Source of the DNA: Selaginella moellendorffii
Lineage: Eukaryota > Plantae > Lycopodiophyta
DNA length: 64,000 nt
Direction of reading: 5' to 3'
Assembly (NCBI RefSeq): GCF_000143415.4
Contig: NW_003314267.1
Coordinates: forward strand, 574,817 to 638,816
Numbering within the stretch: the first letter of the stretch is position 1; every line of letters starts with the position of its first letter. The notes beneath the pieces are model-generated. The model was not told the origin of the DNA. It was given only the letters and a program-made list of their open reading frames with translations, and made no database searches. Below, in pieces: positions 1 through 64,000 of the stretch. The translations under genes were made by a program, and so were the position numbers.

Positions 1-62
1 TAGGGTAAAGGAGGATCAAGCACAGTGTTTGATGATCAAGAGTAGCAATTGATGGGTGATGG

Positions 63-680
63 ACATATACAAACTGTGAAAGTATAGCCTATCAAGGTTT
101 GAAGCTAGATGTGTCAAAAACATTACCACAGGGATAATTGGCTTGTGGTAGCTAAGTGTTCATAGTGACATTGCTTTTTGATCCTTTGATGTCATTGTGA
201 AGTAGAATTTACCAAGTGTTGGATTGTTCACCCACCAATAGGGAATATGAGCTAGGTTTAGACTATTGTGAGACAGGCTAGTTTTACCCACTAATGCCTT
301 GTGTCACAATAGTAATTGAACTTAGTATAAGAGGAATTGTTGATTCGCACAATTGGTCATTGCACTTGATTGAAAAGCTAGTGGTGCAAAGCTACTATGT
401 ATGGGATTATAACTAAATGACTCTAAGTCAGAATCCATGCTAGATGTGGTGCCATCTACCTCTTGTGTTGTTACTTGATCTTAGATAGGGGTGCCATGTG
501 CACCCTAGGGGACTTGTGCATGACTAAGCTTGCTGCTTGTGCTGAACCTATAAACACACATTGAACAACTTGGGAGATAAATCCTTTGCAATGACTTAAA
601 TAAGGGATGGAGTACTATAAGTGGTAGAGTAGCCTTGCTGCTATGATCTACTAAAGTTCATCCTTCTGTCTCCAAGATTT
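63..680 (+). pseudogene. Degenerate orphan fragment of the 25S/26S (LSU) rRNA gene 3' end
   Basis: Matches conserved eukaryotic LSU 3' sequence (TTACCACAGGGATAA.TGGCTTGTGG, GGATTGTTCACCCACCAATAGGGAA, GTGGTAGAGTAGCCTTG). It carries many C>T/G>A changes and lacks GGCTCTTCCTATC near 194. Confidence 0.9.
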
Positions 681-699
681 TCCCTCAACAATGGCTTCA

Positions 700-1078
700 C
701 TAGTTTTGGTTCCTCCAGGCCTTGGCTACAGGCCTTGGCTCCTCCATGCCTTGGCTCCTGTAGGCCTTGGCTCCTCCAAGCCTTGGCTCCCAGCTCTCCC
801 AACACTAGTGAGGTTTTGAGTAGTCCCAGAAGTCCAAGAAGTCCCAGGAGTCTGGCTACTTGATGGTGGGAGCAGTCAAGTAGTTGGACTTTTGGGACTT
901 CTCGGACTCCTGGGATTACTTGGACTCCTGACATGTTAGATTGTATCACAGCCTAAATCATGTGGCATATGGAGCGAGTGACCCAGGTAGAGCAGCGGTT
1001 AGGGGTTGGGAGGACTCTCGGGAGTCTGAGTAGTCTCGAGAGTCTGAGAAGTCCTGAGAGTCAAGGCTGCTTGACTGC
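700..1078. repeat. Short subrepeat region just 3' of the LSU fragment (IGS-like)
   Basis: CCTTGGCTCC units at ~705-795. GAGTC/AAGTC units at ~815-860 and ~1010-1075, with an inverted copy at ~885-930. Confidence 0.6.
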
Positions 1079-1848
1079 TCCTATTCAAATTCAAAAACTC
1101 AGTCCCACCTCAACTTAACTTGTTTTTAGTTAAGCCAGTATCAATTCACATTTAAAACTTAAGTCCCCAATTTAAAAACATATACCCACAGTAGTATATG
1201 CTCAAAGAATTTAGCCTAAGTTTTACAACTTAAGATGTTTTTATACATCATTCCTAAAATTACAAATAAAAGTCATCCAAGCCACAAGCTACATCATATA
1301 CCCATGTCAAAAGTGGCACCAAGAAGCCCCTCTGTTCCTAAAATAAGTCACCTCTTAACTTAGGTATAAGGATTTAGAAGTTAGGTTGGGAATGTACTTA
1401 AGTCAATTTTAAATACACCTCATGTGTGAACACTACATAACTTCTCAACTTTCTTAAGAAATCTGACTTGAAAATGATGTAAGATTCATGGTGTGTGAGG
1501 GCATCCTCATTCTAAAGTGGACTTAAGTGTGACTTAAGTTACATATCCTAACCTAGCTTAATTTTTTTTGAGTTATGTTAGGATTGATTCACACTAGGGC
1601 AGGATTGATTCACACTAAACAGAATGTCCTTCATTTTTGCATTTTGTACAAAAGACTCCTTGTTTAAGCTTAATTAAAGCTAACTTCTTCAATACATGTT
1701 TAATGTCTTTACCCTATGTCTATTTCTTCTTGGTTTTGATTAGTATTTCTTCCTCTTCATCATCAGAGTCATCATTAGCTGAGAAGATTAACCTTTAGTG
1801 AATTGCTTAAACCGTTTCTCAAGTTTTAAGATTCCTTGAGAAAGTGAA

Positions 1849-4800
1849 TCAACACTTTCTTTCATCAAGTGTATCAGCCAAGGCTATCATGTTTTGATAG
1901 GCTTCTAGTAATCCTTGTATATAAGATAAACTCTTGCCTTTATCAGTGATTAGATATTTACATTTCTTTGCATGTAAGTTGAATCGTCTACATTCTCCAT
2001 CGAAAGGGAACCCTAGATTATATTCCTCTCTGCACGGAAGCATATTCACGATATGTGGTGGAATATCCCATGCCTAATCTTCGTTGGGAAAAGTATGGCT
2101 TGATGCTGTTCCTGATTGTTCATCTTGACAATCTGGTTGAATTTTTTTATGCAATTCTGAATCTTCTGACTTACTTCTTGTGAAAATCATATATGTAGTT
2201 ATGCTTCCAATTGTACTCATCAAGTTGATGATTGCCATTGTGGTTGCTGATCTTGAAAGTTTGGTTGGTGAGCTTTGGGTTGTATAAACCCCTTGATCTA
2301 AAGTGTCATCCTCAATCAAGTTTGAATCTGGTGTAGTTGTGATAGATGTTTTCTCACTTGGTCTTTGGGAACTAGTAATTCCTGTTTTGTTTTGAAATTC
2401 TTGTTCAACTTTATCTCATAACTCAGTTATTATACACTCTTGTTCCTCTGTATGTTTTAGTTGGAAAATGTTCCTTTGTTCATTTCTTATTTGGTTTCGT
2501 AAATCTCTTTCTTGAGCTTTTATAGGATTGGTCCTATTGGGGTACATTTAGTTATCTAAATATATTGAGATATTCTTGTTTTAAAAACCTTCACTTTGGT
2601 GGTATATTTGTGTAAAGTTGAAGTCAAGCTATATGTCTTGAGTCTTCTAGTTAGTCTCTTGAAATTAGGCATTCAAGCCTTAAATCTTCAAGGTATAATT
2701 GGATTCAAGCTCTATGTCTTGAGTATCCTTGTAATAATATTTGTTTGAAGGTGTATATGTGTATGTATTATTATCCTGAAACTTGTTTGTTTGGAAGTCA
2801 ATCTATATCTTCAATCATAATCAGAAGTCAAGCTCCCGGCTTGAATCTTCAATCGAGTATTTCTTTCTCGATTCTTCCCGAGTCTCTACTCGAGGTTACT
2901 TTCCTACTTGGACTCAAGAAAGGTATTTTTATATGGTTAAAGTAGTTGATAAGATGTCAGGTGTGGTGCTCTTTTCCAACATTTGGATCGAATAGATATA
3001 TATATTATCAAGATCCAACAAATTTCTTTAGCTTTGATCTCGTGTGTGCACAGAACTATGCAGCATTCTTTTCTCTAAGGTCCTTTCTTTATCTTGAGGT
3101 AGGTATGTTCATGTATAGCACTTTTGTCGAGTGTAAAATCTCCTTGATCTAATGTGTTGTAAACTAAACTAAAGTAACATTTCTGTATTCAATTAGTAAT
3201 CGCTTGTTTACTTCCTGCAACTCTGTAATTTCTCATGTCTATCAAATGAATTCTTGATCTTGTTAGCTTCTTATGTTAACTCATTGGTTTTGCCTTACAT
3301 GTCACCTTCAATTTCGTGATGGTTCATTTCTCTGATTCTGTACTTGCTAGTGTTGTTTAACTTCCCTCTGTTGTATAGCATGTTCTCTTTCACGATTAGA
3401 GTTGATTGCTTCGCAAGCTTCCCAAGGTATAGTCTCAATTAATATTCTTGCATTTTAAGTTTGAAATCTTGACACAGGATCCCCTAAAATACTCCTTAAA
3501 ATGTTGAGATTTCTTGGATACACCCTTCCTTGTTTGTTGTGAGTGATATTTATCTCTAAGCTAGGGCTTCGACATTAGACCTCAGTGTTAAAGTTGAAGT
3601 TTGTTACAGCATTTAATCTTAGCCCATTTTGATTCCATCTTAAATTTCTCCTTCTTTGATTCGTAGTCCTTGAGCTTTCAAGTTGTTCCTTTGAACTTGA
3701 CTCAAGTTTAGGTTCCCATCGGTTTTTTGAACTCGAATTCCTAATTCAAATTTGTCAATTTCTTTGTCCTTGATTTCTTAATTCTCTAGCTATTCTTGTC
3801 CATCCTAAATGATGCCAATATGCTATAATATATAATTCGATAAGAGTGCTTGTTGGTAGCGTTACATCAAGAGGACTTTGAAGAAGTCGATAAAGTAATT
3901 TTGCATTCTCTTCAAAATCTCTAAATCTAAGAGTGTCAACAAACTAACAAACTTGTGGTTCAAAGGTTCTACACTCTGTTGCTACTATGACTCTCATCAA
4001 TGTTAAAAATAAGCGTTAATGGTTGAAAAGTTTCATATTTACGTATGCCTAGAAATTCGATAATTGTTTGTTGAAAGATGTGTTCGCCATACACCCAAGT
4101 TAAGGTTTTTCGAGTTGTAAAGAAATTGAAGTAAACATATTTTTCTTTCAATATTTCCTCATTTTCACATTCTTCCTATTTGCTAGACAATTCGTAAAAG
4201 AGTTATAAAATTGTTTCTTGGAGTTTTAGAAAGCAACTGAAACTTTGTTTCTCTTCTTGTTCTAAGCTATCGTTAATCTTTTTGATTTTGTATTCTTGGG
4301 TAATTTCTTTCACCTTATTTTCTCGGTTTTTTCTAACTTCTATTGCAGATTTTTCATCCTTGATTCTTAACTTTGCTTTTGTTAGTTTGCAAGTGTTGCA
4401 ACGCTATTTAGGACAATATTGTGTGTATGGTTTGGCACAATTCCTAAAACCACACAAAAGGTAATCTTCATATCTTGTACACTTGGGATCATTGAATGGA
4501 CATTCATGCTTGATCATTCTTCATGTTTTCATGTTTGTTAACTTGCTTGCTTTGATTTCTTGTCAAAAATTCTTCAAATATTCTGATGTGTAGAATATTT
4601 TTTGTCTTTAATTATGGAAAATGCTTGGACTTTTTGAGAAGTGGGCGATCACTAGATGATTGTAGTCTTCAAGCTATTAGTCTCTAGCATGATTGCCATG
4701 CCTCTTGCTTTAGGATTTTGTCAATTTTCTTCTTTTTCATTTTGTTTTCTTCTTTTTGTCTCTTTTCAATTTTTCCCACAATTCTTGACTTCAGCTTCTT

Positions 4801-4876
4801 CTTCTAGTTGTGGCCAAGGCTTCTAGTCTTCATTCTTTGGGTGCTCTTCACTTCACCTATCCCACCATGGTTGCCA
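1849..4876 (-). mobile_element. Decayed element of unknown type: tRNA-Arg-like PBS followed by two long eroded ORFs (~4532-2740 and 2547-1849)
   Basis: Minus strand TGGCAACCATGGTGGGA (4860-4876) follows ...CA-ctt. ORFs 2074..2319 and 1849..2049 are in frame with the ATG at 2547. The larger frame is broken by TGA/TAA/TAG stops compatible with C>T decay. Confidence 0.45.
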
Positions 4877-5089
4877 AAGTGGATAACTACAAAATCACCT
4901 CTACAATAATCATGTGTAATATATGGCCAAGGATATAAAAAGACAGAAAGGGGATAGGTCTAGTGTGCTATCACTAGCCTATATATTCATTATATGCTCA
5001 GTCATCCAAGTCAGAAATTTGGACTGGTAGAAATCCTGATCTCAATTCCTATCACAATGCAAAATGCATATACCTCTCTAAGGGATGTA

Positions 5090-5570
5090 CTTTAGCAGAG
5101 ATTTGGAAGGCCTGCTACACTAGGATGTTCAATGATAAAAGCCCCTCAACTTGGGCAACAATCTCAAAGGTTTGGTCATGATTGATTGTCTCACTAGTAT
5201 CTAGAGTGGACACGCTGATAAAAAGAGGAAACGAAGGGAAGATTGTGTAGGAACATGTTCTTTTGCAGTTCTTTAGACTTGGAAGCGAGGCTAGTGAAGA
5301 CGAATGGATTTGGAAACCACCAATATGGCTCTAGCATCACTTGTTCAGGAGTGATAGAACATGTACCTCCCCAAGTCCCTCGAACTCCCCATCAAAGACT
5401 TTGACCACACGAACCATGACAAACATAAACTCAAGCTTCAGTTCAGCTCTAGCCCCCTCACCCCCCTACCCCCGCCCCTTTCTCTTTTCCAGTTTCAAGC
5501 ATGTTGAAACTAGACTCTATGGTTTTGTAAAGACTAAATAAGTAAAACCCGGTTGACAAACTCGAACTAC
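5090..5570 (+). mobile_element. LINE (L1-like) ORF2 C-terminus and probable 3' UTR
   Basis: Translates AEIWKACYTRMF...WIWKPPIWL*. The downstream 5430-5570 segment recurs, diverged, at 7130-7270. Confidence 0.55.
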
Positions 5571-5876
5571 CAAAACCCCAAGTTTAGCAAGAAGAGGAGT
5601 GCCTTGAGAGTTGACTTTTGAGCTTGATCTAGAGTAGGACTAAGAGTAGGAGAGAAATAAAGACAATGTGGAGAAGCAAGCCATGCCTTGGTTTCACTAA
5701 ATTTGCATGTTTCATAAGTGAGAAAGTGTTAAGAGTACTCTTTTAGTCACTGTGAGCTCCCCAGTTGGATTTTCCATGATTTCTTTTCATGGCTGGAGAG
5801 AGCACATCCTCACAATCCATCTGAGTCCAAGAATGATTTGGAGCCAGGAATTAGGAGATTAAGGTGACCCTATCTC

Positions 5877-5992
5877 TGGCGGTGGCTAGGGTATGGATGA
5901 CCTAAGGATTGTGGCGGTGGCTAGGGTATGGATGACCTAAGGATTGTGGCGGTGGCTAGGGTATGGACGACCTAAGGATTGTGGCGGTGGCT
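5877..5992. repeat. 35-bp minisatellite, 3.3 copies
   Basis: TGGCGGTGGCTAGGGTATGGATGACCTAAGGATTG starts at 5877, 5912 and 5947 (one mismatch), with a partial copy at 5982. Confidence 0.95.
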
Positions 5993-7284
5993 GAACTAAG
6001 TACTTTTTCAGCGATTGCAATGGTGGGAAGCTAGATCCATCCAAGGAGCACACACCAGAGAAACTTTGTGGCAATCCAATAGTTCATGAGCAAGATCCAA
6101 ATGTTCAAATTTCAAAATATGGTTCAAGTTTGGGGCTTTGGGGTCCATGGTTGTTAAGACTGCTTCTAAGGACACTAGCTGCACAGAACTTCAATGGCAA
6201 AGTCCTCTTCTTCCTCATTCACTTGGGGTTTGGAGTTTTGGGGTTTAGAGAGCCAAGCTTCACCTAAGGAGGGTACAACTTGCTTGGCACCATTACAGCT
6301 GGTCATTTGAACATGCAAAGGACACTATTCTCTAACACACACCAAGTCCTTCAAACTACATTGCAACACTTCCCTACCTTCCGATTGCATACCTAGTTCC
6401 AATTGGCAATGGAACAACTTTCAATGGCACACCAAAGTCCCAATTTGTACAATACAACTGTGTTGGCCAATTCCTTTCTTGCCTTGGTTGTGAATTCACC
6501 ATGATCAAAGCACTCGAAGCACCCCACTTAGATGTATGGGATGTTTTGAGGGGCACAATTCATATTAGAGGCTGCATTAAGCTAGCTTGTTGGAGTGCGA
6601 AAACGTTCGGATCCTAGAGGAGTGGCCCACCTTTGGTCATGATTCCTGATGGATAGCACCAAGGGTATGGCTATACTGGTATGAGGCCATGGGATTGGTA
6701 TAGTGGCACTACACTTGCACGGCCTGATGGGAGGCTAGAAACAGCAATCCTAGTTAGAGGGGATCGGTCACACAGCAGTGAGGAGAGGACTTCCAAGCAG
6801 CAATAGCATCACCATTACTGAAGATTGTACATTTCCTCCTCAGTTCACCGCACTATAGGATCCAAAACTATACATCTTTAGGGGCTTTTTATATCTCTGG
6901 GAAACTGTAGGCACCATAAATTAAAAATAATTAAAACTAAAAATAATTTGCAAGGGCAATCACAATCAACTCAAGTCCCTCATATCGATAGACGCAATGA
7001 GGTTGGGGACTATGGATAAGGTACAAAGTTCACCACCACTATGGATAGGGAGCACGTGTTTGTGGAGTGAGTGGTACGGATCTAGGCTACACAGGACTAG
7101 ACTCTAGTTCCTTGATCTGATCTGCATAGAACCGAGCTCTAGTTCCATTAATCCCCCTTTCATCACTACCCCCCATATGCTCTTTTTTGGTTTCAAGCAT
7201 GTCAAAGTTGGACCTCTATGGGTTTTAAGAGGATAAATATGAAAAACTCTATTAGACAAACTTAGACTACTCATTTCACGAGGA

Positions 7285-8456
7285 GGTGCCAAAGTGGACT
7301 GGCAATCGGTCACACTACCCAAGCAAAAAGGAGGACTGAACATAATCAATATTGAGGAACAATAAAAGGCAATCCTTTTCAAGATCCTTATGAGGATGCT
7401 AATGCCAGGCAACCAACCTTGAAGATTGCTACTACAACACTAGTTCCTCAAGGTCCTCTTAGATTGCTAAGAACACACATGACAAGACTACGGACCAAAC
7501 AAATAATGGATGTTCTTAGATGCCAAACTCAAAATGCTAGGTGCCAACACCTTCACAAGGAAGCTTTTCAAGGCTTGGTACCAACTTAAGTCTAAATTAC
7601 AACACAAACAGCCATGGATCAAGGAACATCTAGATCGACAGCCAATTTTCCTTAGCAAATTGTTCTATGTCGAGGGAAAAATACTCGGTGAAATGGAATA
7701 TAGAGGCCTAGACCAAACCTGCAAGGACCTACACAAAGTGGGCTTATGCACGTATATAGAGGTCGATACCATGATCCAAGAGCACCAAACAACCAACAAC
7801 TACGATTGGATCAAAGCCTTCTACAGCCTAGACTTTTTAGAACATAGGATTTGAAAATTCCGAACTGCCTTCTGTAAAGCCCAACGGGTGTGCCTTGAGA
7901 CATTACAAATAATTGACATGTCACTTCATCGATGGTGGAAGCTAAACGACACTATCATTTGCACACTCCCAAGCAAGACCTCTAACCTGATCTTTGAGGT
8001 GGGACATGTGGGATGACTTCTTCCCATCAATACCCCAAAATATGAGGATCTTCTTGATATGACCACTACCCAACCTATCTGTGTCATCCAAATGGAGAAG
8101 AAGACAGGACACATAGACCTAACAATTTTGGAGCAATAGTATGCTAGACTCTATTGGTTCTGCCACCAAATCCTAGACGAACTATAATGGGAGTTGGTGG
8201 AGTGGGAATGGAAGGACACATGCAAGGTGTTCTTTCAATATAAGACCAAGCTCGGCCGATGAATGATCTACCTCCCGATGCATTCTACTTTTATCCAAAA
8301 AGCAAGAGCCTAGCAGATCCCCCCGCCCCCCCAGAACCACCCAAAGTGTGTGAACAGGATTTGGAAAGGCCATTGGTCTACCAAAAATTGCTATCTAATA
8401 TGGCTAACCCAACAAGAATAGCCACCTTTGCAAACTTGTGTTGGAAACATCAATAG
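7285..8456 (+). mobile_element. LINE (L1-like) ORF2 fragment, post-RT region, with stops
   Basis: KVDWQSVTLPKQKGGLNIINIEEQ*KAILFKILMR matches the plant L1 W..V..PK..GGL motif and continues into ORF 7510..7854. Confidence 0.75.
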
Positions 8457-8469
8457 TAACTAGCTATAC

Positions 8470-8830
8470 TAAGGAAATTGCATAACTCTGCTATTGAAGT
8501 TGGTGTAAACTAGTTCTCCACCACAGCCACTGTCCTTGGATCCATTTTGACACCCTTAAATGTCACAATATGGTCTAGATACTCCACCTTTAACTTTGCA
8601 AACTCATATTTCTACTTCTTCACATAAAGTTTACTATCAAACCATCTAGCACCTTAGAATGTGTTTCTATTAGTATCATATAAAAAACACATACTTGAAG
8701 CAACATGTAAAACACCCAAATTTAGCTACCAGCAGAGACATATAATTATAATCCTTAATATCCCTAAGTGGCTTCTCCTTAACATTGATGACAACTTGAA
8801 GCACAACTCTAGTTCTCCTTTAGTGTTTTA
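8470..8830 (-). mobile_element. Ty3/Gypsy reverse transcriptase remnant
   Basis: Minus strand reads KLYVKK*KYEFAKLKVEYLDHIVTFKGVKMDPRTV (cf. KCEF....VEYLGH.V...G...DP.KV). Confidence 0.7.
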
Positions 8831-9599
8831 TATAAGAGAATTGTAGTTGTGGAAAGAGACATGAAGAATTTCTCACTAGGAACTACTCTAGTGACTAGCT
8901 GGGACAGCATCAATCTCACAGCCGACCTAGAGGTGTTTACACAAAATCAAGAGTTCAAAGTCATCCACTGCAGGTAAAATGAACACCTTCAAAAAAGCTT
9001 GCCTAGCCATGGCAGTATGGCTACCATTGTGAGAGCCAACTTGTCACATGTTGAAACCCAATGTAGAACCTGAAAAACCTGAGAGTTTTTCCTTCCTCGA
9101 CTTTATTTGCTATGTCTCTAAAGAGCTAGATGCTATTAGCTAAAGCACTCTCAAGCTTCTCTGCAGAAAGGAGAAAGAACTAATGTACAGCTTTCTGGAT
9201 CATGCTGTGTTAGTCACTCCTCTCCGGCTTGGGTGGAGTGAGCTCACACCTGGAGCTCTTGGGTCTCCATCTTTGGTGCTGGGTGGCCACTGACCACCAA
9301 AACATTCCAGTGCCACAAAGATCCCACAAGGATCCTCTCTCTACAATTGCCTCTTCTTGTTGAGGAAGAAAAACTTGCCTGAAGAAACTCCTAGCAATCA
9401 TCAAGCTCCTCGCTTGCATTCCCAAACCCTAGACACATCCTCCTCCCCAAGTTGCATTTTGAGCACATATCTTCCTCCTCCACAGCCATCACCAGCCCTG
9501 CCACGCATGATCCCCTCTCCTACTTATTGCCTAGCATATGCTGCCCAGTTAGCAAGCACTATTTTGATTATCATAGTATCAAACATTAGCATCATTATT

Positions 9600-10792
9600 T
9601 GCGGTTATTCAAGGCAAGTGTTTGAGAAAACCCAGTGAAGAATCTTGTCAGCTGGAATGTTGCTATTGCAGCAATTGCCACAGCTAGGGAGCTGGAGGAG
9701 GCATGGCAATTATTTGATGGGATGCCTTTTTACAGTCTCATGTCATGGACAACAATGATCACTACATATGCAGATTGTGGAATGGTTGATGAAACAAAAA
9801 ATTAGTTTCTTGCACTGGCGCACAGAGACGTCATCTGCTGGAAGGTAATGCTTTTGTGCTATGCCCAAACCTGGCATCTGAAAGAAGCCATTGCCCTCTT
9901 CAATGAGATGCCAAAGCAAGATGTTTCGTTGTATAAAACTATGATATCAGTTTTGCCATCAAGAAATTATTTAGAAAATGTGAAGGATCTATTTGATACT
10001 ATGCCATTATGAACTATAGCCGCTTGGAACTTTCTGATTATGGCAAATGCTGAGAATGGGCAAAGTGAAAAAGGTGGCCATTGTTTTCTTTGAGATGCCT
10101 GAGTGGGACTGCTGCTCATGGAACAGCCTCTTGGGTGCGATTGCGGAGTCTAGGAGGATTGATGATGCAATCGTGATGTTTCAGAGAATCCCTTTCAAAG
10201 ACACAGTTTCATGGAACCTGATGATTGTGGCAATAGGTTCCCGCGGCCATATCCACGAGGTGCAAGCTCTCTTTGCTGTGATGCCACAGAGAAACATTGT
10301 CTCATGGAGCACAATGATCAGAGCTTGTGAGCAGTAGGGACTGGCTGTGGACACAAAGATTGTGTTTGATTCCATGGAGTCTCAAGACACGGTCTCGTGG
10401 AATTCACTTCTGGCAGCTTACCTTGCGAGCGATTGAGTGGGTGATGCTAGAAAAGTGTTTGATTCCATACGTGATTGAGATGCGGTGTCATGGACATCGA
10501 TGATCTCCACCCACACTGCACGGGGCCAGATGTGCGCTCTTCGATTCCATGCCATGGTGAGTTGTGGTGTGTGGAATGCAATCATCTCCGGCTACACAAG
10601 GAGCAGCAATCTAGATGAGGCACAGCTTTCCTTTGGTCAGATGCCCCATTGCAACACTATGACAATCAATGCCATGGTTGCAAAGCTTGCATTTGGTGGT
10701 AGGATTCAAGACCTACAGTCCGGGAGGATTGAGGAAGCCAGGGCACTGTTTGATCACTTGAGCCTGGAGAATTGGGACAATCAGAGCAAGAT
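9600..10792 (+). pseudogene. PPR pseudogene A, 5' part (cut at the inversion breakpoint)
   Basis: Repeated VSWN/SWT..I..F..MP motifs (ORFs 10047..10337 and 10485..10802) with stops and frameshifts. Confidence 0.85.
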
Positions 10793-13586
10793 TTCTTTGT
10801 AACGAAGCTTACGGGCCATGCTTCTTCGTGGTGGAAGAACTACATCAAAGCTAATCTGAAGCCAACTTCTTAGACTGATTTGACAAAGGTTTTCTGTGCT
10901 TTATTTGTCAAGAATTTTGAAGAGGTTGATCTCATGAATCAGTTGTTAGAGATCCGGCAGGGGACTTTGTCTTTGGATGTGTATGCCCGCAAGTTCCATG
11001 ATCTTTGCCTTAGTCTCACAGGCACCTATAATGAGCTGCTAAAGGTGCAATGTTTTATTAAAGGATTGAACTTGGTGGATGTGTAACAGAAGGTCAAGAA
11101 GGATTTTCCAGCAACATTGACTGATGCTATCACTAAAGCTCAGATATTTTCGCCCGAACCATCAGTCAACTCGGTCAACTCTGGTGGTCTACGGGGTGGT
11201 CAACGTGATGACCAGCTCACCAATGCCTCATATTCGGGGAAGAAACAGCCATTGTTCCATTGTGGCTCAAAAAATGAAGATGGCAGTGAGGCTATGAAAC
11301 TTTGTTTGGACCAGCGAGAGAAAGACAAAGCAGAAGGCAATTGTTTTCGTTGCCATAGGGTTGGACATCAGAGCAAGGATTGTTTTGAAGGGGTCAATGA
11401 ATGATAAGGTGACTGTGGTGGAAATTATAGGCAATGATGTCAGTGATAGTGCTTTTGGGGCCGTATTGTTTCAAGTTAGGCATTCTCTCGCATTCATGAG
11501 TCACAAGTTTGATGCCACACAACAGAATTGACGTACTCGAGAATAGTGACATTCTCTATATAGATCGGACTTCCATGTGGATTCAAACCATTAGTCTCTC
11601 CAATATTTCAGTCGACAAAAGGATCTTCGAGGCCGCTTTGCTCGTTGGCAAGAGTTCATGCAGGAAATATCTGTTAAGATCTGGTACAAGCATGGAGGTG
11701 ACAATAAGGTGGCTGATGTGTTATCTAGGATGGTAAATTCTATCTCGTTCGTGAAGCTATCCAACGATCTCTTGGATGAGCTTAAGGAGTTTGTTGACTT
11801 CGACTCCTTTATCACTGATATTCGCGCGAAGGTTTTGTTGAGGGATGCTTCTACAGATTTGAAGGGTGACAAATTTACATCATTCAAAATAGAAGATGGA
11901 ATCCTGGTGAAGAAGGGACTTGTAGTGGTTCCTCGTGTTGACAAACTCATCAAACGGATTTTGGTTGAGTGTCATGATGTGCCAAGTGCTGGGCATCCGG
12001 GGGTATTGAGAATGTATATGTTGGTGAAGAGGCATTTCTTTTGGCCTGGGATGAAGTCAGATGTTGAAAAGTACATATGTGGTTGCTTGACCTACCAAGC
12101 GGTCAAAGTTGACTGGCCTCTATCATCCTTTACGTGTACCTAAGAATAAGTGGGATAGCATATTGATGGACTTTATCACTGGTTTGCCCAAAACTTTTCG
12201 AAGAAATAATGCTATTTGGGTTGTTGTGGATCATTTGACAAAGATAGCTCACTTCTTCTCTGTGAAGACAACGATAAAAGCTTCTGAACTTGCTTAGTTG
12301 TTTGTAGACCAATTATTTAGTCTTTATGGTTTGCCGGGTGACATTGTGAGTGATCGGGATCCTAAGTTCACGTCCAAGTTTTGGCAAACGGTCTTTGAGA
12401 AGGTAGAGACTAAGCTGAGCATGAGTAGTGGTGAGCATCCAGCAGACAAAGCGCATGAATCAACTATTAGAAGATATGCTACGGTCTTTTGTGGGAAACT
12501 TGACTCGATAGGAAGTATGGGAAAAATACTTGCCTTTGCTTCAGTTTGCTCACAATAGTGCTCATCAATCAGCTATTGGCATGTCTCCTTTTATGGCAAT
12601 GTATGGCTATGAGCCTAGGTCTCCTATGAGTTTGAATTTGGCTTTGGTTCGGGTTCCTCATGCTTGTGATTTCCTGGAGGATATGCAAGACAAGCTTGAG
12701 TTGACAAAATTGAACATGAGGCAAGCTCAAGAACGAGACAAAAGATTGGCTGATGAGCATTGTCGTCATCAAGAGTACAAAGTTGGTGACAAGGTTTTCC
12801 TTAAGCTGTTAGATGCACAACGGTCTTTGAAAGGAGGTGGCAGTGCTAAGTTGTCTCCACGGTATTGTGGGCTTTTGACAATTTTACAGCGTGTGGGGGA
12901 TCTTGCATACACTTTAGACTTGCTAGTTAATTTGAAGATTCATCCAACGTTCCATGTGAGCAAGCTTAAAGTGTGTTTGCACTTTGGTGATATCGTGGAT
13001 CAGTCCATCATCCAGGTTCCAGAGATTGATGCAGAGAAGGCTGGTCTGGCCAATATTCTTGCTCAAAGATTGGTGAAAACACGCCGGAAGACAACTAGGG
13101 AGTCGTTAGTTCAGTGGAATGGTTATTCCATGGACGAAGCTACATGGGAAATTGAGGATGACATGAAGAGAGTGTTTCTGAGTTTTGGTTATGACTTGGA
13201 TGACATTTTTGAGGAAGGGGAGAATTGAGTTTTATAGCCGTATTGCTATATGATTTGAGCTATTTGTTCTATTCTTGTTCTCTTGTTTCCATGACTGTAT
13301 TGTTATGTGAGAAAGCTGTATTGCTTTCTTTCTTTCATGACTGTTTGTCACAATGTTGGTGTTGCTGTTTGCACATCTTTTCTCCATGGCCGTATTGCAT
13401 TAGACTCCTTTCATGTGAGGCTATTTAGCTTCTCGAGGCTACTGTATGTGGCTGGGTCATGAAGGAGGGGAAAATGACACAAACCACAAGAATATTCCAA
13501 GAATATTCTATGGCCTGTGGGATTTAAGGCCATAACGCCTTAAGGGTTGGGAGGTTGGCCTAGGGTTCGCTCTCTTGTTCATTTCA
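10793..13586 (+). mobile_element. Gypsy/chromovirus LTR element, 3' part: gag, RNase H, integrase, chromodomain, PPT and 3' LTR; protease and RT deleted
   Basis: Contains KLTGHASSWW gag, a CFRCHRVGHQSKDC zinc knuckle and DVSDSAFGAVL RNase H. Integrase motifs are HDVPSAGHPG, MDFITGLP, IVSDRDPKFTS and HPTFHVSKLK, and the chromodomain reads LVQWNGYSMDEATWE. PPT GAAGGAGGGGAAAA at 13461-13474. Confidence 0.92.
13475..13586 (+). repeat. 112-bp 3' LTR (TG...CA) followed by TSD CTACA
   Basis: About 10 mismatches to the reverse complement of 19200-19311; directly follows the PPT. Confidence 0.92.
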
Positions 13587-15326
13587 CTACATCATGGAAT
13601 CAATTCTTGTGGAATGCCATGCTCTCTACCTTCGCATCAAACAGCCATCTTGACCATGCAAAGCTGTTGTTTGATCTAATGCCCGAATGGGATGTTGCTT
13701 CATGGTCGATCATGATCACTGCCTTCTCCAGGCATGGCTTACTCCTACAGTCAAAAGAAGTTTTCAATTCCATGAGAGAGAGAGGCCTTGTAGCATGGAA
13801 TGCAATGATCTTAGCATATGAGACAAACAGGCATTTGGATAAAGCAATGCAGCTCTTTGAGCTTATGCAGAAAGGAGCTTAATCTCTTGATCCATAATTC
13901 TATCCAAATCCACCAACTTCTTTTAAATAACGACACTCTTCAGCTCCATGCCTGAGAGAGATCTTGTTGCTTGGAACTCTCAGCTATCAGCACTTGGCCA
14001 AGCTGGGCATTTGCAGGAGGCGAAGGACATCTTCTCCAACATGCCAAAATTTGATGCTCTGTCTTTTACGTCCATGATTCAGTGCTTTGGCCAGCACGGC
14101 CTTTTGGAAGATGCCAAGTATTTCTTCCTCGCACTGCCTCACAAGGATTTGGTTGCCTGCACGGTTTTTCTTGTTGTCTTGGTGGAAAGTGGCTGCTTTC
14201 ACAAGGCAAAGAATCTGTTTGAGTCGATTGAGTGTATAGATGTGGTTTCATGCGCGGTAATCCTGTCCGCTTACGCAGATCACAACGACAGTAGCATCGC
14301 TGAGGCTGAGCAAATCTTTTACACCATGCAGCGCCACAACACGTTTGCTTGCACTGCAATCCTGCGCTTGTATTCTCGGCAAGGACAGACTCACGACGCC
14401 GAAGCCATATATTTAGGTCTGCCTGATCAAGGCGAGCATTTAGTCCCGGCAACCGCTCTCATTACAGCATATGCTTGCAATGGGCATCTGAAAAAAGTAC
14501 AGAAACTCTTTGATGGAATGAAGGAGCGAAACGAGGTTACGTGGACTGCCATGCCGACAGGATATGTAAACAACCACAGGCTAGAGGACGCCCTGTGGAA
14601 TTTTGAGAAAATGCCGGGTCACAGCGAGATACCAGTGATTGTGCTCATGTCGGGGTATGCCCGAAGTGGACATATGCTTTTTGCTAAGAGAATTTTTGAC
14701 AACTCCAGTGAAAAGAGTGCTATTGCTTTCAATGCTCTCTTGTCTGGTTTTTCATCAAATTCGCAGTTACTGGAAGCCAAAAGTGTGTTCGATTCAATCC
14801 AAGAAAGAAATCAATCTTCATGGAGTGCAATGCTTTCTGCATATACCCAAAACGGGCATCTGGATATGGCAAATCGGATGTTCTTAACAATGCCGGACAA
14901 GGATTTCATATCTTGCTGGCAGCATACTCTTGGATTGGGGCCATTTCCAGAGCCTTGGATGCCTTTCAAACCATGGTCACTACTAATACACCTGATGAAG
15001 CTAGGTTAACAGCTTTGCCCACGTCATGTGCTCACAAAGGCACTGCTGCCATAGCTTGGGATCTCTTTGTGTCTTTCCAGTTTGATCACTCCATCAAACC
15101 CTCAAAGCAGCACTACTCGTGTATGATTGGTGTGCTTGTCTGGTCAGGGTATATCCAAGACGCTGAGAATCTTCTGTGGGAGATGCCATACTACCCAGAT
15201 TCCATGCATTGGAAGTGCTTGCTTGGAGCTGTAGTGAGTGGAGATGCAATGAAAAATGCCATTAGTGTGGAGCCTAGTAACAGTGCTGCATATGTTCTTA
15301 TTGCCAATTCTCACATAGTTACATAG
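13587..15326 (+). pseudogene. PPR (PLS-E type) pseudogene B, 3' part
   Basis: ORFs 13547..13882, 13948..15009 and 14820..15326 carry tandem PPR motifs and an E-domain-like end (HYSCMIGVL...W.CLLGA...AAYVLIAN). A 10-nt deletion near 14913 relative to the copy at ~21550 causes a frameshift. Confidence 0.88.
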
Positions 15327-15388
15327 CTTAGATATTTTCAAGAGATTATATCAATTTTTACAACTATATCAAATTTTCTTACAAGGTG

Positions 15389-15830
15389 TCATGGTTTTTG
15401 TTGGCTATTTGATCGGCATTTATACCCATGGAATCCATATGGAACTCCAGCAGGCAACTCTAGAAAAGCCACTGTCTCAAGCGTGGGCGATTTGGCATCT
15501 ATGACCAAAAGCTCCAAGACACCATTTTTCTCATCATGGATGTAGCTTAAGACGTATCCATCACCTTCCTCCTCGCCATTCGCCACAAAACTTACCACGT
15601 TTGAATCTCCTTGATGCCACAATGCACAGCTCCTTGAGGTCCAGGTCACTTGTTCTGTCAATTACCACACTGGACAGCCGTGGAGCGTCCAGATCAACCT
15701 TGGCCAGGCCCGAGAATTTGGGCCATGGCCCATAGTTGTAGATGTACCGGTTCTTCTGCCCCAGGAGTTTCTGGTTGATCTTTCCAAAATCCAGTCCCAC
15801 CAAGCACACATGTTGCTTCCACGACCGAGA
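15389..15830 (-). pseudogene. Carotenoid cleavage dioxygenase (CCD4/NCED-like) C-terminal fragment
   Basis: GKINQKLLGQKNRYIY, PWPKFSGLAKVDL, EGDGYVLSYIHDE and LPAGVPYGFHG occur in two frames; the N-terminal part is absent. Confidence 0.85.
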
Positions 15831-15867
15831 TTGAGATAGTTATCCTTACCTCAAAACCAAATTTTAA

Positions 15868-16310
15868 GAGTGGTTGTACAAGTGATTGTTGTGTGGCTTG
15901 CTGCTTGGATAATTTCTGGGGGATTTCACTTTGTAAGTGAATTCAATATAACCAATAGTCATGTAGAACAGTGTGTCCTTGGAAAGTCTGAACGTTCTTA
16001 GTTTTGAAGTGTGGCAGGACTAGATTCTTAGTTGCGGGGAAAAAATTCTCTCCATAATTTATATGGATCTATGCTTAGAACTAATGTTAAGAAAACATAA
16101 TATGTGATTCCCACAGGCAAAGCTTTTGTACCAGTGTGACATCACGGTTTGAAGAATCTGTACCGATCATGATCGCATATTAATTTACAGCCCCACTTTC
16201 GACATGCATCCCATAGCTGCAAAGACGATGGTGGTGTAGGTCAAGACACTAATCTCCGAATTGATGATTGTTTCTACAACTCTCAAGGCACTAGCCAAGA
16301 TTGCATCAAC
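15868..16310 (+). pseudogene. Degenerate second copy of the CVNH-like gene
   Basis: Shares LKCGRT and CKDDGGVGQDTNLRIDDCFYNSQGTSQDC with 19533-19922; has deletions and frameshifts. Confidence 0.7.
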
Positions 16311-16344
16311 AGATATGCTTTTTTTCTCATAGAGAGCAATGTAT

Positions 16345-17493
16345 GGTCAAGAGGTTTTATTGGATGGAATAAAAAAGTGTAGCAATCTATCTGCAGCTTG
16401 TAAGCTTCACAATGAGATCAAGCACGTCGTTGTGGCAGGAGATTCTTTGGCATCCAATTTTCTGGTGCAAATGTATGGGAGGTGTGGATGACCCGAGGCA
16501 GCATGGCAAGTATCTAGATCGAGGAGTGGAATGCCATGCCACATCAAACAGCCATCTTGACCAAGAAAAGCAGTTGTTTGATCGAATGGGACCTTGCTTC
16601 ATGGTCGATCATGATCATGTTAGAGGTAGAGATGATGTGGCATGTAGTTATGCCCACGTGGCAGTAGTTCCATGTATATGTACCATCTATATACAGTTGA
16701 ATATAGAGAGAGAGAAAGTTCTTGTTCCTCATGTGCATCTCTCCATTGCTAACATGGTATCTAAGCAATTGGCTCCTTGATTTTGGGCATGGCGCTTGCT
16801 GGCCAAGAGGCCAGTGACGAGGAGGAGGATGAGCCTCTTGATTGCAATCCCTTTTTGCAATGCTTGAAGCTTTTTTTGGATGTGCTAGATGCTTGAGGCA
16901 TTGCATCAAGGCACTAGGCCGTGTAGAGGCGTTGAGCAGCAAGCAGTAGCAAGTAGAGCATAAAGCCAGTGGGAGATTGAGAGATTTCAGCAACCCACAT
17001 CAAAAATTGGATCAAGCAAGATTCAAGAACATTGCATAACAGCAATTGGGAAGGATGCTTATGGAGATTCAAGTGCTTGGTAGCAGTAGAAGTGGGAGCC
17101 TGGCAGTTCATAGCCAAGACCACATGCTAGTGGCAAGATTGAAGCCATAGCAAGGAGCAAAGAGTGTGCAAGCAAGTTCAAGACCAAGAACCAAATTTTG
17201 GGTTGATTGATGAGTTTTTCATATGCTTTTCTCATCAACTCTCCATGCTCATCATCTCAGACTAGCTAGGCACGATTAGATTCAGGCTCGGATCAGCCGC
17301 CTGATCGTGAGTGGGAGTGTTAAAGGTAGACATGATGTGGCATGTAGTTATGCCCATGTGGCAGTAGTTCCATGTATATGTACCAGTTGAATACAGAGAG
17401 AGAGAAAGTTCTTCCTCCTCATGCGCATCTCTCTACTGCTAACAGATCATTGCCTTCCCTTGGCATGGCTTACTACTGTTTTTTATTCCATGA

Positions 17494-17527
<34 letters not shown>

Positions 17528-18237
17528 CAGAGAGGCTGAAATACAATGATAGTATGCCACAAACAGGCATTTGGATAAAGAAATGCATCTTTGAGCTTAT
17601 GCCAGAAAGGAGCTAATCTCTTAGACCACAATTCTATCAAAGACAACCAACATATGCCAATTAAGGACTCTGTTTATGCCGAGAGATCTTGTTTCTTGGA
17701 ACTCTCATCTAGCAGCAACTGCCCAAGCTGGGCATTTGCAGGAAGTGAAGAACATCTTTTCCAACATGCCAGAGTTTGCTCCTCTGTCGTTCATGCCCAG
17801 TGCTTTGGCCACCCTCATAAGGATTTGGTTGTGTCCATTTCTTTTCTTGTCATCTTGGTGGAAAGTGGCTGCTTCACAAGTCCATTGTCTTGTGCTGTGC
17901 TTGCACAGATCACGACGACAGTCGAGGCTGAGCAGAATTTTTACAGCATGCAGTGTTTATGCTGCAGTTGTATTCTCAAGAATTGACTCATGACACTGAA
18001 GCCATATATTTAGGTCTGCCTGATCAAGGCAATCATTTAGTTTGGGAACATCTAAAGAATCTCTTTGATGAATGATGAGACAAGGTTACGTGGACTGCCA
18101 TGCTGACAGGGTATGTTAACTACCAGAAGTTGGAGGAAGTGTTCGAAACAATGCCAATCACAGCGTGATAGCAGATTGTGCTCTTGCCCGAAATGGACGT
18201 ATGCTTTTTGCGAAGAGAATGTTTGACAACTCCAATG
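16345..18237 (+). pseudogene. PPR pseudogene C (deleted paralogue of B, interrupted by a TRIM-like element)
   Basis: NFLVQMYGRCG*PEAAWQ, then blocks colinear with 13610-14710. Confidence 0.8.
16618..17444 (+). mobile_element. 827-bp non-autonomous miniature LTR retrotransposon (TRIM-like, copia-type ends)
   Basis: LTRs at 16618-16754 and 17318-17444 (TGTTA...TAACA). PBS TGGTATCTAAGC at 16755 and PPT GAGTGGGAG at 17309-17317. TSD GATCA at 16613-16617 and 17445-17449. Confidence 0.93.
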
Positions 18238-18239
18238 TT

Positions 18240-18392
18240 CTTGAATATGCTATCATAATAAGGAGGGAGTGCTGAACTTTCTGGGCTGGCGGATCCAGCC
18301 AATGGCAGCTGTCCAATAGGGGGTAATTGTAAAAGGGTTATTTCTTTAACCATGTCTTAGTGAATAATTGTGTTGATGTTTGCTCCTAGCCA
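18240..18392 (+). mobile_element. Possible copia-type 3' end remnant (PPT plus short LTR)
   Basis: AAGGAGGGAG followed by TGCTGAAC...TCCTAGC, lying between two oppositely oriented PPR pieces. Confidence 0.3.
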
Positions 18393-18399
18393 ATGGGAG

Positions 18400-18798
18400 G
18401 CAGCCAAACTGCGTGAGAGAAGAAGGTGTAGCAACATGTGTCACATGCATGTGTTCTGTAGCAGATCTCACTAGAGTTCCAACCCTTATGCTGGAGCTTG
18501 TGGAAAAGATCCAGTGCCAATCAATGCAATTTGAGATTGTGGGCAATGCCAGTCTAGGAGACTAGATTTGGATCTGGCATGGCATGGAAGATCGCAATCA
18601 AGATGGCCGAATTGGATGTAGCTCATGAGGATGGTGTTCAAGGACATTGGTTGCTCTCTCTTGCCCTGGAGAGGAGGATCTTTGTCTTGCGCAAATGCCC
18701 ATTCGAGGCCAATGCTTTGATCATGGCATTGTAGCTCGATTTGGGAGAAGATCTGCCATACCTCCGCAACATCCACGATTTGGGCATATGCATCGATG
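18400..18798 (-). pseudogene. PPR pseudogene A, displaced 3' part
   Basis: IIDAYAQIVDVAEVWQIF and SLNTILMSYIQFGHLD; joins 10792 in frame. Confidence 0.75.
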
Positions 18799-19311
18799 AT
18801 CTTCACCTTATCCTCACAAGGATTGTGAGACCAACAACTTTCCCACAATTCCAACCAAGAATCAACCTCTTGACTATCACAAACATCTGGTGATGACTTC
18901 CATTCCATAATACCATAATCCTTGGCATGCTTGACGTACCAATGGTAATCATAGACATGAGATCGATTCAATCCTTGAGGGTCCATGTGAAGCAAGAAAT
19001 CCTTAATGAGATTGACAGAATCCTTAACCTCCTTTATGTCACTCTAAACTGCAGAAATCTAGCGTTCTTGCCACACAACGACATCATCAAGAGTCTCTTC
19101 CGCATCGTCATAGCTATCATCACTAATGCCATACTCCTCATCAGGATCAATCTCTTGCTCACCTGCCATCCCCAAAAGAACGTGCTGCTCTGATACCAAT
19201 GAGATGATTAAGAGAGCAAACCCTAGGCCAACCTCCCAACCCTTAAGGCATTACGGCCTTAAATCCCACAGGCCATAGAATATTCTTGAAATATTCCTGT
19301 GGTTCATGTCA
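18799..19311 (-). mobile_element. 5' part of the same chromovirus element: 5' LTR (19200-19311), tRNA-iMet PBS (19187-19198) and gag N-terminus
   Basis: Minus strand CTACA|TGACATGAACC...CATCTCA-T-TGGTATCAGAGC, then gag-like VDSWLELWE...EDKVKI. Confidence 0.9.
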
Positions 19312-19475
19312 TGTAGAGCCATGGAAGATTTGCCATGCTGCCTCTGGGCATCCACACCTCCCATACATTTGCACCACCAAATTGCATGCCAAGCTCTTGC
19401 CGCGAGGAGGTGCTCAATCTCATTGTGGAGCTTAGAAGCTGTGGATAGATTGGTTCACTTCTTTATTGCATCCAA
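19312..19475 (-). pseudogene. PPR pseudogene B, 5' part
   Basis: VQMYGRCGCPEAAWQIFHGST continues in frame into SWNQFLWNAML at 13592; paralogous to 16360-16510. Confidence 0.85.
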
Positions 19476-19532
19476 CAAAAGCTCTCAAAAATCTAGTGCT
19501 AATATGGTTCTCTGTAAGAAAAAACCATATAA

Positions 19533-19922
19533 TCATGCACAATCTTGGATGGTTCCTTGGTTGTTGTAGAAACAATCATCAATTCGGAAATTAGTGTCAT
19601 GATCCGCACCACTGTTGTCTTTGCACATCGCATAGTAGACCAACTTTGGGATGGTTTCATTGTTATACAAGTAACCTGTGGGCGTGCATATCTCTAAGAA
19701 ATTTGTCCTGCCACACTTTAAATTCCCATTATCATTGTGGATGTGATTGTCCAAGACCAAATAAATCTGAGATTTTTCAGGGAGACACCATTCTAAATGA
19801 ATATAGATTAGGGTGAATTCAAATATAGGACAAGTAAGTGAGAAATCCCCACACCCAAATGTTTTAGGAATGATCAAAGTAGCAAGCGAGGCAACAATAG
19901 AAACTATCAATTGCACACCCAT
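19533..19922 (-). CDS. Secreted cyanovirin-N homologue (CVNH lectin-like), 129 aa, intronless
   Basis: Hydrophobic N-terminus, then GDFSLTC, LDNHIHNDNGNLK...NFLEIC and AMCK...IDDCFYNNQGTI. These align by eye to cyanovirin-N GKFSQTC, LNSVIENVDGSLK...NFIETC and AECK...LDDHIANIDGTL. Confidence 0.75.
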   Translation of the reverse strand: MGVQLIVSIVASLATLIIPKTFGCGDFSLTCPIFEFTLIYIHLEWCLPEKSQIYLVLDNHIHNDNGNLKCGRTNFLEICTPTGYLYNNETIPKLVYYAMCKDNSGADHDTNFRIDDCFYNNQGTIQDCA

Positions 19923-20064
19923 TCTAAAAATTAGTTTTCTGGAAGTACAAATGCTGAGATTTATTGGCAAGGGAAAATCCAATCAACCTTTATGAAGCAA
20001 AATTTTTTGCCATGTAGTCCATGTAAGATTCGGTGGTGAAGTAGCTAAATATTCTTATTGATGA

Positions 20065-20850
20065 ACAAACATGTTCGAGAACATTAGGGTTGTCAAACAT
20101 TCTCTTTGCAAAAAGCACACATCAATTTCGGGCAAGAGCACAATCTGCTATCATGCTGTGATCAGCATTGCTTCAAACGCTTCCTCCAACTTCTAGTAGT
20201 TAACATACCCTGTCAGCATGGCAGTCCACGTAACCTCGTCTCATCATTCATCAAAGAGATTCTTTAGATGTTGCCGGACTAAATGATCGCCTTGATCAGG
20301 CAGACCTAAATATATGGCTTTAGCGTCATGAGTCTGTTCTTGAGAGCAGGATTGCAGTGCAAGCAAATGCTGCATGCTGTAAAAATTCTTCTCAGCCTCA
20401 ACTGTCGTCATGATCTGCACAAGCACAGCACAAGACAATGGACTCGTGAAGCAGCCACTTTCCGCCAAGATGACAAGAAAAGTAGTGGACACAACCAAAT
20501 CCTTATGAGGGTGGCCAAAGCACTGGGCGTGAATGATAGAGGAGCAAACTTTGGCATGTTGGAAAAGATGTTCTTCACCCTTGCAAATGCCCAGTTTGGG
20601 CAGTTGCTGCTAGATGAGAAATCCAAGAAACAAGATCTTTCGGCATAAACAGAGTCCTTAATTGGCATATGTTGGTTGTTTGTGGTCTAAGAGATTAGCT
20701 CCTTTCCGGCATAAGCTCAAAGATGCATTGCTTTATCCAAATGCCCATTTGTGGCATACTATCATTGCATTCTAGCCTCTCTCTCATTTTTTCAAAAATC
20801 CACAAGGTGTCCTCTAGCCTATGGTTGTTTACATATTCTGTCAACATGGT
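20065..20850 (-). pseudogene. PPR pseudogene D (close copy of 17520-18237)
   Basis: ORF 20408..20668 (MPIKDSVYAERSCF) is near-identical to 17591..17986. Confidence 0.85.
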
Positions 20851-20855
20851 AGTCC

Positions 20856-21180
20856 ACGGAACTAGTATGTCTACATGTGCTACTATGGGCAATGGCCTAA
20901 ATTCTCAAGCCTAGCCAAGGTTTATTTAGACGCTCTTGGTCGACTAATTAGATGGTTTTTACTATTACAAAAATATAATTTTGAAATAGTATATAGACCT
21001 AGAAAATTCTATAAACAAGCCAATTACATAAAGTGTATCATTATAAAAGAGTTACCTAATACTAAAGTAAACAAACTCTCAAATGTTATTTATTTGCAAT
21101 TTCCGAACCTACCACTTGGTTGGAAGATATATAAATCTATCTTTCTATGGGTTCCGTTCCACCCCACTATAACTTGCTAA
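20856..21180 (+). other. Chimeric remnant: CCD fragment fused to a Gypsy RNase H fragment
   Basis: YYGQWPKFSSLAKVYLDA runs directly into GRLIRWFLLLQKYNFEIVYRP. Confidence 0.65.
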
Positions 21181-21319
21181 AGAAAAAGAAATTGTTTATT
21201 TTAAAGACATTGAATTTTGACTTCTTAGAAAGTTATTCAACCCAGTATTATTCAAACCCAATGACAGTTAACTAATTTCGAGATAGGACCCAAGAAAGAG
21301 TCTGAGATGGAGTTTGCGA

Positions 21320-21745
21320 ACAAGCACATTAATCATACATGAGTAGTGCTGCTTTGAGGGTTTGATGAAGTGATCAAACTAGAAAGACACAAAGAGATCT
21401 TGAGCTATGGCAGTAGTGCCTTTATGAGCACATGATGTGAGCAAAGTTGTTAACCTAGCTTCATCAGGTGTATTAGTAGCGACCATGGTTTGAAAGGCAT
21501 CCAAGGCTTTGGAAATGGCCCCAATCCAAGAGTATGCCACCAGCATTGCGTCCCAAGATATGAAATCCTTGTCTGGCATTGTTAAGAATATCTAATTTGC
21601 CATACCCAGATGCTCATTTTGGGTATATGCAGAAAGCATTGCACTCCATGAAGATTGATTTCTTTCTTGGATTGAATCAAACACACTTTGGGCTTCCAGT
21701 AACTGTGAATTTGATGATAAACCAGACAAGAGAGCATTGAAAGCA
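21320..21745 (-). pseudogene. PPR pseudogene E (copy of ~14725-15135)
   Basis: MPDKDFISWDAMLVAYSWIGAISKALDAF is colinear with the end of PPR-B. Confidence 0.85.
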
Positions 21746-22900
21746 AGATGCAAATGGTGAGGGTGATGAAGAGCATGAAGGAGGCGGCTGGGATCTGGAA
21801 TTGCCCCAGATGCCTATATTTTATTTCCATATTCTATGCACTCACAAAATTAAAATCTTATACATCTTTTTATAAATTTACTTATATGAATAAATATAAT
21901 TCTTAAAAATAATTGTGAAATATTTAATATTTATAGATAAAAATATATTTATATCAAAAAAACATTTTTAATTTTTTAATTTAACTTTATAATTTTAATT
22001 ATTTAAAGCCCATCAATTCTTTTTATATTATCAAATTGATAACACTATCACTACTAACATTAGCCCCTCCATGAAGGTTTATTCTTACCTTCACAAGATT
22101 TCCTGTATTATACAATATGAGATAAAAAAGAACTTTTAAAGAGGTTTATAGAAGATGACCATAAATTGTTATTCTTAGTTTAAATTAATTTTATGTTAAA
22201 ACCTTTTACTTGTTATAACTTTTAATATCTTTGAATGTGTAAAAACATTCTAATACTATATATTCCCCTGAAAATATATGTTCTTATGATTAACAACATA
22301 TTTATATATACTTATCATAATAAATATATAATTATGGATGATTATCATCTTTATGTTTGTGTTAATGAATAATAAAGTTATTGATGTTGCAAAAATAAAT
22401 ATTTATAAGATTTATTAAATTTGATACATTTATATCTTTATATTTTTTATAAAGATAAAACTACATTTTGAAAGAGTAAATTTTTTAATATAAATAAATT
22501 ACAAAAAATTATTTTATATATATATATATATAAAGAGAGAGAGAGACACAGACACACATTTACATTATTAGGTATTCATTTGGAGTAATTTTTCTTTAGA
22601 TATTACTATTTTAAAATTTTTTCACAAACATAATTTAATATATTGGGACATTTTTAAAAATTAATTTAGATATGCATTATTTTCTATTTTCAAATACAGC
22701 AAGAAATCTACATATGTAAGGTTTACACATGTAAATATAATTTTTATCATATTATTTAAATGTATGATTGGATATTTTTTAAGGTATAAACTTGCAGAAT
22801 ATTAACTGTAGTGGGCATTAAATGATAAAATACGTTTTAATGAAATAAAATTGGAAATTCATTTGCTTAGTTTTCCTCTAACAAAATTAGTAGAGGGACA

Positions 22901-25273
22901 TCAAGGATGACGCCACGCAGACGCCGTCAAGAGGCACAAGTCTTTCCACCCAAGCTTGAGCGTTCCATTGTCCTCCACCAGAGTGTATCCTTGCAAAGGA
23001 AACATCCCCAGCAACAGCGTCGCCTGTGTGGCTGCATTCCCAGCCAACGAAATCGGCCGAAACCCCGACTGCTTGAGCTGATCCCTCCACTGCTCAAACT
23101 TGACCTCTCCAGTCCGTGCAGGCCCGCCAACCGCCAGTATGTTCTTGATCTCGCAAGACAGCAGCTGCTGCTCCACCATATGCCGATCCGGACTATCCTC
23201 CGGAAAGCTCGCGCCAAGAGAATCAAACAGTGCCGAATAGTAGTGCAGCGCCTCCACGAACCGGTTGAGAAACGATCCCGCGTGGCTCAGATCTTGCTCC
23301 ACCATGGTCACCACCTTTGGCTCCAAAGACCCAAGTAGCTTCAAGGTCTTGGAATCTGACCCGGTCACGTCGTAGAGCGAGTGGTGCAGCCAGTGCACTG
23401 CGAGCGCGTCGCCCTGCCGGACCTTGAGTGTCGCAGCGTCGCAGTGGCCGATCTTGTCCGCCACCGCGAAGAACTCAAAGGGCAGGCCGAGCGAGCTCGC
23501 AAAGTCGGATAGCCTCTTGCCGGTTGCCTCGAGCGCCTCGGCCGAGGTGCCCAGTCCGGTGATCCGGACGTTCGGAGGGCCTCCCGGCCTGGAAGCCAAG
23601 ATGTGGAAGAGCGCCGGCCACTGCAATCCTTGCATGATATCAATGTCGACAATGTGGACGCTTTGCTCGCCCTCGAACGCCTCGAGGATGGCCTGGTTTG
23701 CGGTGAAGTGCGAGAACTTGACGAGAGGGCACATCCCGTTGAAAATCTGGAACGCGGCGGCGATGCTGTGGTTGTAGACGTGGTGAATCCCCGGGAGCGC
23801 GGAGCAAATGCCCAGGCACGAGTTTACCATCCGCGCCGCCATGGCCTCGGCGAAGTAGGCGGCGACGCGCTGGACGGAGCTCCCATATGGCGATGCCAGC
23901 TCCGTGAGCTGGGGCTGGATGAGGTTGGCCTCCTCGAAGTTGTCCGTGGAGATGGCCTCGGCGCACTGGAGAAGGAGCGCCAGGAGCTGCAAGCCGGCAT
24001 CGTCGCTCGTGCCGGCGATGGTGGCGGCACTCGTGGCGGTGGTGGTGGCGGTGGCGGCCCCGCCACCGCTGCCGGCTTGATCGTCTTTCCCCGATGGCTG
24101 GTCCTGCGACTCGGAGGATTTGTCTTTGGAAGAGTTTGTTGGAGAAGGGAGCTGCTGCTTTGCGTGATTCTTGTGCTGCTGCTGGNNNNNNNNNNNNNNN
24201 NNNNNNNNNNNNNNNNNNNNNNNNNNNNNNNNNNNNNNNNNNNNNNNNNNNNNNNNNNNNNNNNNNNNNNNNNNNNNNNNNNNNNATTTCTGGGATGATT
24301 CTAGTGATAACTTGAGACCATCGTGAGGAGGAGGAGGAGGAGCCTGCTGCTCGAATGACTTCCCTTCCATCGCCATTTCCTCCACGCGACTATTCCCACA
24401 GTCTTCCAGACGGTGGGGTACTGTTTCTGGATCCACTCTCGACCGCTTCAAGCTCGGCTGCTCCACAGCCGCGGCCGCGGGATTGACGGAGTGGCCATGA
24501 TGCTTGAGCTGGTTTTGCTGCTGCTGCTTGAGAGAGTGATGACCATGCAACATCTCGTGGTGGTGCCGCAAGCTGATGATCCTCGACTCGATAACCGGAG
24601 CTACGTGAGGATTGCACGGCGAGAGGTTTTCCAGCAGCGACTGCCATATGTGCTCGGCCGGCATGCTCGGAAAGCTGTGAGATATGTCACTCACCATCGT
24701 TTCCAGCCACACTGCAACAGTTCCCTCGTCCATGGACCTGATCTCGTTCATGGAAAATCCTCCTCCTCCAGCCGGCCCGGCCTTGGAATTCATGCTCGAA
24801 TCGAGCTCCATCGACGTGGGAAGTGTTCCCCACTGCTGCTGGCTGGAGTTTCTCCCATCGTTGTAGTGATCTTGTTGGAAGAGGAGACTATTATCTGGCG
24901 CGAACAATTGCGAGCTTGGCGAGCGGAAGAGATTGGCGGCGCTGCTCGACGACCAGCCGGATGGCCCGTGGAGTGATCCCCATAGGCCTGGTGACGCGCC
25001 CTGGAAGAATCCCGGGCTTGGAAGCTGCCATCCCAGAAGTGAAGGAGATGGCGGCAGCTCCATGGTGGACGAGGAGGAAGAAACCCGCGACTGGGAAGAT
25101 GACTTTGATGAGCTTAAAGTCGATGCTCCTGGCTCGTACGACGTCGTGTTCGTCGCTATAAGTGACAGTCCACCATCGCTGGGCGACTCGAAGGAAGAAA
25201 TACCAAAGCTTTGCGAGTTGTGGTGGAGCGTTTCAGTTGCGTGTTGGTGGATCTCGTCACGATCTCCTCCCAT
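22901..25273 (-). CDS. SCR: SCARECROW GRAS transcription factor (spans a 100-N gap in the Q-rich linker)
   Basis: Has [72 protein letters not shown] and [14 protein letters not shown]. Also has the SCR N-terminal PCNP motif. Confidence 0.95.
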
Positions 25274-28200
25274 TGCTCCTCATCTTGGTGATTGGGAGGA
25301 GGCCTCAGCGGCATTCTTCTGTTCATGGGAAAGACTAGGTGAGTAGCGTCCCAAGAAAAGAAAAAGAAGACAAGTGATAAGGGAGAACCATCTACAAATT
25401 CTAAAGCGTTTTCCAAGAGATTATAGGTAGAAAAACTTACGCGTTGCCTTCCGACGTGTGCGTGACAACTCGTTCACTGGGATCGACTGATTGATGACTT
25501 CTATGAAGGCTACAAAGCGATGCTACATAGATTGCTGCTGCTCACAGTGGAAGATAGCAAAGGAAAGAACAGCGCGTTTGTTTGCGCGATCCTTTCAAGC
25601 TATGCCACACACTAGACAGCGAAGAAAGGGAGCGAAGGGCGCGACAAGAGGACGACAAAACAAAAACCAGCCCTTGATTCATATTAATTCCAGCACTGTA
25701 CGGGATGCCAAAACTGTTGAAACGGTACGTGGTTTCTTGCCGTAATACACTACTGTTTTGCCTTTTGCTCTTGAATTTTTATAAACGAAAAAAGAGAGAG
25801 TGAAGAGTATTTCAACCTTCACTCGTTTCAATCCAAGGAAAAGATTTTCATATAGAAAAGCTATATGAATGGGCCAAGTTTTCCCCCCAGTTGATCGACA
25901 AGTTGCCAACTTTTTCTTGCTTCAAGCAATCCACATGGCGCGAAGAGGAGCGATGCAATTTTTTCTTTTGGCAACCACAAGGTCGGCAGCAATGGAAATG
26001 GTAAGCTGTGATTTCTTCGAAATAGTTTTTAAACCTGTCTTAATCAGTGGACACGCTTAGAATGCTCTTCCCCCTGACTCTAGTTTGATTAAAATACGAA
26101 TAGGTTTGAAACATTCGGGTCGGCTCCAAATACAAAACGGTAGCTCTCAAAATAAATAAGTTCTTTTTATATATACACATATATTTCAAAAATGAGCTTG
26201 AGAGGGACTTCCAGTAAATTGCAGGCCTTAGCAGTTGTCTCGAGTTTGGAGGCGGGTTCTCACTGGACAACTATCAAACAGCAAGTATTCTTAAGACTTC
26301 CTCTCCCACCTCCAAATATTTTTGTAAATTTTTATGTTCTGGGTGCATGATTACCACCACCAGGAGGAGAAATTTTTAAACATGGCACTCTATGCAAGCT
26401 TATGTGTGTTTTTTTTTTTTAAATGATAATAATAATGATGGTATATAAATTACTGTTTTTTCTATCTGGTGCCCTGCAAAGATCTGGGGCCCGAGATGAA
26501 CTCGCAATCCAGCAATAGGTTGGAATAAAGGACAGTGGCTACGCTTAGTTAAAAAGTTTTTAGAGCATTTATCTTAATTTATACAAGCGATGCTATTGTC
26601 TTTTGTATGACCCCGGTCATATGGAGACGGATTATCCTGCCATTTGTGATCACGACTGCTCTGGACACACTCGTAAATGCTATTAAGTGCTAAGTAACTC
26701 TCTTTGGATGGATTAAGTTAAGCCTGGATAACATTTGCTCTTCTCTTGTTTGGAGAGATCTGTCATATAGATGGGGCCACAAAATACGCTCTCCAAAACC
26801 AGAGAAAAATCTTGGGTGTTTCTCTTCCTTTTTGACAAGAAAAAAGGCACACAATTTTTAGCTCTTTTCTGTCCCTATTTTTTTCATGCATAGTGGAGTC
26901 GTGGTTGTGTCTGTACTGTAGTGACAAGCAAAGCACTTGACGCGGCAGCCCCTGGCTAGCCGCGTGAGAATACCGAGCAACACAACAAAGAATATAAGAA
27001 TAATAAAAAAAACCATGCAAAATTTTATATATATATCCGTATCACGGTTTCGTAAAAAGATAATCATTTACCTTCGAACTAAACAAAGCAAATACGAAAT
27101 CTATCTCATCCCTGCGCAGGGTTTTACTCCTCGTCTCTAGAAACCAGCACTAGATTCTCACATGAATCCCACGTCCTTGGCTGGTATATATCGATTCGCG
27201 ATGATACATGGAGCTTTCGTTTATGGGGAAGTGTGGTAAAATCCATCCATTTCGGTGGAGAAAGAGAAACGCGATGTAGACGTTGGATCCTCTCAAATCT
27301 ATTCACCCGGTCAGTGCAGGGTACGATGCATCTCGGCCGTTGGAGGCCCACAAGCAGCGGCTGGGATCATCCGGGCTGGAACTACGTGCATACTTTTTTC
27401 CTGTACTTTTTTATATATTCTAATTTTTATTTTTCTCAGAGAGACCATGAAAAGCAGTGCAGCCCAGGCTATAGCAGCAGAGCAGTCTTTCTCCGTTTCC
27501 TCTTGGTAAATGTTTCGCGATTTCTTTAGTTTCCGTGGCTCTTTGAATTTGATCCCTTGAGTAGTTTTATATCTCTGGTGCTGCGTACAAATGCCGTGGC
27601 TGGGCAATTCCGTGGTGGGGCTTAGATTTTGCGCTCAGTGTGCTGCAGCCAGCGAGAAAACGAGGGAATATAAACTGTGAATCTGGTGATGATGGTGCGG
27701 CTGCGCGTCCACCTTTTCTTATGTATAAATTTATCTATATACATGAGCGTGAGGACCAAGAGACAAACTTGTACGACTTCATACAAGTCATGCAGACTTT
27801 TTCTTTCGAAATTTAAGAATGCAAACTTTAGCAAGGGTCATTTTTATTTTGGAAAAGTTCTAGAGCTGACATTGGTTCGTCTTCTTTACAAAACCAACAT
27901 CCTTTGCGAGAGAAAGGCGCTTAACAGTCGTAAAGTTTCTTTCGAAAAGGTGGTGAAACATTTGACAAAGCAGTCAAGCGTCAAGTTTGCACAATGACTC
28001 TCCGGTGTCCATGCTCTCCACACGTCAAGCCGCTCGGCTTGGTGTGCGAGTCTCACGGCCTTCTTCATCCTTACTCTCATCTTGAAATTCCTCCAATCGC
28101 TTGCACCATCACTTGAATTCCCGTATGACATCTTGCTCCATGGAAGACAAGATGCATGGGAGCAAACTCTTGTTAATTCCTCAATCTAATAGTTTAAGCA

Positions 28201-30839
28201 TGTAGAAATCATTAGTGAGTGGTGTTAGCAATAGTGTTTTTTTTTAATTCATATAGATTAGAGGATGTACTTTTCTAATATTACTTATTTTCAACTAAAG
28301 AAATAATTTTTGGTTTGCTCAAGCAAACTTGTAAGGGGACTTGGTAGTGAATATATCTAGAATATGTTTGGATATTTTAGGATATTCTACCATTTAATGG
28401 TTGCTATTCATTTAGATTAATTTTGTATTTATAATTTATAAACTTTCTTAAACCCTTTCCAGTATATTATTTTTTATTTTATCATTTTAATCTTGTGTTT
28501 ATACATTACAAACGTGCTTATAATTATAAATTTTATTTGATCAGTTGGATAAATAAGTAAGAATAACACTGCTATTAAGCAAACCAAGTGTTGCTATGTG
28601 CAATGCATAGCAATTTATTTTGTGCTGGAAAACCATATTAACCTTGGAGTTTGGTTAGTGAAAGTAGGTAAATACTAGCTTGAGAATAATAAAGACTAAA
28701 TATCATTTTATCTTTTTAAATTTTTGAAATAAAATCTTTCAACCCAATGCTATGTGCAAAATGTTAAAATATAACTTTTAAGTATAAATATGGAAAATAA
28801 TGTTATAGTAACATATTGCAAAAATTTTGCATTTATCTACAAGAAAGGTTTCACTTATATATTTAAAAAAATAATTGGTAAATAGAAATGTAAAAACATT
28901 TAGAATAAAACTTTATCCAAGTTAATTTAAACTTTGAAGATTTGGGATAGGGTGAGTGCCTTGTCACAAATCCATTTGATTTTTATCCCTAATATTTATA
29001 ATTGAGAAAAAAAATCTCAAACCTAATTTGCTCTATATAATATTTTTATATTTCTAAAGGGACATAAATAACTAAAATTTCAATTTGAATAGTTTTAAGA
29101 CACTTCAAAACTGGAAATGCCACCTAACTTTATATTTTTTTTTTATAAATGGAAGTATAATTTATTATTAAATTATTTTTCTAAAAATAAATTCAATATT
29201 AGGATCTGATATTATTTATTAGGAATAAAGAAATTTTTTAGTTTGGTAAAAATTTAGCACATATATATTATCTTAAGATTAATTGAAATTAAAAAGATGA
29301 ATAATGAAACTTTATAATTTGATATAATATTCAATTTTATATAATACTTTATATAAAAATATATATATCCTGATACATTTTATTTAATATGTAGTCCTTG
29401 TGTTTTCTTAAAATATCCAGGTATTTTTAGGATATTCTTCAGTTTTACTTTAAACTTCTCTATTGTTTATTTGCATAGGATGGTAATGGATATACCTAGA
29501 AAATGCTTAGATATTCTTTGTTTGTTATTCATTTAGATTAATCTAGTATTTATATTTTATAAACATGTTTATAATTGATAAACTTCTCTAAACACTTTGT
29601 AGTATATTCTTGTTTATTCTACTATTTAATGGTTGATATGTAATTTTGATTTATAAACTATAAACATGTCTATAAATATTGATCAATTGGATTATTATTA
29701 TTAAGCTTTGTCACAGTTTTATAATCAGGTTTTAATGCTAATTTATATAAACCCTATTTAAGTTTAGAGTTTCTAATTTTCTTTGCCTCTTTGTCAGACT
29801 TTGCATGACCTCTAGACAATCTAAAAGCTTCATTTTTGACAAAACACCTTTAACTTCCTATATCTTTTCTACAAAAGGTTAGAGTTTTAAGAGTTTTAGT
29901 AATGCTGCACATTGTGTGACTATGATCCTATAAAAAAATTATTTTAGAGCTCCTTAACAAGATGCAAATGAGAAATGTCACATGTGCTGCTCTTGAAGCT
30001 TTTGGAGTGTTCTAGTAGCATAGAAAAACCAAGAAGAAAAAACTAGAGATATTTTGAGCATGGGGCAAATGATCCACTCTTAAAGCTATACAGAGTCTTA
30101 GAAAATTTCTTAAGCATCTCTTACACTTTACATTCATATACACTATAAGAAAGTTTGTCATGTCTGATTCCTATTGGTTGCTGCTTGTTAATGTCATTCC
30201 ATCCAAGGATTGTTCTTTCATTAGCTTGCCACTTACAATGAGTTTTCTCATACATTACAAGCAGATGGATTAGAGATGTAATAAAACTTGCTACCAGATG
30301 AAAAATCTACCATTTTAATTTGCCAAACCAAGCTTGTCATTTTGATTCTTGATGTAAACTTCAATAAATAAATCCTAAAAGAAATTGATTTATGTTATAC
30401 TATCAATTCTTTTATTGTATATTATATCTTGTGTGTAACAATCAGACTTTTTTTCACTCACTGGGGCAGCTAGAAATTTTATGTCTGCAAGCCACCTATA
30501 ATATGTTACATTGTTGATGGATTTGCATATGAAGGTAATTGATAAATGATAATTAATTAATTCAATTATTCATCAAAATATTTCTTTCTTTTAAATCCTA
30601 ATTAAATTAAATTAAGTTCCACTATTTTTTATTTTAATTAAAAGAAATATACAATCTCTAGTGTAATCATCATCAATGTCATCGTCAACGCTATTTCCTT
30701 CCCTAGCTTCCTGAAGTGTCACTCCACAGCTTGCCTTGATCCTTAATATTTCTCCAGTAAAACCGTTAGCAGTAAAAGGAGGCTTGGCTTGAGAAAGTCC
30801 AACAATGGTCACCTGCAGAGGCTCCTCACTTCTCACCAC

Positions 30840-31915
30840 CACCGAGCATCGTTGTGAAGAAGGCCACGGTGATGGATCATATTCAGGGCTCGAGCATCTT
30901 CTTCCCCGTATCGTCCAGCTGATGCAGCATCGAGAGCATGGAAATCGCGACGCTGGCCACCATAGCTCAGCACAAGCAAGCAAACATGTCACCATACATA
31001 AACCCATGGCTCCTCAGCTGTGGTATGGCACGGCCTTGGATACTCTGTAGCTTCATGTATGCCAAAATCTCCTTGACAAACCTTTTGAGCTCGTCCCTCA
31101 AGCAGCTCCGATGGCTCCCAAGGTCCCGGATCTTGAGCACCACTTCGTCGCCGTTGCGCACCTTAGCATGAGTATGTCACAGTTGAATTTGTAAAGCCTG
31201 CTCCCCAGCTCAAACTCTCCACTCGACCAAAATTTGAGTTCCTCATGGATTTGGTCCTCGGTGCTGCTACCATCTAGCGTCGTTGCAAGGTCTTTCACCA
31301 TGGCCTTCATCGCGTCTTTCATGCCTGTGAAATCAGTAACGCGGCCTACATTCCCCAAAGTTTCTGGGGGTTTTACCACCTTTTCCTCGGACAGAGCCAT
31401 GAGGTACCAGAAGCAAGCCAAGGTGACGCTCTCGGCCTCCACCGGCAGTGAGAGGTCTCGTCACCGTAGCAAAACCAGTACTTAGTCCTCCCGGATACGC
31501 GACGGTGGAAACGCTGGCAAAGTATCGAGCTCCACAATACCCACGAGCAGAGCCGGAGCATCATCCCTGTCTCGCCATTCCACGCAGATATCCGGCCAGC
31601 CCACCACGCTTTGAGCAGAGACTGCAGTGATGTTTCGCAAACCGTCCTGGAGGTCCATAGCCAAACCCGACACGTCCGATATGGGCTCCACGGTGATGTC
31701 GGGCTTGGAGTAGAAAGAGCCCGTGCTTGGCAGCTGCTTAGAAGTCTTGCACCTCGTCCAGGAAGCCATCCCAGGCTCCCAGCGCCCAGGAGGCTGACGC
31801 AAAATCCGTGTGGATGCTTTTCGAATTTCACTATCGTCCTCGTAGACCGGTGGCGGTATATAAACCTGGGCCAGCTCTGCGGCCGTTAGCTTACTGCTCC
31901 CGGCACCATCGATTG
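30840..31915 (-). pseudogene. Decayed atypical protein-kinase-like gene
   Basis: GC-richer island in AT-rich DNA. Reads EVVLK...EILAYMKLQSIQGRAIPQL.SHG, preceded by a PD...E(x) segment and TLACFWYL; has stops and frameshifts. Confidence 0.45.
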
Positions 31916-33659
31916 GGTTTAGGGTTTGGAATTTTATTTAACAAACTGTTTAAGCTGTTTTCTATATGTCTAAACGTCCACCTTAGTTATGTTTACAACT
32001 TGAGCATCAGCACGAGCTTCCACTTCGGCTAGTCGAGTTTGCTGTTCATTTTCTGTAGCAGATTCCAGGTTTCTTTTTCTTTTTCCCTTTTCTTCTCTTT
32101 GCCGGTGACGAGCTAAGTGCCTGGAGCTTTTCGATTCTTTTAACTACTGAGAGGTTTGTGGGAGAAGCACGTGTGGATGAAGCGGTCAATGTCTTCAATA
32201 CTTTCAGCAAACCATGGGAGGTGAGAAAACGAAAGAAGAAACTCTACTGTGCAGTTCAACCAAGCTGGGGATGCCTTGTACGCTCTAAAGTTTGATATCT
32301 ATGTTGAGGCATCCAGAACAAAGCGTCATGACAGGTATTTGTAGGTCTGGGGTTTTGGCATTTGTAGCTGTGTCCTTGCGAGTCAACCTGACCTTCTCGA
32401 CTACAGAAAAAGCAGTGCGCGAGCAACCAGTTATGATCCACTCGACATTGGACACAAACTTCTCAAGCTCATCCCCATTTTTGGTTTCTTTAATGTTCCA
32501 TAGAAAGATCGTTTCACTTCGATCATCAGGTGAGATGCTGGTTTCACAGAAAACTCCTCCTTTTCTACCTGGAAGACTTTGCTACTGTGATGCAAAGAAA
32601 AGTGCAAAACGAAATCACGCTTTCACCTTTGATCGTTCTCTTGGATAAGTGTGGGTGGCTTGAGCACGATATTACAAAAGTTCACATCTACTATGAAAGA
32701 AGCAGCTTTTTGGGTATGGAAAAAGAGTGAGTAGAAGTCCATGGAGAAAATAATTTGCTATACTGGTGTTTTATGAATTTATCTTACATTTATCATATAT
32801 CACTTGTAACACCATTAATTTCATTGACTGAAAACTCTACACCTTGATGGATTTTGCATTCTGGGTAAATTCTCTTCTCAAGAAACTAGCAGGTTTAAGT
32901 TGCTAGTGGAATTCACAATTTAAAAGGATTTTAAAAATGGAAAATTGGTCAAATATTATTGAAAACTTGTAGAATCTGGTAAGAAGCTAGCTGTGGAATA
33001 AAAATCTACGTGCTTAACTTAGAACTAATGAATTATCTATCCCTAAAAATGAGAGTTTATTAACGAAAAACTGTGTTACTTGCATTAACTTTCTAATCAT
33101 CCTCGTTGTTAGGATTCACCATTTTCTTAACCATACTGCAAATAGGCTAAATGTCTTTTTTCATTGATAACAATGTATTAGATGCATATATGAAAAAAGT
33201 ATTTTGAAAGTTTTAATCTTAGTTGCGTTGAGTTGCTAATTTTTTATGATCTTTTAGAATACTACATTGATCTTTATTGCTATATATTTTCTAACTTGAT
33301 CTTTTTTACATATTAAATGTTTATTTACTTAAATTACTTGTAAAAACTTAGTTTCAACATATTATAAATTCAAGATGATTATGAATTCTTAGTTTTTTTA
33401 GTGTGAATAGATTTACTGAACATATATTTATTAAGTCAATGGAATTATAAACATTCATCATAACTAAATTTAACAAGTAGTTAAAAATATAAAATTTAAT
33501 GCTATAAAAAATACAATATTAGGCCATAAAAGTAAGCACTTTTTTTTATTGAAAAAATTAATTTTTTTTTAAAATTTTGAATAACTATATATAATTTAGC
33601 ATATAAATTTTAAAAGTAAGCATATATTTGACAGAATTTCTTTTACTTTCTACTTTGAG

Positions 33660-34569
33660 CTAAAGTTCATCGTAGTGGAAAGCTCCAAGCTTCCACGCCA
33701 CAAATGCAGTCCCAAACATGAGAGCCGCAATAAGTGAGAAGGAGATGATGAGAACGATGGGACGAGTCCCCCTGATGAGCTCAAACTTGTACTCCTTGTC
33801 AGACTCGGAAGGCTTTGGATCGTCGAAGATGTCCGCCGGTGCTGCGTTCACCATCCTTGGCTGCTGCCGCCTCTCCTTCCACAGCGTGTCCAAGATCTCC
33901 TTCCTCGACGCTAGGATCCGCTCGTCAATGTCTCCCGTGCTCCTCTTTCGCGGGGGAGTCTGCAGGGGACTCTTGTCGAAGGGGCTGGAAATGGCTGGAG
34001 CTGGAAAAGCTTTCGACGCTTTTGTAGTCGATGGCTTGGCCACGGAGCTCGAAGTTGGAGCTGGGACCTTCTTGTCGCTGGAGACGGAACCTCCATTTTT
34101 TATGGAGAAAGGTGACGCGGGTGGGCTAGGAAATCGCTTGCTGTAATCCGAGGAGTCGAGCACCGAAGGTGGCGACGAGGAAGAGCTCGAGGTTGGTGTT
34201 GTTTTGGCAATCTCTCGCTGCTGCACCGCCTTTCCAGCTGCAAGCCTTGACGATATCTTCCCACCGGCAAACGGGCTCGAGATGGCGACCTTGGGAGAGA
34301 TTTCCTGTTCCTCTTCTACCCTGGCATTGCTACCTGTGCCCGGTTCCGTTGTCCCATCTGTGCTTCTACGAGCGAAACCGACCCTTCTCAACGACACTCT
34401 GGAGGGCGCTAACGTAGACGCTGAATCATGGGGAATTCGTCTATCCTGACTGAATTGGCAGCGAAAACTCTGAACCTGCAAAGCCAAGTCAAGAAAAGTT
34501 CAAACGAAGCCAAAGTAAGATCAAACATACGCTTGCTGCGAGTGAAGACTGTGCTGCGAGAGCCCCCAT
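33660..34569 (-). CDS. Probable plastid-targeted protein, S/P-rich with one C-terminal transmembrane helix (2 coding exons)
   Basis: ATG at 34569 (MGALAAQSSLAAS) and a GT-AG intron at 34530-34476. The open frame then runs to IVLIISFSLIAALMFGTAFVAWKLGAFHYDEL*. Confidence 0.75.
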
Positions 34570-34911
34570 TCCTCGAGGCTACTGCCTGAAACATAAGAAT
34601 GCGCTGAGAGTTAGTCTGGAAAACAAAGACGCCAAACGAATGCTGCCCACTAGAAATTTACCTCTGCTCTTCGCTCCCTTTTAAGACCCTACTCTGTACT
34701 CGTCAGCAAGCCAACTCGGAATATCTATAGCCACGTCAAACTCAGATCTTAAACTCAGATAGCATTTCTCCGTAGGCATAGAAATACAAACTCAGCGTTA
34801 ATATCTACAAGAAACCAGGAAGAGAACGTACGTGCTAGGTACCCCAAGACGAAGGCTAGTACCGGCCACACCAATCTTCCACCTAGGCAAGGGGCGTCAA
34901 TAAGAAAGATG

Positions 34912-37450
34912 CTACAAAACTTTGGAACCGCGCTTCAACGAGAAGAATCCAAGCGCTTGTGGTTGTTTGCTTCTCTCTCTCGGAGAGGATTCTTCAATCT
35001 GGAAAGCTGCGTGATCAGTCCAGTGTTAAAGCAGTTTTGAGTGCCCGACTCACCTCCGACATAATGTCCTTTAGGACCAACGTGATTTCGGAAAAGTCAG
35101 GCCTGTCAGCAGGATTTGTTCGCCAGCACCACTCAAGTAGCTGAGAGAACTTTGGATGGGCATCTTGAGGGATCGTTGGTCTTAGTTCCTATATGTGTGA
35201 CACATGCAGAGGGTAAGTATACACAGCCTCAGGGAATGTCGGAGATTACCTCCTGAAGTACTCCGACAGCAACCTGAAATGGTGTCATTAGCTCGTAGGG
35301 AACCTGCAGCAGTGATAACCATCTTTTATGCACGCTACGCTTTAAAGGAAAAGGACACACCTTCTTTGTTAGCAATTCCCACAGCAGCACGCCAAAGCTA
35401 AACACATCCGCCTTCTGATCGTAATGACTGTGTCCAAGTACCTGAAACAATAAAACAGAAAGAACTTGAGAACTTATAACACAAGTGGCAACAATACCTC
35501 CGGAGCCATCCATCGATACGTTCCTGTTTCAGCCGTCATTATTCCATCTTGATCTTGAATACGAGCGACACCAAAGTCTGCTACTTTGACAACCTGAAGA
35601 AACCTCAGTGGAGCATATAACTAGAAGAACTGCAACATACCCCATTCTCATCCATGAGTAAACTGGACGCTTTAAGATCTCTATGAATGATGTTGTTCTG
35701 ATGCAAATAGTCCATGCCCTTCGCAATGTCTAAGGCAATTCTCAGCAAAACATAGAGGTGAAGATTGCCTTTTTGTTTCTGTAAATAGTCATGCACAGTC
35801 CCGCCGGACATATATTCTGCACGAAAAAAACTAATTTATCAGAGATTACGTTAAATGCAATTCGAGTACTAACCCGTCACTATACATAGATCTGGAGGTG
35901 TTGTGCATGCACCAATAAACTGTACGATGTTCTTGTGTCTGACTTTCCTGAAACCAAACCTATAAGAGTTTAATGTATGGAGAAATCAGCGTACCGCATG
36001 ATAGCAATCTCGTGGACAAACTCTTGCAAATGCTCGGTCCAAGTTTCTGGCTTGATAACCTTGATTGCAACGTCTTGGCCACAAAATGTACCTCGGTATC
36101 TGTGGCAGAATTAGCTCCGTGAAAGAGAATTTTACTATGTACGTACATGTCACCGTTTGAAGAAGGGAGAATTTTCTTAATGCGCTTCAACTGGCTGGAA
36201 TCTATTTCCCAATCATCAGGAGCGTCCAAAGGTATTTTCCACCCATTAGTTCCCGCTTGCGGTGCAATAATTGAGTCGGGTGAAGACGATGGTGATACAG
36301 ATGGCGATGTCGATGGCGAGCTTCGCAGCCACACCCCTTCCTGGCAGGAAGTAAGGTAAAGTTAGATCCAAGAAAAACTCAAGAGCACAAACTAACCTCC
36401 ATACAGGCGACGGAGTTTCTTAGTGCTTGTTCTAAATCCTTGATATTCTAGGAAGCAAGTGCAAAACTCTGTAAGCCAAAGATCTTGGCTCTGAAGTTAC
36501 GAGTTTCGATCAGGCGGTCCTACCTCGGTATGCCAGCCATATACTACAAAAACGTCAAGAGAGTAACCATCAATTGTAGAAAATATGTGAGCCTCCCATA
36601 CATGCAGGTTTACGTCTGCAAGTATCGTGGAGAGCTGCAAGCAAAATATTATCACGGCAGTTCAAACTCTGAAAAGATCTTAACCTTGCTAAGAAGTTTT
36701 GGTTTATCAACAGTAGAAAATGTCACTTCGTGCATTTGCATGTCTCCTATCCTTGGACTGCAATGAAGGGTTTCAATCGCATCAACGATAGAAATGCGTA
36801 TAGTATTTACGTACGTGGAACACATGCTGCTCGTCGGGGTGAAAAGTCTTCCTTCAAAGGCAGGAGGAGAGTGAGAACTGTCAAGAACGAGAAATCAACA
36901 ACAAGCGCATGGGTCAACTAAATCCTTACTCTGCCTTAGAAGACGGCGAATATGATGGCGAATCAGCTGGAGAAGAATTCATGGAGCTCGCATCAGGCCT
37001 CTCGACCTACAGAAACACAAAAGGAGTTAACAACGGAAAGAAGGAAAGACAAGCAAGCAATGCGTACAGACACAGCTCGGACATATAGAACAGGCAAATT
37101 CTTTGGATTTTCAGCTTCCTCCAACATTTTCTTATGAATGAGCACGACTTGGGCCCTGTCTTTCCTCACATCTGAAGCATACCTGCAAGGAAGAAACGAT
37201 CCCCCTCTCAAACCCAAGAACAGAAATTCCAGACCATGTAAAAAACTTTCTACCTGGTAGGGAGACGAGCAAAGTGAGCACGCAGCTCATCAGCGAAGCC
37301 CGGCTCACTGGCTTCCTCGTGACCCTCCTCTACGAGACGCTGGAGAATCTCAGTAAGAACTTCCTGCTTGGTATTCCTATGCTGCTGATGGGGCGCCCAA
37401 TCCATAGCCTCATTGGCGTCGCACCCATTCTCACTCCCATCCACCTCCAT
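34912..37450 (-). CDS. ACT-domain Raf-like STY kinase (STY8/17/46 family), multi-exon
   Basis: Exons encode [64 protein letters not shown] and [11 protein letters not shown], separated by short GT-AG introns. Confidence 0.92.
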
Positions 37451-37906
37451 GGCTTACCGCGGCATGAAATTTCCCCCTCAAGTGTCATCCAGCAAGCAAA
37501 ACCGGTGAATCCACGCGATTGCCCGGCGAATCAGCCTCGGCGCTGGGCTCCGCATGGCAGCTGCTCCTCGATCTGAGCTGCGGCTACGGCCGTAGGCGCA
37601 GCGCCACGCTCCAGAGCGCGAGCACGAAAACCCTAGCGCAGTGGTACACTGGCTCTACCAGACCTAGAAGACGCTTCTAACTAGGAGCATTGGACGATAC
37701 ACCATATTCCATCTCTCTTAAGAGCTGCCACATCATCCGGAAGGGACGGAATCTCCTGCAATGGAGGACGATATTGATATTTTATACCCCGGCTTGACCA
37801 AGCATTTGCTTATCTTAATTAATAGCCTCCAGATTGTTGAGTTTTCTCTGCGAGGTAAGAAAATTCTCTTCAAAGAATGCACGGCAAAGGGATTTCCACG
37901 AAAGCT

Positions 37907-39486
37907 CTAAAGAAGAGCATCACTTCGGAGCTCTTCAAACCAGTCTCCAATCTTTCTCGCCAAGTTCTCTACGTCTGCGAGAGCGGCTTTTCTCACTGCC
38001 TGGCTCACGGCATCGACCGGAGTGTAGATTTTTCCTGCTTCTAGCTTCAAATCCTGGGAAAACGAAGGCCTGAGGCTCGTTTCTTCATAGCTTTGGAAAT
38101 CCTGGGAACGAGACTTACAGGTAAGAGTGGTGTTGCGTGTGTTCCAGTCAAGGCCATCTTCCTGAGCGTGCCTCCAATCTTGTTTACTTGCGGTCTTAGC
38201 AGGGCTTCGAGAGAATCAGTCTCGTCGATAGTGTCCACGGAGAATTTCACCTGACGAAGTGATTGATTACCAATGGCAGGAAAAAAAAACACTTTTCTTA
38301 CCAGGAGAGTATGAGAAACTGCGTAACTGCTGGAAATTAAGCTTCTGTTTTGCTCTGGAGTGGGTTTAAACTCGGAGACTCCATCAGCAACCTGTCAAAC
38401 TTTAAAACATGAGAAGAACTTTGAAGAAATAAAAACCAAGAGTAAAAACCTGACCGAAGACAGACGGAATTTGTTGAATAAATCTCTTCACAGGCTCCAG
38501 ACTTTCTCGCTCTATGCCCGGTGGCAAAGGAAATGGTGGATCAGCTATGGCTTTCATTGTCTCCTCTACAACCAGCCATCCAGCTTGAGGTCGTGGAGAA
38601 AAAATATATTACCTGTTAAAAATTCCGCAAAGGCCATCACGGGTGAGCCTTGAGCTACTGAGGATAAGGTCGGTCCTAACTGGAGGAAAATTAATCAATC
38701 AATCAAAATGTAGCTCGGAGAAAAACCTGATCAAAAAATGGAACAGCCTGAACCGCAGGCTTGTTGTTGAAAGAGATTATTGCACTGGCCTGTTAGTGTT
38801 AGAACCATGTCATTACCAGAAATACAGAAGCAAAAGAAAAAAAAAATCTCACCTTTGGAAGCTTTTCGTCTATACAATAGCTTCCTATCAAAACCTGCAT
38901 GAGTGCCCCGTTGCTGTGAGCAAGAGAAGGAGGGAAAGTCTTTACGAACAGAAACAATGCAAACAGATAGACATACCTGTGGCCAACACTTATCACTGGA
39001 AGCTCGGCGACATCACTTGGAGAGAGCCCAAACACTTCGCAGCCCGATTGTGCAAGCAAATTCAAAGACGAACTCCAGTTGCCGTGAATTCGTCGAGCAC
39101 ATAACTCGTGATCGAAAGTAACGTTGTAAGGAGCTGCCATGATCAAGAATCCCTGCTTCGCAAGGAGCTCAATAAAATAGCTGACACGAAAACAAAAGAC
39201 CTATTCACAAGGGAAGACTAGAAGAATTCTTCTACCTGTAAGTCAGCTCTGGAGCAGCGCCGATAAATGCCCCCCCAAGGAATTGAACAAGCGCCTTGGG
39301 CTTCTTCTTCCTCGCCATCGCGTCTGGAGCAGTGTAAAGCAAGCAATCGCCCACATTCTCGTATGGGAACGCCAAGGAATCCCGAATTGCACCAATCCTC
39401 CTCGAGCCACGACCTAGAACACGAAAAATCGACTGACGCGCAGACAGACCTGGGCGCTCGGCAATTGGAGCGCAGCGCAACGCCAT
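37907..39486 (-). CDS. DUF1350 alpha/beta-hydrolase-like plastid protein, multi-exon
   Basis: PKALVQFLGGAFIGAAPELTY, PYNVTFDH, VGHSNGA, VKFSVDTIDET and LTGTHATP. Confidence 0.88.
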
Positions 39487-39771
39487 AGCCGCGGCTAAAA
39501 AGCCCTAAGCCCCGCGAGGAATATTCGAAATTTGAAAGCCAGATATTTTCCAAAGCCCTTATCTTCATCGGGCGGCCAGAGGCACAAGCCGGAGGACGAT
39601 CCTGGCCGTGGATCCAGGCGGTGGACGGCCGAGATTAAAAGCGTAAGAACCCTAGATAATATCTCGGGCTAAAACCCCTAAAACCCTATAGTCGCTTTCT
39701 CCCATTTTGATTGGCATTGGGTTAAGCCACGGCGCTACTGTCTCTTCCTCCTTGGTTTGGTTTAGGCGATA

Positions 39772-41918
39772 ATGCTGCGGTTGAGGATCCCTCTAGCGCC
39801 CTCTGCCCTTCGTTCCGCCGCTCGAGCGGCAGCAGTAGGCGGTGCCGCCACTCCATCGCCTCCTGCTCGAGGCGCCGCTGCCACTCCGCCGCCGCCGTCG
39901 CCTCGCATCGCCGCTATGGAGGCCGTCTCATGGCCCGCCGCGAGCTGCAGCGTGCCCTTGGTCTCGTCAGGTATGCTCGAGGGAATGCCAGGGTATAGGG
40001 TTTAAGTGTGAGGGTTTTAGAGGAGGAAGAAGAGCAAATGTAGATGCGAATTTGGGGTTTATCCTTTTTGTTGTTGTTGTTCTTGATGTTCTTGTGCGTT
40101 TGTGGTCTCGAGATGCTTTTTCTTTCATGTGCGTTTTTTTCAAGTGATTTTTGTTATTCATGTGCGTTTTTACAGGCTCTGGTCTCAAACAAACGAGTCT
40201 CCAGTCGACTTTTAAGTCCAGCTCGCGAGTTTGGCTTCCCAGACAAGGAGGTCTATCAATGAGAGCTTACTGCGCGGTGGCTAGTGCTGAAGTTGCAGCG
40301 GAGCCTGAGCAAGTTCCACTCAAACCCATTCTCACTCCAGCTCAACAGGCTCTTCAGCCCGCTAAGCCGCCTCCAGCTCGTAAGTTTGTTATCTTCTTTC
40401 TCAGAAGCTCATCTTATTGTTTTTCTTTCAGAGTCTGGAGAAATCGAGCTTGATCCTGAGAAGCTGGCGGAAGAGATGAACACCTGTTCTCCCTTGGAGA
40501 TCATGGATCGTGCGTTGGGAATGTATGGCAATGACATTGCCATCGCTTTTGGGTACGTTTTTGCGACTGCTTTGCAAGTAGTCTCTCATTTGCATTTCCT
40601 CTTTTCGACCAGTGGAGCTGAGGATGTCGCGCTCATTGAGATTGCGCATCAATCCGCGCGACCGTACCGAGTGTTCACGCTGGATACTGGAAGGATGAAT
40701 CCTGAGACGTACCGGTTCTTCACCGAAGTTGAGAGGCATTACAACATCCAAATAGAATATGTTTTCCCGGACGCTGGAGAAGTTGAGAAGTTGACCAAAG
40801 ACAAAGGGATGTTCTCCTTCTACCAGGACGGACACGAAGAGTGCTGCAACATTCGCAGGATCAGGCCTTTGTCAAAGAAGCTGCAGGGCCTTCGCTCCTG
40901 GATCACTGGTCAGCGTCGGGACCAACTCCCAGTTTCTCGTGGAAAATTGCCTGTTGTCCAGGTAAGGAAGCCTCGCAAAATCCTCTTTGTTTCTAATTTT
41001 CTCTTGTTGTGTTTTTCAGATTGATCCATCTTTTGATGGCCGAGATGGTCCAGAAACTCTGCTGAAATGGAACCCACTGGCGAGTATGTCGCATAATGAG
41101 ATCTGGAGATTTCTCACGAACATGAACGTGCCGATCAATGAACTTCATACAAAGGTGATTTTGCTTTCTTTTTCCATTTTGCTTCATGTATTTTGCAGGG
41201 GTTCGCTTCGGTCGGATGTGAGCCTTGCACGAGATCGATCCTCCCATGGCAGCACGAGCGAGAGGGACGGTGGTGGTGGGAGGAAACCAACTCCAAGGAG
41301 CTGGGTATCAACAAGGCAAGTTCTTCTTTCTCTTTGATCTGTGAAAGTTAAAGCTGAACATTGTTCTCTCATACTATCAGGGCAACATGAACAACGTCCG
41401 GCCTTACCGTAGGCAACAAGAATTCGGCGGTGATCTCTACAACAATCCGTCGATCATCAAATTCAGTCGTGAAGAAATGCGAGCTCTCGGCAAGACCACG
41501 TCGCGTGAAAAGTCCGGCGTCGTGTGCCTGTACGCCCCCTGGTGCCCACATTGCCAGGTATCCCGTTTTCTCTTTACAAGTTCTTTCTCGATGTTCTCAC
41601 ATTCTTGATCCTTTTTCCCTTCTCTTCAGGCCATGGATGCCGCATACAAGGAACTCGCCACGAGGCTCGAAGGCACACCAGTCTACGTAAGTAAAAATCG
41701 CATTGTTTTCGCAGAGTAGAATATGATCGATTTTTCCTTTCCAGATTGCCAAGTTCCGTGCCGATGGTGTGAACAAGATGATGTGCCAGCAAGAGCTGAT
41801 GATGACGACGTTCCCGACGATCCTCTTCTTCCCCAAGAACAGCACGAAGTTCATCAAGTATCCATCAGAGCGCAGGGACATCAATTCGCTCCACTCGTTC
41901 GTCATGTCCTTCATGTAG
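39772..41918 (+). CDS. APR: APS reductase-like protein (reductase plus thioredoxin-like domain) with altered active site; start at 39772 or 39916
   Basis: [66 protein letters not shown] and IKYPSERRD lie in spliceable exons. Confidence 0.9.
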
Positions 41919-42567
41919 AAGAGAGAATGGGGCGCTTTAGAGGAGGATTATAGGATTTTGGATGGATAGAGCAACTAATTCTTCGTCCCTGCGCTACTGG
42001 TTTGGTCGAAAGGATGAGTTCCAGTTGGGTGCTATCGATGGTCACTATAATCTAGAGAAGAGTTCTAGATGGTCGCTATAATCTAAAGAGGAATTCCCCA
42101 TAATCTTAGAGAAGAAATCTAGAGCTTATATAATCTTCTGAAGCTTGTTAATCTTTTCGCGCCATCGTGTAGTATATTCTTGTCAACGGTAAGGATATTC
42201 GCCAATTTGAATTAGGCGCGTCACGCGTGGCCGGCCGGCCCGTTGCGATTTCTCCTAGCTACGCGACAAGCGGAGCTCCGCCAAAAGTTAGTAATAGTGA
42301 AATTTTGATGACTTTTAACGTTACTCCACATTTGGCGGACCTCCAGCTTTCCAGCAGTTAAGCGACAACGCGGCTATGTGCGGGTCTAGCTCTTTCTAAG
42401 GTTTAGGGTTCTTCCAAGAAAGCTATTGGATCGCTCTCCAAGCGCCTTCCCTTGCAAATGAGACAGCGATCCGGCAGGGAAATATCTGATATCCGTCGCG
42501 AGGATCGCAAGAGCAGGAAGAAGAGGCGGCGCGGCGTCTTGATTCTTGGAGTTTCTTGGGTTTGGAA

Positions 42568-44568
42568 ATGTATTGTCGATGCGGCTTGTTGTGCGCGGCG
42601 CTGGTGTTATCGGGGATTTTTCTCGTGGATGCCGCCATGCTGGAGCAGGATTTGAGCGCGTTGGTCGCGTTTCGCAATGCCACGGACGCCTCCAATCTTC
42701 TTGGATGGAGCACGCAGCGGGATCCTTGTAGCTGGCAAGGGATTACGTGCATCAACGCCACGATCGGGTCTTCCAACGGCAGTGTAAGTGAAATTCGGGA
42801 AAGAGTATTCAAGATCAATCTCCCGGGCGTGGGGATCTCCGGGGCTGTCCCTGCCGGCGTTCTTGGATCCCTGGACGAGCTCACGGTTCTCAGTCTGAGG
42901 TCGAATCTTCTCTCCGGGCCACTTCCCGGCGATCTCATCAAATGCAGGAAGCTCCGGAGCTTGGTGCTGCAAAGGAACCGATTCACGGGCCCGATTACGT
43001 GGGATTTCCAGTCCTGGCCTCGCTTGGTCCGCGTCGATCTCTCCTACAACACCCTCAACGGAAGCTTGCCGCAGTCTCTAGAGGGCCTTCCACGCATCAA
43101 GATTTTTCTCGTCCAGAACAACTCCTTCACAGGTAAAATTCCGGCAATCCAGCGCGGCAGCTCCATCGTGGATTTCAGCGTCGCCAACAACAGCCTTAGC
43201 GGACAAATCCCACAGACTCTCGCGCAGCTTCCACCACAGGATTTTTCGGGCAACCTTGATCTTTGTGGGAGGCCTCTGGGATTTGTTTGCTCCGCCCCGG
43301 TATCTCCAGAGCCAACTCCAAGCAGGCCGGCAGCGCCAACTCAAACGAAGCCCGGGAGACGACTTAGTCTTGGCGCAATCCTTGCGCTCGTCATTGGCGA
43401 TGTGGCCTTCCTGGCAGTGCTCACGACACTGTTCATGCTGTGCTACTGGCACAAGCAGCACAAGCGGGAGATATCGGCAGCCTCGGCCCGGAGTCCCAAG
43501 CCCAAGGCCGAGGTGAGCAGCTCCGACGATTTCACGAGGGAGTTCTCGAGCTCGGACAAGAGCGCCGAGGCTCAAGCCGGGCAACTGGTCTTCCTCAAGA
43601 CGAGTAAGAACAACTTTAGCCTGGAGGATCTCTTGCGGGCATCGGCGGAGATGATGGGGCAGGGGAGCCTTGGGACGAGCTACAGGGCGGTGCTGGAGGA
43701 CGGGCAAATGGTGGCGGTCAAGAGGATCAAAGGAGTTGAGCTGGGAAGCAAAGAGTTTGAGAAGAGGATGGCGGTGTTTGGAGAGATCGAGCATCAAAAT
43801 CTCCACGTCCCAAGAGCCTACTACTTTTCCAAGACGGAGAAGCTCGTGGTGACGGAGTTCATCCCAATGGGAAGCTTAGCGGCGCAGCTTCATGGTAAGC
43901 AACCCGGATTTCTTTCTCCTCGTCTTTGTATACTAAGTTTTCCTTCAAAAGGTGGTGAGACACAACAGTCGATATCTCTGGACTGGTCCATGCGCCTCCG
44001 GATAGCGCTGGGCGCCGCAAGAGGGATCGCTTGCTTGCACGAGTCGCTGGGTGGCCAAGTAGTGCACGGCGACATCAAATCCTCCAACATTCTCCTCTCG
44101 CGCTCTATGGAAGCCCGGGTGGCGGACTATGGCATCGCCCAGATGCTGGGGCCGGGGTCCGAGTCGGCGTTGGGCCCGGTGGGCTATCGGGCACCGGAGC
44201 TGTCCGCCACCAGGAAGCTCACGCAGCAGTCGGACGTCTACGCGTTTGGGGTGGTGCTGCTGGAGATTCTCACGGGGAAGGCACCGTGGAGGAGCAATCA
44301 CTCGGGCGAGATGCTGGATCTCCCGCGATGGGTCCAGTCGGTTGTCCGGGAGGAGTGGACGGAGGAGGTTTTCGACCAGGGGATCTTGAGGTTCTCGGAG
44401 GAGGAGATGGTGGAGATGCTTCAGATTGCGCTGGTGTGCGTGGCGACGCTGCCAGGGGATCGACCAAAGATGAGAAATGTGGTGAAGATGATCGAAGACG
44501 TGAGGAACTGGGGGACTGGAGGGGAGGAGTTGTCGTCCGAGGAGCTCAAGAGCATGGATCGGCCATGA
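42568..44568 (+). CDS. LRR receptor-like kinase (LRR-III, RKL1/RLK902-like), one 57-bp intron at 43895-43951
   Basis: Signal peptide, PCSWQGITC cap, LRRs and TM helix, then FSLEDLLRASAE, HGDIKSSN, GYRAPE and DLPRWVQSVVREEWT.EVFD. Confidence 0.95.
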   Translation: MYCRCGLLCAALVLSGIFLVDAAMLEQDLSALVAFRNATDASNLLGWSTQRDPCSWQGITCINATIGSSNGSVSEIRERVFKINLPGVGISGAVPAGVLGSLDELTVLSLRSNLLSGPLPGDLIKCRKLRSLVLQRNRFTGPITWDFQSWPRLVRVDLSYNTLNGSLPQSLEGLPRIKIFLVQNNSFTGKIPAIQRGSSIVDFSVANNSLSGQIPQTLAQLPPQDFSGNLDLCGRPLGFVCSAPVSPEPTPSRPAAPTQTKPGRRLSLGAILALVIGDVAFLAVLTTLFMLCYWHKQHKREISAASARSPKPKAEVSSSDDFTREFSSSDKSAEAQAGQLVFLKTSKNNFSLEDLLRASAEMMGQGSLGTSYRAVLEDGQMVAVKRIKGVELGSKEFEKRMAVFGEIEHQNLHVPRAYYFSKTEKLVVTEFIPMGSLAAQLHGKQPGFLSPRLCILSFPSKGGETQQSISLDWSMRLRIALGAARGIACLHESLGGQVVHGDIKSSNILLSRSMEARVADYGIAQMLGPGSESALGPVGYRAPELSATRKLTQQSDVYAFGVVLLEILTGKAPWRSNHSGEMLDLPRWVQSVVREEWTEEVFDQGILRFSEEEMVEMLQIALVCVATLPGDRPKMRNVVKMIEDVRNWGTGGEELSSEELKSMDRP

Positions 44569-44722
44569 AGGAAAGTTTGTATGGTCTCTTTCTTCTTTGA
44601 TTTGTAAGTGTTTTGTGCATGACTCCAACAACAACACTTTGTGCAAATTTTTTGGCAGGAGCAAAGCTCTGCGAATAACGTAAATCCAATCATCTCCAAA
44701 GTTGGATCATGGTCTTAGAACT

Positions 44723-45187
44723 TTAGTAGAGCTTCTCTTCCTGGTGGGTTTGAATGACCAAATCCGAGACCGGGTATGCCACACAGGTGAGAACGTAGCC
44801 CTGTTTCACCTGGAGATCAGTGAGAAACGTTTGGTCCCTCTGATCCACCTCGCCCAGCTTCACCATGCCCGCGCAAGAAGAACACGCCCCCGATTTGCAC
44901 GAGTAGGGCAGCTCCACGCCCTGCTCCTCCGCGGCATCCAGAATGTAGGAATCCTCGGGCACGCTCAGCACTTTCTCGCCCTCAGGGGTCACCAGCGTTA
45001 CCTTGTAAGCCGCCCAGACGCGAAGCCTCGATCGCCCACCTGGTGGAAGTCGAGCTGGTTGGAATCGCCCACTTGGATCTGGCGATGGAAATCGGACATC
45101 TGGATGGAACCGTGCACTACGATTTGCAAGGCGCCCAATCGCAAATGGATATCGCCCACTTGGAGCTGCTACCAGGGAAGCCGCCAT
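44723..45187 (-). CDS. Plant-type [2Fe-2S] ferredoxin with transit peptide
   Basis: [28 protein letters not shown] and [12 protein letters not shown]; ATG at 45187. Confidence 0.95.
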
Positions 45188-45942
45188 GGCCAAACACAGT
45201 CTTTTAGACAATAGTAGTTTACGGTAATATTCTGTGGCAAACAGTATTGTATTTCGACGCACAAGTTCTACTCGAATCTCTCGCTTCACAGAGGATCTTC
45301 GTAAAATCAAGATTGTAAGTTTTTTTGGATAAAAATGATGGAAGTACTATCAGAGGGAGGTTTCGATCCTCCGACCTGTGGGTTATGGGCCCACTACGCT
45401 TCCGTTGTGCCACTCTGATTTTGTTACATTTTTTAAGATTTACAAATGATTGCATGCGCCTATAGAATATGCCATGTTTAATTAACTATTCGTTTACGTG
45501 CCCAAGCGTTGCTGAGTCTTGCTTATTTAAATAGTGTGGTGAATAATAAACTATTAACTTGTTGGGTTGTAGAGTATGCATCTGATGACCCATTTGAGTG
45601 TCTCGAAGTATAAGTCATACTCCGACCTGTTAAGTTTTTCAAAAAGTTTTTACTTTTCGCTATTTATACCATCTACATCTTTGTTGAGCATAGTCTTCCA
45701 AGTTACTACCACCGGCATTGGACAATCGATCGATGCTGGAAGAATCCCCTTGTATAGTCACACTATCTAATAAGTTCTACGTGGTAGGTGTTTACTATGC
45801 ATGGCGTTGCTCGATTCTTTTGACTGTAGACCATGAATGGACAAAATCTCATTACATGGTAATATTTATAAGGCTGCTTTTAAGCTAGGGCGCGGAGCGG
45901 ACGACACGAGATTGAGAGCTCGGAGGCGCTCCTAGGTAGCAA

Positions 45943-46137
45943 ATGCAGGGCTTGGGAGGAGGGCAGTGCGCTAGCGATGGCGGCACAGCCGCGAGGATTG
46001 CCGATGCTAGAGCCACTCGCTCCACACTGTGCTTGGAGAGAATCGGAGACGTGCAATGGAAATACGTTGCAAAGGGGCAGGTCTTACAGAGCGAGAAATT
46101 GTTTCCTCACCAGAGCGCCCTTGCGGTGAGTCATGCA

Positions 46138-46192
<55 letters not shown>

Positions 46193-47926
46193 CACCTTGT
46201 TCTTCAGGAGATTATGGACTTTGTGCGATCGCATGTTGTGCCGGAAGGCTTTCCGGACAGTGTTCTTCCGTGCTACACGCCTTACATGCAATGGCGATGC
46301 CTCCAGGTAAAAGCTTTTGCTTAGATCGTGTTTTAGACGACAGTGCTGATTTCGTCCAGTATTTCTTTGGAGGTGCCATGGGCGTCTTCACGACCCGGTC
46401 GCTGCTTCATGCTCTTGGTGTCCGGAATGGAGCTTCGTCTTCGGCCATCGCTGTAAACTGGGTTGTCAAGGTCGGTGCTGTGTTATGCAAAACTTTGACG
46501 TAGTTCTAAAACGGGCTTCACTTCATTTCTCAGGATGGTGCTGGCCGAATTGGAAAAATGATTTTTGCTCGGCATGGAAAGAAGTTCGATTGTCACCTTA
46601 AGCAGGTTATCCGTGCAGCGTTTGCTCTTGTGCTTAGTTCTCTGATTCGTGAGTCTTTTACAGATTCGATTTGCTGGTGATGTCTTAATGCAATTAGCTG
46701 CAGCACTGGAACTAGCTACATCTGCCACACCACAATTTTTTCTCCCTCTGGCTTGTATAGCTAACATTGGAAAGGTGTTCTTACCTTGTTTTATTATTTC
46801 TTCTCAAGAGGCTTGGTTTTTTCTTTCGCAGAACGTTGCTGCAGTGGCGTCTACTTCGACTCGAGCACCCATATACAAGGCCTTTGCGCGTCGAGAAAAC
46901 ATTGGAGACATAACTGCAAAAGGAGAGTGTATCGGAAACATTGCGGATCTGGTATGAGAACGAGTTGCAAGGACTGGTAGTTTGCTAACACGCTACTTTT
47001 TAGCTAGGTACTGGCATGGGAATTCTGATGTCCAAAAATTTTCCTGTCTTTGCTCCATTTAGTGCGTTGGCTTTTGGATACGTCTACAGTTCCTTTCGAG
47101 AGGTATTGTTTGCTTTTCTGCGCCTTCGACTGCCTCAACACTCCAATGCAGGTGAAAGCAATTCAGTTGCCGACATTGAACCGGCACAGATTCGGGATTG
47201 CTGTCGACACTTTTCTAGAGACAGGTATTTCAAGTCTGGAAGTCACTTTTGTTTGACATTTTTTCTCTGCAGGGAAAGTTCCAGGTTTGGTTGAAGCAAA
47301 TGAGAGAGAGCGAATTATCGTTGGTCCGCAATGGTCACTAGAGAAACTAGAACTAGGTACCCCCTCTGTTAGTTTTTGGATGCTGTTTGCTGACCGTGGG
47401 AATTTTCTTCAGGCGCACGGGTATCTGATGCCTTCTCTGCTCCTCAAGACTACCAGTACATAGACTCTTTATTTAAGGTGCCTTCTTTATTCACAGTATT
47501 GAATGACACACACACTCTCTTTCTCTCTCTCGCTTTCTCTTTCCAGGGGGAAAACTACCTTGTAAGCTACAATCCTAAACGTCAGCGCACCTATGTTGTT
47601 CTAAAGGAAAGAGCCAACGGTGATGACGTCCTTCGAGCAGCATTTCATGTGAGTGTGCTGAATATTCTGGTCTTTGCTTTCTGATATCAGTAACTTTATG
47701 CAGGGCCAATTGTTCGTCAACATTTTTGATAAATGTTCTTCTGCCGAAGGAGCGTATCAAGAAAGCTGCAAATACATATCTCCCCTCTATGAACATTTCA
47801 AACTCGATGCCGAAAAACTGGTAAAACATTGTGGTTGACGAAGAGGTACTAAAGTTCTATGCTTTCCAGGGCTGGATAATGTCAGAGACGCTATTAAGTC
47901 CTGGAAATGCTCGGGTTTGCACCTGA
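45943..47926 (+). CDS. RUS6: ROOT UVB SENSITIVE (DUF647) family protein, RUS6-like, multi-exon
   Basis: VVPEGFPDSV, FFGGAMGVFTT, KDGAGRIGKM, NVAAVASTSTRAPIYKAFA and ENIGDITAKGEC. Confidence 0.88.
46145..46188. repeat. (CT)n microsatellite in RUS6 intron 1
   Basis: About 22 CT units, seen directly. Confidence 0.95.
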
Positions 47927-50119
47927 AAATCGTCACCCCATGTGGAGGTAGGGAGTTTTTTGTTTTCACTCGCTGTAGAATTTCATTCTCTGCCTCCGTC
48001 GAGTTGAAACATCTTGTTTTTCAATAAAACTGCTTTGGAAGCCGACTCGCAGCTGTACTTCGCAAGTCACACCTTGTTCTTGGATTTGTAAGAGACATTT
48101 ACTCGCGATCCCGAAAGGTAACGCTTTCTGAATTAACAAGACTTGATTGATATTGACCACTTTTGTTGTGCTTACTCTTCATCAGCTGGCTGACATCACT
48201 GCTATCGTCGGGACCCAAGCCGCTCGCACGCGATACTTGGTAACTAATTTTTTTTCTTCGTTGATTTATTTTCGGCTCCACTATCTGGACTCATGATTGT
48301 CAGGAAATATCATGCTGCTCGCTCTCGGGGAGGAAGGATAGTTGGTTCGTTATGTGCAAAGCGTTTCAAAGCGTCTTTTCGCCCGCAAGTTTATTCAGAC
48401 TTGCTCGCTGTGTTGACCCCGCCATGTGAACTTGCGCAGGTTCCCGGAGATCACGGCCCTTGGAAAATTCCTATATGCCGTACGCGGTTGTCTCATTGGA
48501 TGTTGCTCGGCACAAGGTTCGCTTTTTCTTTTCAATACTGAGATGACAGGAGAAAAAGTAAGACTGTTCAAGTACATACCAGCCTTTGTCTGCCACTAAC
48601 AAGTTTGCTTTTCCCTACCTTGCTAGTTGACCCCCATGGCAATCCATCCATCTCTCGGCTCCGCTCCGGTTTCCGTTCTATTCTATTCGATTCGATCCTT
48701 GCAAGTGGACTAAGCCGCGGGTGTCTCACTTTTTCTTCTCCTTCCGGGCTCGCGACGGCATCTCTAGACCCCGCTTTACAAGTGTCATCCTTGAAGCAAA
48801 GGTATCCGTCGCGAATTTGTCTTCCTGTCTGTACTGTTCGTCCTTTGGTTTTGCTGACAGATCTCTACTGCTCGCGCTCAACTTTTTGAGTACTGCTTGT
48901 TTGTTTTGGACAGGGCATGTGAAGGGGGAGAGAACTTGGGTCCCGCTCGCAATCCTAGAATGCGCATGCGGTCTGTGCATCCATGGAGCCCACGCAAAAG
49001 AATTCCAGCTCAGGTAAGCTGCTATATAGATTTGCCTGCTTGCTCTCGCTTCCTTGCTCCTTGCATCTTAAAAAAATCATTGTTTCTCGTCACACAAGTC
49101 TAGCGCGGCAGATGCCTGGCTAGCTCGTCCAGAGCTTTTGGTTTCTCTTTTTTTCTTTTTCTTTTTTAGCGTCCAAATCCCTGGCTTAGCTCCTGTTTAG
49201 TGGCGCCAGCCATGGCTAGATTCCTGTGGAGTGATATGATCTTCTGTTGAGTGTTCTCGAACGGTTGTAGTTTTGTGCGTAGTAACCGGATGCTTTTTTG
49301 CAGGGATCGCTTTTATTCCTCCCAGTTTAATCCAAGAAAGTTGGTGGTACGCCCTGCGGTAAATCAATGTACTTTCTACATTTAGCCCCTGCCATTGCTA
49401 CAACCATTGACTACAATGTGGCTGCAGCCTGGGCCGTCGATCCCCCGCACCCAACGTTCCGGATGCTCCACCGCGTAACTCGTGTGCCTGGCACAACCGG
49501 GGCCGTTGGTGGCTCTGGGATGGACGACATCCGTGCGCTCTCAGCGACCCCGTAGAGAAGGGAAGAGTTTTTTTCTTTCTCTCCCCCCCGAGGTCTCTCG
49601 AGCGCACCGCCATTTGGTTTGGAGGAGGGGGACGACTGTGGAGGAAGAGAAAAAAGCGGTGTTCTTGCTAGCAGCGGCTTCTCGGGACAATTGCGCTGCG
49701 GATCTGGGAGCTCCAGGTACGTTTGCCGATCTTCAGTCCCCTGGTTTTGGGATTTCCTGGATTTGGGCAGCTGGGATTCTTTGTTGGGCTCTTGTCTTGG
49801 GTTGTTTCCTTCTCGCCGGGCGATGCCCGATTGGTAATTCTCTCGGTTTCTTGCGAGTTTCTAGAGCTCTTCCTCCCCTGGATTGTCTTGGAATTTGCTT
49901 TGCTTGCTTGCCAACGTACTGTTACGTCAGTCTAAGCTAATTATTGAACCGCCAACGAGATTTCCTGGAGTTTGAAAAACTTTCTTTGACGGATTCTCGT
50001 TTATTGCAGCCACATTTCCTTGGGAGATTCCGGCTTGAGAATATTGGAATCGATCTTCCTCCAGCAGCAGGGATGGTCAAGTAGTCTGTTTTTTCGCTCC
50101 TTCCCTTCAGTCGACTGGA

Positions 50120-51926
50120 ATGCAGCAGGAGTCCCCGCCGGAAGAAAGCGTGATGAAAAGCGTCGACAGCTCTCAGGCCCCGCTGAACCAGGAGGAGAAA
50201 GAACACATGGAGTTTCTGGAGAACATCTTGAGCATCCCGTCGTGGTCGGAATTGGGGGTGAGGAACTGGGAATTCGGCATTGACACCTCCAAGTTGACAA
50301 AGTCAGAGCTTTCCGGACTGCTCAACCTCGGGGCCGAGAAGCAGGGAAAGGGAATGCAGCAGGACAGTGTGGCCGCGGATCCTCAGATTGGTGATATGGT
50401 GGACGACGCCTTTCTCTTCGCACAGCTCCAGCAGCAGCGGAGCATGCTCTCGGAGGGCTCTATATCACAGCTTATGGAACGAGCATCCTCCAGCCTCGAC
50501 ATGGTTGGCTCGCAAGGCTCCGAGCCTTTGCTCCACAGGCTAGAGGACGTGCCGATTGGACTGCCTGTAGGCTCGGCACTCGTCGGGAGTGCTCCACCGA
50601 GGCCTGAAGCTGGCCAAGCTCTATCGCCCTCATGGCGCCAGCCGTTCATTGGAGGCATGCCGCTAGAGATGTTCACGAACTCCAACGGGGGGCATGTCTA
50701 CGGCAGAGGATTCCGTGGCGGCGAGGAACTGGTACGAAGATGATGCGAACTTTGCAACTTTGTCTCTGGTTATGCTAACGTAAGCGGTGCAGGGTCAAGC
50801 CCGGGATGGAACGCCAGGAACCATGTTTAACGTCTATCCTTCGCTTCCTCAGCCTAGAGCGCCCGTCCCGCCTTCGCAACAGGTGAGCCTCTCGAGTCAT
50901 AGTGGTTTTGTTTGAAAAGCTTGCGAGTTGCAGGTGAATACCAGTGCTCCGGGGCCACAGTCTGGGCAAGCATACAGGCCTCAAGCAGTGAGTACGCAGC
51001 CACAGCCTGTAAATCCTGTCGCTGGTGGGGCTCCTCGGCCTCGTGTGCGTGCTAGGCGCGGTCAGGCGACTGATCCTCACAGCATTGCGGAGAGGGTATA
51101 ATCATCTCTGTCGCTCTTTGTTTTTTTTTTTTTTTTTTCTGGATCACTAAACTTGTTTAAGTACAGTTGCGTAGGGAAAGAATCGCAGAGAGGATGAAGG
51201 CTTTGCAAGACCTCGTGCCAAATGCTAACAAGGTTTATATACTCAGCATCGTTTAGTGGTGCTTATCTTTTTGTATGTTTTTCCCAGACGGATAAGGCCT
51301 CGATGCTGGATGAGATTGTAGACTACGTGAAATTTCTGCAGCTGCAAGTGAAGGTTGGCGCTTTCTTTGTTTTCATTTCGAGAAGCTTCGAATGCGAATG
51401 TATACCCGCAGGTTTTGAGCATGAGCCGGCTTGGAAGTGCGGCAGCTGTTCCATCTCTCGTGGCAGACTTACCATCTGAGGTAAAAGAAATACTTTTCTT
51501 TTGCTGCTGTTCTTACGTTTCATGTTCCAGGGAGCAAACAGCTTACTGGCGAGTACGCTCAGCCGCAGCACGGGGATCTCACACGACGGTCTCGCCAGCG
51601 CCGAGCGTCAAGTGGCGCGGCTCATGGACGAGGACATGGGCTCTGCGATGCAGTACTTGCAGAGCAAGGGCCTCTGCCTCATGCCAATCTCTCTGGCCAC
51701 GGCGAGCGGCAAAGTTCCGCTCAGCGCGCTCCAGGCAATCGGCTCCAGTGACAAACAGCAGTACACGGACGCATCGGTGACGGTCGTCACCGATAGAAGT
51801 GGCTCCGCGAACAATGCCGCCACAGGGAAGGCCAAGGAGGCGATCATGGACAGCTCTAGCAACAAGAGTAACGAGGGGATCAAGCAGCCATCGTCCATCA
51901 AGTCTCCCAAGAGCAAGACGAACTGA
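50120..51926 (+). CDS. LRL: LRL-type bHLH transcription factor, copy 1
   Basis: [44 protein letters not shown] and [33 protein letters not shown] domain [28 protein letters not shown]. Confidence 0.92.
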
Positions 51927-53537
51927 TTGAGCCGATGATACGGGAAGGATTTGCGGCCAAAGCAACACGCAGTGGTGGTGGTGGTGGCGTTGGGCTTTGC
52001 TGTGAGCTAAGGTGAGTGATTGTTTTCTCACTTTTTTCTTCTTTGTTCGTGTGATCTTCTGGTTTGACAGTGGAAAACGTTGTGTGCAGGCCTGGCCATT
52101 TGTAAATACGTTGGACAAGATCCAAAAAGTTTTGGTGGCGCCGAAAGATTCGCCCAAGAGAGATGGAATCGAAGTGGGTCGATCTTCTACGAGTTTTATA
52201 AATATTCCCTATTGCCGCTTGCTTGATTGGAATCGACAAGAAATCGAAAAAAACTACTATCGCATTTTGTATAGCTTGGTTTGAATGGGAAGCAAAAAGT
52301 AAAAGGAGAAGAAGAATCTTTTTTCGTGTGGTTGACCTTCCAACGTCATCCGAAACGTCACTCCCGCGCACGCGGGGAAAGCTGACGGGCGCGACGGGCC
52401 GTCACTAACCTAATACCTTGCGTGGACGACTGGATTGTGCTGCCACCTTTTGCTTTTTCTTGGACGCTTTCCAATTCCGACCCTTCGATCGCATCTCCAA
52501 ACTTTTGCAAATTAGAAGATTAAATGTGATTGTTTTGGAGGAGGGGTTTTGGGATTTCTCCATTTCCTTCTTTGTGCCGCATCACAAAAGTTGTTATCGT
52601 GGCCCCATGGTTGACTGCACTGCCCTTCTCGGCTTTTGATACTACACACACAGCTTTGCATTGCTTTCCCTCTTTCCTTTCTTTCTTCAATGCTTTCTTT
52701 TTTCTTAAAGAAACTCTTGCTTGCTTGTACTGGTACAGCACTGTTACTGCTACTTCGCAATATGTCCACGGGGGGAATGTTCCATTTTCCAGTGATTGGG
52801 AGAGGCCTGGGTGGGATGATGTCCACTTCACACGAACAGATGGAGATTTGCTAGGAATTCTTGCAGCCGCGCAAGGGATTTTGAGAGGTATAACACGCCC
52901 ATCCAAAGCTCGACTCATAATCTCTCTGGAGCTTCCAAGTTTTGTCAATCGACTTGGGCGCCTCTCTATCTCTGATCGCTCGCAACTTATCACTAGACAG
53001 CGTGTTGTATCGATCCTCTTTTTTCTTCTTGTGTTTCTTGCTTTTGTTTGTTTGTTGCAGGGCCGAGGAGCCAAAGTCAAGGCCGTAAGGGTGGCCTAGA
53101 ACTCTAGCACGAGGACAAAGCTCTTGGCATTTTCTTCCAGGTGCTTTGGACAAACACTTGAGAGAGAGGTATAGTGTTTTTCTCCAACTTCTAAGCGTCT
53201 AGAAAGCTTGTCTTTAACGGTTGCCACTCTATTAGGCGGCTTAGAGAGCATCCATACTACGTGATCTCTAAGATATACTGCCAAAGAGAAATCTCCCAAC
53301 ACATTCTTTTTGTCTTGCAAAACTAACTCTTTCACTCTCACTCTCTCTCTTTGTGTCAGGAGTAAAAGAAAGTCGGCTCGCTAGCTCCTCCTAGTATACT
53401 GAACCAAAGAGTTCTTTTCTACTGAAAGAAAGAAGTCCTACTCAACTTTATGCATCGTCCTCATCTTGGCGAGCGCTGGAGAGTCACCGTCTTGTTTGTA
53501 TCCTTGCTCTGCTTCGTTTTCCACTCCGGAGTCACTC

Positions 53538-55102
53538 ATGGACGACATCCTGGAGATTCTCAACATGCCGTCGTGGTCGGATATCGGTGGCCTGAGGAAC
53601 CAGCTCGAGTTTATCAATCCACCATCCGGAGTAGCGCCTGATCAACCGGGAGCCTCTGGGGACTCCAAGGATCACTCAGCAGTTACAGAAGAGTGCCAGG
53701 ATCAGTCGCAAGCTGGATCGTATGTGGACTCCTTCCTCCACAGCCAGCAGCAGCAAAGCTTGCTGGATCATTCTGGCTTGCAGCTTAGCGGAGGAGGAGG
53801 AGGAATCGGCTGCAACATCATGGCCAACCAAGGATGTTCTTCCTCGCCTTTCCCCATGCTCCTCCCGGGCGAGGCAAACTCGGTCATGGCCTCTCTCAAC
53901 TCTCCCTCCCATGGAAGCTTTGGCGATTCCTCTCGGCTATGGCAGCAGCAGCAGCAACCTTTCATAGGAGACCTCCAGCAGCAGCTCAGGCCTGGAGATT
54001 TGTTCAATCTCAACGCTGGCATGTTCTCCTCGAGATACCGCAGCGCTGGAAACATTCCCTCAAACTTGAGAATGGTGAGTCGATTGTTCATTGGGAATTG
54101 CTGCTCATGGTTTCTTGGTTTCTTCTTTCTTAGCAGCACAGGGAAGGAGCGAGTAGTGTGTTCAGTGCTTATGGATTGGGCCAGCAGAAGCCTCAAATTC
54201 AAGCAGTAAGTTTGATCTTGCTCTAAAACTCTAAGATGGAAAACTCTTGCCGATTTGTAGGCTCCATCGCGAGGTTCGTATAGAAGCGCTCAGCCTGCCC
54301 CTATGGCTCCAATCTCTGGAGCTCCGAGGCCTCGAGTTCGTGCTCGCCGGGGCCAAGCCACCGACCCTCACAGCATTGCCGAGCGAGTTAAGATCCTTGC
54401 CAGCTTTTGTCCTTTAGCTTCTTGATCGTACATCGAGAGAGTTCTTACGCTGAGCTTGTGGATCTTGTGATTTCTTTTTTCCAGCAACGCAGGGAGAGAA
54501 TCGCGGAAAGGATGAAGGAGCTGCAAGGATTGGTACCAAATGCTAACAAGGTATATAGTCTGTATATAAGCAAATAATAAGCCTTGGAATCATATGTCAT
54601 GGAAACACTTTGGGTGCCACAGACCGACAAGGCGATTATGCTGGACGAGATAATCGAGTACGTAAAATTCCTCCAGCTCCAATCAAAGGTTTGTGAAAAC
54701 TATCTTTCGGTCACCTCATATACCCAATGGTTTGTTTTGTTCCTTTGCCAGATATTCTCAATGTGTCGCATCCAGCCACCTCCAGAGGTTTGTTATAATT
54801 CTGAAGCTTCTTCTAACCAAGCTCTTTGGTTATGGCAGTCTTATTCCAGTGCCATGGCTACGAGCTTGAGCCAGAGCAATGGCGCTTCGGCAGAGAGCTT
54901 GGCGAACCTGGAGCGGCAGGCAGCTCGGCTCATGGACGAGAGCATGGGCAGCGCACTGCAGTTCCTCCAGAGCAAGGGCTTTTGCCTCATGCCCGTCTCC
55001 ATGGCCGCGGCTTTGTCCGCTACAAAATCCATCCACCAGCCAATATTTCCTCAGGAAAAGGTCGAGGCCTCCACAGTAGTAACTGCAGAGAGGCCTCAAT
55101 AA
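53538..55102 (+). CDS. LRL: LRL-type bHLH transcription factor, copy 2 (tandem paralogue)
   Basis: [52 protein letters not shown] and ERQAARLMDESMGSALQFLQSKGFCLMP; same exon layout as copy 1. Confidence 0.9.
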
Positions 55103-55399
55103 CGTTAGCACCTTAAAGTGAAAGTTTCGCCAGTGCAATAAGTTGATGGTATTTCATGTTGACAGTGCCTTTTGATCTGCAAGAGACGAACGCTACATTT
55201 TCATGAAATCCTTCAATGTCGACCGTAGGAGGCGAATTGGCCTGACAGCCCTCTCCAAATGCCAGCTTATTATCTTTCCAAAGATGGTCTGCCAGGGAGG
55301 AATGTTGGCATCTGCTTTGAAACCTGGTCTTTTGGAGCATCATTTCCATGCAAAACAAAATCTCGCGAGGCTAAAGAGAGATTTTTTGGCGAGCCTAAT

Positions 55400-56270
55400 A
55401 TGTGGTGTCGCTTGGCCTTCATGCACTTGTCCCGGTGCATGGCGCGAATCGACTTGCCAGATAGCGCCCTGCACGATCAATTGGATCATTTCCTCCCGAA
55501 GGCCCAGGATTGGAGGAGAAGATTCCAGGAGACTATGGCCCTGCGCGAGGCAGCAGCTGAGAGAATCGGGCGAGGAGGAGCAGAATACATTTGAAGAATA
55601 TTCGATGTGCGTGAAAATCCAGAAAGTAAGTTACCAGGAAGACAAAAACCCTACATTGCATCAAAACTGGCAAATATTTTGCAGCAATGACATTCAAAAC
55701 TATCACACGATCAAATCTAAGAGATCTCTGGAAGAACATACCACGTACAGCAGCGTGATCATTTCCCTGGAAAACCACGGACGAAGTCGATCTGGAAGAA
55801 AAGAAATCGATTTTTTTTCTGTGTTTCCCTACCTCCTCCTCCTCCTCCTCCTCCTGGAGTGCCGAGCTCGCCACCGGCAACATAGTCTTCGTCCTTCTCG
55901 CTGGATCCATTGCCAGGATCATCGCAATCGACGGGCTGCTGGATCGTCCGCCGGCGCGTCTTATTCATATACGATATCTTTCAAATATTATTCTTTTATG
56001 AAAAATCATCCTATGCAGTATATCCTATTGTCTCAAGGATTCCACGGCGATGGCGCTCCACTCCGGGGCACCACATTCTCCGCCGCTCCCTCCAATCCAG
56101 CCGCCATGGAATACAAGGTAGCTATAGTGTTCTTTCCCCGGATCGAGGCCGAATCCCAGGAAGAATTGAGTCCCAAAGCGTGGATCCATCGGGCTTGATC
56201 CCTATCGAGCGCGTCTACCAATCCCGCGAGGGCGAAGGATTCGATCACGGTGTTCCACGCAGCTTAACCG
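55400..56270 (-). pseudogene. Scattered PPR fragments
   Basis: Minus-strand AAWNTVIESFALAGLVDA (~56260-56210) and IVSWNLLLQSWA (~55540-55500). Confidence 0.5.
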
Positions 56271-56475
56271 AACAATTGTACCATCTGCTTTGAAGTAGTT
56301 ATTGTGCTGCACGTAAGTGTGTAAGTTGACTGACAAGGATCATAATAGTAGGAACATACCCTCCATTCAATTGCTGGGAAGCTAATCTTGCCTTCGACGG
56401 TATTGTAGTACACCAAGCAATTCACCTCCACCCCGGCCATGCAATCTGCTGACAAACAAAATCACTCCAAATGCC

Positions 56476-57630
56476 TCAACAAGCTTGCTTACCTTTGGCG
56501 ATGGATTCCGGCACTCCTTCCAAGAAGGGCCCAAAGTCTCCCTTGGTGATGGGAAACTTGTATGGCAGCTTCAGTCTCTTGGACCTCCTCTTGTCATTCC
56601 TGAGCTTCCCAAATCCCACCACCACGCCCGTCAAGCTACCCCTGGGAGTCATCACTGGCGCTCCACACTCGATCCTGGCCCCGTCGCATGGCAGCATGAT
56701 ATGACGGTAAGGAGGGAATTGACAGCTCGTCTCGTACTCCAAGAGATCGTCAAATCGTCCGCCATCGCCTCCCACCGATGTTCCGGCCACGAGCAGCGGC
56801 TTCTTGTTCCCGTCATGGTCCCACGACGCCGACACCACCGTCACCCACGGCCCTGGCATCGGCGCCACCACTGCGCAGGCCGAGAAGCTCTGGGAGCATC
56901 CTTGCGCGGGAGTTAAAACTCCCACTCCGCCCGCCACCTCTGCTACGCACTCGTATCGCCTCCCGTCCACGCACACAACGTAGCGCTTGCCATCGGATTC
57001 CTCCTCCGCCTTCTTCTTCATGCAAGCGTAGCTCGTGACGCAAGTTCCATCCGGCCTCACCAGCGTCACCATTCCACACCTGTTTGTGGCGTCGAGCTCC
57101 TCGTCGTCCTGGCGACCCACGCGATAGAACCAGCCGATGAACTTGCTCGCCTCGGCCTCGAGCACCCGGATATCGTCGGCTGCTTCCCTTACTCGGTTGT
57201 GGTAAGCGTGGATAGCTCCATCGGCCTTGAAGAACACCTGGCGGAACTCTTCGTCCAGCTGCCGCGATGCCTCGAGCCGCTTGCGGCTCATCTCTGCCCA
57301 ATTTGGTATTTGTATTCCTTCATCTTCTTCGTCTTCAGAGTCGGGACCGAGGCTCATCCCAGTGATGGGCATGGCTGCGTCTTTGGAGCTGCCATCGCCT
57401 AGGCCACTGCTGACCGCCGTCTGCCGGATGGATTCCACGTCGAAGATGGATTTTCCAGTCCCATCCATCAGCAGCACATCGTCGCCAATACATAGAGTCG
57501 CGGGATCCAGGTTCCAAAAGGCTGCGATGGCGCTTACCGGCAGCTTGGTTCCGCGCGCGAGGCCAAAACGTCTCGCCTCCTCCCCATGCTTGAACCACAC
57601 CAGGCCCATTTTAACCTTGGGCCAAAACAT
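56476..57630 (-). CDS. Intronless 384-aa orphan ORF with a degenerate trypsin-like C-terminal domain
   Basis: Long GC-rich open frame. TLVRPDGTCVTSYAC and ECGAPVMTPRGSLTGVVVG resemble trypsin-2/HtrA motifs. Confidence 0.55.
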   Translation of the reverse strand: MFWPKVKMGLVWFKHGEEARRFGLARGTKLPVSAIAAFWNLDPATLCIGDDVLLMDGTGKSIFDVESIRQTAVSSGLGDGSSKDAAMPITGMSLGPDSEDEEDEGIQIPNWAEMSRKRLEASRQLDEEFRQVFFKADGAIHAYHNRVREAADDIRVLEAEASKFIGWFYRVGRQDDEELDATNRCGMVTLVRPDGTCVTSYACMKKKAEEESDGKRYVVCVDGRRYECVAEVAGGVGVLTPAQGCSQSFSACAVVAPMPGPWVTVVSASWDHDGNKKPLLVAGTSVGGDGGRFDDLLEYETSCQFPPYRHIMLPCDGARIECGAPVMTPRGSLTGVVVGFGKLRNDKRRSKRLKLPYKFPITKGDFGPFLEGVPESIAKGKQAC

Positions 57631-57674
57631 TAAAAGTTAAAAATTAAAGTTTTAAAATGTTTTTTCTCGACTCT

Positions 57675-57875
57675 GTACTCCATGTTTGGAATGGTGTCCA
57701 GTCGCGAGGTATTCCATTCGCTTCCAGAGAGGAACTTGGTAACTTGGACGTCGCTACTGGCAGGATATAGTCACGCCAGGAGGATTTCCATCTCTTCGGC
57801 GGGATGCTAGACGAGGGCCTCCACGCGGACAGTGTGACGATGCTGTGCCTTCGCAGCCCTGGACGCTGCGAGAGA
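57675..57875 (+). pseudogene. Short PPR fragment
   Basis: REVFHSLPERNLVTWTSLLAGYSH and LFGGMLDEGLHADSVTML. Confidence 0.7.
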
Positions 57876-58317
57876 GATGATGAGTAACAAACTGTGATTA
57901 ATTTAGAGGGCCAAAACATGAGTTTAACTAGTGCTCTTTAACTAAATTCGCAGCTCCTTGTTGATAACCCACAGGTCGGGCCCTCTGATAATATGAGGTC
58001 GTCATCTGAGAGCTGATGAAGAAAATTTTGTTCGAGCTCTAGGGCTCCTCGCCCTCCCGCGATGGTGCCGCTCGGGAGCGCGCGATCGGGCCGCCATTCG
58101 GTTCTTACAGCTGCTGCAGCGAGGGGCATTGCTTCGTCCGTCCGGAATGCCAGGAAGAATGTCAAGGACAAGAAAATTCCTCCCGGATAAGAAGCTGGCG
58201 GGTCTGGGGAAGCTTGGACACCCGAATCGCTCATCAATTACATTGTCCCTACTTACGTCTTCCTTAAAAAAGAAAAAAGGACTTTATTTTCTTGTTTCCT
58301 CTTAGCTTACATTTCAG

Positions 58318-58976
58318 GATTCACGGGAAGCGCAGGAACTGCTGTGATCACCTTGGAGAATGCAGCACTTATGGTCGATACCTTTTTCAGGTAATTGTTT
58401 CAAATTCATTCTTTTGCTTTCTTCCTGCACAGATTTCTCATTGTTTTTGCTGCTTCTGTGTAGGCTGAGAACCAACTAGGACGAGAATGGACGCTCATCA
58501 GAGGTGGTTCCTTCATACAGTGAGTGGCTCGGAGAGCTGTAGGCATTGATCCTGTAAGGTGTCTAGACGATCTTTTTGAGCTACGGTTTTCCTTTACTTC
58601 TCTAAACTTCCGTTCTCATGTAATTGACTTGACAGTTCTGTCACTCACGATGGTGGAGGAGCTCAGGCGAACCTTGTCAGCCAGGAGATTCAACTCACTT
58701 TTGTCGATCGCAACTTGGTTGACGAGATTTGGCTCGATGGGAGACCTTGTCCGCCCAGAGTGCACGATTTGATTTATGCTGGCGTTGATGTTGCGACAAA
58801 GTTCTTGGATGCGAGAAAGAAACTTTCCGCAGCTGGTGCTACTGGCATCGTGATAACCATGCTCTATGAAGTTGCATGCCTGTTTAATGTTGTAAGTGAA
58901 TGTCTGTATTTTTCTCTTCTGAATTTTTATGTTTCAGCATGCTGGAGATTTCCCTCATTCTCCAGGGGCGTATGCT
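58318..58976 (+). pseudogene. Xaa-Pro aminopeptidase (APP1-like) N-terminal fragment with introns and many small deletions
   Basis: GFTGSAGTAVIT, AENQLG.EWTL, GIDP, NLVDEIW, HDLIYAGVDVA and D.PHSP; the catalytic C-terminal domain was not seen. Confidence 0.8.
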
Positions 58977-59430
58977 CCCAAAGTACACTCCCTCCATCGT
59001 CCAGGGGAATTTGAAAGGATGCTGTCAGGTAGCTTGAAGTTTCTACCGTCAGTATTTTAGATTCCTCACAACTTGCAGGGCTATATGGAGTTGGTTACCA
59101 TGTACAACAGTCACAACATCAAGGATCTCCAACGCTGCAAGTATATACCTCTTATTTTAGTTCCCTTCAGCAATGATTATTTTTTTAATTTTCCATGCAG
59201 GTGAGAAGGCACAAAGTTCTAGTATGCAAGTAATGTAGCTGACAATCCATGGGTATAAGTGTACAAATCTTCTATGCATTTCTCTTTGATTGCATATCCT
59301 CATTTAAAAGCTCATCATCTAATAGGTGGTTCATTGAGGTGAATGCATTTCCTAGAACAAGTTAAAAAGTGTAATTCATGTGGTTTTAACTAATATGTAC
59401 ACCAATGCTGTCTAAATCTTGGAAACGGTC

Positions 59431-60595
59431 TGTAAGACACAAATCCTTAAGCCCTAAAGTGGAGTTGAGACACATTGTAGTGGCCGAAGAAGAAGCCAAA
59501 CAAATGTAACACATTTGGACTAAAAACTTTAACTTGAAAAATCAAAAGCGGGAATAAAACTTCTAACGAAGTGCCTGAGGAATAAGTACGACACAATTAA
59601 TAAAGTGACCCCCTAGAAAATGGATACAAGAGGACCAACACATGACATGTAAAAGTGTTGGAACAAAATTGGAGTCCGAGAAAGAGTCTGAGATGGAACC
59701 TGAGTTGGAGTCCGAGATGGACCCGAGATGGAGTCCAAGAAGGAGTCCTAGATGGAGTTTGAGAAGGAGTCTAAGATGGGAGTTCGAGAAGGAGTCCAAG
59801 ATAGACATGATATAGAGTCCGAGAAAGAGTCCAAAAAGAAGTCTAAGATGGAGCCCAAGGTCGAGTCCGAGATGGAAACTAAGACCGGGTCCGTGATCAA
59901 GACCAAGACTGAGACCGAGCCTGAGACTGAGTCCAAGACCGAGTCAAAGTCTGAGTCAGAGTCGGTGTTAGAGTTTGAGTCCGAGGTGAAAGCCCAAAGC
60001 GATCGTCTCCCAAACCCTAGAGGGTTTGGTGTGCTCCAAAAGGATAGTTAGAGGAGGATTCCAGTTGAACCAATTTGGCCAGAAAGGCTAATGTGACCAA
60101 GGAAGGTTATACCTATGTAGCAGGTGATGATATAATTACTAAGAAGTTCAAGGCTAGAGTGAACATGGACAGATAAGTGGGGTCACTTGGTAAAATGTTC
60201 AAGAATTGACTCTATCTCCTATGGGAAAATCAAATGGTTGATGTTCTTAATCCAAGTGTGGGTGGCACTACCGACTTGGATACCTGGCATGGCTTATTGG
60301 AACCTTGCTTTAGGCACCTAGCTAGAGCACCTAATGGCAGAAGGTGGGAAAGTATCCACGAGGATTGGTTAGGGCTATGATGTTTCAAAATGTTATCCTA
60401 AAGTCCCACACTATGGAAAGGAAGAGGAGTACTCCTTTTGAATAGTGACCAAAGGCATAATCATGTGGTGAGGAAGTCCCAAAAGTCTGTAGGACTTAAT
60501 GGTCAGGCTTTCGAGCCCTAACCCAGTGGCAGTGTTGGTGAGCATGGCCGTGGATGGAGAGGGACTTGGTGGTGTAGCGCACGTGGTTTTTATGC
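59431..60595 (+). mobile_element. LTR-like repeat, copy 1, with internal 12/6-bp GAGTCC subrepeats
   Basis: Begins TGTAAGACACAAATCCTTAAGCC and is colinear with 61851-62830. GAGTCCGAGATG-type array at ~59670-59985. Confidence 0.75.
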
Positions 60596-60619
60596 TATGG
60601 TGATTTACCATAGGATAAC

Positions 60620-61270
60620 ACCACAAAGCGAAACCTAAACCCTCTATATGCCACGTGTCATATGCCATGTATCAAAAGGATAGTGGTGTGGAACCTGAGT
60701 TTCAGGGCCTTGAGCCACTAAACGAAGAAACGGTGCCAAACTCCCAAGCATGGAGCCAAGGAGCAATGGCATTGGAGTACGGAACGACTCCTGAGTGTAT
60801 AGCCCAATGAGCGAAGGAATAGGAGCTTGGAGCAACTTGGAACAGTCCTAAAGCAACCAACATCCCAATGCTAGGACCAACATACAAAACATAGCCAAAC
60901 AGAGTTTGGTGTTATTTCAGCATATCGGTGGCCTAACACAAGGATATGGGCACTCCACCAGCTAGCATGGAATGGAACTTGGGCTTAGACCCAAGCTGAA
61001 CATAGAATAAGGACAGGCATGCAAGTGGGAGCTAGACTATGCCTTAGGTTGGTCAGTTATACCCGACCTACGCACTATCCCTACTATACATTTGGAACCN
61101 NNNNNNNNNNNNNNNNNNNNNNNNNNNNNNNNNNNNNNNNNNNNNNNNNNNNNNNNNNNNNNNNNNNNNNNNNNNNNNNNNNNNNNNNNNNNNNNNNNNT
61201 TGGGAACCCCCCATTTCCCCCCCCCCCCCCCCCCCCCCCTTGAGGAACACACGCTTTGGGCTTTCACCCT
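60620..61270 (-). mobile_element. Opposite-strand piece of the same repeat family, spanning a gap
   Basis: 61200-61270 is the reverse complement of the GGGTGAAAGCCCAAAG...poly-G...GGTTCC segment at 62211-62283. Confidence 0.55.
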
Positions 61271-61850
61271 AACCCTCTCTTAGTGTCAAGAGTTAGTCTC
61301 TGGGACAAGCTTGAAATTTACTAAATATAGAATGCCCCTAGATTGTGAATTTAGACACGGGGCGAACACTATTGTGTTTAGGACAATCCCTACATTTTGT
61401 AAATATGCCAAATGAGCAAATCTAGATGCTTTCCATAAATAACATTTGGGACCGAAATGAGACTAACACAAAGGGCATGATAGCAAGGGTGTTTAGCAAA
61501 CACGATAAACTATCATCTAACAATATTGAGGGACCAAGTTCAATATGGCGGGGGTTCCCAACACTAGCAAGTGCAAGTCAACAAATGAGTTTCTTTAACC
61601 AGGTCAAGTATGCTTGACTAATAGCATTTAGGAATTCCGTCCTTATGCTCACCTGGTTAAGTGCACACGCGAAGACCAGTTTCTCAACTAGCTTAGGCAG
61701 AGACTGATAACGGGTCCAACAATACCGACTTCCTGCATCGTGGCAGTAAGGAAAGAGTGTCCATAAGGACTAGCCGACAGATAACTTTCGATACCTGAAG
61801 TCACATTCGCGATAGGTGGGGACTAAAGAAGAGACATTGAGGAAGGGTGT

Positions 61851-63245
61851 TGTGAGACACAAATCCTTAAGCCCCAAAGTGGAGCCAAAAGGGTGCCATG
61901 TGGTAGTGGCCGAGGCAGAAGCCAAATGAGTGTAACACGTTTGGACTAAAAATCTCCGACTTGAAAAGTCAAGAGTGGGAGTGGAACTCTTAACAAAGTG
62001 CTTGAGGACTGAGCATAAAATGAGAAACAAGTGACTCTCTAGAAAAGGGGATATGAGATGGAATCCAAGATGGAGTCTGAGATGGACCCAAGATGAGAGT
62101 TCAAGATGGAGTCCAAGATGGAACCGAGATTGAAACTGAGACCAAGATTGAGTCTGAGACTGAGTCCAAATTCGAGTCCGAGTCCAAGTCTGAATACTAA
62201 TACAGGCTATTGGGTGAAAGCCCAAAGTGATCGTCCCCCACAGGGGTAGGGGGGGGGGGGGGGGGGATATAGGGGGTTCCAAAGTATAATAGCGAGAGTG
62301 TGGGGGTTGGACCCCAGTGGAGCCAATTTACCTAGGAAAGGCTAGTGTGACCCAGGAAGGTTATGCCCATGTGTTAAGTGATGATATATCCACTAAGGAG
62401 TCCAAGGCTAGAGTGAATACAGATTGACAAGCGGGGTAGTTTGGTAAAGTGTTCAAGAACCGGCTCTAGTTCCTCCGGGAGATCAAATGGTCAATGCTCC
62501 CAGTCCAAGTGTGGGTGGCACTACTTACTTGTATACTTGATATAGCTCAATAGAACCTCACTCTAGCCCCATGGCTAGAGCACCCAAAGGCGGAAGGTGG
62601 GGAGAGTACCCATGTGGCTTGCGTAGGGCTATGGTGTTCCAAAATGTTGCCCCAAAGTCCTGGATTGTGGAAAGGAAAAAGAATAATCCTTTGGTGTAGT
62701 GACCAAAGATATGGTCATATAATGAGGAAGTCCTAGAGGATGGTGGGATTTAGTGGTCAAACCTGTGGGCATTGATCCAATGGCAGTGTTGGCGAACACA
62801 GCCATGGACAGAAAGGGACTTGGTGGTGGACCGAAAAAGGGATATTGGGGAAGGCTGTTCTCCATGTTTATGGGCATTCTAAGGATGCTAAAGAGTGGAT
62901 CTAGGATGATCACTCATGGATGAATGGCCTAATCTTTGAGAGACAGGACTGTGATGTAGGTGGTGTTGGATCACTATATGATAACGGTGAATGGGCATTG
63001 CCTTAGTGTAACAGGCTGATATGTTGGTAGTACCTTTGGGTGTCGGTCATGAGATTGGACATGTGGAGCACTTGGACCAAGTGTAAAGGTTAAATAGCAT
63101 AAATGCCATTCTTGGGGCTAGCAAGTCTCAAGTCTGGAATAGGACTTATGGAGGTTATGAGTGAGATTCCTTCAAGTAGTCGGAGGTGTGGTTAAGTGAC
63201 AAAAGTGGAATGGAAAATTTAATCACTTACAATTTGGTATCAGAG
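61851..63245 (+). mobile_element. LTR-like repeat, copy 2, preceded by a purine tract and ending at TTACA-att-TGGTATCAGAG (tRNA-iMet PBS, 63235-63245)
   Basis: Starts TGTGAGACACAAATCC after GAGGAAGGG; homologous to copy 1; PBS seen directly. Confidence 0.7.
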
Positions 63246-63928
63246 TCTAAATCCTAAATAAGAACCTTATCCTTGCTTAGCCACAAGATTATATAGTGAT
63301 CTCATCTTAACACCTTAATAGGTTTGTCAATAGGTACTAGGCTTTCAAGACTTTTAAGTTGTTAACCATGACCCCAAGACATCCCCACACTTGGTGATGC
63401 ATGGTTAGATTGCTTAGTGTGAAAGCTCGATATATTTAATTTGAACATTTTGGTGCAAATGGCACCAAGGACATAGTGAATGAGATGGAGACACCCAGTT
63501 TTAGTTGATATGGACCCTTGGCCAAAAGGCTTAGCTTGGGGGCACTGCCAAATGTGGGGATGCCCCAGAGTCATGGTTAACAATTTAAAGGTCTATAAAG
63601 CTTAATGCCTATTGCAAGACCTATTAAAGTGTCAAGATGAGATCACTAGATGATCTTGTGGCTAAACAAGGACCTAGTCTCTAGGAAAGACCCATGGGAG
63701 GGTTGCAAAGTTGGGTTGTGAATAGAGCCCACAAAAGATAATATTGAAGAGACTTACTAGGGGTGAATACCCTTTGGGATTAGCAAAGCAAAGCCTTTTG
63801 TAAGCGATTAAATTTTCCATTCTACTTTAGTCACTTAACCACACCTCCAACCACTTGGAGGAGTCTCACTCACAACCTCCGTAAGTCCTATTTTAGACTT
63901 AGGGACTTGCTAGCCCCAAGAATGGCAT
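63103..63928. repeat. Long diverged inverted repeat
   Basis: 63103-63232 pairs with 63798-63928, and ~63270-63400 pairs with ~63542-63670. Confidence 0.85.
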
Positions 63929-64000
63929 CCATGCCACTCAACTATAGCGAGTGATGCACAAGAAACCGAATCGCCCTCTTTTTTTCTTTTTTTTTTTTGC

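Follow-up and report, generated by a model that had tools for sequence, protein, structure and literature searches.

An 8.0-kb inversion, probably made by microhomology-assisted end joining, split an already inserted retrotransposon in Selaginella moellendorffii

Within a 64,000-nucleotide stretch of the Selaginella moellendorffii genome (the window; contig NW_003314267.1, positions 574,817 to 638,816), a single LTR retrotransposon is divided between opposite strands by an inversion that took place after the element had inserted. We consider it very likely that segment 10793-18798 was inverted when two double-strand breaks were rejoined by microhomology-assisted end joining. The two junctions pair reciprocally into two continuous parents: the gag gene of the element (residues 1-124 joined to 125-331) and a PPR pseudogene, PPR-A, which is recovered in frame and in repeat register. 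One simple, balanced two-breakpoint event later than the insertion accounts for all the features observed. The original prediction of a microhomology-mediated inversion postdating the insertion is supported by the split of gag at 124|125 and by the reciprocity of the junctions, and it is refined here by a 4-nt deficit in the joined gag.

The strongest new evidence comes from tblastn with XP_024518286.1, a gag protein that belongs to this family of elements and is also from S. moellendorffii. Residues 1-124 matched 19169->18798 on the minus strand and residues 125-331 matched 10790->11401 on the plus strand; the 124|125 split is exact, with no residue absent or duplicated. The halves were searched separately, and we infer their contiguity from the coordinates in the relatives. 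The alignment to the polyprotein XP_024532411.1 likewise started at 10790, and identity to the gag relatives collapsed immediately beyond the junction. The N-terminal part, which together with the PBS occupies 18798-19199 (-), showed 92% identity over 65 aa in phmmer, while the C-terminal part (10790-11401, +) was 86% identical to XP_024518286.1 by tblastn; each contains 2 in-frame stops. The C-terminal part carries the Retrotrans_gag domain (PF03732; E=3.5e-7, 30.8 bits against a cutoff of 24.1; profile positions 2-24 and 32-96) and a CCHC knuckle, for which the zf-CCHC score of 18.1 bits lies under its Pfam cutoff. The rest of the element follows at 11402-13474 (+) with an RNase H remnant (weak, E=3e-4), an integrase (H2C2, core and SH3), a chromodomain and the PPT. 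Pfam supported Integrase_H2C2 (E=3e-19) and SH3_Tf2-1 (E=1.6e-17), and Chromo scored 25.1 bits, at its cutoff. The integrase downstream of RNase H and the C-terminal chromodomain are the arrangement that marks Ty3/gypsy chromoviruses. Neither protease nor reverse transcriptase was found in the element by Pfam, and residues 209-559 of XP_024532411.1 had no counterpart in tblastn, the gap sitting at about 11383-11424. The split element reads as an internally deleted Ty3/gypsy chromovirus copy, either non-autonomous or decayed.

The ends of the element are disposed as originally predicted, in that two LTRs point in opposite directions, both are accompanied by CTACA, and one has the PBS and the other the PPT. 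The 3' LTR (13475-13586, +) and the 5' LTR (19200-19311, -) are each 112 bp long with TG..CA ends and are identical at 102 of 112 positions, the differences being 9 transitions and 1 transversion. CTACA stands at both outer sides: directly after the plus-strand LTR (13587-13591, +) and, read on its own strand, before the minus-strand LTR (19316-19312, -). The PBS, TGGTATCAGAGC (19198-19187, -), starts one base past the 5' LTR and is presumably of the tRNA-Met type, matching the 3' end of tRNA-Met. The PPT is a 14-nt purine tract, GAAGGAGGGGAAAA (13461-13474, +), directly upstream of the 3' LTR. The TG..CA LTRs and 5-bp target-site duplication (TSD) expected of an LTR retrotransposon come together only once the inversion is allowed for.

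The TSD also identifies the host sequence. The flanks are the 3' part of a PPR pseudogene, PPR-X (13592-15326, +; Pfam PPR matches), which is continuous across the TSD with 19317 onwards, and its 5' part (19317-19500, -), assigned by that continuity. Joined over one CTACA, they read ...VVQMYGRCGCPEAAWQIFHGSTSWNQFLWNAML... without a stop and are colinear at 83% identity with the paralogue PPR-Y (16330-18249, +). PPR-Y is uninterrupted at the insertion site, where it has CTAGA (16200-16617 aligned); it carries an 827-bp TRIM-like insertion of its own at 16618-17444. The predicted restoration of a PPR frame across the TSD is therefore recovered as an open frame matching an empty site, and the insertion preceded the inversion. 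The earlier statement that the inversion split two PPR genes has to be narrowed: both are pseudogenes with stops and frameshifts, and the statement holds for PPR-A but not for PPR-X, which was split by the insertion itself, the inversion having only moved its halves apart.

PPR-A is reconstituted from the other two sides of the junctions. Its left (5') part (9626-10792, +) is a pseudogene containing stops and a frameshift and runs up to the left junction (J1), with Pfam PPR matches at 9626-9802, 9806-10009, 10038-10334 and 10485-10802; its right (3') part (18486-18798, -) is a decayed pseudogene. As predicted for the flipped order, the join reads NWDNQSKI|IDAYAQ, in frame and in the correct repeat register, and three gapped paralogue alignments are unbroken where they pass over it; F and Y are spaced 18 residues apart. 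When junction variants of -4 to +4 residues were scored ungapped with BLOSUM, the version without an indel reached 25 and the -3 variant 26. In the right part, the frame that crosses the junction gave no Pfam PPR repeat. Left of the right junction (J2), 60 nt away and in a different frame of the minus strand, a sub-threshold Pfam PPR match (E=7e-4) indicates that PPR-like coding goes on. Motif similarity over about 22 residues, together with this weak shifted-frame match, points to the restoration of PPR-A, which was probably in frame at this site before the break. No match came from a word search that used the chimeric ORF spanning J2 (18486-18995, -), and six ORFs of the window had no exact match in the sequence collection.

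Flipping had also been predicted to bring the neighbouring PPR, CVNH and CCD copies into consistent orientations. Outside the inverted segment lies the CVNH-X ORF (19536-19922, -; Pfam CVNH E=1e-6 and translation), which tblastn matched to a decayed CVNH-like copy Y (15933-16304, +; 32% over 130 aa, E=3e-10). A C-terminal fragment of CCD (RPE65) at 15392-15839 (-; PF03055, E=1.4e-14, profile positions 342-465) has a short and weak partner at 20857-20934 (+; tblastn 65% over 26 aa, E=2e-5), in a region (20875-21180) with no Pfam match. The fragment PPR-Z (20070-20785, -) is 90% identical, in inverted orientation, to PPR-Y at 17526-18249, and the fragment PPR-W (21320-21746, -) is 91% identical, also inverted, to PPR-X at 14723-15139. 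All four pairs turn from inverted to direct once 10793-18798 is flipped, yielding a colinear tandem array. Pfam returned nothing relevant for the ORFs at 5995-9635 and 22930-27994.

At the junctions themselves, AAGAT was found as predicted at J1 (10788-10792, +), and its complement ATCTT at J2 (18799-18803), where C at 18798 extends it to AAGATC (18798-18803, -). The last 3 nt at J1, GAT (10790-10792), double as gag codon 125, and the C at 18798 completes codon 124. Among random pairs of breakpoints drawn from the window, just 0.57% share at least 5 nt (P=0.0057). We infer the parental sites to have been ..GTG AAGATC GAT TTC.. in gag and ..AGC AAGATC ATCGAT GCA.. in PPR-A. The palindrome ATCGAT appears to be present at both of these sites, and might point to a site prone to hairpins or to nucleases instead of random breakage. 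The gag join had been described as 1 nt short. It is indeed out of frame by 1 nt, but the actual deficit is 4 nt (KI|FF against KI[D/E]FF in two family members), an accounting that assumes Ile-Asp at codons 124-125, as in XP_024518286.1, and compares the relatives as proteins. Since each parental sequence requires both GAT and C, junction microhomology of 3 nt and 1 nt would have been used, with an overall loss of 4 nt and nothing duplicated; the usable microhomology would amount to 3 nt (GAT) at J1 and to 1-6 nt (C, up to AAGATC) at J2. Junction microhomology combined with the loss of 4 nt is characteristic of two double-strand breaks repaired by microhomology-assisted end joining, which suggests this pathway.

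In the reading that we favour, an element of Ty3/gypsy chromovirus type (3.3 kb, with 112-bp LTRs and without protease or reverse transcriptase) landed in PPR-X and duplicated CTACA; PPR-X was one member of an S. moellendorffii tandem array whose units have the form [CVNH - PPR - CCD fragment]. Two breaks came later, one separating codons 124 and 125 of gag and the other 8.0 kb away inside the pseudogene PPR-A. The 8,006-bp segment 10793-18798 was then rejoined upside down, probably on GAT at the left junction and on C, with an overlap of up to AAGATC, at the right, with 4 nt lost. Because all sequences that were cut were already pseudogenes or a defective element, no function is expected from the rearrangement. 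There is a small chance that the sequenced plant is heterozygous for the inversion, its two haplotypes differing here, or that accessions differ in it; if so, the inversion would be a recent polymorphism resolved to the base, with the parental allele still extant.

Among the other explanations, it is unlikely that the arrangement is an assembly artefact, created by an assembler that misoriented an 8-kb segment or by one rearranged clone that dominated the consensus. The published S. moellendorffii assembly is a mix of two haplotypes, as such an artefact would favour, but both junctions lie in unique sequence with no gap in 1-24185 (the nearest N run is at 24186); moreover, assemblers misjoin at long repeats whereas the breakpoint repeats here are at most 5-6 nt, and junction microhomology with a 4-nt loss is a signature of repair and not of assembly. 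Still less probable is a clean reciprocal exchange inside the 5-bp AAGAT, or a replication template switch that used it. The occurrence of AAGAT at both junctions (P=0.0057) and a seamless J2, with up to 6 nt in common with the inferred PPR-A parent, would fit such an exchange, yet a conservative event loses nothing and the joined gag is 4 nt short of both relatives, so that an additional 4-nt deletion at J1 would be needed. In so decayed an element, it is possible that the 4-nt deletion came later than the inversion or was unrelated to it. Two independent captures of a 5'-truncated and a 3'-truncated fragment of one family, with no inversion, are scarcely credible even though truncated retroelement fragments are common in the region, for one fragment holds residues 1-124 and the other its exact complement, 125-331, and both share the same TSD, their outer flanks rebuild one PPR frame matching a paralogue while the inner flanks rebuild PPR-A, and an LTR divergence of 9% fits one old insertion. 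We give just as little credence to NAHR between inverted element copies or long inverted repeats, or to a transposase- or integrase-mediated rearrangement: inverted PPR paralogues do lie nearby, but the PPR-A side of either junction holds no LTR or element sequence, the breakpoints fall within gag, away from the ends of the element, neither 10793 nor 18798 is covered by an inverted repeat arm, nothing above 5-6 nt is repeated at the breakpoints, and long inverted repeats spanning both of them, as NAHR requires, are absent.

An inversion by end joining at this locus is a clean example of a known, ordinary type of event in a stretch of dead genes and calls for no new mechanism; our literature search found no closely matching precedent. 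It shows that the tandem [CVNH - PPR - CCD fragment] array of Selaginella has been reshuffled, which matters for annotation of the PPR and lectin families because gene halves now lie 5.7 kb apart on opposite strands. The element resembles plant Ty3/gypsy chromoviruses (XP_024518286.1, XP_024532411.1) in its order of gag, CCHC, RNase H, integrase and chromodomain, in its 5-bp TSD and tRNA-Met-type PBS, and in a gag protein identity of 82-92%, but the present copy lacks protease and reverse transcriptase and contains numerous stops and frameshifts, and its LTRs, at 112 bp, are very short. Opposed LTRs with host DNA between them also recall ectopic recombination between inverted LTR retrotransposon copies. 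However, such inversions leave non-matching TSDs, whereas here a single element has the same TSD on both LTRs, and the exchange joins gag with the PPR-A pseudogene over only 5-6 nt of similarity. Small two-break inversions repaired by NHEJ or microhomology-mediated end joining have been described in plants, Drosophila and humans, and the present case shares with them breakpoints in unique sequence, reciprocal junctions, 1-6 nt of microhomology, the loss of a few nt and the absence of long repeats. It does not differ from them in kind, except that the retrotransposon, already in place with its TSD, acts as an internal marker, which gives polarity (ancestral versus derived) and relative timing without an outgroup. 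The locus is thereby a worked example of how, in one genome alone, a TSD-flanked transposon can prove an inversion, its direction and its relative age and can place both breakpoints with a precision of a few bases.

An inverted repeat of 113 nt pairs positions 13474-13586 with 19200-19312, and trimming its arms to TG..CA leaves two LTRs of 112 bp each, very short for a chromovirus, that are identical at 102 of 112 sites. The 3' LTR (13475-13586, plus strand) has the purine tract GAAGGAGGGGAAAA upstream and CTACA downstream; the 5' LTR (19311-19200, minus strand) has CTACA upstream and, after one base, TGGTATCAGAGC downstream, which we take to be the usual plant tRNA-Met-type primer-binding site. 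On the basis of these flanks, the 5' and 3' LTR of one insertion face each other's backs, an arrangement impossible for an intact element. To locate the insertion, we joined the host flanks alone (minus strand 19640 to 19317, one CTACA, then 13592 onward) and obtained an open frame (...VVQMYGRCGCPEAAWQIFHGSTSWNQFLWNAMLSTFASNSHLDHAKLLFDLMPEWDVASW...) in the PPR gene copy PPR-X, colinear with its paralogue PPR-Y (16200-16617, 83% identity). Since PPR-Y is uninterrupted at this site (CTAGA versus CTACA in PPR-X), it serves as an internal empty site, and both LTRs stem from one insertion, into PPR-X. PPR-Y itself carries a TRIM-like miniature LTR element of 827 bp (16618-17444), with terminal direct repeats of 137 and 127 bp (TGTTA..TAACA, ~90% identical), a 5-bp target-site duplication (GATCA) and a PBS-like TGGTATCTAAGC directly after the left repeat; its empty site matches PPR-X at 13700-13720.

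Pfam searches of the element, which the inversion of 10793-18798 (8,006 bp) split, identified Retrotrans_gag at 10793-10870 (profile 2-24) and 10880-11086 (profile 32-96), a CCHC knuckle, Integrase_H2C2, SH3_Tf2-1, a chromodomain and remnants of the integrase core and, weakly, of RNase H, and detected neither protease nor reverse transcriptase. Residues 209-559 of the S. moellendorffii polyprotein model XP_024532411.1 have no counterpart (gap at ~11383-11424), and several stops and frameshifts are present. The element is thus a Ty3/gypsy chromovirus copy of 3.3 kb with an internal deletion.

Because a word search returned no relatives of the chimeric reading frame and Pfam did not detect the gag N-terminus, we searched the full library with the 65-residue N-terminal gag piece. 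Two proteins matched at 92% identity (next best E=6e-9), both S. moellendorffii RefSeq models: XP_024518286.1, a 331-aa gag, and XP_024532411.1. In tblastn against the window, residues 1-124 of XP_024518286.1 (...CEDKVKI) align to 19169-18798 on the minus strand, with identity dropping sharply right past residue 124, and residues 125-331 (DFFVTKLTGHASSWW...) align to 10790-11401 on the plus strand. Both parts of gag meet exactly, with no residue lost or duplicated, and the second match of XP_024532411.1 (KIEFF) likewise begins at 10790, so that flipping the segment recovers one element, as the original prediction had anticipated. Annotated as 'uncharacterized protein LOC112341797' and 'K02A2.6-like', the two models are the gag and the polyprotein of the element's family. 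The inversion also created a chimeric frame of 169 open codons (18486-18995, minus strand), in which gag residues ~60-124 run on in frame into the PPR-A tail; Pfam matched nothing in it, and it is probably meaningless.

At the reciprocal junction, joining the sequence up to 10792 to the reverse complement from 18798 gives an in-frame reading of PPR-A, as had been proposed (...EEARALFDHLSLENWDNQSKI|IDAYAQIVDVAEVWQIFSQIE...). Three alignments to other PPR repeats in the window (ALFAVMPQRNIVSWSTMIRACEQ, EAKSVFDSIQERNQSSWSAMLSAYTQ and KAKNLFESIECIDVVSCAVILSAYAD..IAEAEQIF) cross this junction ungapped, and the Phe-to-Tyr spacing of 18 residues matches theirs. This join is less well supported than that of gag: in the junction frame, Pfam matched nothing in the right part, and a PPR repeat (SSYNAMIKALASNGHL) ~60 nt beyond lies in a shifted frame at E=7e-4, below threshold. 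With stops and a frameshift in its left part too, PPR-A is a pseudogene in decay. Consistent with this, eight residues are duplicated internally (GRIQDLQS-GRIEEA, 10680-10720), so that one repeat measures 39 rather than 31 residues, and ~17 nt are lacking where the junction repeat ends (near 18740).

The surroundings agree. In flipped order, the sequence between 11.3 and 21.7 kb forms a minus-strand tandem array, with only two carotenoid cleavage dioxygenase (CCD) fragments running against it: the PPR-W 3' end, CCD fragment 2 (antisense), a PPR-Z fragment, the cyanovirin-N homology copy CVNH-X, PPR-X with the element, CCD fragment 1 (antisense), CVNH-Y and PPR-Y, with PPR-A converging from the left. 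The expectation that the PPR, CVNH and CCD copies gain consistent orientation holds, as four pairs now inverted become direct: PPR-Y and PPR-Z (90% identity), the PPR-X 3' part and PPR-W (91%), CVNH-Y and CVNH-X, and CCD fragments 1 and 2. They form about three colinear blocks and are therefore not four independent witnesses; CCD fragment 2, at 26 aa (E=2e-5), is short and lacks Pfam support. Just outside the segment, 220 bp from the insertion site, CVNH-X has an open frame of 129 aa (19536-19922, minus strand) whose exact sequence is absent from the protein collection, and which thus seems unannotated.

Gag requires ATC (18800-18798) plus GAT (10790-10792), and PPR-A requires ...AAGAT (10788-10792) plus CATCGAT (18798-18792), so that both parents need the GAT, and both need the C. 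We infer the parents to be GTG-AAGATC-GAT-TTC for gag and AGC-AAGATC-ATCGAT-GCA for PPR-A. The right junction, 18798/18799 (GTG AAGATC ATCGAT GCA), is seamless, with at most 6 nt shared, and the left junction, 10792/10793 (AGC AAGAT TTC), falls 4 nt short of the product of a conservative exchange, which fits joining on GAT. The gag join, originally described as 1 nt short, is so as a statement of frame, but the deficit relative to its relatives is 4 nt. This deficit makes a clean 5-bp crossover at AAGAT improbable. At least 5 nt were shared by random breakpoint pairs from the window in 0.57% of trials, and no longer inverted repeat occurs at the breakpoints in the window. Two double-strand breaks were probably rejoined by microhomology-assisted end joining. 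That the inverted order is instead a misassembly is improbable, because both junctions lie within unique sequence and within a gap-free stretch (1-24185; N runs occupy 24186-24285 and 61100-61199) and bear a repair-type signature.

With the LTRs differing at 10 of 112 sites (K2P ~0.10, by our own arithmetic), the insertion is old; the substitution rates usually assumed for plants, from which Selaginella's own rate may differ, would put it several million years back. The differences comprise nine transitions and one transversion, which fits expected deamination of methylated cytosines. The inversion postdates the insertion, and nothing in the window gives it a lower age bound. The observation of a retrotransposon and two PPR genes in separated halves is confirmed, although the genes are pseudogenes, PPR-X having already been interrupted by the insertion, and the element a deleted copy; with these two refinements and the 4-nt deficit, its interpretation as an inversion after insertion is supported. 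With no functional consequence evident, the inversion is a clean example of a well-known type of rearrangement.

Follow-up and report, generated by a model that had tools for sequence, protein, structure and literature searches.

An APS reductase-like gene of Selaginella moellendorffii that retains the [4Fe-4S] ligands and lacks the catalytic cysteine

Selaginella moellendorffii possesses a gene for a plant-type APS reductase (APR)-like protein in which the four cysteine ligands of the [4Fe-4S] cluster are retained and the catalytic cysteine is replaced by leucine. The gene is intact, transcribed, correctly spliced and under strong purifying selection, and this pattern, together with the altered catalytic residues and the retained ligands and fold, supports a repurposed pseudo-enzyme, as suggested in an initial annotation of this DNA, over a dead gene. 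However, the protein evolves fast over its whole length and stands apart as an outlier, and some of its motif changes may reflect relaxed constraint rather than a new role. On balance, we favor the reading that it is the sole FeS-type APR descendant of this plant, a selectively maintained pseudo-reductase that has lost the catalytic cysteine, with APS reduction being carried out by the cluster-free form APR-B. In plants, control of sulfate assimilation is generally ascribed to the APS reductase step, and what the [4Fe-4S] cluster contributes to this enzyme has, to our knowledge, yet to be explained.

Gene structure and transcription

The gene lies on the forward strand of the 64-kb stretch of genomic DNA that was analyzed as a whole (the window) and comprises nine exons (Table 1), whose spliced product is identical at every residue to RefSeq XP_002965456.2 (Selaginella moellendorffii). 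Seven of its introns are of the GT-AG type and one is GC-AG. All eight splice joints are present in RNA-like contigs from runs X4, X7 and X12, which belong to three studies, and one 1668-nt contig of run X7 spans all of them. The full-length reductase plus thioredoxin gene described in the initial annotation is thus borne out at the level of both the open reading frame and the spliced mRNA. Further, 17 RNA-like runs (two filed under a second organism label) contain about half of the gene's words, which is the pattern expected of a spliced mRNA. The RNA-like contigs begin at 39685-39691 and run on into Illumina adapter at their 3' end, with a 5' UTR of about 85 nt and a 3' UTR of about 220 nt; there is no upstream ATG within the transcript 5' of the start codon.

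The encoded protein displays the plant-type APS reductase architecture, with a long, basic, Ala/Pro/Ser-rich N-terminal presequence of about 135 aa (13 basic versus 4 acidic residues; pLDDT <50) followed by a PAPS_reduct domain and a thioredoxin-like domain. The neighboring genes code for an LRR receptor kinase, a ferredoxin, a UVB_sens protein and a DUF1350 protein, with synteny in both haplotypes, and offer no functional lead.

Table 1. Coordinates of the APR-like gene and its motifs in the window
Feature	Coordinates	Strand	Remarks
Transcribed region	39685..42141	+	Extent of the RNA-like contigs
CDS	39772..41918	+	1533-nt ORF, 510 aa, no internal stops; ATG at 39772, TAG ends at 41918
Exon 1	39772..39970	+	Start codon and first part of presequence, aa 1-67
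Exon 2	40176..40379	+	Remainder of presequence, aa 67-135; joint 39970/40176 in X4, X7, X12
Exon 3	40432..40552	+	N-terminal helix of reductase domain, ends AFG(G)
Exon 4	40613..40961	+	PAPS_reduct core: LDTG, DGHEECC, CCNIRR, altered Arg-loop QLPVSR; Pfam PF01507, E 1.2e-24
CC of DGHEECC	40842..40847	+	[4Fe-4S] ligands
Arg codon of CCNIRRI	40857..40859	+	Cluster-adjacent Lys to Arg
Exon 5	41020..41154	+	End of PAPS_reduct core; Pfam PF01507, E 5.6e-07; joints in RNA-like contigs
Exon 6	41199..41315	+	CEPC, substrate-binding stretch (10 residues), tail motif KELGINK
CEPC	41217..41228	+	[4Fe-4S] ligands
ELGIN codons	41298..41312	+	GAG CTG GGT ATC AAC, at the ECGLH position
Intron 6	41316..41380	+	GC-AG, donor AAG|GCAAGT, immediately 3' of ELGINK codons; joint in X4, X7, X12
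Exon 7	41381..41557	+	Divergent linker, start of thioredoxin-like domain, ends WCPHCQ
C5 run	41535..41539	+	Site of apparent 1-nt deletion in DNA sample S1
CPHC codons	41543..41554	+	Thioredoxin motif
Exon 8	41630..41686	+	Thioredoxin-like domain; joints in RNA-like contigs
Exon 9	41745..41918	+	End of thioredoxin-like domain and stop codon, 174 nt

Altered and retained active-site residues

The motif ECGLH, which bears the catalytic cysteine, reads ELGIN in this protein, with substitutions of Cys371 by Leu, Leu373 by Ile and His374 by Asn; all of the approximately 260 other homologs covering the site have ECGLH or a cysteine-keeping variant of it. Three further deviations named in the initial annotation are likewise present in the letters. 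The P-loop, FSG or CSG in 321/321 homologs and FGG in none of them, reads AFGG, with intron 3 splitting the affected codon 175 (S175G). The lysine of the CCxxRK motif, kept in all of the approximately 380 homologs counted (a tally of the 15 commonest variants), is an arginine in CCNIRRI. The thioredoxin motif, C-x-[FY]-C in 214/215 homologs, reads WCPHC, with CPHC found in 0/215. Among the fetched homologs, AFGG, CCNIRR, QLPVSR and CPHC are each unique to this protein, and its motif deviation is far beyond chance. The changes had been described as targeted to the active site: several catalytic and substrate-positioning residues are indeed altered, but the changes are not confined there, with 40/200 near-invariant plant APR columns altered and most of the substitutions being conservative and scattered over both domains. 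New cysteines have replaced the Ala, Val and Ala of canonical APRs at positions 153, 424 and 467, respectively; none occurs in the tail from residue 347 to residue 423.

All four cluster ligands (C252, C253, C343 and C346) are retained, in agreement with the initial annotation, and occupy invariant columns; on this basis the protein is predicted to bind the cluster. R357, R360 and W361-363 of exon 6 are likewise kept in invariant columns. Overall, 64/74 universally conserved reductase-domain columns are retained, including, besides the ligands, LDTG and the equivalents of Arg171, Arg242 and Arg245 of the Pseudomonas aeruginosa enzyme; the 10 altered ones include Cys256, Leu258, His259, Lys144 and Ser62 (P. 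aeruginosa numbering). Among the residues contacting APS, whose roles are taken from the bacterial enzymes (PMC8173546), the equivalents of Leu85, Gly161, Arg171, Arg242 and Arg245 are kept, and Ser62, Lys144 and His259 are replaced by Gly, Arg and Asn. The latter three residues serve to position the APS and may also activate the cysteine, in an active site that forms a deep cavity closed by the C-terminal tail (PMC8173546). In the M. tuberculosis enzyme, the C249S substitution abolishes activity and no intermediate is formed, K145A leaves both activity and binding low, and H252A reduces the affinity (PMC8173546). The essentiality of the cysteine lost here follows from the C249S data, and by homology with these mutants the Selaginella protein would have lost its APS reductase activity.

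The fold itself appears well preserved. The reductase domain matches 2goy_A with E 1.3e-81 over 250 residues and the thioredoxin-like domain matches 5yry_A with E 6e-34, PDI domains also being matched. In the AF2 model, the reductase core and the thioredoxin-like domain are confident (pLDDT 87-97 for the latter), and Foldseek gives target-normalized TM-scores (TMt) of 0.82 against 2goy and 0.88 against 5yry.

Relationship to known sulfonucleotide reductases

The closest known relatives are the plant-type APRs (Arabidopsis APR1-3; TIGR00424; EC 1.8.4.9), which share the PP-loop reductase domain, both cysteine pairs of the CC...CxxC ligand set and the C-terminal thioredoxin/glutaredoxin-like domain with a CxxC motif. 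The best structural match of the reductase domain is 2goy, and that of the redox domain is 5yry, from AtAPR1. In contrast to the plant-type APRs, the Selaginella protein has Leu for the catalytic Cys (K-E-L-G-I-N), Asn for the motif His, Arg for the cluster-adjacent Lys, Gly for the P-loop Ser, an Arg-loop reading QLPVSR, CPHC as the CxxC, and a presequence of about 135 aa. It scores 523.1 bits with TIGR00424, below the curated equivalog cut-off of 553.2, and 214.2 with TIGR02055, below that of 235.3, whereas the Diphasiastrum APR passes both (665.2 and 237.9). Its scores with the PAPS reductase (CysH type) models TIGR00434 and TIGR02057 are far below their cut-offs; it also differs from that type in having the cluster ligands and in the absence of the cysteine. 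As a member of an enzyme family that has lost an essential catalytic residue, yet is expressed and under purifying selection (although one sample may carry a frameshift allele), it would qualify as a pseudo-enzyme in an operational sense.

The bacterial [4Fe-4S] APS reductases (P. aeruginosa 2goy; M. tuberculosis CysH 7lhr) share the cluster ligands, LDTG, Arg171, Arg242 and Arg245 with the Selaginella protein, but none has a fused thioredoxin domain, and Cys256/249, His259/252 and Lys144/145, whose mutation abolishes or severely impairs activity, are present in every one (PMC8173546). APR-B, known from Physcomitrium patens, Selaginella and Marchantia (PDB 4bwv), is likewise a sulfonucleotide reductase homolog of these plant lineages and a variant whose cofactor and motifs differ from the canonical set; the sequence similarity to 4bwv is distant (E 5.5e-12). 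APR-B, which reduces APS, is defined by the absence of the FeS ligands, the absence of the thioredoxin domain and the retention of the catalytic cysteine (PMC2275785; PMC11350084). All three features are reversed here, which agrees with the earlier characterization of APR-B as the opposite pattern. Our literature searches recovered no published description of the cysteine loss seen here.

[quoted passage not shown] CxHC motifs are typical of PDI (CGHC) and DsbA (CPHC).

Descent and other APR genes of Selaginella

The intron positions establish that the gene is a vertical descendant of the land-plant [4Fe-4S]-type APR: five of the seven introns of the Marchantia APR are at the same column and phase, including the counterpart of the GC-AG intron 6, and exons 4 (349 nt) and 9 (174 nt) equal their Marchantia counterparts in length; the intron preceding exon 8 is absent from the Marchantia gene. 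The protein is nevertheless a long-branch outlier, with 56-59% identity to plant APRs versus 82% among those themselves, the highest divergence of the land-plant APRs examined and a branch length about equal to that of the green-algal APRs. FastTree places it outside the other land plants with a branch of 0.84 and weak support; as this position probably reflects long-branch attraction, we draw no placement from it.

We searched with exons 3-4 against 1.84 billion cluster representatives and with the full protein against 5.8 billion proteins, and also used residues 285-445 as a query meant to catch fragments. The ELGIN-type orthologs that the initial annotation proposed to look for did not emerge from these protein collections: the closest match listed has 61% identity (51% with the fragment query), and the matches listed include no other Cys-less sequence and no ortholog from another Selaginella species. 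Similarly, the best 120 matches to a Diphasiastrum APR query contain no canonical S. moellendorffii APR, nor do the top matches of the full-protein search. The published inventory gives '1+1a' for the APRs of S. moellendorffii, where 'a' denotes no FeS sites, that is, one FeS-type APR plus one APR-B (PMC2275785); Selaginella APR data are absent from the supplement of PMC9426629. Judging from the top-120 lists and the 2008 inventory, the present gene is apparently the only [4Fe-4S]-type copy in the species. The check for a canonical APR elsewhere in the genome that the initial annotation called for yielded none among the best matches, and with the inventory giving a single FeS-type APR, its proposal of a regulatory partner of such an enzyme has no basis in this genome; only APR-B or some other enzyme could be the partner.

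Selection and alternative explanations

A trivial explanation of the cysteine loss, namely an artefact of assembly, sequencing or annotation, or a cysteine that returns in the mRNA through editing or the use of another exon, is vanishingly improbable, and nothing was found in its support. The ELGIN codons are identical in the two assembled haplotypes and in the contigs of RNA runs X4, X7 and X12, and the motif is shared by a third, divergent and independent DNA sample; DNA run X1 shows only synonymous changes within them (41303 G>A and 41306 T>C). Turning CTG into TGY takes two substitutions and is not what C-to-U editing does, and the 64-kb window contains no other segment coding for ECG[LI]H. 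On these data, we rejected this explanation. A different concern is that the gene is in early decay, having become redundant once APR-B took over and now drifting to a pseudogene, with transcription persisting only because the promoter is intact. The loss of essential catalytic residues and the extreme divergence are compatible with this, as is an apparent 1-nt deletion in DNA sample S1 (runs X1-X3), which would shift the frame just before CPHC and, if real, would make at least the redox domain dispensable in that plant; moreover, judging by how reference B9 of PMC2275785 is titled, the moss tolerates a knock-out of the FeS-type APR. However, the coding polymorphism comprises 16 synonymous and 3 non-synonymous changes (pN/pS about 0.06), with 3/19 non-synonymous where neutrality would predict about 77%, and the ratio is 13 to 1 in the mature protein and still 6 to 1 for those SNPs that only the sample with the apparent frameshift has. 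The 510-codon frame is clean in both haplotypes, with no exon indels between them, the eight splice sites work, and when the excess divergence was simulated under neutrality, 98% of trials produced one or more stops. Strong purifying selection therefore acts on the gene, and we give decay little credence.

Could the constraint instead reflect continued APS reduction with a relocated nucleophile, wherein glutathione or the first cysteine of CPHC attacks the sulfate of bound APS directly and the tail cysteine is dispensable, reminiscent of the old 'APS sulfotransferase' idea? The retention of the cluster ligands, LDTG, the Arg-loop arginine and the RxGRWWWE sulfate-binding motif would fit such an enzyme, as would the CPHC change, which may have co-evolved, and the purifying selection; if this is the sole FeS-type APR, a retained enzymatic function offers a simple reason for it. 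Set against this, the Lys144, His259 and Ser62 equivalents have also changed, which is unexpected if APS turnover were retained, the tail provides no substitute cysteine, attack by a separate domain on a deep, tail-closed cavity is sterically hard, and APR-B is, by the published accounts, available for the pathway; we consider it improbable. There is a similarly small chance that the PP-loop nucleotide fold and the cluster now serve a different reaction or substrate. The long branch, the numerous substitutions around the ligand pocket that are unique to this protein, the three new cysteines and the strong present-day constraint are consistent with such neo-functionalization, but there is no positive sign of any particular chemistry, the substitutions are mostly conservative and spread over both domains, and the new motifs occur in no homolog, so that there is no derived family for comparison.

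A possible non-reductive role for the APR scaffold

Returning to the pseudo-reductase that we favor, we propose that with the loss of the cysteine carrying the S-sulfo intermediate, along with the neighboring His and the cluster-linked Lys, canonical APS reduction would no longer be possible. As the gene is transcribed, correctly spliced and under strong purifying selection, the Cys-less protein would nonetheless have a function. The likeliest one is that of a pseudo-reductase that still folds, probably retains the cluster along with an adenine nucleotide, and might exert its effect by binding and by means of its altered, DsbA-like CPHC redox domain rather than by sulfite production; assimilatory APS reduction in S. 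moellendorffii would then fall to the cluster-free APR-B. A more specific version, which we regard as tentative and rather doubtful, is that the ancestral FeS APR, with its [4Fe-4S] cluster, nucleotide pocket and DsbA-like CPHC domain, was turned into a non-reducing but selected plastid APS/redox sensor or thiol oxidoreductase, with sulfate reduction proceeding entirely via APR-B. The Fe-S/nucleotide or redox sensor roles raised in the initial annotation are likewise speculative.

If the more specific version holds, this would be the first natural form of APS reductase with the cluster kept and the nucleophile lost, and a natural tool for separating the unexplained role of the cluster from catalysis. 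The favored reading would offer a ready-made separation-of-function variant for studies of cluster and nucleotide binding. It would also imply that a model vascular plant depends on APR-B alone for sulfate reduction, which would alter the reading of the '1+1a' inventory (Patron et al., 2008), and would suggest a second, non-reductive and testable function of the APR scaffold. The automatic annotation of the product as '5'-adenylylsulfate reductase 3, chloroplastic' would then also over-call its function.

Structure and expression of the APR-like gene

The gene encoding the APS reductase (APR)-like protein comprises nine exons, whose joined ORF of 1533 nt specifies a 510-amino-acid product corresponding to RefSeq XP_002965456.2 ("5'-adenylylsulfate reductase 3, chloroplastic", Selaginella moellendorffii). 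Seven of its introns are GT-AG, and intron 6, directly 3' of the ELGINK codons, is GC-AG with a textbook donor (AAG/GCAAGT); it matches a Marchantia APR intron in position and phase and is removed in all RNA contigs. The motifs reported in the initial annotation (ELGIN, DGHEECC, CEPC, AFGG, CCNIRRI, and WCPHC) are all in place, and the full-length splicing that it described is borne out at the mRNA level: the eight joints are seen in contigs from RNA-like runs of three studies, with a single 1668-nt contig of one of these (X7) containing all of them and spanning 39691-41971. Seventeen RNA-like runs (two under a second organism label) contain about half of the sampled words, which is the share expected for spliced mRNA. 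A nearly identical spliced transcript occurs in RNA-like runs X12 and X16, labelled as a different organism ("organism B"), suggesting that the sample was mislabelled or mixed.

ECGLH is restored neither in RNA nor in other DNA: the ELGIN codons of the RNA contigs are identical to the window DNA, ELGIN is likewise read in the second assembled haplotype (GL377754.1, protein XP_002994181.2), and a third, more divergent DNA sample (run X1) has only two differences within the motif, both synonymous (CTG to CTA and GGT to GGC). As far as these data reach, RNA editing, an alternative ECGLH exon, and an artefact are excluded, with the chance that an assembly or sequencing error explains ELGIN being practically negligible.

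Features of the APR-like locus and its downstream neighbours
Feature	Position	Strand
Telo-box motifs	39640-39700	
Transcript start (RNA contigs)	39685-39691	
APR-like CDS	39772-41918	+
Exon 1	39772-39970	+
Exon 2	40176-40379	+
Exon 3	40432-40552	+
Exon 4	40613-40961	+
Exon 5	41020-41154	+
Exon 6	41199-41315	+
ELGIN codons	41298-41312	+
Intron 6 (GC-AG)	41316-41380	+
Exon 7	41381-41557	+
C5 run	41535-41539	
Exon 8	41630-41686	+
Exon 9	41745-41918	+
3' UTR motif copies	42040-42125	
LRR receptor-like kinase, intron-poor	42556-44568	+
2Fe-2S ferredoxin (Fer2, E 2.8e-20)	44723-45310	-
UVB_sens/DUF647-type gene	45943-46503	+

The product combines a Pfam PAPS_reduct domain (exons 3-5) with a thioredoxin domain starting in exon 7. 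The nearest solved structures are the Pseudomonas aeruginosa [4Fe-4S] APS reductase for residues 125-379 (2goy, E 1e-81) and the C-terminal redox domain of Arabidopsis APR1 for residues 399-507 (5yry, E 6e-34). AlphaFold2 models both domains confidently (Foldseek target-normalised TM-scores of 0.82 to 2goy and 0.88 to 5yry), confidence being low over the first ~135 residues and in the cluster/tail segment 344-389. Three additional cysteines replace the Ala, Val, and Ala of canonical plant APRs at codons 153, 424, and 467 (exons 3, 7, and 9); the second of them, C424, precedes CPHC by six residues.

Active-site substitutions

We tallied the motifs over all relatives fetched from two large protein collections.

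Motifs of the APR-like protein and its relatives
Site	Relatives	APR-like protein
Catalytic cysteine	kept in all ~260 covering the site	Leu
P-loop	FSG or CSG, 321/321	FGG
Lys of CCxxRK	all ~380 counted (15 commonest variants tallied)	Arg (CCNIRR)
Arg-loop	QSPGTR or close variants	QLPVSR
Redox motif	C-x-F/Y-C, 214/215	CPHC

Alignment to 2goy (P. aeruginosa numbering) identifies Ser62Gly, Lys144Arg, Ser167Leu, Gly169Val, Cys256Leu, Leu258Ile, and His259Asn as changes, with Cys139/140/228/231, Leu85, Gly161, Arg171, Arg242, and Arg245 retained. The predicted protein has other residues in place of the catalytic Cys, the motif His, and the cluster-linked Lys, but it keeps its cluster ligands, the majority of the nucleotide contacts, and a redox-active CxxC. 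Across 74 columns conserved in bacterial and plant FeS-type (canonical [4Fe-4S]) enzymes, 64 are kept and 10 changed, five of the latter being among the changes listed above from the 2goy alignment. In the Mycobacterium tuberculosis enzyme, C249S abolishes activity and the thiosulfonate intermediate, K145A leaves low activity with reduced substrate binding, and H252A lowers substrate affinity (PMC8173546). The protein falls below the cut-offs of the NCBI curated models for plant APS reductase (equivalog; 523.1 against 553.2) and FeS APS reductases (subfamily; 214.2 against 235.3), both of which are passed by the APR of another lycophyte, Diphasiastrum.

Divergence, descent, and selection

By sequence comparison, the protein is a long-branch outlier whose divergence extends beyond the active site. 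Its mature region has a mean identity of 56% to 169 plant APRs, which share 82% among themselves, and 40 of 200 near-invariant plant columns are changed, as against at most five in other land plants and 38-41 in two green-algal sequences. Compared with the land-plant consensus, the reductase core is 65% identical and the Trx domain 51% (Diphasiastrum: 81% and 62%), with many of the substitutions conservative (L/M, K/R, V/I, E/D, S/T). A FastTree phylogeny puts it, with weak support, on a long branch (0.84) outside other land plants, which we take as probable long-branch attraction. Gene structure gives the better demonstration of descent from the land-plant APR gene: five of the seven Marchantia APR introns share alignment column and phase with it, and matching exons measure 349/349, 138/135, 117/117, and 174/174 nt (Marchantia/S. 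moellendorffii).

The two haplotypes differ by 11 exon substitutions, nine of them synonymous, and by no exon indels, against ~20 substitutions and three indel positions in 614 nt of intron. The two amino-acid differences are Q135E (40379, where exon 2 ends) and V341I (41211); Ile341 of the other allele is the residue of all canonical APRs. Adding public-run variants gives 16 synonymous and three non-synonymous coding polymorphisms (pN/pS ~0.06); two of the latter, A47V and Q135E, fall in the presequence, and the third, V341I, is conservative. For the 15:1 subset, against a neutral expectation of 77% non-synonymous, p = 4e-9. Since every allele carries ELGIN, this constraint acted on the cysteine-less protein. 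In a crude neutral simulation of the excess 16% amino-acid divergence, at least one stop arose in 98% of trials. This land-plant APR orthologue is intact, expressed, and selectively constrained.

That the gene is instead in early decay is improbable. One observation runs counter to this selection evidence. At full depth, the X1 contig covering exon 7 is one C short in the C5 run, and none of the three sampled words spanning the run is present in X1-X3, runs of the same sample. If real, the deletion would cause a frameshift immediately before CPHC in that plant and may be a natural truncation allele; a homopolymer error is another possible explanation, no library type being recorded. Of the SNPs private to this sample, six are synonymous and one is non-synonymous, so any such frameshift would be recent.

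Functional interpretation

The loss of the catalytic cysteine is real and makes this a variant of a known enzyme kind, of which we found no mention in the searchable literature. From established enzymology, we infer that the protein would be unable to form the Cys-S-sulfonate intermediate and hence would not count as a canonical APS reductase. The initial annotation called for a check on a canonical APR elsewhere in the genome; no other S. moellendorffii APR is among the best 120 matches of either this protein or the Diphasiastrum APR, those of the latter including liverwort, moss, fern, gymnosperm, and Amborella APRs at ~70% identity. The published S. moellendorffii inventory of "1+1a" APRs, "a" denoting those without FeS binding sites, i.e., APR-B (Patron et al., 2008, Table 1; PMC2275785), implies that the window gene is most probably the single FeS-type APR counted there. 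The same paper states that APS is reduced by the S. lepidophylla APR-B (PMC2275785). Going by the inventory, APR-B would supply sulfite in S. moellendorffii. Its taking over of this supply would have freed the FeS-type gene for change.

We moderately favor a pseudo-reductase retained for another role. The repurposed pseudo-enzyme of the initial annotation is the best-supported reading, but the partnership with a canonical APR suggested alongside it is without basis in this genome. Our best guess is that the pseudo-reductase would hold the cluster and an adenine nucleotide, and act by binding and via its CPHC domain. CPHC is a DsbA-type motif, more oxidising than the glutaredoxin-like CPFC. Continued reduction of APS, with an external or the CPHC thiol as nucleophile, is unlikely. 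The use of the old fold for a new chemistry is rather doubtful.

Genomic neighborhood

The neighbours, the same set in both haplotypes, are a DUF1350 gene and the LRR kinase, ferredoxin, and UVB_sens genes, the last three in the same order in the other haplotype (L001); they give no functional hint and have no evident link to the APR-like gene. Around the transcript start and immediately 5' of it lie telo-box motifs resembling telomere repeats (AAACCCTA / AACCCTAG), and the 3' UTR carries three to four loose copies of the short motif ATAATCT[AT]AGAG...
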